A stretch of DNA of 63,033 nucleotides, the filler included, from Stramenopiles sp. TOSAG23-6 (taxonomy: Eukaryota): assembly GCA_900128565.1 (NCBI GenBank). It is 12 parts of 12 records of this genome, joined end to end, with 100 filler letters (N's around TTAATTAATTAA, not from the genome) between each part and the next. Parts side by side here need not be neighbours in the genome. Positions count along the whole stretch, not along the records: positions 47,396 to 52,545 come from LT636967.1; 11 more parts are not named here. The stretch is one strand, 5' to 3'. Shown here piece after piece: positions 1 through 63,033 of this stretch; position 1 is the first letter of the stretch; the number at the start of each line of letters is the position of its first letter. Both the position numbers and the translations under genes were made by a program. The notes beneath the pieces are model-generated. The model was given only the letters and a program-made list of their open reading frames with translations, was not told the origin of the DNA and did not search any database.

Positions 1-24023: not shown

Positions 24024-24439
24024 AAAACTACAAAAACACTGACAAATGAAATGAAAGCTCAAAAGTGGCACATGCAAAAAATTGCTCAATACCTTTATCG
24101 CCCACATACTGTAGTATAGTACCTAAAGCTAATGTGCCACTCCTATTTTTGCTATTCTATTCTCAAAGAGGAGCTCTTTTGAGCAAGGCAAAGAGAGGAC
24201 AAAGAGAGCGAGAGACAGGAGGAAGAGAGCAAATTCGTTTCTCAAAAATTTTGTTTCAATTTTGTTTTTTAGATTTCGTGTTTGTTCTTGTGATTCTGGG
24301 ATGTCATTATTTTGTGTCAGTTATCGCCGAGGAAGTTTCTTTGTTGTTACTTGTGTCATACATATACACTAACTAGTCCGGTCTTGAAAAAAAAATGGTT
24401 TGGAAAGTACAGAAAAAAAACAATTGAATTGCTCTTATA

Positions 24440-26185
24440 ATGGACAAAATTTTTGAAGGATTGTTGCGCTCTTCGCATGAGCCGAATGTTGTAGAACATC
24501 TTGTTGACCTTTTTCTGAGTCGTTGCACGTCGTCACAACTAATTGAACCGGTGCTCCTTAGTTCGGCAGTTGCTTGGTGTACTGAAAATGAAAGTAAGAG
24601 TAGTTGTGAATATGATGACGCTGCTGATGATAGTGATACCAGCAATGTAACCTCGGGTAAAAGGCCATCACCTACTCGTAATGCTGATGGTAATCAGGGT
24701 GTTCGACCATATGCACATATGCTCGGTAAGCGAGTGCTCCAGAAATCTGCAACAATTTCCCCTACTGAGTTCTTCATACATTTCGGAACTGATCAGTTGC
24801 GTACTCTGGTGCCTAAATCCATATGTCGGGGTAGTCGTACAATAGAAGAGGATGTTCCTCTTCGTTTGGAATGCTTGTTACTAATCCTTCGTCTAAAATC
24901 TTCGATAGTGAATAAACTATCAAACACCTCAGAGAATCAAACTGAGAAGATTGGTATAGGCACAAAGCCTGCACCAACTATTAATAATTTCAACATGGAA
25001 TGTCTTTCTGTTGCACCCATACTCTGGTCATTTGTGCGACATCGTTTAATAGATGATATATCCACAGGTTTCTCTTTGTGTCGAAAATCTCCGAAATTTC
25101 CTTACCATAAATGGAAATCAAAAGAAGTAATTGCAAAAATAACCTCAGAGTTCCCTCTCTGTCTAAAACTAGAACCCTCTGATACAGTGAACTATGAGTG
25201 TAGTGTACAACTTTCTTATATTGCAATAGACTGGGCTTGGTGTTGGGCTGGACGTTTGATCTCTCCAGTGATAGCAGAGGATTCTTTTGTATTGTTAGAT
25301 GAAAATGTCTCTAAAAAAGAGCAAAACCCTAACCCAAAACAAATTGGATCAGCATCAGCGTCTGCAACTTCAGGAGCTCTTACGTTTGCGAGTATGCTTC
25401 GAAAATGTGTCACAATAGATCCAAACAAAGAATATTGGTCTATATTCGAACATCTTTTTGAGGTAATAATTTTTGATTTCTTGCATAGCAAAGACAATGC
25501 AAGGAAATTCTGTGCAACTGTAGCTAGGGAAAGAGGTCGACTTATGATTCCTATTGCTAATGTTTTGAAGGGAATACATAATAAAGAAAATCAAAATACA
25601 AATAATTATCAAAAATTAATCAAGAAATTGCATATGATTCATGGAACTGATGTAGTAAATCAAGGGATCATGCATTTAGTATTGACACTAGAGCAGTGGC
25701 CAGGTATTAATGATATTCGTAGAGTTATGAATGATTGGTCTAGTAGTTTTCTGTCGTCGTTATGTACGTTTTCATCATGAATTTCAAATTTATTTATTTT
25801 TTTGTACGAAATTTCGTACCTAACAAAAAAAATCAAATTTTTGAAATATTTTTTCACAATATATGTCGCTTACAATATTTTAAACCCATCCAAAGTATAA
25901 TGAATAAATCAAGCTTTACGAAAGTAGGTACAGTATGGTATTTACTTCCGATGGAATGGTATGTATGTTTTATTTTTTTTCAAATTCCAATTTTTTTTCG
26001 TACGAAATTTTTTACCTAACAAATTTTTTTTTGAAATACTTTTCCAAAATTCATTCGTTTTGGTGTGAAAAAATGAAACAAATAAATTCATCATTAGTAC
26101 CACAATTTGGTATGAAATGTATGATCAATTCAGAGATGAATCTTCCTTCTTCTGTCTCTACACAACAGGAGGATGAATCCTCAAT
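24440..26185 (+). CDS. USP35/USP38-like deubiquitinase, N-terminal region; 3'-partial. Introns 25764-25864, 25963-26054, 26186-
   Basis: MDKIFEGLLRSSH resembles the USP38 N-terminus MDKILEGLVSSSH; LGKRVLQ..PTEF and QWP..DWSSSFLSSL also resemble USP38; catalytic domain not in the window. Confidence 0.6.
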
Positions 26186-26449
26186 GTATGTTTTATTTTT
26201 TTTAATTTCGAATTTATTTATTTTTTCGTACGAAATTTTGTACCTAACAAATTTAAGTTTTTTTTTTTGAAATATNNNNNNNNNNNNNNNNNNNNNNNNN
26301 NNNNNNNNNNNNNNNNNNNTTAATTAATTAANNNNNNNNNNNNNNNNNNNNNNNNNNNNNNNNNNNNNNNNNNNNTTGTAAAATTGTTAGGTACGAAATT
26401 TCGTACAAAAGAAAATGTAGATAAAAAATTGAAAAAAAATAAAACATAT

Positions 26450-28114
26450 CCTCCTCAATTTCTGAATTACTTATGATCAATCCAGAATCACTTTTATCTT
26501 TAAAATGTTCCATTTCAAACTCAGACACTTCCTTAGATACTGAAAGAGATGGTCGAATTAAGAAACGAACCAACATACCTGCAGCGTCACCTTTAAATGT
26601 ATCTTCAAATATATCAAAATAATGAGGATTCATCTGAAGTATGTATTGTGAAAAATATTTTTTTTTTTTTTACCGAAAATAAAAAAAAAATCGTTAGGTA
26701 CGAAATTTCATACGAAAAAAAAAAAAAAAAAATGAAAAACNNNNNNNNNNNNNNNNNNNNNNNNNNNNNNNTCTAGTGAACACTAAAAAAAAATTTGAAA
26801 TTCAAAAAAAAAAAAGTTTTTGTTAGGTACAAAATTTCGTACTAAAAAAAAACTAAATTCATGATGAAAAACATACAAACTCTTCACCAAAATCAACCAT
26901 TTGTATATACTCATTTTCTATTTTTTCATTAATATTATAACCAAAATCCACAGCATCTACCATACCAATATCTGCACCATTTGAAGCCATCTCAAGCAGC
27001 ACAGCTTGGAATATCCAGGGTAACCGTCGAAGTTCCCCATGCTCATTTTCAANNNNNNNNNNNNNNNNNNNNNNNNNNNNNNNNNNNNNNNNNNNNNNNN
27101 NNNNNNNNNNNNNNNNNNNNNNNNNNNNNNNNNNNNNNNNNNNNNNNNNNNNNNNNNNNNNNNNNNNNNNNNNNNNNNNNNNNNNNNNNNNNNNNNNNNN
27201 NNNNNNNNNNNNNNNNNNNNNNNNNNNNNNNNNNNNNNNNNNNNNNNNNNNNNNNNNNNNNNNNNNNNNNNNNNNNNNNNNNNNNNNNNNNNNNNNNNNN
27301 NATCTACAAAGATATATAATGTGAAAAATATGTTTATGTGTGGGATTCGTCAGGTACAGAATTTTCTTATTTAAAAAGAAAAACATCAAAAAAAAAGAAT
27401 TTCATGATGAAAATAGACATTTCAAAAAAAAAAAAATCTTAGGTACAAAATTTTGTATGAAAAAAAAAATTAAAAACTTAAATTCATTATGAAAACAGAC
27501 ACTGTCAATGAAATCATGAGTATGTGGAGAAGCATAATGCAGAAGAAGAATTCTTTTTGTTAAAATAGCGATTGCCATTGCGCTTACAATGCTAATAATT
27601 TGATTTCCTAATCCAACAAATGGCATGGGGTATGAAAAAGTATTTCAAAAAACAATTTTAATTTGTTAGGTACAAAATTTCGTATGAAAAAAATATTTAG
27701 ACAAAACATTGAAATGAAAACGTACATATTAAGCACTAAAATATTCATCGATTCCATTTTCAAATTACCTTGACTTAAGTCAAGTGAAAATTTATGATGG
27801 CGATCGAGATACGATTTCATCCTATTTTGTAAAGATATTTAAGGTTCAATTTTTTTGTTAGGTACACATTTTCGTATGAAAAAAAATCAAAAGTTCAAAT
27901 TTGAACACGGACATATTTTGCCAAGATGTTTCAGATTCTTTTCTCTCAGATGGAAATGCTTTTTGAGATGTATCAACAACAAGTTGCTGTAGAACTTCTG
28001 AACGTGTAGGTCTATTGATCAAAGTTGATTTATTTTTTAAACAATTGAGGGAAAAATTATTTTGAGATGAAACATTTGACGTTGTATTACCTACTTTATC
28101 TTGACAAGTATTAC
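26450..28114 (-). CDS. GT37/xyloglucan-fucosyltransferase-like glycosyltransferase fragments, intron-rich and gapped
   Basis: Spliced LVLNM|PFVGLGNQIISIVSAMAIAILTKRILLL (GLGN motif) and LQMNPHY..FLIRPS. Introns 27912-27822, 27725-27625, 27500-27312, 26876-26641, 26449-. Confidence 0.6.
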
Positions 28115-28241
28115 ATGTAGGAAAATATTTCAAAAATTTGATTTTATGTATTGTCAAGTACAGAATATCATACAAAATAAAATTGCCTATGAATATATAT
28201 ATTTATATAAATTCGAAATTCATAATGAAAACGTAGATGTC

Positions 28242-28273
<32 letters not shown>

Positions 28274-28326
28274 TGTACCAAAAAAAAAAAAAAAAAAAAA
28301 AAAACTGAAAAAAAAATAAAACATGC

Positions 28327-29469
28327 ATGTTCCCCAGCCATTTCACCATGGTCCGATGTGAATATTATAATCGTATCCTGATCTACACCAGCATCTGTTA
28401 AAGCGTTGAGTAATTGTACAATATGTCTATCAGATTCTACAAAACAATTCAGATAAAAATCTAGATTTCTCTGAAATTCATCAACCGTTTTCATTTTTCC
28501 AAATATAATATCAGTATCATGCATGTGATGACGTGCGCTCAAAGGTAGTTCGTATGCGTCTTTCATATCTGAATTATTACTCACATTATTTTTATAGAGA
28601 TTTGGCGTTTCATTCCATTTTTTTTTGAATGTTTTTTCGTCAGGAGGCGACATGAACGGAACCTTTCCATTAAATTTTTCCATTCTTCTACTTTTGCTTT
28701 GATCTACTCCAGAGTCGAAAAACATGATATCATGTGGATTAATAAAATTTACTGCAAGGAACCATGGCTTTGAGGTTTGGGATACTTTTTTTATTTTTTC
28801 CGCTGAATTTTCTGATATCGAGGTTTTTGATGAGAAATTCTCCAAAGGATGCTCTTCAACTTTCTTGGCATGCTCAAATATAAAATCTACAGCTTCTTGA
28901 GTAGTTATGGGATCCTGGTAAAATCCTTCATTACACGCACCCCAAAAATTACCCATTGAGTTCCACTCTCCAAAACCAAATTTTTCAAGAGATTTTGTGT
29001 GGTTCACACCAAAGTAATTTGGTTTTTTTTCTTTACGTCTTTGTACGTCACCATCTCCATAATTACCATTAATATCATAATTATCCTCTTGTTTAAAACG
29101 GCGAACATCAAGATCACTTGTTAAATGCCATTTACCCTTGTAAGCAGTCCGAAAGCCATTTTGATGAAGAATATGACCGACGGTTAAACCGCGACCTGAA
29201 CTATTATATAGAGGTAAATCCCTATCGTTACTAAATACACCCGTATTTTGAAAATGCTGCCCTGTATACATTACAGAACGACTCGGTGTACATGGTGCAG
29301 AGTTAATGAAAAAGTTATCAAAAGAAACACTTTGTCTCAGAAGTTTTGCACGTCCGGGTAATATAGTTTCCAGTTTCGAATAAAATCCAGATGGTAGATC
29401 TGTCCAACGTCGTTCTTGGTCCATTACTATAAGTAATATATTATATTGACCTTCTGGACGGTTACTCAT
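28327..29469 (-). CDS. Formylglycine-dependent sulfatase, bacterial-like; truncated at a family intron starting 28326 (GC donor)
   Basis: NILLIVMDQER, CTPSRSVMYTG, YKGKWHL, PWFLAVNFINPHDIM, DTIIIFTSDHGEMAGEH. Confidence 0.88.
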
Positions 29470-29886
29470 CTTACTAAATATATTTGTCTTTATGGAACTA
29501 TTTAATAATTACGTATTACTATCTAGATGAGTTTTATTCACTACGGAAGTGTATAGTATAGTTCAAGAAAAAGTAAAATATCCTTCAAAGTTACACAGAA
29601 ATACCGTACATTTCGTTCATACCAAAATTTATTACCTAAACCGACTCGAAATGCATAACGTAAAAACTGAAAAACATCAGATTCATCCAATTATACTACC
29701 GGTTTGTGTCTCACTATTATTGCACTATTATTTACCTGCTCTAGCTTCCCTTTGAACGATAAAGAGAATATACCATTTTTTGTTGCACATTTCCGCATAT
29801 TATCAAAATAGTAAAAATGAACAGATCCCTATAGATACCTCGCTACATTGATAGAAAATACTGTTTCACAAGCTCAAAAGAGATCA

Positions 29887-31430
29887 ATGCTTCGTTTTTT
29901 TGACACTGCGAGATTCGGAGTATCTATTGTAAGGACAACTCGAAGTAGATACTACCATCCTTTCAACAATGCTAATACTGTAAGCAGAAGAATTATATCA
30001 AAACGAAAACCAAATACAGTTACTCGACTGAATAGTTCATTTGACCCAATTGGCACACCAGTAGAAAGCTCGGCGTTTGACTTTACAAAGTTAGATTTTT
30101 CAGATACCCGTGTGGCGTATCAGTCCAAGTCGACAGCTGATATCATACGAGCATTAATTGTGTTTCGTATATGCACTATAACATGGTTAGTAAAGCATAG
30201 TGATCGACTCCTTGTACAAGCAAAGCGTGTACTCGGTGATAAAATTGTCGGTACATTCTTTCGGCCGACATTTTTCCGCCATTTTTGTGCTGGAGAAGAT
30301 GAAAGTGGTATTACTCAAACAGTGCAGCACCTGAATTCTTTTGGTGTTGGTGGAATACTGGATTACGCTGCAGAAGCAGATCTCAATAGTGATGATTCAA
30401 CGAAAAATGAAGTATCCATGAATGATGAAGCCAAAGGTATTCTAGATGTTATGCCGAATCTTCCATCATCAGCATCTGTTGCTCGAGTCTATGAGTATAC
30501 CAATGAAGTAGAGTGTGATTTAAATATGAAAATATTTGAGAAATGTATTAAATCTGTGCATAATGTTAGCCCCGAAGGTTTTGCAGCCATTAAAATTACA
30601 GCGTTGGGAAATCCGAAATTATTGGAACGAGTGAGCCAAACTCTTCTTGAGATTCGAAGTATGTTTTTTTTTTTTCAATTTCAATTTCGAATTTCGAATT
30701 TATTTTTTCGTACGAAATTTTGTACCTAACAAAGATTTTTTTTAAATTGAAATATTTTTCTAAAATTTCATGTATGTTTCGACGGTATGATCGTGATGGT
30801 GATGGAAAATTATCATTTCCTGAGTTTAAAGATGCCTTTCTTGAAGATTTTGATGTGAAAGATAATGACGTCATAAAATATTTTGAACATTTTTGTGGAA
30901 ATAGTGAGGATGACACTACAATCGATTACATTGAATGGACAGCCTCTTTAAAATTAGATGATTTATGGAGCCTAGTGAGGATGAGTAGAGAAAAAGGACC
31001 GTTGGCAGAAGTTGCTTGTACGTTTTCAAAATTGATTTTTTTTTGTATGAAATTTTTTTTCATAGAAAATTTTGTACCTAACGATTTTTGTGTTTACGGG
31101 AAAAAAAAAATCACAATACAGTAGATACCGAAGAAATGAAATTATTGGAAGAACTATATAAACGCACTGATCGTTTGTGCTCACTTGCGGCTGATATAGG
31201 AGTTCGCGTTATGATTGATGCAGAACAAACTTATTTTCAGCCTGCTATTGATAATGTATGTTTTATTTTTTTTAATTTCGAAATTTGTGTTTTCGTACGA
31301 AATTTTGTACCTAACAATTTTTTTAGTTTTTTTTTTTTGAAATATTTTTCTAAAATACATATTGTACTTGAAATGCAACGTAAGTATAATATGCCTGGTA
31401 AAAATCCTGTAAATGATCGAGCGGTTGTTT
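29887..31430 (+). CDS. PRODH: Mitochondrial proline dehydrogenase with an EF-hand insert; 3'-partial. Introns 30659-30771 (GT-AT), 31018-31121 (GT-AG), 31256-31360 (GT-AT), 31431-
   Basis: TFFRHFCAGED, GILDYAAE, FAAIKITALG, VRVMIDAEQTYFQPAIDN|IVLEMQRKYN. Confidence 0.92.
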
Positions 31431-31635
31431 GTACGTTTTCTTTTTTACTTTTTTAAATTTAGTTTATTTTTTTCATAGATAATTTCATTTAAAATGATTT
31501 TTTTTTTTCGAAAAAAAAAAAAAAAAAAATATTTCNNNNNNNNNNNNNNNNNNNNNNNNNNNNNNNNNNNNNNNNNNNNTTAATTAATTAANNNNNNNNN
31601 NNNNNNNNNNNNNNNNNNNNNNNNNNNNNNNNNNN

Positions 31636-33407
31636 ACAAATCACGAAATATCAAATAACTCAAATGATATCACAAATCACGAAATATCAATGATTAAAGT
31701 AGAAATATCAGAAGTAGAACAAATTGCAAATTCAATATTTCAATCAACGGAGTCGATATTATTATTTGTAAAAAGTTGTATACAAATGGTACAAAATATG
31801 AAAGTAAAAGAGAATATTTCCTTACATTGGATATATATTATGTACGTTTTTTTTTCATACGAAAATGTGTACCTAACAAAAACAAAGTTCAATGTTTCAA
31901 AAAAAAGAAAATTATAATTTTTATAATTTTTTTATAATTTTGTATCTAACAAAATGTATATAAATATATATATATTTCACAATAAATACCGTTTCTTTCT
32001 TTGAATATAGAAATATATACAATATGTAAAGAATGTATTGATAAAATAATCTTCGAATTTAAAGATACAAATAATTTGAATAAATTCAAAATTAGTTACT
32101 TATACATGATACAATGTATTTTAAGTGTATATACAAAAAATACAAAAAATACAAAAAATACTACAATTGAAAAAAATACAAAAAATACAAAACATACAAA
32201 AAATACTACAATGGACAAAAATACAAAAATGCAAATACACGAAATACTTGGAAATATTGAACACGTAGATATGATACATATATTAGCATCTCTACCCTAT
32301 TTGTTTTGTAGTATTGACACGAAAAAAAAAATCAAAATATCAAAATTTGGATTTTTTATATTTCAATATTCAAAACAAATTTTTTTAAACTCATTAAATC
32401 AATCAAAACTAAATTCTTGGCAAAGTTATTGTATACTGTATACAGTTATAAAAGAACAAAATACACCCAATGACTCTAACCCTAATCTTCAACAATATTT
32501 ACAGAATTCTATAAAAAAGTTTCAAACAACAGAAAATTTTAAAAAAAATTCTGAAAACAATTTTGAAAAATTATATGTCGCATTATTATTTCATGTATTA
32601 CAAAATTTCACAAACCAAATAGGCAATTCAAAAGTGATATATTTTAGTAATAACTTGACAAATGAAGATTATTGGACATTTTTATTGAATCACTTTGATC
32701 AATTATTATCAAAAAAAACAAAAACACAAGAAAACATTATTTCGTGTTTTAATGATTTTGTTGATTTTGATGAGTATGCCACCATACATCAATTCAAAAA
32801 TGATTGTGATTTATTATATACAATGATAGGATGGTCACATTTTATTGTAAACAAAGAAAATACACATAATGAAAAAAACAAAAAAAACAAAAAAGACGAT
32901 CAAATTCTTAAAAATCTTCATTGCATTTTCTCTCATGGCATTGAAAATTGTGTTAAACAACAGAAGCACGATGCAAGATTGTATATATTTCATGCACTGT
33001 TATATGCTATACAAGGTGATGTAGAGAATTCTTTCAGGACATTTCGTATTTTGTCCGAAGTGGAACAAACATGTTCAAAAGAAGACCAAATATTCTATAT
33101 TTCAAAAATTCATTTGTTTCGTGTGATTTCAATAATTGGTTTTTACTTTATTTCTCATAAACATCAATGGCATGAAATGATTCAACTTATATTTGATATA
33201 TACAAACAGAAAAAACAAAATAATATAAAAAAACAAGAAAATCAGATTGAAAAAGAAATGATACAAACTATACTATTGAAAATGACACGTGTCAAATCGC
33301 TTTCTCCGATTGAATTTTTTAATGTATTACCAAATGATGGAAATGTTTTTTTTTTCTTGCCTATCATTCAAAAAGCTCTACAAAGACAATATCATGAAAC
33401 TGAGTAA
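31636..33407 (+). CDS. HPS3-like (BLOC-2) C-terminal region, low-complexity; 5'-partial. Intron 31842-31987 (GT-AT)
   Basis: C-terminus LSPIEFFNVLPNDGNVFFFLPII resembles the HPS3 C-terminus (DFMNVLPEDGTATFFLPYL, from memory). Confidence 0.5.
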
Positions 33408-33659
33408 CAAAAGTATATCATTTAATAATAAATCTCAAACGATAAAAATGTATAGATTTCCCCAAAATAAAACACACAATTTTTTTTTCTTCATTTCTAC
33501 ATGGCTTTAGTCATTGCACCAACCCTAACCCTAGTAGTACTCTAATAATGTTGAAAAAAAATGATTGCACGTTGAACAATAACACACATTTTTAGTACAC
33601 ATAAAGCTATACACTAGACTTATCATATTTCACATACTCAAACAATACTCAAAAAATAC

Positions 33660-34115
33660 TTACACTGCAAGTATTGCTTCAGGAATTTCTTTATATGAAG
33701 TTTCTTCAGACATTTCGTCATTTTCATTCTCAACAACTGTGTGCAGTATAGGTGTCGCAAATTTCGTAGCTCCAATTCCGTTATAAGCTGACTTGAATCG
33801 ATATGATCGTAGTAACCAGAGTAATGCAAGGAAAAAACATACGTATGGATACATACGAGCACTTCCCTCCCAACTACACTCGCAACCTTTCGGGCATTTG
33901 GGTTGAAACACCGTTAACAAACAAAGTCCAAAGCCAAACTTTATTACTGCTGAGGATAAAAAGTATACTGAAAGAACATCCCAGTAGTGTGTTCTCCTTG
34001 CTGCGAATATGACTATCAAACAATTAATCAATGTAAATCCCAAAGCAGCATAGGAAACCATCATATAACGGTGAACATTATGGTCGAATTGTGCTTGACA
34101 ATCACTGTGTAACAT
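33660..34115 (-). CDS. Small membrane protein with ~3 TM helices and a CPKGCEC loop
   Basis: 151-aa ORF with three hydrophobic segments. Confidence 0.6.
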   Translation of the reverse strand: MLHSDCQAQFDHNVHRYMMVSYAALGFTLINCLIVIFAARRTHYWDVLSVYFLSSAVIKFGFGLCLLTVFQPKCPKGCECSWEGSARMYPYVCFFLALLWLLRSYRFKSAYNGIGATKFATPILHTVVENENDEMSEETSYKEIPEAILAV

Positions 34116-34911
34116 CTCTTCTTAATATTCACAGTTTATAATATAATTACTATTGAGAAGAATAGGCACAAAATAAAGCAACAGTTATCCGTTTCGAGTA
34201 TAAATAATGTAATATAGCAAGTATTGATTAACTAAAACAAATTAAATTTGATTTGTATTCACTTTTATACAGTCAACGATGTTTTATTTTTCTCTGGTAG
34301 TATTCTTCAATTAATTGCAAAATGGTGTGACAGCCACAGCAGGAAGAAGAGGAAGAAGAGTCAACACAAAAAACATTTTTAATGCAGTGTCAATATTTTC
34401 AAAATTTATATCAAATCAAATATCTAACAGATTTCGTGTTTTATCACAACTTTTAAAATTCAAATATTTTTGAAAATTTGAAAAAATCGGGGGAAAAACG
34501 ATGCGGTATCATGCGGTATTGAAATTGGATACATATTACGTATTACGTATGGATAAAACTTTGGATTTGAGCATTGAAAGTTCTTAATAATATCATCAAG
34601 TCTTCTTTGGTAAGTTCAATATACATACATGTTTCTGTCTTTATCCTTTCCCCTCTATAATTATTCGATAAGAGAAATGTAGTGAGTTGTGGTTGTAAAT
34701 CAAGTTTTCAAGTTTCCAATTGCTGCTTTGGTAATTTTCACGTTCGGGGACGTTTGTAGAAAGGAAGTGTATTTGATAAATTTTACTTAGACTTTGTCTT
34801 GTATAATACGACAATATAGAAAAGAAAATCGTTTATAAATTGACACTTTGTATAATAAGGGGGAAAGTAATTATGTGCAGGTGTATGTTTATGAAACAAC
34901 TGTTTGTCAAA

Positions 34912-35015
34912 CTCTACATACAATTCTATATTTATGAATGACCCTCTACGTGCAATTCTACATTTATGATTGACTCTCTACGTACAAATCTATATTTATG
35001 AATGATTCTCTACGT
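34912..35015. repeat. 32-bp intergenic tandem repeat, 3.25 copies
   Basis: CTCTACRTRCAAWTCTAYATTTATGAWTGAYY units. Confidence 0.85.
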
Positions 35016-35246
35016 TTCTTAGTGAAACGCCACGAGCAATAATTTTCGAATGACAAATTTGGCGCTCTTTTTGTGTTTTCTTTTTGGTTTTATTCTTTTC
35101 GTATTCCCTTTTTATTGCTCTCAAAAGTTAATAAAATAACTCACTAATTTTACTTTCATGAAATTCAATTTATATATACTTACTACAGGATTTATTGGAT
35201 AAAAAGAAAGTATAACCGAAACGAATTTTCTCCTTTCAAAAGAAAT

Positions 35247-36793
35247 ATGTATCTTTTTGGATTTCCTCTGAAAAAGACAAATGACAATGAAACAAAGGCA
35301 TCCGAAAGAGCAAACCCTATTGCTATAGATCCAAAAGATAAAGGACCGAAATCAAATGTAACGCTACCATTATCCCAAAATGCAAAATCACCGTCACATC
35401 ATCTGCCAGATCTGAGTAAAGCACATACTTTTAGACTATGGTCAACATTCAAGGATGTCATTGAGCCAACGAACGCCTTGCGCAAAATTGATGTGATAAT
35501 TGTATGTTTAATAATGGTGTTGTATGCTCAATTTTGGCCAGTTGGTATTATTTTTGTTAATTTGCTACACATCGAATTTGCTAGTGGAAACTTGGAATTC
35601 CAAGGTCCAGTACAAACGACGCCTCTCATTGCGTACATTTTTCTGTTTTTATTTGCAGTTGTTAGCTTACGAGCTCTCTTTGAACAGTGGTTGTATCAAT
35701 GTGCACAATTCTTTAAGAGAGTCATCAAGGCAATTATTTTAAATGAAAACGACGAGACTACGGAAGTTTTCATAACTGAAGACATTGACAAAACAGAATA
35801 CACATGTTTTTATCTATTTCCACAATGTGTACAGTCTGTTGTTGTAATTGTAACCTTGTTAATTTTTGTGTATTTTCGAAATTTGGTATTAATGGTATAT
35901 ATTTCGTGTCTGCTAATTACTCTGCTTATTCTTTCAATTCTATCAACAAAAAGTACAATGGAACATAATGAAGAACTTTTGAGGTTAGAGTCAGCTATGA
36001 ATGCAGCAAATTCAACAATGGATTGTGAAAACGAAACTATGGATGGTGAAAATTTAACTATGGATGGAGAACATGAAACTATCGATAGAGAAAATATACC
36101 ACCTGATGAGCAGTACTTTTTATCAATGGCACAGCAAATGCATTACTCCATATATGAATTTTTGATAAAAATAGTTCTAGGTGTATCCCTGCCTGGAGCA
36201 GTTGAAGTAAGTGCGTATGTAATTGCCCGTGATAGGATTGGTAACTCTGTGCTTGAAGATGTACTTTGTTTTGTTGCTTTTCTCTATAACGCAAATTCAT
36301 TTTTTACAGCATTGGATGGGATTACCAAGAATGCAAATAATATACGGCGGGTTCGAAAATTATATCAAAAAAATAAGGACAATGTGCAAAATATTCCAAA
36401 TGGTGATAAAACAAGTTATAAGAAACAAATTATTTACGCTTTTGTATTTATGATATTACTCGTTCCTTTGGTAGCTTTGGTATACTATATTTTGAGTCTT
36501 CATTTGTGTGATGAGAATGTCAAAGTTAAATGCTCGTATGAAAGTATTGATGAAAGTAAGATTGTAAATACTAGGTGTGATTCTATAACAGTTACTCAAA
36601 AGTTTAATATTGACAATACTCTATGCCAACTGGATTTAAGTCAATCAGAGATACTTGAAAAATGTAGAGAAAGCTGTAACGTAACAGTTGACACAAAAGT
36701 TATTGCAGCTGTTGAAAATACCATTGGTTTAAAACTACAAGAAACATCCTTTCACTATGATCATTCGCCATTATCAAGTCAACGGAGATTGAA
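35247..36793 (+). CDS. Multi-pass membrane protein (possible degenerate ABC-type TM bundle) with a Cys-containing extracellular region; 3'-partial
   Basis: Open 515-aa frame with ~7 hydrophobic segments and TMDxEN repeats. Confidence 0.55.
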
Positions 36794-36927
36794 NNNNNNN
36801 NNNNNNNNNNNNNNNNNNNNNNNNNNNNNNNNNNNNNTTAATTAATTAANNNNNNNNNNNNNNNNNNNNNNNNNNNNNNNNNNNNNNNNNNNNTTTCAAA
36901 TTATAAAACATATTTTCTTCAAANGCA

Positions 36928-37641
36928 TGCTCGATCGGAACGAATGAAACAAATCAATAAGGCAATAAAAGAGCAAAGAAAAGCCATGATTAGGGAGGAG
37001 AATATGTACGTCTTTATTGTGAATTTTTTATCTAAATGTTTTTTAAAAACATTTTGTACCTAACGAGTTTCGAATTTAATTTTTTTTCACAATACATCCG
37101 TCGTGATAAATGGAAAAATAATTTAACATTAGAAAGGGACATCACACCTGGTCCAGGAAAATATTCTTTGCCCGATCTTACTACACAAGTAGCAGGTGGG
37201 ACTTGGTCTCGAACCGCAGTAAAGAGTGAATTTGAAGAAATTGAATATCGAGGTAGAAATATTCCTGGTCCTGGCCATTATGGAATGTTAAAGTCATGTA
37301 TTGAACCAAAAGGGGGAATTATTGCTAGAAGATGTCCAGGTCAATTGGATATCATGTTAAAACGAGCAGCTGAGACACCAGGTCCTGGTCAGTATCAGCC
37401 AAGAGAGATTGAAAGTAATAANCCTCAAGCTTTTGCTAAATTTAAAACTCCAGGAATGTTAGATCAAGCCATTAGAAACTCAAGAGATGTCCCCGGNCCA
37501 GGAATGTACCAAACTTCGGATATGCCAACAGCAAAAGCAAAGGAAGTNTTACGAATGAAAGCAGCAACTAGACAAATAGTACAATCTGCTTTAAAGAAAA
37601 ATGGTAGGGGACGTCGGCGTCCTAGTACTGCCGCTTATTAG
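36928..37641 (+). CDS. SHIPPO/ODF3-like PGPG-repeat flagellar protein; 5'-partial. Intron 37006-37097 (GT-AT)
   Basis: TPGPGKY, IPGPGHY, TPGPGQY, VPxPGMY. Confidence 0.8.
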
Positions 37642-37777
37642 TAAATATAGTATTCTTGTTACATATAACTTTCTTTTTTATATGATATGATATGACATAA
37701 TAAAACACAGATAATAAAAATGAATCANAAAAAACGATTTTTTAAAAGTATTTTATTTTTGAGATGTAGAGAAATCT

Positions 37778-40711
37778 TCAAACTTGGACTTTAGGGTTAG
37801 TATCATCATTATTTACTTCTTTGGAAGGTGTTACCGCCGCTACCTTCTTTGCATCATTCAACATTTTTGCAATTCTCTCTTCTGATGTTAAGCGCGAGAT
37901 TTCTATCGTTTCAGGTTTCATTTTCCTTCGATATTGTAATCTTTTTTCAATCCGTTTTGGAATGCTATTTTCATCGATACAATGCTTCATATTGATTATA
38001 TTACCTCTGCGTTGTGCTGCTGAAAACAATCTTGACATATGCGCTTGCATCATTGTTATTCGTTGTTTATTTGCCTTATGAGAAGATCGAGCGCGAGTTC
38101 CAGGTCGCGAACCTTTTTTAGTGAATGAAGCTTGGTCAAGAGGAGACCACCCACGGAGAGTGATTTCTACATCCAATTTCGGCCACCTTTGTTCGAATTG
38201 AGGGAGAGGATCAAGCATATCTTTTGTTGGAAGAATTGCTAACGTCTGCTTCTTNGTGACAGCTATGCGCGTTTCAGACACGCGGCGTATTGGTTCTGTA
38301 ACTATGTTGTGCCACTCTTTATCAGCAGCATCTTGACCGCGTTGTTTAAATATACGATCATATCTTTGTTCTGCCGTTGAAACTTTCATTGCTGAAACTG
38401 CCATTAGTGCTGCTATTTTATTACCATGACCAGCTGTATAAGATGCTCGTACTGCATCTCTTTGTTTCGGTTGCATTTTNGTAGAATTCTTACTATATCT
38501 TTTCATAATTGGATCTATTTTAGCCATATAAGCATCAATTTCTTTATCACCTATAATATTTGTTTTTGGTCTCCAAATAATACCGTCTAGTTCATTTGCG
38601 AGTTTTTGTAGTGCTTCTTTCTTTTCTGCTTTTAATTTTAATTGTTCTTCGTTTTTTTCTGCATCTGNTATTCCCAAAGATTTTGACGCCTTTTGGTCCC
38701 ATGCTTCTTGTGCTGCATTAGCCAATTCGCTTAGTTTTAGTGTAGCTATACCCATTTTTAGTCCTTTTTTTCCTTGCGGTTGCATTAATCGGAATTCGAA
38801 AGTAATATTTTCAAGTCGAGATTTCAACTTATTACTATAGACAACAAAGGATTCATTCCAAAGAATGTTGTTATTGATATCTNTCAAATTAGTCATTGGA
38901 GATATCCTTGTTTTATGCTCGATTTTTTTGTGGCCTAATAATACTGTATGAATATACGGCGAACTAAATGGATTTGTTGTCTCTGTTTCTGGGTTTTGAT
39001 CATGACCATACAAATTTGACGCTGATCTGATTTTTATCCATAATTCAAATCCTTTTTCACTCGGTGTTGTCCCATCGAATAGTCGCTCACGGCTTAACCC
39101 TTCCCGGTGTTTCATTCGGTCATAGTATGACATTCCTCTTCGCTCAGCTTCAATTTTATATTTTGGTTTATCCTCAACTGACATCCTAAGACAGTTCTGT
39201 CGCGCACGCTTTCGGTTTAACTTTAATATATGTAAGTGTCCCCTCCTGTATTCATCTACTTTTCTAAGACGTAACTTTTTAGCTCTTACTAATGCAAATG
39301 CTTGGTCTTCTTGGAAACGCAAGTCANACACTGTTTTTTCCATTTTCTCATGTTTTTCTTTTTCCATGTTTAACTCTGCTTCCAACTTTTTATACCGTTT
39401 AAAAATTTTATCTTTCAAATGAACTTTTTTATCCAAGTGTACATTTTCAGACTTAAGTTCTTCNAGTATATGTTCGAGTATTCCAATGTCATCATGGTAG
39501 TCTATCTTCTTTTGTCTTAGTTCCATCTCTTCCTGATTTAATTTCTTAATTTCTTCTGCAGTTGCTAGATATCCTTCTTGTTGCGTATTAAATCGTAATT
39601 TACTTTTCAACATTCTTTTTTCAGCTATTGTTGTGTTTTTCTCTTCTTTAATTCTTGTTTGAACAGATAAATCAAGTTTCTCCTTGAGTCTCTTCAACTC
39701 AGTATCCAAGGCNAAAGAGTCAGCAAGCATTTTTTGTTTNGTTTTTTCATCCTCGAGACCTACTTTCTCGGCTCGCCGTACAGTAGATGAAAATGGCACT
39801 TTTTTTCCATTTTCATTTGTGTAAATATATGAATCCAATGTTTGCTGCAATACTTTCCTAAATAGTTCTTGACTATTTTTTTCATTCGGTGATAAGTATT
39901 GTGAAAAAATATTTTTTTTAGTAAAAAAATCGTTAGGTACAACATTTCGTATGAAAACAAAATTTGAAATGGTTAAAAAAAANTCAATTTTGAAAACGTA
40001 CAAACAGTTTTCTATATAATAACTTAAAAAGTCGAAACATGCTAGAGTTCGTGCTATAGCTTCGTTCTCGCTCGACAAATCATTTTCATATGTTTTGCAG
40101 TATTCAATGGTGTCTCCGAGTGAAGTTGTCTCTGATAATAAAGACGATTTCAAAGAACATTTGACTATGCCTTCTTTTTTTCTTCGTTCTGAACGTAAAG
40201 TTTTAGTACCAATATANGGAAAGTCNTTATAATTATTTTCTAAAACATCTGAAGAAATATTTAGATTTTGTGAATGAGGTTCCTTTAAAGGTATCTTTAA
40301 AGGTATCTTTAAAGGTATCTTTAAATCTTGAAACCTTGATTTCAAAAATGTGTGAAATGTTTTTAATAAATCTTCATCTGGTGGAAGATACTGCCATACA
40401 GGTACTTCATCTTCTCTTGGACGCTGATTATTTACNGCATTTGATGTATTCGAAGGAAGTGAACGATTCAAAAATGATTTCCCCCATTCCAAACGTTTTT
40501 CTAGTGTATTTAAAACAGGTTCTCGAAGTTTTGGCTTCACTGGAAGTGAATGTCCAAGAGCTTGGCGAACTACAAAAGCAGCTGGAGCTGAATTAGTAGA
40601 AGTATTGTCTGTTTTTTTGCGAGATGCACTTCTACGAGCAGCAGATTTTGTAGCGTCTGAATCGATCAGATTTCCTGATGATTCTGTGCGTATACTTGGT
40701 AGGCGAAGCAT
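37778..40711 (-). CDS. Coiled-coil and C2-like domain protein. In-frame family intron 40001-39894 (GT-TT)
   Basis: 980-aa ORF; ELWIKIRSASNL..SSPYI..ILWNESF is C2-like; the F-rich stretch YVFKI..RNVVPN..FSQY is a translated intron. Confidence 0.65.
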   Translation of the reverse strand: MLRLPSIRTESSGNLIDSDATKSAARRSASRKKTDNTSTNSAPAAFVVRQALGHSLPVKPKLREPVLNTLEKRLEWGKSFLNRSLPSNTSNXVNNQRPREDEVPVWQYLPPDEDLLKTFHTFLKSRFQDLKIPLKIPLKIPLKEPHSQNLNISSDVLENNYXDFXYIGTKTLRSERRKKEGIVKCSLKSSLLSETTSLGDTIEYCKTYENDLSSENEAIARTLACFDFLSYYIENCLYVFKIXFFLTISNFVFIRNVVPNDFFTKKNIFSQYLSPNEKNSQELFRKVLQQTLDSYIYTNENGKKVPFSSTVRRAEKVGLEDEKXKQKMLADSXALDTELKRLKEKLDLSVQTRIKEEKNTTIAEKRMLKSKLRFNTQQEGYLATAEEIKKLNQEEMELRQKKIDYHDDIGILEHIXEELKSENVHLDKKVHLKDKIFKRYKKLEAELNMEKEKHEKMEKTVXDLRFQEDQAFALVRAKKLRLRKVDEYRRGHLHILKLNRKRARQNCLRMSVEDKPKYKIEAERRGMSYYDRMKHREGLSRERLFDGTTPSEKGFELWIKIRSASNLYGHDQNPETETTNPFSSPYIHTVLLGHKKIEHKTRISPMTNLXDINNNILWNESFVVYSNKLKSRLENITFEFRLMQPQGKKGLKMGIATLKLSELANAAQEAWDQKASKSLGIXDAEKNEEQLKLKAEKKEALQKLANELDGIIWRPKTNIIGDKEIDAYMAKIDPIMKRYSKNSXKMQPKQRDAVRASYTAGHGNKIAALMAVSAMKVSTAEQRYDRIFKQRGQDAADKEWHNIVTEPIRRVSETRIAVXKKQTLAILPTKDMLDPLPQFEQRWPKLDVEITLRGWSPLDQASFTKKGSRPGTRARSSHKANKQRITMMQAHMSRLFSAAQRRGNIINMKHCIDENSIPKRIEKRLQYRRKMKPETIEISRLTSEERIAKMLNDAKKVAAVTPSKEVNNDDTNPKVQV

Positions 40712-41003
40712 TTTACTCAATGAACTATTTCTCCTGGACCCATTTTTAGTTTAAAAGCTTTATAGTTGTATAAGTAACTACCTCACAGAAGTAGTTGTTA
40801 TAAACGATATATAAGTGTAACTGTGATCAATACCAGGCCAGGGTCCGTTTTTTAGAGAGCGAGTTTTTTTGAATCGAACAAAAGTCGAAGGTGTATCCTT
40901 TGTATCCGCTTACTCTCTTCGGGATCTTTTGAGAGGAACGGTACAAAGAAGCTTCTAATTGTTGATAAAGATTGGATTCCAAAAGAGCCATATCTTGCCA
41001 AGT

Positions 41004-42044
41004 ATGGAAAAAATACATGTAAAAATGCCTAAAATGCCTCTGGTCAAGAAGAATCCTCATAGCNATCTTCTACGCTCAAGCCTTTTTCTCGCAATTCTTG
41101 GAGTCTTTGCNGTCACTTTGACTTTTCACTCATTCTCTCCGAGTACGGCCGATAGCTCTTCAGCTGGTCTTCGTCGGCTTGAATCCACTACAGAACTTAC
41201 TTCGGGTGTTACTCTCACTACGGAAGTTACTTCGGATGTTGCCGCTTCAGTCGTAAGGCAGACTGACTCAGACTTTGCATGTCCTTCGGGGTCATCGGTC
41301 GCTCTCGATGTTACACTCACTTCAACGTCGACCGTTTCACAGAAAAAATTGCAGAATTGTTCCTCTATAATAAGCCTGACAATAACATCAAGCACACTTA
41401 CCAAAATTGACAAGAAAGCGTTTAAAAATTGCTCGAATTTGGAAAGCGTTGATTTATCTGGATGCACTTCNCTTAAAAAGATTAAAAAAAAGGCATTTAA
41501 AGGTTGCGGTAAGCTTAGCGACTTTCAATTCCCTGGATCTCTTACAGGAGTATCAAAGTATGCTTTTGACGATACTTGTTTTGAAGGCGAGGACGACACA
41601 GCTAAATTAAATGACGCCGTATTTGTTGATTGCCAAGAATACGTTGCGACTGTGACTCCGGCACCAACACCTGCACCAACTGCAGCGCCAACACCTGCAC
41701 CAACTGCAGCGCCAACACCAGCACCAACTGCAGCGCCAACTGCAGCACCAACATCAATAACTTGCGACAAGGGCGAGTATGCAGAAAATGGTGAGTGTAA
41801 TGAGTGTGGTGCTGGTAAGTACTCATCTTCATCTGGTGCAAGCAAATGCACAGATTGTCCAGCGGGAGCGTACAGCGACGAAGGTGCAAGTGAGTGTGAT
41901 CTTTGTCCGGCAGGAACGGCAAACATCTCGACTGGTGGCCATGCAAGTGATTGTGAAGAATGTGCTATAGGAAAATACAGTAGTTCAGCTGGAGCTTCTG
42001 TCTGTACTGATTGTTCTACTGTGACAACAACAGGCGCTACTTCC
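41004..42044 (+). CDS. Surface protein: signal anchor, BspA-like LRR (LRR_5), TPAPT mucin repeats and GCC2/TNFR-like Cys repeats; 3'-partial
   Basis: LTKIDKKAFKNCSNLESVDLS; TPAPTPAPTAAPT; CTDCPAGAYSDEGASECDLCPAG. Confidence 0.82.
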
Positions 42045-42144
42045 NNNNNNNNNNNNNNNNNNNNNNNNNNNNNNNNNNNNNNNNNNNNTTAATTAATTAA
42101 NNNNNNNNNNNNNNNNNNNNNNNNNNNNNNNNNNNNNNNNNNNN

Positions 42145-42318
42145 TTACTACAAGGTATTGAAGCACCATCAATCGTACTACCTAATGGTGATGCATTTAT
42201 TTGTGAATTAGGGAAATTACCCAAACCAATTGTTTTACAAGAGAATCAAAATTGTGAAAGTATTCTTGTTAAAAATGTAAGTGTAGGCTGGCAACATTCA
42301 TGTATCATTGCGAATTAA
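42145..42318 (+). CDS. RCC1-repeat protein, C-terminal fragment
   Basis: Open frame ending PKPI..VKNVSVGWQHSCIIAN*. Confidence 0.55.
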   Translation, partial: LLQGIEAPSIVLPNGDAFICELGKLPKPIVLQENQNCESILVKNVSVGWQHSCIIAN

Positions 42319-42415
42319 TTGTTAAATATATTTATTTATGAAATATTAAGTAAAAAATCTTACTTACATTGAACTTTCATTGATTGAATACTCCTCAACT
42401 TCACCCTTCGCTGTA

Positions 42416-45400
42416 CTAAGATCCATTTTCACTTCGTTTGCGTAATCGTTTCTTTAGTAGACCAATTTCTTCATCGGCCTTTTTCATTGATGCGTCTGGA
42501 TTTGAGCCTCTTTCCCAAGTTTTTTTAACAATACCGTCAATTTCTCCCAAGAACTGCTCATGTCGTAACTGAGATGATCCACTCAGTTTTTCAAGATCCT
42601 CGTGTAATGTACGCACAGATTCTTCCAATCGTCCACATACTCCATTGCCCTTTCTATCATATATCAAACTGAGATGTTTGTGATTAATCGCAGCGGCGCG
42701 TTTTAAACCACTTAAAATAGATGATGAATCCGAGTCGTCAAAATTCCTACGTTTTTTTTTCGATTTTGAATTCGCTTTTTCGGCGTCTTCAACCAATAAA
42801 GTCTTTGCTCGTTGAATAGTCTTTAATCGTTGAATACTTTCTTCAGCATTTGTATTCGAATTAGTTTGTTGAATAATACCCGTCGAATTATTTTCTCCGT
42901 CTATCCCTGAAAGAGCTAACTGTGCTGTCAATTGTGCAATTTTATTTGGAAACTCCTCAGCAGCTGCGGTCACACCATCTTGCCACGCTTCCTGAATAGT
43001 TATCTTTGCAATCGCTTGTAATGGTCCAACAGTAGGACCATTACTATCAAGTGCTCCACATATTGCTTTACTCGAAGCGGTATGAAACGAATTGTGTGTC
43101 GCTTTTTTAGCACTGCTATTAATATCGGTACCTGGTGTACCAAAATCTGTCCACTGATTTCGCACAATACTTCGCATACTCTTTGTTATTTGACTTTGAG
43201 ATGATTCCATTTCTTGAACAATGGCTTTTCTAAGAACTTCATCTAGACATTTATGAAGAGATACATCAATTGTATCAATCAATGGACGACCCATCACCTC
43301 AACGACAGCTCTATGTACTGCCTTTTCTGCAGGACCTCCGATATTTAATGTGACATCAACTGCTTTAAGCATTTCATTGCCAATTGTTTTTTGAAGTTTA
43401 CGTTGTACAGATGTCTCTAATGCCGCAGATACCGTCTCTTCCACAGTTGTTTCTAATGAACCTTTCAGTGCAGATTGAAGAGATTTGTCTATGGCTGTGC
43501 TCATAGATCCCAGTACAATATGTGACATTCTTGCAGAGACTTGTGCAGTCATGCGTTTAGTTCCAGCACCAGCTAATGCGTCTTCTGCACCTCCTTTGGC
43601 TGCTTCTTTTACCGCATTTTCAAGATGCTTTTCCACTACTCGCGATACAATTGCTAATGTTGGGGCCGTAATGTCAACACTAGATTTGCTCGACATTGCA
43701 CCATCTACAGCGGTAGTCATTGCCAAATTTAGTCTTTCGCCAAATGTATTGCTCCTTTTTAGATCCAATGCATCAGCAATCGCATTTCCAGCACATGTGC
43801 GCAAAATTTTCTCAACTGAGCCTTTCAATGATTTTTCCATTATATCTTTGACAGTTGTTTCTATAGTATTATGCAATGTTTCCTCCACTAGATGTTTTAC
43901 TGTCAGGGACAATGTATCTTGCATAGTTGCATCTACTGCACTCTCCATGGTTGTTGCCACAGCTTCTTGCACAGACTTTTCAAGCTTACTTCGCACTGCA
44001 ACATCCATAGCATTTTTCATTGTCTCAGTAACAGCCTCCGAAAGTGTATTATTGACTAGATTGTTCAATGTACTACCCATACTGTGTTTTAATGTGGAAA
44101 CCATTGTTGTTCGAAGTGTCTGCAATGCTTCTCTTTGAACAACTTCCTGGGAATATTCTTTCGTAGAATCATCCAATGCAGTTTCAAAACCTCGTTGAAC
44201 TGACATTTGTAAACCCGAGTCAATACCATCACGAAGAGCTTGTTTCATCGATGCACTAAATACGACACGCAGTTCATCGTCAAGACTACCATTTGTCACT
44301 TCTTCGTCAAATGCATTCTGCAACGACGAGCTAAGAGCACGTTGTACCGTTCCATCCAAAGCTTTTTCGATTCCACTTGAAATACTTTCGCGGAATTGAT
44401 TGCCAAAGGACATTACTGCTGCAGTATCATTATAAGTGTTCCGTGAAATGGCTGCTTCAACTAAAGACTGTACAGTGGATGCTGTCGCAACTTTATCGAT
44501 AGCAGCTGCTGCCATATCTACTGCTTGTTTCTGCCCAATTTGAGCAATTGTGTCCGCCACTAGCGAACTCATCGATTCACATGTTAATTTAGTTATTGTC
44601 GATTCCATACCCTCAGATCTCAAAACTTCTTTTGCTGCATATGCTGCAGTAGTCTCAATATTACCAACACTACTTTCGAGTGCTCGAGACAATTCATCCA
44701 ATCTACCCAACACAGATTTCAAATCAATGTTTTCTGCTTTACTAGTCATATTATTAGACTTCACTTTATGGTCTTGATCTATTCGTATAGATGTTGGAGT
44801 ACTACTTGAAGTATGTTCAATTTGTTTATTAGCAGCTGTTGACAAAGCCGTTAGTCTCTTGTGCAAGATACCAAGTCCATATTCTAATTTACCAGTTAAT
44901 ACCATTAATTCTTGCTTTTTCTTTGGATTTGTTTTCATTCGAGAGCCAGCGGTTCGTTCAAGTTCTTCAATTGCAACACGCATACTCGAAATTTCCTTTG
45001 TATAATCTCCCGGCTTCGCACCTACTTCAACAATCACTCTATTACTAACTTTTCCGCCAGATGGATTTAAAACTTTAGGTGTTTTTAGCGTTGTAACTTT
45101 TGTTTTTGGAATTTTTATGTTTCCTACGTGTTTTACAAGTTTGTGATGATTATCTAAAATTGACAAAGATATTTGTTGTGTTTTATTCCTCATATCTTTT
45201 AATAACTGCTCATTTCCTTTATCAANNNNNNNNNNNNNNNNNNNNNNNNNNNNNNNNNNNNNNNNNNNNNNNNNNNNNNNNNNNNNNNNNTGGGCATATT
45301 ATTTGAAGTATTATAAGGTAAATTCATAAGGGTCTTTTTTGTTTTTTCCTCATCAGGAATAAGATTTGAATAATCTATATCAACTTGCCGTTCTTGTATT

Positions 45401-46677
45401 ATTTTTTGAATCAGATCCAATTTCTTTTCTAGTGTTGTTTTCATCTTGAAAAATTCTTCTTTAAATACAGTCATATCGGGCATAGACATTACGTTGATAC
45501 TCTCTGGAGAATCATCTTCAGAAGTAGCGCTTACTTGACTGTTCAGTATATTGTCTCCTATGATACTTTTATTATTATTTTCCCCAGGTAAATCAACACC
45601 AAGAGTTTTATTCATCTTTGGCTTACCATTTCTCATAATAGTATTTCTAAATTTAGACACTACGCTTTCCTTGCTCATTCGCATCTCTAGAGCTCTATTA
45701 TTTTTTTCAATATTTTGTGTCATTTTCATGTGACGTTTTAGTAAGTTTGCGTGTTCATCTTTCATTACATTTAAATCCGCAACTATCAATTTTGTGTTTT
45801 GAGTGTACTCAACTTTGAGATCCATTAATTGTCTCGAAAGTTTTTCGTTTTGTAGAGTTGTCTGTTCTATCATTTTTAAAAACATACTTTCGATACTAGA
45901 TGGCACTTCACCAGAAATTCCATTTTTATTGGCATCATTTATATCAGATTTTGATTCTAACTTAGTCTCCAGTATAGGACCAAAAAAGGGATCGAATAAA
46001 GTCGTGATTTCACCATCATTGTGTTCAGAGCTGGCCTTTTGTTTTACATGAGATTGTGTATCTACACGCGAGCCCCATCCTGCAGATTTTTGATCAGCCG
46101 CAGAACTAACTAATTCGTTGTAGACTGACGCCGCTGCAGGTAATCTTTCCTTGGCAGAAGGCGGGCGGCGTTTTGCCGCTGAAAAATCTTTATCCCATTG
46201 TTTTCTTGCTTTCATTTTTCTATTCTCTAACCGCTTATTATTTTGTTCTCGTTCGTACCATGATGGGTCAGAAGATGATGTGGGCTGCCAATCAAGAGAA
46301 TGCTTTACACGTCTTGATTTGGGGCGTAGTAGAAGATAATCTGCTTTTGGATTACGATTGTCTATTCGTGTGTCACCTCGTGAAGTCACAACAATTCCAG
46401 GCTTTGGTGAGTAAATTCCAGGCGACTTGTATGCGTGACGCATTTTTTCAATAGACTTTTCCATATTTGCATTTTCTTCATCTTATATCTTTTGCCTAAT
46501 TTTTCTCTGTGCTGCAGTAGCACCAACGGCATTTCTATTTGGGAAGTTGACAGGTGCACTCGTATCCATAAGGCTATTGCCGGGTCCCATTTTGGCAGAA
46601 GTTGAAGTTACCGAATTTAAGCGATCTTTTTGAAATTTTAATTGTCTTTTCCACGCTTCCTTTTGCCAAGACTGCAT
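42416..46677 (-). CDS. Very large intronless alpha-helical hypothetical protein; in-frame TAA at 46485-46483 and an N gap at 45226-45290
   Basis: Three consecutive same-strand ORFs; the first two are in frame across one TAA, and the frame is open across the gap. Confidence 0.6.
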
Positions 46678-47395
46678 CGTTGAAATTAAAAAAGTCTGTG
46701 AGAGTACAGAAAAGATAATGAGGTAAACAAAGTGAGACAAACTTTTTTTTGTTGTAACGGCGGTACGTTAATTAATTTTTTAAAACACGAAATAATAAAA
46801 AATAAAAAAAAAAAAACGTAGAGGGGGGGTCATTCAAGCCTTTTTTATCCTCGCACCATGCGCCCGTCGCAGTATTATATGAGAGGGGTAGTCTCCATAG
46901 AATTTTGAAAAAAAAAAATCGTCAAATTTATTAAATTTATTTAATGAAATTAAATAGACGAGTTTCTTCGTGGTACTCCCCTTATATCCAATTTTTCATT
47001 TTTCAAGATTATGAAAAGTAGTGACACTCAAAAAAACTCAAAAAAACTCAAAAAAACTCAAAAAAACATTTCCTATTTTTGAGCAGTTACTGGAGTAGTA
47101 ATAGATTTCAAATGGCAGTTATTTTTATCATATCTTTTGATCTCTTGATTTTCTTTTTTAAATAAATTGTATGAGTACAAATGAATTAAACTTAAAAAAA
47201 TATTTTTGATATAGTATAAATTTATTTTTAGAACATTCAATCAAAAATAACAGTACAAACAAAAAGTATTGATTATTTTCACCGCCAAGAAGAATNNNNN
47301 NNNNNNNNNNNNNNNNNNNNNNNNNNNNNNNNNNNNNNNTTAATTAATTAANNNNNNNNNNNNNNNNNNNNNNNNNNNNNNNNNNNNNNNNNNNN

Positions 47396-48125
47396 TTTTT
47401 AGTGCTTCTTTTTTTAGTGCTTCTTTTTTTAGTGCTTCTTTTTTTAGTGCTTCTTTTTTTAGTGCTTCTTTTTCAGCTGCTTCTTTTTCAGCTGCTTCTT
47501 TTTCAGCTGCTTCTTTTTCAGCTGCTTCTTTGTTTAGTGCTTCTTTTTCAGCTGCTTCTTTTTTTAGTGCTTCTCTTTCAGCTATTTCTTTTTCAGCTAT
47601 TTCTTTTTTTAGTGCTTCTTTTTCTTTGGAAAATACAATACACTTATTATTGCTTTGTTCAATGTCATTATCTTTTGGTTGTATAGTAATTGGTTCTATT
47701 TCGTTTTTGCTTTCTTCTTGTGCTAAAGACAATTGATTGCTTTTAGATCTATCTACCAATCGAGTTGGTGAATGTGATTTTGAATAGCTATCATTTCTTT
47801 GTCGTCCAGAGGAAGAAGAGGATGATTTCCGATGTCGACGCTTTGGTGACTTTGATGTGGAGTATGTTGAAGAGCTCTCTTTTGAATTTGAACGTCTTCT
47901 TCTTGGAGATCTTCTATTTGCTGGGGGTGTTTTTGGTGGGACTCCATATTTTTTAATCACATCTCCCAAAAGCTGATCCTCTATTCCTTTGTACATTTCT
48001 AATAACCGGTCAACAAATGCAATTTTATCAGTCAAGCCGTGCGACTCGTAAAAGTCAATTACACTGGTTTTAATCATTTTAACTTTGCTGACATGTTCAC
48101 CCTCCTCTTGTACAGTTTTTTTCAT
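47396..48125 (-). CDS. Protein with a protist 'FYxxHxxxK..VDxLLxxYxGxExxL..KKYG' domain, an SR-rich region and 15-bp EKEAA/KKEAL repeats; 3'-partial
   Basis: ORF translation; pentapeptide repeat at 47396-47615. Confidence 0.7.
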
Positions 48126-48474
48126 ACTTTTTCAAATATGTTTCAAATACTCAGGTCTATGACTCTATACTGTATGAAGAAACACACTTAATTGTTAATC
48201 ACGTGTAGAGCGTTTACTTATATTAATTTTTTCTCAGTGTACGTGTAGGGCTACTATATATATATATTCTAAAAAAATCTAAAAAAAAATGATAAAAAAA
48301 AAACGCAAAAACAACGGTTGTAAACCCTAACCCTAGGTAATTGACATCAAACACAAACCCAAAAAAACCAAAAAACGCGACTTGATCTGATCGATTGTTT
48401 TTGTTAACATTATCAATATACGTAGCTAGGTAATATTTTATTATCATTGTGTTTACAGATTACATATCATTACA

Positions 48475-48876
48475 ATGAGTGGGAAGAATGATGAAAAGAC
48501 AACGGATTCAAAAAGGCGTGAGCTTCGTACGAGAAAAGTTCGCCCATCAGCAGAATCTAAAGAGCATAAACAGCTACGAATAAAGCTGAATATATGTAAA
48601 CGCTGCGAAAAAGAAATTGCATATAATGCAAAGGAAATAATTATGCAGAAGGAGCGTTTACAGAAAATGAAAGATGAAGGTAAAGATGAGTATACACTTA
48701 AAAAGGCACAAGAGGTGGTAGATGATACAACGCAAATGATACCTGGTCTAAAAGCAAACCTAAAGAAATATGTAGAAGACTTATCAAAGTATATGTCAGA
48801 TAATGAAGAAAAGATTTCGTCTTCACCACACTACACTGATGCCAAAGCTATCGTCGAAACACTTGACACTGCCTAA
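48475..48876 (+). CDS. TBCA: Tubulin-specific chaperone A
   Basis: KQLRIKLNICKRCEKEIAY..KMKDEGKDEYTLKKAQEVVDDTTQMIP. Confidence 0.9.
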   Translation: MSGKNDEKTTDSKRRELRTRKVRPSAESKEHKQLRIKLNICKRCEKEIAYNAKEIIMQKERLQKMKDEGKDEYTLKKAQEVVDDTTQMIPGLKANLKKYVEDLSKYMSDNEEKISSSPHYTDAKAIVETLDTA

Positions 48877-49175
48877 AAACCTAAAAATAAAAAAGATAAC
48901 AAAAATATAATGTTTTCATATATATATATAGAGAGAGAGATGTNATCGNTTTTTNAATGTCTANANTTTATAGAATTCATCTGTTGCCTTCTTTTTTATT
49001 CATAGATTTCCATAGATTCCATCCCTTTTCTTTTTTTTTTCCTAACTTTCAAAATTTTCAATATTTTCAATGGTACGACATCTCGTAGTATATATAATAA
49101 ACACTAGCTACTGTAGCTAGAATGTAGTAGTACTGAATATTTAATACATGAATATTTCACAACTTTTTATGTTTT

Positions 49176-52100
49176 TTATGTTGTGACAAATTTTCTGCAT
49201 TTCGTGAAATAGTAAAAAAAATTATGAAAATGAGAACCCTAACCCTACCAATATAGTTAATATATACAAAATATATACAAAATATTTCAAAATTTAAAAA
49301 AAAAAAAAAAAAAAGAAATGTATGATTGTATGATTGTTAACTTACATTACTTCATTGTATTTTTCAGGAATTTCTATATCTTTTGGAGGATTTCCTATTG
49401 TTTGGTTTTTTAGATATATACACTATACATAAATATTATAAATTCGAAATTCGTTAGGGTTAGGGTTTACATTTTTTTTTGTATAGTTTCATTAGGGTTA
49501 GGGTTAAAAAAAAACTCTTATAATTTTTTTTTAACAATTATGAAAAAGTATGCAAACACACATATTTGAAAAAAAAAAGGAAATTTAAAGCATTCAAATC
49601 ATTGAATATATCAATCATATTGTAAAAGTAAAAACTTTCTATTATATTTTTTTGAACTAAAAAAAAAAAAATTTAGATAATTTTTTTTTTTCATAGTAAA
49701 ATTTGTACCTAACAAAAAAAAACATTGAAAAAAAATAAAACGTACACAACCTCTAAATTTTTTGTTTGTAATAAATTATCAGGAATCGTAGATATTTCAT
49801 TATTATTGAGATAACTGTAAAAATTGAAATATATACAATGTTTGTTTTTGATTAGGGTTAAAGTACAACAAAATAACATAATTGATTTCAAATTATCTAT
49901 GAAAAAAAATCCATCGACAATTTGAATTTTTTTTTTCGTACGAAATTTTGTACCTAATAAAAAAAATAAAAAAATCAAACGTACAGTTTTTCCACAAATA
50001 AACTTAAATTGATAATATCTTTGACAATGTTTTGAAAACCTGCATCCTTGATACCACAATTGTTTAACATCCTACAATATAAAAACATATATAAACATTT
50101 TTTTACCATTTAGTACGTTTTTTTTGTTTTTTTGTTTTTTTGTTTTTTTGTTTCGTACGAAATTTTCATAGTAAAATGATTTTTTTTTATCATTTTTTTG
50201 TAAACAATGATAGAATAAAAAAAATGAAATGTATAAAAAATAAACCCTAATACATATGTATCTATATGAAAAGAAATCCAAATCGAAACAAAAAAAGATT
50301 AAAAAACTTTAAAGATAAAAACTTTTTTTTTTGTTTTTTTTGTTTTTTTTTGTTTAGGTACAAAATTTCGTACAATATATATATATATTATATATCACAT
50401 ACAATGTTCGTAACGATATCAATTTTGAAATGTTTGGTGGTAGAATTGTTCCTGATGATAATAGAGGATTTCCTGATACGTTTAACGTCTCTATACTTGA
50501 AAGACTATGTATTTTGGAAAAATATTTCAAAAACAAAAAAAATCGTTAGGTACAAAATTTCGTACGAAAAAAAAATAGAATTTGAAAAAAAAAAATAAAA
50601 CATACATCTATATTTGTAGGTATTTTTGTTATTGTGTTTGTTGAATTGGTTTTAGTGTTATCAGTACTTAGATCTCTATAATGTGTTGAAGTATCTCTAA
50701 AAGTTTTTTTTTCTCTGAGTTAGTTGAAAAAATAAACAATGTTTTTTTTTCCATTTTTTTTTGCATGAAATTTTCATAGTAAAAATAAAAAATTAAAAAA
50801 AACATACAAAATCTTTAGCTGCTTTGCCTTCAATTCTTCATTTAAATTGGAGAATCTATCATCATTTATCTTGCAGTTTTGCAATTTTCTTTGATGTATT
50901 ATTATGTATTTAGTATCAAAACAAAAATGTTAGGTACAAAATGTACAATCAGCAAAGTATGGAAAAAATACTCAAAAGTAGATTGTAGAAAAAAAACTGT
51001 TAGGTACAAAATTTCGTACGAAAAACAAATAGTACGTACAATGTTTTGAGATCTTCATCAGCCATTGATTGAAACATTTCGGTGCCACTGGTATCATGTA
51101 TTGTTAAAAAATATTTTTTTTTTTGTTTTTTGGTTAGGTACAAAATTTACTACAAAAAAAAATTTGAAAAAAAAAATTGAAAAAAAAATAAAAACGTACT
51201 TTGTCATTGTAGTCGAACAGTGTGCCGCCAAACATTGGAAAGTTTTTTGGCACAGGTGGAAGAAATGGACTTGCATTATAATTTAAACTGAAGTCTCTTT
51301 GTTGTGAAAATAATTCAATAATAAATTAGGGTTAGGGACTAAAGTGTATCTGTAACCGTTTTCTAAGGATTTTCTAAGGATGTATAGAGTTAGAATAAAA
51401 AATGTTTGAACAGAGAAATCAAATAATTGTTGAAAAAGTAAATAAAAATCAATTATATACCAATAAATACTACTACATACATGGATTTCACAAAGTTGAA
51501 AATATTACTGTACTGCTCCACATTCACTAATTCATTGTCACTCAAGTTTCTGTATAAAAAAATTCAAAATTGGTCAATATTTATTTGTTAGGTATGAAAT
51601 TTCGTACCAAAAAAAAAAAAAAAAAAAAAAAAAACGAATACAATAAGGGTACAAAAATGTATTTGTTAGGTATGAAATTTCGTACCAAAAAAAAAAAAAT
51701 TACAAAACATGATTAGGGTTAGGGTTCTCCACGTACAAATCGTCCAAAAAATACGACATGTCCCAATTATACACAGCCTTGTTTGAGGGCAGGTTTGTTA
51801 GATCTATAAACGTTGGATTTTTGATTGAATGTATTTTGGAAAAATATTTAAAAAAAAAAATTTTGAAAATTTTGTTAGGTACAAAATTTTCAAAAAAAAA
51901 TTTAGACAAAAAATTGAAAAAATATACAATGTACTTGTGGCCTAAGTAATGTTTGATCAAATGAAACCGTTAATTTGTAAATCTTATTATTTTGCAAATT
52001 TCTATACAGTTACAAAATATGTCAAAAAAATATTTTAATAAGTATTCAATTTTTTTTTTCGTAAAAAAATTTCATACCAAACAAAAAAAAAATCAAAAAA

Positions 52101-52486
52101 AAGATTCAAAATTTTTTGATACTATTTTTAAATTATACAATCAATGTAATTATTATTGGAAATAACCTACACTTTTTTTAGGGAAAACATTTCAAATAAA
52201 ATAAAATTAATCTTTATCTCGGTTAGTCTATTATTAGATGCGTCCCTTTTGAGTTTGAGTAAGATTTTTTTTTTTTTTGAAAATTGTTTTTTGTTAGGTA
52301 TGAAATTTCGTATGAAAAAAAAAAAAAAACATGCTGAAAATATACACAAAAAGAAAGATGATGAAAATAAATATTTGCAATTACATAATATATAATTCAG
52401 TAAATATTTCAACATACAATGTTTCCAAAATTGTTAGGCTGCCAATCTCTGAAGGTAAGTTTTCTAATTGGTTGTTGTTGACATAT
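49176..52486 (-). CDS. Intron-dense LRR protein; 5'-partial. Exons 52486-52418, 52245-52171, 52001-51935, 51828-51737, 51549-51481, 51296-51200, 51095-51040, 50888-50808, 50675-50606, 50506-50403, 50071-49985, 49814-49746, 49417-49346, 49194-49176
   Basis: Manual splicing gives YVNNNQLENLPSEIGSLTILETL, LNVSGNPLL..LPPNISKLISLRTL and YLNNNEISTIPDNLLQTKNLEVV; 69-75-nt phase-2 exons are typical of LRR genes. Confidence 0.75.
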
Positions 52487-52645
52487 CTACACTGTAACAA
52501 AATATATACAAAATCAATATTATACAATGAGAAAACTGCAAGAATNNNNNNNNNNNNNNNNNNNNNNNNNNNNNNNNNNNNNNNNNNNNTTAATTAATTA
52601 ANNNNNNNNNNNNNNNNNNNNNNNNNNNNNNNNNNNNNNNNNNNN

Positions 52646-53015
52646 GAAACCATGAATGTTTTATTTTTTTTTCAATTTTGAATTTTGTTTTTTTGTATGA
52701 AATTTCGTACCTAACAAATTTTACCAAAAAAACAAAAAAACAAATTTCACAATATATGTACCCGATCAGATTAATGGTTCTCGAGATAATTTCAGTATAT
52801 TTGTATTTAGCAAAGATCGAAAAAAAGCATCAAAACTTTTACATGATAATTTTGTAGGTCGAAAAATTCGAAGGATGAATTTACTTGGGGCAGTGAAATA
52901 TTTTTCCAAAATACATACCTTTTGGAAACAGCAAGGAATGTTACGCGAAGTAAAAGCAAGTTTTTTACGACCTAAAAGTGACAAAAAAGATTCACCAAAA
53001 ATGAGTGTTTCATAA
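52646..53015 (+). CDS. C-terminal fragment of an unknown protein. Intron 52654-52757 (GA...AT)
   Basis: Open frame from 52758 to TAA 53015 following a family intron. Confidence 0.45.
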
Positions 53016-53109
53016 TTGAGTCCATAATAGAAAAATAAATTTATTTTTAAAGATGCACTTACATTCAATCTAAATCACATTAAATGTGCGTCAAATACGC
53101 CATATGCGG

Positions 53110-53151
<42 letters not shown>

Positions 53152-53189
53152 AAAATGGTTCTAACAATTTTATTTTTTTGAATTTTTTT

Positions 53190-56100
53190 TCATCGTGTAT
53201 TATTTGCTGTAGGTGTATGGTTCAGTGTGTAAAGTTTAGACATTTTACTCACTGAAATTAGAATTTCATTTGGTGATGAATCTGGAGATAACTCAAGTAT
53301 ATCTCGTAGATGATTCATTGTTTGTACCAAACATCGAACAAATTGAATTCCATAGTGTTTTTCGTTTTTATTTGATATGACGTAATTTATTTCGTTTTTA
53401 TCTTCATATTTGATTGAAGAAGAATTTTCATTCTCATACAATGTTTCCTTGCATTCTTTAGAATTTTCTGTATTCTTCTTTTTTTTGCATTCTTTAGAAT
53501 TTTCTGTATTCTTCTTTTTTTCATTCATTAAACATCTAACAGCTTTTAGACAATCTTCAGGTGAAACTATATCTTCTGATTTTTTATACAATAACAAAGT
53601 TTCAGAGAGAGATTGAATGAATTTTTTTGTTTCAGAATGAAATAAGAAAAGTTCATTCATTTTTGAAAGACTTTCTTCAAGTGTGACACTAAATAATCTC
53701 TGAAAATGAATTAATAATTGAGATAGTAATAAATCTGACTTCTTATTAATGACGTCACTCGCATTACTATAAATTGACTCTCCGTGAAGAACATTCGATT
53801 CAATATCAATTAATTCACTCACAGCGGCACGTGCTTCCTCTAATGTAATTTGCGATATTTTCATATTCCCTACGTTGCATTTTGCTGGAATGCTTTTTGT
53901 GGTATCAAATTGTTGTTCATTTTGTTCTTTATTTAATTTATGTAATTTTCTTCGACTTAATTCGTTCAAAATATTTGTTGTAAATGATAATGATTCTTCC
54001 CGTTTATTTAATCTATCTTTCCATATATTGTGAAAAAATATGTTTTACATAAAAAAAATGAGTTAAAACTTTCAGACTTTTTAAGAAAAATAAANAAAAA
54101 TGAAAAAAAAAAAAAAAATCATAGAGAACTCCGTAGTTAAGCAAAAAAAGTTGAAATTTCATGATAAAAACGTATATTTCACTAGTACTGGTACAGCATT
54201 ATTGATATCCTGTTGAGTTAGAGCAGAACCAGGAGATGATTCCACTTCACCTTTTTTATGAAAGATTAAACTAAGAACTTTTCGTACAAATTGTTCCATT
54301 TTTGGAACCGCCAAAATAACTCTACTCATCCTCTCAAGAGATGGAAGAATCATGTATTGTGATAAAATATGTTTTTTTCGTAATAAAAAAATGTTACAAA
54401 ATCTTGATTTTTTAGGGAAAAAATCAATTTGAAATGAATGATGAAAACATACATTGCAGCATCATTAAGTTTCAGTTTCCGGCAGATATCAGAAAGAATT
54501 TCACGCGCCTCATCACCCGAATACTTGCTTATTCTATTCAAACCCAACTTATTTGATTCACGGTCCTTACGCAGTAATGCTCTTGTGCCAGTAAACTTTC
54601 GCAATGTTTTACTATCATCAACGCCATCGTTACATCCCAATAAGTCTTCATACATTTCACATTTTTGTTTTAACTCAAGAATGTTCCGCTTCGCTAAACG
54701 CCACTGGTCATTTGTAGGACGACTATCAAGTTCATTCTGCATTATAATAATACGTTCTTCAAATGTAGCATTTTGTTTCATATACAATTCGATTTCTTTA
54801 CTTAACGATTTCATTTGAGTATGCAATTGTTTTTCTTTCTTATAATGATTATCCTCAATTTGTTTCGCATCTCTCTCCAACAAAATAATTTGCTTGCGTA
54901 ATGCCATTTCGTCAACTCCACCTAATACACCTGGCGCAAAACCAATTTTTTTATCAATATCCCTGTATAATGCAAGCGATCGAGATCGTTTTGATAATCG
55001 AATTGTCTGTGTTGGATCATATGCAACTCCTTCGCGATCATATACAACACCTTCATCATTATTATATGCAACTCCTTCGCGATCATATACAACACCTTCA
55101 TCATTATCTACGTTGCCAGCACCGAGCATTTCATCTTTATTAATTGTAGTCATCCCACGAACAGAGGAAAGTATCTTATTTTCAATATTTCTTTGTTCAT
55201 CATTTGATCTCTGAAGTTCTGCGCGTAGAGCTTGAATCTCAATTAAATGGAGTTTTCGTTCTTCATCAAACATTGTTACTATCTCAAGCCATTTACGCTC
55301 ATTGGAAGAAACATTGCGTATGTTTTTCCCTATATATTTTTCATATAAAGTCTTTGAAAAATCTTTTCTTGATCTATCTCGAGATTCAAATGATTCAATT
55401 TTTTTACGCAATTTTTCAAATTTAGACTCCCAGAGGAGAACTCTACCTTCTGAGTAAACAATACGTCTTTGAGCATTTTTCTCTTTTTTTTTCTGTTTAT
55501 CGAATAACAATTTTGTGTGTTTTCGTTCTGCAGCTAATTCATTTTCTAATTTTACTATTTTTTCCTGTGTGTCTTTGAATTTTTTTTCCATTTTTTTATC
55601 CGTATTTGTTTGGTTAGGGTTAGGGTTAGGCTTCACTTTCTTAAATTTTTTCCCTGACATCCAACCGGGTTTTCGAATCGATGTTGGTGATGGGCCACTT
55701 GATGACAAAGTATGATTTTGATTAGATTTTTGAAATCGTGGGTGTACCTTACTAGGACTGATAATAGTATCTTTAATGACGTCACCACGATGTTGGCATT
55801 CTGCCAAAACTTCTTGAATATAATGTAAAGTAAGCTCAACTGACTTATCAGCATTTCTTGGTACAGATGCAAAACCATATCGAATGAGCAACCTATTAAT
55901 ACCAGTGCGAAGGTTCACTTCTTCTTTTTTCACATCATTTTCTAATCTATTCATATCAATACGAAGATTCAGTCCTATTTTTTTCGAATCGATTATTGAA
56001 TCATTCTTTTGATTTTTTTGTTTTTTTTTGTTCCTTCCTACAAACAAAGAATTTTCAGACTTTGACTCATGAACCATTGACGATAGCAATGGAGTATATG

Positions 56101-56899
56101 TCGTTGTAAATTGATTGCTTTTAGTCTCATTATCTGGGGCGCTTGTGGGAAGAATATCGTCATTATTAATTTCAGATGTTGGAATAATCTGCTGTTGATT
56201 TTTCTCCAAAATTTCGATTTTGTTTACTTTTAAATGAGACTTTTCAGCAGGTAAAATAGACGAAAGATTCTTATACGTTTTATGCAATGTGTTATTTACC
56301 TGCTGGTATATACCTTCATCTCCAAATGGTATTTCTGTATTTCCTTCTAAGTACGCTAAATATTCCTTGTTATACTGTCGACGGGGAACTGTTCCATGAG
56401 CACGTCGAGGTCCTCTGCTAAATGGTTCTGGTGCCGAAAAAGGTGACGGTTCACTCATTGATATTTCATCAATCCACGGGGGAGGTTTATTTGTTTCTTC
56501 GAAAATATGTGGAGGGAACCCAAATTTTTCTGGAGGACTAGTATTTGTAAATATTTCACTTTGTACAGGATTTAAAACAGAGCTCGAAAATTGTACACCT
56601 TGACGCGTTACTGGAGATAAATCTTTCGGAAAAGAATCATCTATATTTCCTTTTTGTTCTTTCAAACCATGATGTGGTGTAAAAAATGATGTAGCTATCG
56701 GAGTGGTGGAGTCCTTGGGCGAGAACTCCGACGACAAAGTTGGAGGTTTACGAACCGTGGACTTGTTTTCAAATGACTGGTTTTCAATTGACTGCAGTGG
56801 CTTCGAGCTAGAAGTATTTAGATTTGAAGCCTTTCGATTATGATATAAAGGAGTAATAAGATTTGAGTTATTCCTATTTTCATCGTACATCGAATCCAT
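53190..56899 (-). CDS. CEP70-like centrosomal protein. Introns 54452-54352 (GT-AT), 54175-54023 (AT-AT)
   Basis: Coiled coils, SRPTNDQW, EILSDICRKLKL and HFQRLFSV..KMNELFLF resemble the CEP70 C-terminus; frames join as AAM|ILPSL and LVK|WKDRL. Confidence 0.65.
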
Positions 56900-57158
56900 C
56901 GTTTATGCTGGCACCATGAAGTTTTGAATTCTCTTTTTGAGTCAAAAAGTTTTTGAGTCAAAAAGTTTTCTTTTTTATTTTATTTCTTGATTTCAAAACC
57001 ATCTAATTTTTTTCGTGTTTTTTTTCAGAGGAGCGAATTCGAGTTCGGGTCTTCATCTTCAACTCCTCTCCAAGAAACTTGTGCAGCCTACGTGTCGCAG
57101 CAGTTCAATTTAAACGTCTATATGATGTTCCATTGAGTTCGTCAAATAATACTCTCAA

Positions 57159-57790
57159 ATGGGTACTTGTGTCTCTACATCAAAGCCTACATACAAGGAA
57201 AAAGATCTAAAACGGACTGTANNNNNNNNNNNNNNNNNNNNNNNNNNNNNNNNNNNNNNNNNNNNNNNNNNNNNNNNNNNNNNNNNNNNNNNNNNNNNNN
57301 NNNNNNNNNNNNNNNNTTTGCTACTTTCAATTCAGACCTCTCACTGAGTGTTGCCATGGACTCTAACAAGATAGAGTGGCACCATGGGCCGCATTGTATG
57401 AACTGTTACCTTGGTCAAGAACACACTTGTTGGGATCCGAAATATGCAAAAGAAATGGATAATATTCTGCGTCGGGTATTTTTTGTCAAGAATGCTCATT
57501 TAGGAGGGTTCGAGCTTGACACAAAACGTAGTGGAAAAGGGAAAGATTATGCAGTGATTACTTATGTTGTACGCTATGCCCCACACACAAAGGAACTACC
57601 ACACCATAACCATCCGTAAATTCTACATTGGACATTTAACACTATGCTATTGCAAGGACACTACTTTTTTTACTTATTTGTTTTTATATTTCACATATTC
57701 TACACTTTTTTTGCACGGCGAAGAGTATTTTGTTCTCCGTGGATCATTCGACGATCACAGCGCACTTGGATTCATGCCTGCACCTGCAAT
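57159..57790 (+). CDS. ChrR-like cupin protein; gapped and 3'-partial. Intron 57616-57712
   Basis: TYVVRYAP..HHNHP|HGEEYFVLRGSFDD matches the cupin HxHxxGEE.FVLxG motif. Confidence 0.72.
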
Positions 57791-57890
57791 NNNNNNNNNN
57801 NNNNNNNNNNNNNNNNNNNNNNNNNNNNNNNNNNTTAATTAATTAANNNNNNNNNNNNNNNNNNNNNNNNNNNNNNNNNNNNNNNNNNNN

Positions 57891-60800
57891 CTCAAATGAA
57901 GTTTGTACACCTCAAGAAAATATAGGAAACTTTACAGTTTGTAGCAAAAGTTACCAACCGTGTGTGGATAAAAAAAATTGTCAAGAGGGGGAGCAATGTT
58001 CTCCTATAGGAGAGTGTGAATCATCATATACAGATTCACCTGTGACGTGTATATCAAATGAAGATTGTCCAGATGGTGTTTTATGTAAACCTAAGTTTAT
58101 TATACAAAATTATAGAATGTGTAGCGCTACAAATAAGCTTTCTTGTGTTGATGATAAGGAATGCCCTACAGGTGAAACATGTATTGGTATAGCTTGGTGC
58201 TCGAATGATAAAAAACAGCTTTGTAGTAAAAACATTGAGTGCGAAGGAGATGGCTTGTGTATACCTAAACTAAATGAAGGATTTACAAGGCATTGTAGTC
58301 GAAGTAATATTCTCTGTAATGTAAATAATGATTGTCAACCAGATGAGTTATGTGTGGCTAACGGTAAATGTAGCGATGTAAGCAATAAAACATGTGCCCT
58401 TCATTCAGACTGTAGAACGGGGAGTGTTTGTCAGTATACACTAAACACGACTATAAATACGTGTCCTGACGGAGAAGCATGTGTTATTGAGTTTACTCAA
58501 GGAGTTAATCGGAAATGTCAGAAGGCTTTAGATGTAACATGCAAAACAAATACAGATTGTAAAAGCAACGTATGTACGACAATACATCGATGTAGTGTGA
58601 GTGACAAGCCATGTTCAACAAATCATGACTGTTTAAACAAAAACGAGACGTGTAGACCTGATTTACGAATCGCTAGGGGTAACTGTAGTAAGACTAGAAA
58701 ACTGACTTGTTTGCTGGATAGCGATTGTCCAAAAAGTGAAATCTGTGAGCAAAGAGCGTGGTGTAGTGTCACTAGAAGAAAACAAGATTGTCCCATTAAT
58801 GAGGTTTGTATACCTGAACTAACACTGAGTAATAACTTAATGTGCTCAAATAAAATGAATTTATCCTGTGCAAGTAATAAAACATGCGGCGCTGATGGTG
58901 GGGATTGTATACCTAGAGCTTGGTGTAGCCACAATAAGGGAATTGCCTGTCGAGGTAATAATGATTGTGTCGGTAATTCCACTTGTATTCCAGAGACATT
59001 CCATGGCACTAATCGAGTATGTGATAAAAAGGTATCTTTGAATATTGATAAATTATGCAGTAGCGATGATGATTGTCCTGATTCTTCAAAATGTATACAA
59101 AAAGGAAAAGACATTGTGACTGGTAAAAAATGTATGAAAGGAAAGGCATGTGCATTATTGGGGGTACCTGGGGGAAAGCAAACTTGTCATCATTCCAATG
59201 ATCGAAATTGTCGAGACTCACAGGATTGTCGCGGCATTGGCGATGAAATTTGCACACAGGGGGGCATTTGTGCAAATAGTAAACAGAAGTGTAGATTTGC
59301 TGCAGATTGTCATGAAAGTGAAGAGTGTACGCTAGAAAATATGCTTGGTGTAATACGCCACTGTAAACTATCCGAATGGTCGTGTAAAACAGATCAAGAT
59401 TGTTCTATAGGGGACGTATGTATTGTTTCAGCAACTTGTAGCAAAGATAATGCGAGAAAATGTTTGCAACAAAGGCATTGTGCCGATAAAGATCCATGTA
59501 TACCTAAAACAAAAAGAGTTCATAAAGCATATTGTAGCAGTTCAAATAAGCAGCTGTGTTCCGAAGATGAAAGTTGCCCGAAAGGTGAGACATGCGTCGA
59601 ACGAAATGTTTGTAGTGTATCGAGATCAGTTGTATGTTTGAATAATTCAGATTGTCCCAAAGGTGAATCATGTATCAATGAAGTGAGTGGCGGTTCATTA
59701 TCTTGCACAAATAAAATTGGTAGACAATGCTTCGCTTCCTCGGATTGCATCAGTATTGATAAAAATGAAAAACTAAATGTGTCGAGTAATCCTTTATGAG
59801 GCGTTGTCGTACAGAAAACGATTGCCCAGGAAAAGAAAAATGTGTAGAAGAGATGGTATCAGGTAATATGGGAATGTGTAGTGGTCACATTGAGAGTCAT
59901 TGCGAAACGAATGAGGACTGCGTTCCGCCATCGATATGTAAAATAAAAGGTTGGTGTAGTATAACATCTTCTAAAATGTGTACAAGTGAAGATGGTTGTC
60001 CGGAAGGTGAAGTATGCGAAAGTGAAATCAATATTACAAAAAATAGAGTATGCAGCAAAGACTCTTCAAAAGAATGCAAATCTAATAAAGATTGTTCTCC
60101 AGATATATGTTTGCCAAAAGCCTGGTGTAGTCTGAATAAAACTAAGATGTGTATCACTAATAAAGATTGCGCTGGCGGCGAATCTTGTATTTTGGAATTA
60201 TCCTTGAGTAATTTTATGATGTGTAGTACACCGGATCATCAAAAATGCAATAGGCATTCTGATTGTCCAGGCGGGAAATGTATACCAAAAGCATGGTGTG
60301 CAATTGATAAGCATACGAAATGTACAACTACCAAGGACTGTCCTAAAAGTGGAGATATATGTGAAACTGAAAGTATCAATTATAAGCACACTTTATGCAA
60401 AGGTACGGATAAGGTATGTCAAAGTTCAAATGATTGTCTTAATGGTACGGCTTGTGTTGAGCACGGATTGTGTAGTGATAGTGATGTCAGATGTACAGAA
60501 ACATCGGATTGTGATAAAAGTCTTGGTGGGACATGTATTCCAATGCATTTACCTAGTGATGTTGGGAGATGTGAAAACAGCTCGGATAAGCCATGTGAAC
60601 ATAATGGGCAATGCTCTGATGGTGTTAAATGTATCCCAAACGCTAGGTGTAGCAATAATCCAAAACAAATATGTTTATGGTCTTCAGAATGTAGTAAAGC
60701 TGGTGATAGTTGTGTACGCCAAGTGAAACCTGAAGTTCAAAAGATGTGTTTGAAAAATTACGGTTTTTCCTGTAAAACAAGTGCAGATTGTCCAATTGGT

Positions 60801-62980
60801 GATGTTTGTATTGTAAGATCATTTTGCAATATTAGTAATACTCGTAGATGTTTAACAAACAACGATTGCCCGGAAGAAGAAATATGTGCCTTAGAGCTTC
60901 CAAAGGTGTCCAGTCGAATGTGCAATAAAACAAAGGATCAGGACTGTACAGAAGACACGGATTGTCCTAAAGGTGAGAAATGCATTGTCACCGCAAAGTG
61001 CAGTTTAACAAAGACGATGAAATGTGCGCATAAGGAAGAATGCCCAGCTGGTGAACTTTGTATTCCATTGTTACTTGCAGGACAGAAGGCGGTTTGTAAT
61101 ATTTGCAGAAAAAAATGTCAAAAGAAAACTGATTGCCCGGCTAATGAATTTTGTGTTCCGAAGAAATGGTGCGAAGTATCTGTTGAAGTTCCATGTCTTC
61201 AAGATTCCGATTGTCCATTGGTAGACGAAAATTGTATACCAGAAATGCTTGCAGGAACTAGTCTAATGTGTACTATCACTCAAAGTATTACATGCAAAGT
61301 CAATAAAGATTGTCCCCCAAAAGAACATTGTGTATTGAGAGCGTTTTGTAGTGTCACAAAAAGTAAACGTTGCGAAAATGATACCGATTGTCCATCTAAT
61401 GAAGTGTGTGAGCCTGTAAGATCAAAGTTTCAAGGTATGTGTTCTGTAACATGGGAGAAAAAATGTGCCGATACCAGTGAATGTCCTATGTCGGAGATAT
61501 GTGTTCCAAGAGACGATGATTTGTTAGCTCAGTTAGAAGCTCTTCAAAAGCAGCTTGCAGATTTACAGCGGTCATCTAGTAAATTATGTACATTCAATTC
61601 AGATTGTGAATGGTTGCAACGCTGTGTTTTGGGTGCATGTACCACAGTTACCGTTGGTACACGATGCGGGGGTGGGGAAGAAGCAGGAAATGGAATGTAT
61701 TGTTACGTTGATAAAGCAAGATCATTGGGTGGGCCAGTTGTATTGTACAATGAAGGAAAACGGTGTACGTTAGAGAGTGAACCGGAAAAGAGTGGAGTAT
61801 TAAATAATTGTGGTCCTGGATTGCATTGTGATCCTGAAACTCACCTTTGCCGAGTACCTTCTGGGGGGAATTGTGGGAGAGGAGTCTGTGAGGGTATTAT
61901 TAAAAAAGTAAAAAAAGGATCTAGCTGTATCGAACCTTCAGATTGTACATATGGGCAGCGATGTGTTACGAAAAAATGCACATACACATATGTTGGTAGT
62001 GCATGTCAAGGTAATTCAGACTGTGGTGCTGGAATGGAATGCGATGTGAGTAATCATTGTAAATGGATATCACCATGGGAAGGGAAGTCTTGTACATCTG
62101 ATAGAGATTGCGGCGATGGACAAAAATGTGGACCTGCTCAATTTCCAAAATGGAAAGGTAAGTGTAAGAACGTTTGTAATGGTTGTGAAACGGAAGATAA
62201 AAAATGTGCGAATGGAATGCTTGGTCTTCCACGTGTGCTAGGTAAAAATTTGAAAAGAACATTTAGATGCGTATGGAATGAACCTCCTCCTGGGACAATG
62301 TGTAGCGACACAGGCGACTGTGGTCCTCTTCAGAGATGTAAGAATAATGTTTGTCGTATAACTGAAATAGGTTCAATGTGTACAAATATCTCAGATTGTG
62401 GATTCGCACAGGTATGCCAAGCAAGTATGTGTGATATAGTAAAGGATGGTGAAAAATGTTCCAAATCTGGAAAGCAATGTGGAAATGGCCAGCGTTGTGT
62501 GAATGGAGAATGTCATGGCGAGCGACATTCATCTGGAAATTGGTGCAACAAACAAAAGGGTAAGGCAATAAAAGAACCCAAAGAAAAACTTGAAGGCAAG
62601 CTCATTTCATTTCGTTCAACAGATTGTGCTAAACGCGAAATATGTCGTGAAAATGTTTGTGTGGTGACACCTGTATCATCCGTGTGTGAAGAAACAAAGT
62701 TTTGCGGCAATGGAATGTATGTTTTCAAAAATGATTTTTTTTTTTTTTTAGTACGAAATTTTGTACCTAAGAAATTTTTGAATTTTTTTTTTTTAAATTT
62801 TCTTTTTTTATACCATAATTCACACCTAACAAAAAAAAATTAATGTAAAATATTTTACAAAATACATGAAATGTATAGATTTTAGATGTACATTTGGAGA
62901 AAGAAAAAATACTGACATTTCCATTTCTAAAGAAGGTGTATCTTGTAAGACAACATCTCAATGTGAAACTCAAGAAAGAT
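57891..62980 (+). CDS. Giant Cys-rich repeat extracellular protein (C-x6-C-x5-C-x5-C units); partial at both ends; frameshift at ~59760-59795. Introns 62717-62867 (GT-AT), 62981-
   Basis: More than 1600 aa of repeats such as CSKTRKLTCLLDSDCPKSEIC; spliced CGNGM|KCIDFRC. Confidence 0.8.
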
Positions 62981-63033
62981 GTATGTTTTATTTTTTTTCA
63001 AATTCGATTTTTTTTTCGTACGAAAGTTTGTAC

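What the first reader, a model, noticed from the sequence alone, without database searches (positions are those of the whole stretch)
30659..30771. Copies lacking the direct repeat fix the register as GT...AT rather than AT...AC
Most copies are flanked by an AT(G) duplication, so AT-AC (U12-like) and GT-AT excision give the same mRNA. In copies whose upstream exon does not end in AT (30659: AA|GT; 7473: AG|GT; 334: CT|GT; 4060: TA|GT; 51199 and 51934: AA|GT), GTAY and the terminal YAT are still present. AG-ending copies place AG exactly where the others have AT. There is no U12 donor (RTATCCTT). Inference: major-spliceosome-like donors with a YAT acceptor, i.e. the canonical AG|GT..YAG|G pattern with G replaced by T at both -1 positions.
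Basis: partly seen in the sequence, partly recalled or inferred. Interest (0 to 1): 0.8.

Follow-up and report, generated by a model that had tools for sequence, protein, structure and literature searches.

The report
Repeated introns spliced GT...AT
A marine protist genome is packed with near-identical copies of one short intron that is cut out of the RNA at GT...AT ends instead of the almost universal GT...AG, and standard gene prediction misreads it.

Summary

- **What the segment is.** 30659-30771 is a 113-nt intron in a proline-dehydrogenase gene. It belongs to a repeat family with 56 profile hits in 63 kb.
- **The family.** I curated 31 complete copies: 22 GT-AT, 4 GT-AG, 2 AT-AT, 1 GC-AT, 1 GT-TT and 1 GA-AT. 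The upstream exon ends in AT in 21 of 31.
- **RNA evidence.** Two poly(A) metatranscriptome contigs from one sample join 30658 directly to 30772, giving ...CGA AGT ATG TTT.... A DNA metagenome contig runs on into the intron. This excludes the cut two bases upstream (the AT...AC-type register) at this copy. It leaves offsets 0 to +8, none of which is GT-AG or AT-AC.
- **Fixing the register.** The AG-ending sister copy at 31018-31121 is fixed at offset 0 by protein homology (A-L-D); offset +1 creates a stop. Only GT...AT fits both copies.
- **Signals.** The donor is GTAYGTTTT. A CTAAC branch-like motif lies 31-47 nt from the 3' end. The exact U12 donor occurs at chance level.
- **Not testable here.** No snRNA gene lies in the window and no genome is held, so a diverged minor spliceosome stays open.
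- **Age of the intron.** None of 14 related loci has an intron at this site.
- **Prior description.** My literature searches found none for this lineage. A public gene model reads into these introns.

The parts
30659..30771 (+). Target intron, 113 nt, GT...AT, member of the repeated intron family
   Evidence: Sequence. RNA contigs skip exactly this stretch, while DNA contigs enter it from both sides. The joined frame is open and collinear with homologs.
30659..30666 (+). 5' splice site GTATGTTT, first copy of the 8-nt direct repeat
   Evidence: shiftR = 8. Family consensus G29 T29 A28 Y31 G30 T31 T29 T30 T27 of 31.
30772..30779 (+). Second copy of GTATGTTT. It is exonic and encodes (S)MF.
   Evidence: The matching exon codons in intron-less relatives have the pattern xTx TTT.
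30722..30730 (+). GTACCTAAC, candidate branch site (branch A at 30729, 42 nt before the 3' end), preceded by the palindrome TTTCGTACGAAA
   Evidence: CTAA[CT] is present in 30 of 31 copies, 31-47 nt from the 3' end. Its branch function is inferred.
30769..30771 (+). 3' end CAT (YAT acceptor)
   Evidence: position -2 A in 30 of 31; position -1 T in 27 and G in 4 of 31.
29821..30658 (+). Upstream exon of the proline dehydrogenase gene
30772..31017 (+). Next exon (EF-hand)
   Evidence: EF-hand_1, E = 8.5e-08. (RNA contigs).
31018..31121 (+). Family copy with GT...AG. It fixes offset 0 by homology.
   Evidence: An RNA-library contig (X7 record 27) runs unspliced into it.
31256..31360 (+). Family copy, AT|GT...ACAT|AT
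   Evidence: The joined product AIDN|IVLEMQ is collinear with P0008 and P0011.
7473..7571 (+). Informative copy, AG|GT...ATAT|G
   Evidence: The homolog alignment shows exactly one residue at the junction.
239..334 (-). Informative copy, CT|GT...ATAT|G
3966..4060 (-). Informative copy, TA|GT...ACAT|G. It is 97% identical to the copy at 4188-4282.
   Evidence: (D5).
4188..4282 (-). Informative copy with a GC donor, CT|GCATGT...ACAT|G
51096..51199 (-). Informative copy, AA|GT...ACAT|G
51829..51934 (-). Copy AA|GTACAT...ACAT|T. No open joined frame was found.
39894..40001 (-). Copy TT|GTACGT...ACTT|A (3' TT, flanking TT repeat)
8066..8156 (+). AG-ending copy
12228..12315 (-). AG-ending copy
27822..27912 (-). 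AG-ending copy (GTCCGT...ATAG)
15537..15625 (+). Copy with A at +1 (ATATGT...ACAT)

Best explanation
30659-30771 is a genuine intron of a proline-dehydrogenase gene in an AT-rich marine protist. The closest named protein carries a MAST-3-type stramenopile label.

It is one member of a very abundant, roughly 100-nt introner-like intron family. Members are removed from pre-mRNA at |GTAYGT...YAT| boundaries, that is GT...AT, with AG as a minority variant in the same position.

Proposed mechanism:
- A spliceosome of the major (U2) type recognises the yeast-like donor GUAYGU.
- It branches at the A of the conserved CUAAC, 31-47 nt upstream of the 3' end.
- It uses the first YAU or YAG after a conserved CA(C/A)AAUA block as acceptor.
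- The usual T at exon position -1 and the AT(G) flanking repeat are the footprint of the insertion site, either a target duplication or a target preference. They are not part of the intron.

Shown:
- Family membership.
- Exact removal of the 113 nt from poly(A) RNA, with the DNA retaining them.
- Exclusion of the -2 register at this copy.
- Offset 0 at the AG-ending sister copy.

Inferred:
- That one register applies to all copies.
- The branch site.
- The kind of spliceosome.
- The mobile origin.
For: RNA and DNA.
- RNA contigs X3 record 12 (175 nt) and X5 record 19 (370 nt) align as 30563/30475-30658 plus 30772-30850/30954, contiguous within each record.
- DNA contig X2 record 6 runs from 30155 to 30679, into the intron. 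X2 record 7 starts at 30767.

Family.
- 56 nhmmer hits at E <= 1e-3. The profile was built from 14 of them.
- 31 curated copies: 22 GT-AT, 4 GT-AG, 2 AT-AT, 1 GC-AT, 1 GT-TT, 1 GA-AT.
- Removal at these boundaries gives an open joined frame in 28 of 31.
- Retaining the intron keeps the frame open in only 3 of 29 tested.
- 8 of the 25 non-AG copies tested have no AG within 25 nt of the 3' boundary.

Homology.
- LLEIR-S-MFRRYD aligns without a gap to LVEIRNFFDRLD and LVEIRALFHRMD.
- ...AEVA|LDTEEM and ...AIDN|IVLEMQ are also collinear with homologs.
- At 7473, homologs have exactly one residue at the junction.

Signals.
- GTAYGTTT occurs 46 times against 5.85 expected.
- CTAA[CT] is present in 30 of 31 copies.
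- RTATCCTT is at chance level, 5 against 3.64.

Recent gain. None of 14 related loci (37-59% identical) has an intron at this site, and none carries GTACCTAAC.

Repeat nature.
- Two copies 222 nt apart are 97% identical.
- In the DNA metagenome, the bins that take in the family introns at 30659-30771 and 31256-31360 have summed depth about 23,000-43,000, against about 5 on unique exon bins (table 2).
Against: - RNA support for the target junction comes from one sample (X3 and X5 share it), from two low-depth contigs (3.2 and 5.2), not from raw reads.
- An 8-nt direct repeat at a junction is also the classic signature of a reverse-transcriptase template switch.
- No RNA was laid on the other informative copies.
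- Protein homology at 30659 (S or C, against N/A/T in homologs) and at 7473 (G or C, against V 11, I 3, E 2, G 1, L 1, T 1 of 19) only weakly prefers offset 0.
- For AT-flanked copies the -2, -1, 0 and +1 cuts give the same mRNA. Their register is inferred, not seen.
- A 3' terminal U is not what major-spliceosome step-2 chemistry normally accepts (my knowledge of the G1-G(-1) pairing).
- The U12 system is the one documented to tolerate GT-AT (PMC1557818 passages).
- One RNA-library contig (X7 record 27) runs unspliced into the neighbouring intron at 31018.
- No snRNA, U2AF or transposase gene is available to test the machinery or the mobility.
Confidence: 0.68

Rival explanations
1. The register is the same (GT...AT), but the machinery differs. 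The family is spliced by a diverged minor (U12-type) spliceosome whose snRNAs have co-evolved with the element, as described for Physarum.
For: - Donor conservation extends to +9. GTATGTTTT matches the U12 GT-subtype consensus GTATCCTTT at 7 of 9 positions (the consensus as quoted).
- U12-type splicing is documented to accept GT-AT and AT-AN (PMC1557818).
- In Physarum, GT-AT makes up 17% of non-canonical U12 introns, and a transposon origin with inverted ends and a TA flank was proposed.
- The stramenopile Blastocystis has hundreds of minor introns and all four minor snRNAs (PMC10639083). That it is a fairly close relative of MAST-3 is my recollection.
- The conserved 3' block TTCCAAAAT / TTCACAAT lies 6-12 nt from the 3' end, where a U12 branch site would sit.
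Against: - Positions +5 and +6 are G (30 of 31) and T (31 of 31), not CC. Position +4 is C in 14 of 31.
- No exact RTATCCTT lies at any family 5' end.
- The only strong branch-like motif (CTAAC) lies 31-47 nt from the 3' end. That is outside the short distance that defines U12 introns (my recollection of 10-26 nt).
- GTATGT plus a TACTAAC-like motif is the textbook yeast U2-type pattern (recalled).
Confidence: 0.18
2. The AT-flanked majority is cut two bases upstream, as AT...AC introns (ATGTAYGT...YAC). Only the minority without an upstream AT, such as 30659, uses GT...AT.
For: - 21 of 31 copies have AT upstream, and 23 of 31 have C at position -3, so ...AC precedes the final AT.
- For these copies both registers give the same mRNA.
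- The element ends GTAT...ATAC form a short inverted repeat.
Against: - RNA excludes the -2 cut at 30659.
- Ten of 31 copies lack the upstream AT yet keep GTAY and the terminal AT, AG or TT.
- 7 of 31 have T at -3, so the -2 register would end in AT or TA rather than AC.
- The AG variants sit at offset 0, not at -2.
- A GC-donor variant (4188-4282) makes sense only at offset 0.
- Two registers within one family is less parsimonious.
Confidence: 0.06
3. Removal does not involve a spliceosome. Either it is a nonconventional intron of the euglenozoan or Amoebophrya kind, defined by pairing of its ends, or the element is excised from DNA like a ciliate IES.
For: - The ends are non-canonical and a short repeat flanks the element.
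- GUAU...AUAC can pair.
Against: - Folding is weak. The median z is -0.62, and only 6 of 31 copies pair their ends in the minimum-energy fold.
- The +4 T/C change is not compensated at the 3' end.
- Donor and branch-like motifs are strongly conserved, unlike in those systems.
- DNA metagenome contigs keep the intron while poly(A) RNA lacks it.
Confidence: 0.04
4. The apparent splice at 30658|30772 is an artefact: a reverse-transcriptase template switch or an assembly collapse across the 8-nt repeat GTATGTTT.
For: - The junction lies between perfect 8-nt direct repeats.
- The evidence is two low-depth contigs from one sample.
Against: - The removal restores a frame that is collinear with homologs.
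- None of 14 relatives has sequence at this site.
- 27 other family copies, most with only 0-5 nt of flanking repeat, also need exact removal to keep their frames open.
- With the intron retained, no frame stays open across it.
Confidence: 0.03

Closest known systems
Introners / introner elements (Micromonas, Aureococcus; Amoebophrya introner elements, PMC7789003)
   Same: - Many near-identical short introns at unrelated gene positions.
- Short direct repeats that overlap the exon/intron borders.
- No coding capacity.
- Lineage-specific gain.

PMC7789003 passages describe direct repeats of 3-5 nt and inverted repeats in Amoebophrya introners. They state that Aureococcus introners have constant direct and terminal inverted repeats and canonical splice motifs.
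   Different: - One uniform non-canonical pair (GT-AT in 22 of 31 copies) instead of canonical GT-AG (Aureococcus, Micromonas) or a broad scatter of dinucleotides (Amoebophrya).
- Strong donor and branch-like motifs are present.
- The inverted repeat is only about 4-9 nt, and there is no stable hairpin.
Non-canonical introns of the tunicate Fritillaria borealis (PMC13326754, abstract read)
   Same: [quoted passage not shown] That work invokes changes in U2AF and U1/U6 for non-canonical 3' and 5' ends.
   Different: - Here the 5' end stays canonical (GT in 27 of 31) and only the 3' end is changed, to one specific dinucleotide.
- The host is a stramenopile-like protist.
- No U2AF or snRNA data are available here.
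Expanded U12-type introns of Physarum polycephalum (bioRxiv 10.1101/2020.10.12.336362, passages read)
   Same: - Mass gain of one intron type.
- Proposed origin from a transposon with inverted termini and a 2-nt flank, so that splicing restores the reading frame.
- GT-AT occurs there among non-canonical boundaries (17%).
- The public annotation had discarded non-GY-AG introns.
   Different: - Physarum introns carry the U12 donor [G/A]TATC[C/T]TTT and a branch motif 10-12 nt from the 3' end.
- This family has GTAYGTTTT and CTAAC 31-47 nt upstream.
- GT-AT is the majority here, not a small minority.
Rare GT-AT introns of animals (PMC1557818, passages and tables read)
   Same: The terminal dinucleotides are the same. 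Both U2-type (DGCR2, conserved between human and mouse) and U12-type GT-AT introns are documented.
   Different: Those are a handful per genome (7 U12-type GT-AT across four species in that table). Here GT-AT is the dominant class in the window.
Noncanonical introns of hemistasiid diplonemids and euglenids (PMC12621601, section 5 and passages read)
   Same: Marine protists in which non-GT-AG introns predominate (about 97% in two species).
   Different: - Those introns lack conserved ends, are GC-rich at the borders, and pair their ends extensively.
- A branch motif is found in only 2-7% of them.
- This family has conserved ends, a near-universal CTAAC, and no stable end pairing.

Membership tests
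U2-type (major) spliceosomal intron | 5' splice site GT(R/A)NGT-like | tested here: met
   G29 T29 A28 Y31 G30 T31 of 31. Variants are 1 GC, 1 GA and 2 AT.
U2-type (major) spliceosomal intron | Branch-site motif YTRAY upstream of the 3' end | tested here: met
   CTAA[CT] is present in 30 of 31 copies, 31-47 nt from the 3' end. Its use as a branch point was not tested.
U2-type (major) spliceosomal intron | 3' terminal AG | tested here: not met
   AG in 4 of 31, AT in 26 of 31, TT in 1 of 31. Three further 3'-only copies end in AT.
U2-type (major) spliceosomal intron | Precise removal from mRNA while present in DNA | tested here: met
   for the target copy only. RNA came from one sample and DNA from a metagenome.
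U2-type (major) spliceosomal intron | Dependence on U1/U2/U4/U5/U6 and lariat formation | not testable with these tools
   No snRNA in the window. No genome held. The runs are kept as contigs, not raw reads.
U12-type (minor) spliceosomal intron | Donor RTATCCTT | tested here: not met
   0 of 31 family 5' ends carry it. Window-wide there are 5 matches against 3.64 expected. The best resemblance is 7 of 9 positions.
U12-type (minor) spliceosomal intron | Branch site TCCTTAAC within a short distance of the 3' end, and no polypyrimidine tract | tested here: not met
   The conserved motif is (T)ACCTAAC, 31-47 nt upstream. The distance criterion is recalled.
U12-type (minor) spliceosomal intron | U11, U12, U4atac and U6atac present | not testable with these tools
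Introner / introner-like element | Many similar introns at non-homologous positions | tested here: met
   56 profile hits in 63 kb in different genes. One pair is 97% identical.
Introner / introner-like element | Recent, lineage-specific gain (absent at the same site in relatives) | tested here: met
   None of 14 related loci has an intron at the site of 30659. These relatives are only 37-59% identical.
Introner / introner-like element | Transposon hallmarks: target-site duplication and terminal inverted repeats, or an autonomous partner | tested here: inconclusive
   - A flanking repeat of 2 nt or more is present in 23 of 31 copies, centred on (C)AT|G(T).
- The ends GTAT(G)TTTT / AAAATAC are inverted only over about 4-9 nt, and only in one sub-family.
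- There is no transposase in the window, and no empty site from the same species.
Nonconventional (euglenozoan-type) intron | Variable ends, with extended pairing between the 5' and 3' ends | tested here: not met
   The ends are conserved. End pairing appears in 6 of 31 minimum-energy folds, and the median z is -0.62.
Ciliate-type internal eliminated sequence | Removed from DNA, not from RNA | tested here: not met
   DNA contigs X2 records 6 and 7 retain both intron borders. The joined form was seen only in RNA contigs among the rows shown (the tables were cut).

The most novel reading that the evidence does not exclude
In this marine stramenopile-like lineage a single mobile introner has filled the genes with introns. 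They carry a yeast-like GUAYGU donor and a CUAAC branch site but a YAU acceptor.

The major spliceosome would therefore routinely perform the second step at AU instead of AG for about 85% of its substrates. AG copies would be tolerated at the same position.

That implies co-evolved changes in 3'-splice-site recognition (U2AF small subunit, step-2 factors, the first-to-last-nucleotide pairing). It may also imply a change in U1 opposite exon position -1, which is T in 34 of 40 donors (25 of 31 full copies plus 9 of 9 copies with only the 5' end in the window).
Probability: 0.5. Interest if true: 0.9.

Novelty: new variant of a known kind. Interest (0 to 1): 0.8.

Why it matters
- **The AG rule.** The terminal AG of introns is one of the most conserved signals in eukaryotic gene expression. 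A free-living marine protist in which most introns end in AT, with otherwise textbook donor and branch signals, would be a natural experiment. It would bear on how the 3' splice site is chosen and on how far a spliceosome can be retuned by an invading mobile intron.
- **A cleaner case.** The known rule-breaking genomes (Fritillaria, Amoebophrya, hemistasiids, Euglena) scatter over many end pairs. Here only one position has changed.
- **Practical cost.** A public gene model of a near-identical sequence (P0001) reads into these introns. It loses the EF-hand loop, because the predictor expected GT-AG. Protein sets for this lineage that were built with a GT-AG-only predictor would carry the same kind of error.

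Tried and rejected
**Organism guess.** I first suspected a diplonemid single-cell genome because of the literature on their noncanonical introns. I rejected this. The best named protein hit carries a MAST-3-type label, and the intron features differ from those described.

**Laying RNA.**
- Only the contig 26376-31535 could be laid. The informative copies in 1-10461 and at 51 kb therefore have no RNA test.
- In one search, X3 record 13 ends at 31253, two bases before the donor at 31256, with 40 letters unplaced in the rows shown. This is compatible with splicing but is not shown.

**Searches for spliced evidence in protein databases.**
- Exon 2 found nothing.
- Exon 1 found only the mis-spliced model and distant homologs.

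**Searches that came back empty or unavailable.**
- No whole genome is held.
- Rfam found nothing in the window, and there are no tRNAs.
- Pfam on 25 long frames found no transposase or splicing factor. It found no family for the gene around 7473.
- Earlier scan notes hold nothing on this genome or this repeat. The two notes returned by words concern Ostreococcus and do not bear on this finding.

**Literature.** Gawryluk et al. 2016 could not be read. Supplements were not consulted, and they might hold intron statistics I could not see. None of the following gave a description of a GT-AT intron family in this lineage:
- non-canonical introns / AT-AC / introner.
- GT-AT / non-canonical / single-cell / marine.
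- MAST-3 / introns / splice.
- introner / stramenopile / MAST-3 / Incisomonas / GT-AT.
- GT-AT / splice site / intron.
- Main-text term counts: PMC5778133 has 'intron' twice and 'splice' 0 times. PMC12614181 has 'intron' 0 times.

**Locus left open.** The structure at 596-848 (two tandem copies starting ATACGT, sharing a 20-nt repeat) could not be resolved into a convincing exon-intron model.
Full report
**What the window is.** The window is AT-rich eukaryotic DNA, with about 20-40% G+C per 2 kb. It is broken about every 5.2 kb by N44-TTAATTAATTAA-N44 spacers whose spacing shrinks steadily. It is therefore a string of separate contigs of about 5 kb. Its genes are ordinary eukaryotic ones: proline dehydrogenase with an EF-hand, formin FH2, Pumilio, sulfatase, an LRR protein, and MSP, SAP, SHIPPO and WASH-CCDC53 domains. 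The best named protein hit is a EukProt entry with a MAST-3-type label, 90% identical. The runs that hold the sequence are seawater metagenomes and metatranscriptomes. I treat the organism as a MAST-3-like marine stramenopile on that basis only.

**The observation.** At 30659-30771 the sequence is ...gagattcgaa|GTATGTTTTT...GTACCTAAC...TTTCAT|gtatgtttcgacgg. It belongs to a family:
- The motif GTAYYTAAY occurs 44 times.
- A profile built from 14 clean copies finds 56 places at E <= 1e-3.
- GTAYGTTT occurs 46 times against 5.85 expected.

I curated 31 complete copies by hand from the alignment. They are 88-113 nt long, with a median of 99.
- Terminal pairs: GT-AT 22, GT-AG 4, AT-AT 2, GC-AT 1, GT-TT 1, GA-AT 1.
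- The upstream exon ends in AT in 21 of 31 and otherwise in 10 of 31. The downstream exon starts with G in 20 of 31.
- The four AG-ending copies carry AG in the same alignment column as AT in the others.
- The target copy also has an 8-nt direct repeat, GTATGTTT, at 30659 and at 30772.

**Are they introns?**
- Removing each copy at these boundaries gives an open frame across 90 nt on each side in 28 of 31.
- Two of the three failures abut N runs. The third is 51829-51934.
- With the intron retained, the frame stays open in only 3 of 29 tested.
- 8 of the 25 non-AG copies tested have no AG within 25 nt of the 3' boundary.
- In the proline-dehydrogenase gene the joined products are collinear with homologs P0002, P0008 and P0011. 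These products are LLEIR-S-MFRRYDRDGDG...PLAEVA|LDTEEM... and ...QPAIDN|IVLEMQ...
- At 7473, 19 homologs have exactly one residue between the conserved G and T.

**RNA.** One call of read laying was available.
- Two poly(A) metatranscriptome contigs align as 30563-30658 + 30772-30850 (X3 record 12, 175 nt) and as 30475-30658 + 30772-30954 (X5 record 19, 370 nt).
- In each, the two pieces are adjacent in the record. The only difference near the junction is the A>G at 30639, which the DNA run also shows.
- The mRNA is therefore ...ATT CGA AGT ATG TTT CGA....
- The DNA metagenome contig X2 record 6 runs from 30155 to 30679 into the intron, and record 7 starts at 30767.
- In that DNA run, summed depth is about 23,000-43,000 in the bins that take in the family introns at 30659-30771 and 31256-31360, against about 5 on unique exon bins. 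This fits a very high-copy repeat. The tool warns that such depths are not copy numbers.

Limits of this evidence:
- X3 and X5 are one sample.
- The contigs have low depth.
- An 8-nt repeat at a junction is also what a template switch would leave.
- One RNA-library contig (X7 record 27) runs unspliced into the next intron.

**The register.**
- The RNA excludes the cut two bases upstream at 30659, which would give CGA TGT ATG.
- Because of the repeat, cuts at offsets 0 to +8 are equivalent there. Their end pairs are GT-AT, TA-TG, AT-GT, TG-TA, GT-AT, TT-TG, TT-GT, TT-TT and TT-TT. None is GT-AG or AT-AC, so the intron is non-canonical whichever is used.
- For AT(G)-flanked copies, offsets -2 to +1 are equivalent.
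- The AG-ending copy 31018-31121 has no flanking repeat. Offset 0 gives A-L-D, as in the homologs, and offset +1 gives a TGA stop.
- If the family has one register, only offset 0 fits. That is GT...AT, with AG as a variant of the last base.
- The GC-donor copy (4188-4282) and the conservation pattern point the same way. Exon position -2 is A in 26 and position -1 is T in 25 of 31. The intron starts G29 T29 A28 Y31 G30 T31, and at its end position -2 is A in 30 and position -1 is T in 27 and G in 4.
- Homology at the informative junctions is only weakly discriminating. At 30659 the choice is S or C, against N/A/T in homologs. At 7473 it is G or C, against V 11, I 3, E 2, G 1, L 1, T 1 and C 0 of 19.

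**Which machinery?**
- The donor GUAYGU and a CUAAC motif 31-47 nt from the 3' end (30 of 31 copies) are the yeast-type major-spliceosome pattern. That comparison is recalled.
- The exact U12 donor RTATCCTT is at chance level, 5 against 3.64, and lies at none of the family 5' ends.
- However, donor conservation runs to +9, and GTATGTTTT matches GTATCCTTT at 7 of 9 positions.
- The U12 system is the one known to accept GT-AT.
- Physarum shows that a U12 system can expand and change together with a transposon-like intron.
- A stramenopile, Blastocystis, is rich in minor introns.
- No snRNA lies in the window and no genome is held.
- I therefore give the major-spliceosome reading about two thirds and a diverged minor system just under one fifth.
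- Removal by end pairing, as in euglenozoans or Amoebophrya, is not supported. The median fold z is -0.62, ends pair in 6 of 31 folds, and there is no compensation for the +4 T/C change.

**Origin.**
- None of 14 related proline-dehydrogenase loci from metagenomes (37-59% identical) has an intron at this site, and none carries the family motif. Several have ordinary GTAAGT...AG introns elsewhere. The intron is a lineage-specific gain.
- Two copies 222 nt apart in one gene are 97% identical.
- Flanking repeats of 2 nt or more occur in 23 of 31 copies and centre on (C)AT|G(T).
- In one sub-family the ends GTAT(G)TTTT...AAAATAC are inverted over about 9 nt.
- This looks like an introner of transposon type. 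No empty site, transposase or long inverted repeat was available, so mobility is inferred.
- In relatives, the exon codons at the insertion site already have the pattern xTx TTT. The 8-nt match between the exon and the intron start is therefore partly ancestral coding sequence. I have no tested explanation for the rest.

**Comparison and novelty.** The nearest known things are the following.
- Introners of Micromonas and Aureococcus, which have canonical ends.
- Amoebophrya introner elements, which have scattered ends and hairpins.
- Fritillaria non-canonical introns, where 95% are non-GT/AG and U2AF is altered.
- Physarum's U12 expansion.
- The rare GT-AT introns of animals.

None of these combines one uniform non-canonical acceptor with conserved donor and branch signals as the dominant intron class.

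Six full-text searches and term look-ups in the main text of two papers on this lineage gave no description of it. Supplements and subscription papers were not seen.

A public gene model of a near-identical sequence (P0001) reads into the introns (...LLEIRSMFFFFQFQFRISNLFFRTKF...) and skips the EF-hand loop.

**Verdict.** The GT...AT register is supported, directly at the target copy and by parsimony for the family. The machinery and the mobility remain inferred. I rate it a new variant of a known kind (introner-type intron families and non-canonical splicing), of high interest.

Noticed in passing
window 5189-5288, 10462-10561, 15735-15834 and so on, every ~5.2 kb: N44-TTAATTAATTAA-N44 spacers whose spacing falls from 5273 to 5245. 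The window is a chain of separate contigs sorted by length, so nothing can be concluded across a spacer.
   Followed up: partly
window 10562-12084: A perfect 761-nt inverted repeat (arms 10562-11322 and 11324-12084) around an N run, in very AT-rich sequence. It looks like a fold-back chimera of the kind whole-genome amplification produces, rather than biology.
   Followed up: no
window 596-848 (minus strand): Two family copies in tandem. Both start ATACGT (A at +1) and share a 20-nt repeat ATATACGTTTTCATTTTTCA. The second ends CACAG. No exon-intron model gave a convincing frame, so this may be one compound intron.
   Followed up: partly
window about 49690-49745 and 49900-49984 (minus strand): Two GTACGTTT...AG introns whose central block (the TTTCGTACGAAATTTTGTACCTAA module) lies in the opposite orientation. 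They end in a normal AG after a T run. This suggests the core can sit either way round, and that the AT acceptor goes with the sense orientation.
   Followed up: partly
window 3966-4060 and 4188-4282 (minus strand): Two copies in the same gene, 222 nt apart and 97% identical over 95 nt. One has a GT donor and the other a GC donor. This is likely a very recent duplication or insertion.
   Followed up: partly
protein P0001 against window 29821-31535: A public gene model of a near-identical sequence translates intron sequence. It retains the 105-nt intron 31256-31360 in frame and invents GT-AG introns inside exon 1. Gene sets for this lineage are probably mis-annotated in the same way.
   Followed up: partly
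window 51328-51342 and 51712-51727: Short interstitial TTAGGG-type repeats (two to three units) in a very AT-rich, intron-copy-dense stretch.
   Followed up: no
window 57892-62840 (plus strand): Two very long frames (635 and 1017 aa) made of cysteine-rich repeats of about 45 residues (C..DCP..E.C..). The only Pfam hit is a weak DUF7107 match. This is probably a large secreted or surface repeat protein.
   Followed up: no
all 31 curated copies: All four AG-ending copies have C at +4 or +3 (GTACGT or GTCCGT). All 12 GTATGT copies end in AT. The numbers are too small for a test.
   Followed up: no

What the first reader, a model, noticed from the sequence alone, without database searches (positions are those of the whole stretch)
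49176..52486. One LRR gene shows two intron generations: AG at repeat boundaries, CAT inside repeats
Phase-2 introns at the usual LRR exon boundary end in AG in 10 of 11 cases (exception 49418, TAT) and are divergent and variable in length. Three phase-0 introns falling mid-repeat (51934-51829, 51199-51096, 50605-50507) are ~100-nt consensus-like copies ending CAT. At 50507 the LRR frame requires CAT|AGT although an AG lies 2 nt downstream. Inference: ancestral GT-AG introns coexist with newly gained GT-AT ones, and CAT can outcompete an adjacent AG.
Basis: partly seen in the sequence, partly recalled or inferred. Interest (0 to 1): 0.72.

Follow-up and report, generated by a model that had tools for sequence, protein, structure and literature searches.

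The report
Two intron classes, one altered U1
A marine protist gene mixes ordinary introns ending in AG with copies of a small jumping-element-like intron ending in AT, and the U1 RNA that reads intron starts has changed to fit the new kind, suggesting the splicing machine has adapted to an invading intron family (not yet shown in RNA).

Summary
Observation confirmed: 10 of 11 repeat-boundary (phase-2) acceptors of this LRR gene are AG; three ~100-nt phase-0 introns are full-length copies of a genome-wide family and end in CAT; at 50507 only CAT keeps the LRR. The 'two generations' reading is partly right. There are two classes, but acceptor follows descent more than age: the most diverged family copies still end mostly in AT (42 of 55), AG introns in other LRR genes can be young (96% identical copies), and 6 of 10 complete phase-2 introns here carry family sequence. 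Ancestry of the AG positions was not testable. The family looks like a small DNA element with a 2-nt target duplication (usually AT) that supplies the acceptor and decays with age. Added here: the only U1 snRNA found reads AAACGUACAUG instead of AUACUUACCUG, the exact complement of the family's CAU|GUACGUUU, including the normally conserved C9. No RNA evidence was obtained. Closest known: Fritillaria 3'-AT introns (U1 unchanged) and Entamoeba/Mastigamoeba co-evolved U1.

The parts
49176..52486 (-). LRR gene, 14 exons seen, 5' part missing (contig ends at 52545); last exon and stop are the least certain
51829..51934 (-). Phase-0 family intron, GTACAT...ATACAT, 106 nt; upstream exon ends AA; in-frame AAG alternative 51 nt downstream
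51096..51199 (-). Phase-0 family intron, GTACGT...ATACAT, 104 nt; upstream exon ends AA; no in-frame AG from -36 to +60
50507..50605 (-). Phase-0 family intron closest to consensus (59 bits), GAT|GTATGT...ATACAT|AGT, 99 nt; AT duplicated at both ends; CTAAC 43 nt from the end
50505..50506 (-). AG directly after the CAT acceptor; using it leaves the LRR frame
52487..52545 (-). 3' end of a truncated phase-2 intron, ends TAG
52246..52417 (-). Phase-2 intron GTATGT...AAG, partial family hit 24 bits
52002..52170 (-). Phase-2 intron GTAGGT...TAG, weak reverse family hit 11 bits
51550..51736 (-). Phase-2 intron GTACGT...CAG, two family cores (27, 25 bits)
51297..51480 (-). Phase-2 intron GTATGT...AAG, no clear family hit (1 bit)
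50889..51039 (-). Phase-2 intron GTACGT...AAG, family core 32 bits; in-frame TACAT alternative 15 nt upstream
50676..50807 (-). Phase-2 intron GTATGT...TAG, no clear family hit (2 bits)
50072..50402 (-). Phase-2 intron GTATGT...TAG, 331 nt, family core 15 bits
49815..49984 (-). Phase-2 intron GTACGT...CAG, family-like 5' end and inverted core (31 bits reverse)
49418..49745 (-). Phase-2 intron GTACGT...TAT (or GTTGTG 49750 to TAG 49423), family-like 5' end and inverted core (21 bits reverse)
49195..49345 (-). Last phase-2 intron GTAAGT...CAG, no family hit

Best explanation
A ~100-nt non-autonomous element (GTAYGTTT...core TACGAAATTTTGTACCTAAC...AAATAC) spreads as DNA and duplicates 2 nt of its target, most often AT. 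It brings its own donor, branch site and U-rich tract; the downstream copy of the duplication serves as acceptor, so excision restores the coding sequence exactly (shown from DNA: repeats, frame restoration, duplication and its decay; inferred: transposition mechanism). The major (U2-type) spliceosome removes these copies: U1 has three 5'-end changes (U2A, U5G, C9A) that make it complementary to CAU|GUACGUUU, and the 3' cut falls about 40 nt after the branch site, just after the element's ATAC, with AG no longer required (shown: U1 gene, spacing; inferred: that this U1 is the working one, and how the 3' site is chosen). Introns of other origin, such as LRR repeat-boundary introns that multiply with the repeats, keep AG and are spliced by the same machinery; in this gene they have also taken up family fragments. 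So the gene shows two intron classes by descent; the AT class is an insertion wave of mixed ages, and the AG class is not shown to be ancestral.
For: 165 copies in 661 kb (120 held sequences), found without using the last 3 nt: 134 end AT, 5 AG; 4066 first-look candidates genome-wide (rough). Cutting GT to the family end keeps the independently inferred frame in 73 of 85 testable copies (80 more were not framed confidently); first AG after the branch 27 of 85. Orientation 95 sense, 1 antisense, 69 unclear. Lengths mod 3 even, 36/34/36 of 106. MCCB gene: model with 8 AT-ending introns scores 566.5 bits against a profile of 91 homologues versus 348.6 for the public gene model P0141; best GT/GC-AG alternative absent or 8-30 bits worse for 6 of 8. 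Duplication: same dinucleotide upstream and at the end in 118 of 165; non-AT matches 15 versus 1.95 expected, maximum 8 in 20,000 shuffles; positions -1 and -2 correlate, -3 does not; matches 51, 37, 30 of 55 from most to least consensus-like tertile, p 7e-6. U1 at L011:349-508 in an intact U5-U2-U1-U4 cluster, the only U1 sequence found; it pairs better than the standard U1 with 157 of 165 donors, median -9.5 versus -1.9 kcal/mol, and with all 13 complete donors of this gene; exon -1 is T in 88%, -2 A in 74%. U2 GUAGUA, U5 loop and U6 ACAGAGA are standard; no U12 or U11 hit. Branch to 3' end median 40 nt, 5-95% range 33-48.
Against: No RNA junction was seen. 12 of 85 frame tests fail (some are visibly mis-called ends or contig joins; 3 fit a nearby AG). 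MCCB introns 6 and 9 do not discriminate (-3.3 and +0.5 bits for an AG alternative). 31 of 53 copies with a non-AT upstream dinucleotide still end in AT, including two of the three in this gene, which needs later exon change, conversion or mis-assembly. Donors were picked with a GTAYGTTT-like pattern, so the +4 and +7 fit to U1 is partly circular (the -1/-2 fit is not). The U1 scores 54.1 bits, under the Rfam cut-off of 69.5; the assembly is incomplete (no EF-1alpha hit over the cut-off), so a standard U1 could be missing; C9A variant U1 copies exist beside a standard copy in an unrelated locus (L161). No autonomous element with matching ends was found. Protein evidence cannot separate GT-AT from a 1-nt slide and gave only one weak case (2.9 bits) against a 2-nt slide.
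Confidence: 0.7

Rival explanations
1. One reading: AG introns are ancestral, AT introns are newly gained, and acceptor type is a clock (copies end in AT when young; old introns end in AG).
For: In this gene all three full-length copies end CAT and 10 of 11 boundary introns AG; AG ends 0, 1, 4 of 55 with rising divergence; in Fritillaria GT-AG introns sit at conserved positions and non-canonical ones at species-specific positions (PMC11282704, passages).
Against: Most diverged tertile still 42 of 55 AT; introns scoring under 10 bits: AG-compatible 4, control GA 3, AT 14 of 17 (this set holds some false introns and the caller favours AT); near-identical AG introns in L169; boundary introns here contain family sequence; position conservation untested.
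Confidence: 0.25
2. U1 also reads the 3' splice site: the C9A change (exon -1 pairing position) lets U1 pair with the terminal AT as standard U1 was proposed to pair with AG in fission yeast, so one base change licensed AT acceptors.
For: C9A plus U10, G11 match both the exon end CAT and the intron end CAT; Reich et al. 1992 title seen in the reference list of PMC5029451 (content recalled); Prp8 residues 1438-1617 are nearly identical to human; U2AF35 not found.
Against: The 2-nt duplication alone explains why both ends read AT, so C9A may serve the donor only; AG introns and TT, AC, GT ends persist; Fritillaria uses 3' AT with an unchanged U1 (PMC13326754, sections 4, 21, 30); missing U2AF35 is weak in an incomplete assembly.
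Confidence: 0.15
3. The true register is shifted: introns start 2 nt earlier and end at the element's AC (AT-AC or NN-AC), possibly minor-spliceosome-like.
For: With a duplicated dinucleotide both registers give the same mRNA; the ATAC before the end is more constant than the last two bases (partly set by my tail pattern).
Against: U1 is complementary in the GT register; no U11/U12 hit; donors do not resemble ATATCCTT (consensus in PMC5029451 passage); MCCB intron 8 and two introns here have non-AT upstream bases.
Confidence: 0.07
4. The copies are not spliced at AT: nearby in-frame AGs are used, or the inserts are assembly artefacts or removed from DNA.
For: In-frame AGs exist near some copies (51934, 50605); contigs are joined wrongly through these repeats (C3348 versus C2072); no RNA.
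Against: No usable AG in conserved motifs (MCCB; GTPase motifs GKSTVMGH and RERGVTID in L045, read by eye); AG-compatibility at the level of control dinucleotides, 32 versus 31 of 186; sense-strand bias 95 to 1; matching U1.
Confidence: 0.06

Closest known systems
Non-canonical introns of Fritillaria borealis and F. pellucida (Soo et al. 2026, PMC13326754: abstract and sections 4, 21, 30 read; Henriet et al. 2019 via PMC11282704 passages)
   Same: Transposon-like introns, 3' AT frequent (34% and 44%), a YAY triplet both before the donor and at the 3' end, U2-type spliceosome, a minority of GT-AG introns alongside.
   Different: There donors are mostly AG-, U1 5' end is strictly conserved and U2AF is duplicated; here donors stay GT, one family dominates, U1 has three base changes, and no U2AF35 gene was found.
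Introners of Micromonas pusilla and Aureococcus (review PMC11282704, passages; PMC12130899, passages)
   Same: Short repeated introns with a target duplication that supplies one splice site while the element carries the other.
   Different: Co-opted acceptor there is AG and duplication 3 nt in Micromonas; here 2 nt, mostly AT, inverted ends only a few bases, no autonomous partner found. The 2025 survey lists AG and AC as 3' sites and has no 'GT-AT'.
Co-evolved U1 of Entamoeba (AACAAAC) and Mastigamoeba balamuthi (ACGUAC) (bioRxiv 10.1101/2022.06.08.495308: abstract, sections 15, 16)
   Same: U1 5' end changed to pair with an atypical donor; the Mastigamoeba ACGUAC is the same change as U5G here.
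   Different: The sections read report no change at the exon -1 pairing base and no non-AG acceptors; here U2A and C9A are added.
Phase-2 LRR-boundary introns of brown algal ROCO genes and Tetrahymena LRR genes (PMC11378527, PMC6564038, passages)
   Same: One repeat per exon, phase-2 introns, spread by exon duplication.
   Different: Here exon lengths are irregular and the introns are invaded by family fragments; shared ancestry of the positions was not tested.

Membership tests
Introner (transposon-derived spliceosomal intron) | Many sequence-similar introns in unrelated genes | tested here: met
   165 copies in 661 kb, median pairwise identity 70%, up to 92% in 300 sampled pairs
Introner (transposon-derived spliceosomal intron) | Target-site duplication | tested here: met
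   2-nt duplication, 15 versus 1.95 non-AT matches; 51 of 55 in the most consensus-like tertile
Introner (transposon-derived spliceosomal intron) | Terminal inverted repeats and an autonomous transposase partner | tested here: inconclusive
   Ends GTAT/ATAC only; three of the many transposase families searched, three hits, none with matching inverted ends
Introner (transposon-derived spliceosomal intron) | Exact removal from mRNA | tested here: inconclusive
   Frame and homology tests met; no RNA junctions obtained
U2-type (major) introns | GT donor pairing with U1, branch site pairing with U2 GUAGUA | tested here: met
   (in silico pairing)
U2-type (major) introns | Terminal AG | tested here: not met
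   5 of 165 family copies end AG; met by the LRR-boundary class
U12-type (minor) introns | RTATCCTT donor and U11/U12 snRNAs | tested here: not met
   Donor GTAYGTTT; no U12 or U11 hit, incomplete assembly
Fritillaria-type non-canonical splicing | Unchanged U1 and duplicated, divergent U2AF | tested here: not met
   U1 changed; one U2AF65-like gene seen, U2AF35 not found
Ancestral (position-conserved) GT-AG introns | Same position and phase in orthologues of other lineages | not tested
   No orthologous genomic locus was fetched

The most novel reading that the evidence does not exclude
A stramenopile whose major spliceosome has been re-tuned around one invading intron family: AT has replaced AG as the default acceptor, and a change of the normally conserved U1 C9 to A pairs with the AT at the exon end and also at the intron end, making this a natural test of U1-assisted 3' splice-site recognition, with AG introns surviving as a minority and U2AF35 possibly dispensable.
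Probability: 0.2. Interest if true: 0.93.

Novelty: new variant of a known kind. Interest (0 to 1): 0.76.

Why it matters
The terminal AG is held to be near-universal, and why is an open question. A genome where most sampled introns end in AT, minority AG introns persist in the same genes, and U1 has changed at the base that pairs with the last exon nucleotide offers a direct way to test what fixes the 3' dinucleotide and whether the spliceosome follows an invading element or the reverse. The site CAT|AG at 50507-50505 is a one-junction test of CAT against AG. Practically, GT-AG gene models for this organism are wrong in places (P0141 scores 349 versus 566 bits), and contigs are mis-joined through the repeat.

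Tried and rejected
RNA: two seawater metatranscriptome runs hold 0.10 and 0.08 of the words of 46000-55900; no reads were laid, so this is no evidence and splicing in RNA stays open. An ab initio intron caller with AG and AT equally allowed over-called (2593 introns, 828 after filters, mostly false among non-family ones); only a strict subset of 146 was used and no genome-wide AG fraction can be given. A metagenome scan for U1 genes with C9A gave 4 loci, none from a relative: 3 are not U1 and 1 is a variant copy in a cluster with a standard U1, so co-occurrence of this U1 with AT introns elsewhere is untested. U2AF35 sought with the CCCH family and a recalled motif: not found; Prp18 not found, Slu7 found; absences are weak. 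Transposases: none for PF02992, 2 for PF13358, 1 for PF03184, none bounded by family ends. Hsp90-family search named no organism. Considered and rejected: U12-type introns; translated in-frame inserts (lengths mod 3 even); a 4-nt ATGT duplication (only -1 and -2 correlate); the 49418 TAT as a firm exception. Literature: searches 'GT-AT introns' (uninformative), GT-AT+introns+U1 snRNA+protist (0 papers), GT-AT+introns+spliceosome+genome (17 listed, titles and abstract starts show no GT-AT-dominated genome), introner terms, MAST-3+introns, non-AG+stramenopile+U1 found no description of this system; subscription papers are mostly absent from the library and no supplements were read (those of the introner surveys could list this family).

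Full report
Setting. The window is a string of ~5-kb contigs of a 21-Mb, 6236-contig eukaryote assembly. A protein identical to one of its genes carries a EukProt label naming MAST (P0141), and earlier scan notes call it a MAST-3 stramenopile; I did not test the lineage by phylogeny. The finding lies on contig C2072, minus strand, cut at its 5' end.

Observation. Fourteen exons give a stop-free 342-aa LRR frame. Ten of 11 phase-2 acceptors at the repeat register are AG, one TAT; complete ones are 132-331 nt. The three phase-0 introns (106, 104, 99 nt) end in CAT and match the family profile end to end (29.5, 29.5, 59.0 bits). At 50507 the AG two bases on leaves the LRR frame, and an LRR profile from 29 units of other loci scores CAT 11.9, the in-frame GAG at 50489 3.7 and the adjacent AG 1.5 bits. 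Qualifications: 51934 has an in-frame AAG 51 nt on; two of the three sit in non-consensus inserts; the TAT exception has a same-length GT-AG alternative with a weaker donor; 6 of 10 complete phase-2 introns hold family fragments of 15-32 bits, two inverted, and one has an in-frame TACAT 15 nt before its AG.

The family. In 661 kb (120 held sequences, partly chosen for holding copies) 165 copies were found from core, tail and donor patterns without using the last three bases: CAT 109, TAT 24, CTT 8, CAC 5, TTT 4, CGT 3, other non-AG 7 (one AAT), AG 5. Cutting from GT to that end keeps the frame inferred separately on each side in 73 of 85 testable copies; 80 could not be framed; the first AG after the branch does so in 27 of 85. 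Where an AG within 15 nt is out of register with the family end, the frame favours the family end in 17 of 20. Copies lie in the sense of the gene, 95 to 1 with 69 unclear. In a methylcrotonyl-CoA carboxylase beta-type gene (L130; name inferred from the Pfam hit and motifs) one non-family GT-AG intron precedes eight AT-ending copies, one of them AT-AT; this model scores 566.5 bits against 91 homologues (of 149 listed, chosen by length), the public model 348.6; the best AG alternative is absent or 8-30 bits worse for six, and undecided for two.

Origin of the AT. The dinucleotide before the donor equals the last two intron bases in 118 of 165; non-AT matches number 15 against 1.95 expected (maximum 8 in 20,000 shuffles); -1 and -2 correlate, -3 and +1 to +5 do not. 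The match falls from 51 to 37 to 30 of 55 as copies diverge from consensus. This is what a 2-nt target duplication that decays with time predicts, as in introners that co-opt an acceptor from the duplication (PMC11282704, passages). Against it, 31 of 53 copies with another upstream dinucleotide still end in AT, and no autonomous element was found. Earlier notes disagree on this point; my test supports the duplication.

Is acceptor type a clock? Weakly at most. AG ends are 0, 1 and 4 of 55 by tertile (trend p 0.026; Fisher 0.12), but AT is 48, 44 and 42. In a strict set of 146 called introns an in-frame AG is no more available than control dinucleotides in degenerate (4 versus GA 3 of 17) or long ones (4 versus 5 of 28) (the set is imperfect and the caller favours AT). 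Conversely, LRR loci L169 and L170 have GTAAGT...CAG phase-2 introns without family sequence, two of them 96% identical: young and AG. Phase-2 LRR-boundary introns are known to multiply by exon duplication within lineages (PMC6564038, PMC11378527, passages). So acceptor follows descent; 'ancestral' remains untested.

The machinery. U5, U2, U1 and U4 genes lie in one 640-nt cluster. U2 GUAGUA, U5 loop 1 and U6 ACAGAGA are standard; Prp8 1438-1617, which by my recall holds the 3'-site contacts, is almost identical to human; no U12 or U11 hit. U1 begins AAACGUACAUG where the Rfam consensus has AUACUUACCUG: U2A, U5G, C9A, the exact complement of CAU|GUACGUUU. Family donors have T at -1 in 88%, A at -2 in 74%, C/T at +4 in 97%, T at +7 in 98% (the intron positions are partly set by my donor pattern). 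The variant pairs better than standard U1 with 157 of 165 donors (2 equal, 6 worse) and with all 13 complete donors of this gene, AG introns included. It is the only U1 found, on two contigs with identical sequence, but scores below the Rfam cut-off, the assembly is incomplete, and C9A paralogues occur beside a standard U1 in an unrelated locus. The branch-like CTAAC lies a median 40 nt from the end and 33-52 nt before 8 of the 10 complete phase-2 acceptors too, which fits a distance-guided 3' choice with a relaxed dinucleotide (inference). A U2AF65-like gene is present; U2AF35 was not found.

Mechanism, with status. Shown in DNA: repeated family, sense orientation, frame restoration at AT, 2-nt duplication and its decay, altered U1, coexisting non-family AG introns. 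Inferred: DNA transposition; splicing by the major spliceosome using this U1; 3' choice by position after ATAC. Speculative: U1 pairing with the 3' AT, as proposed for AG in fission yeast (Reich et al. 1992; title seen in a reference list; content recalled); the duplication alone explains the symmetry. Not obtained: any RNA junction.

Comparison. It works like Fritillaria non-canonical splicing (3' AT, YAY at both ends, GT-AG minority) but differs in keeping GT donors and changing U1, which Fritillaria does not (PMC13326754, abstract and sections 4, 21, 30). It shares the U5G change with Mastigamoeba (bioRxiv 2022.06.08.495308, abstract and sections 15, 16) and the duplication-derived acceptor with Micromonas introners. 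Six paper searches found no description of this combination; the library lacks most subscription papers and I read no supplements. The scan has noted the GT-AT family in this genome many times; a word search for the U1 link found no note holding all words, and the short summaries seen do not mention it, which does not prove it unnoticed.

Verdict. Observation real; two classes real; the age reading only partly supported and ancestry untested. New variant of a known kind. Interest 0.76, carried by the AT-dominated acceptors together with the matching U1, and limited by the lack of RNA.

Noticed in passing
L002 (C3348):1139-3153 versus window 50506-52520: A second contig repeats this LRR gene up to the 50605-50507 intron and then continues into another gene; the switch lies inside the family copy (one base differs in its tail). 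Mis-join through the repeat or recombination between copies. L045 shows a similar frame-breaking switch after a copy.
   Followed up: partly
L011:9-645 (C1146, also C6122): U5, U2, U1 and U4 genes lie head to tail within 640 nt, with spacers of 2 to 23 nt; possibly one transcript.
   Followed up: partly
window 49815-49984 and 49418-49745: Family-like 5' end followed by an inverted core between T and A runs; telomere-like CCCTAAC repeats about 40 nt before the acceptor could supply a replacement branch site.
   Followed up: partly
L130:849-747 (minus); also window 15585 region: Family copies starting with AT instead of GT (AT-AT introns); several seen by eye.
   Followed up: partly
L171:735-2460: An intact-looking IS630/Tc1-type transposase frame lies between a lone family 3' tail and a full copy, both in the same orientation, so not inverted ends; relation unclear.
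   Followed up: partly
L048:1724-9150; L108:1501-3180: Prp8 and the Hsp90-family (Grp94-like) coding regions seen carry no intron, while genes such as L130 and L030 are dense with copies; possible selection against copies in some genes.
   Followed up: no
L161:2632-12914: Unrelated, plant-like cluster of four U1 genes, at least two with C9A-type 5' ends beside a standard copy.
   Followed up: no
L164, L168, L169, L170: Large family of plant-type 24-residue LRR genes (530 first-look candidates for PF00560), many intronless, some with frameshifts.
   Followed up: no
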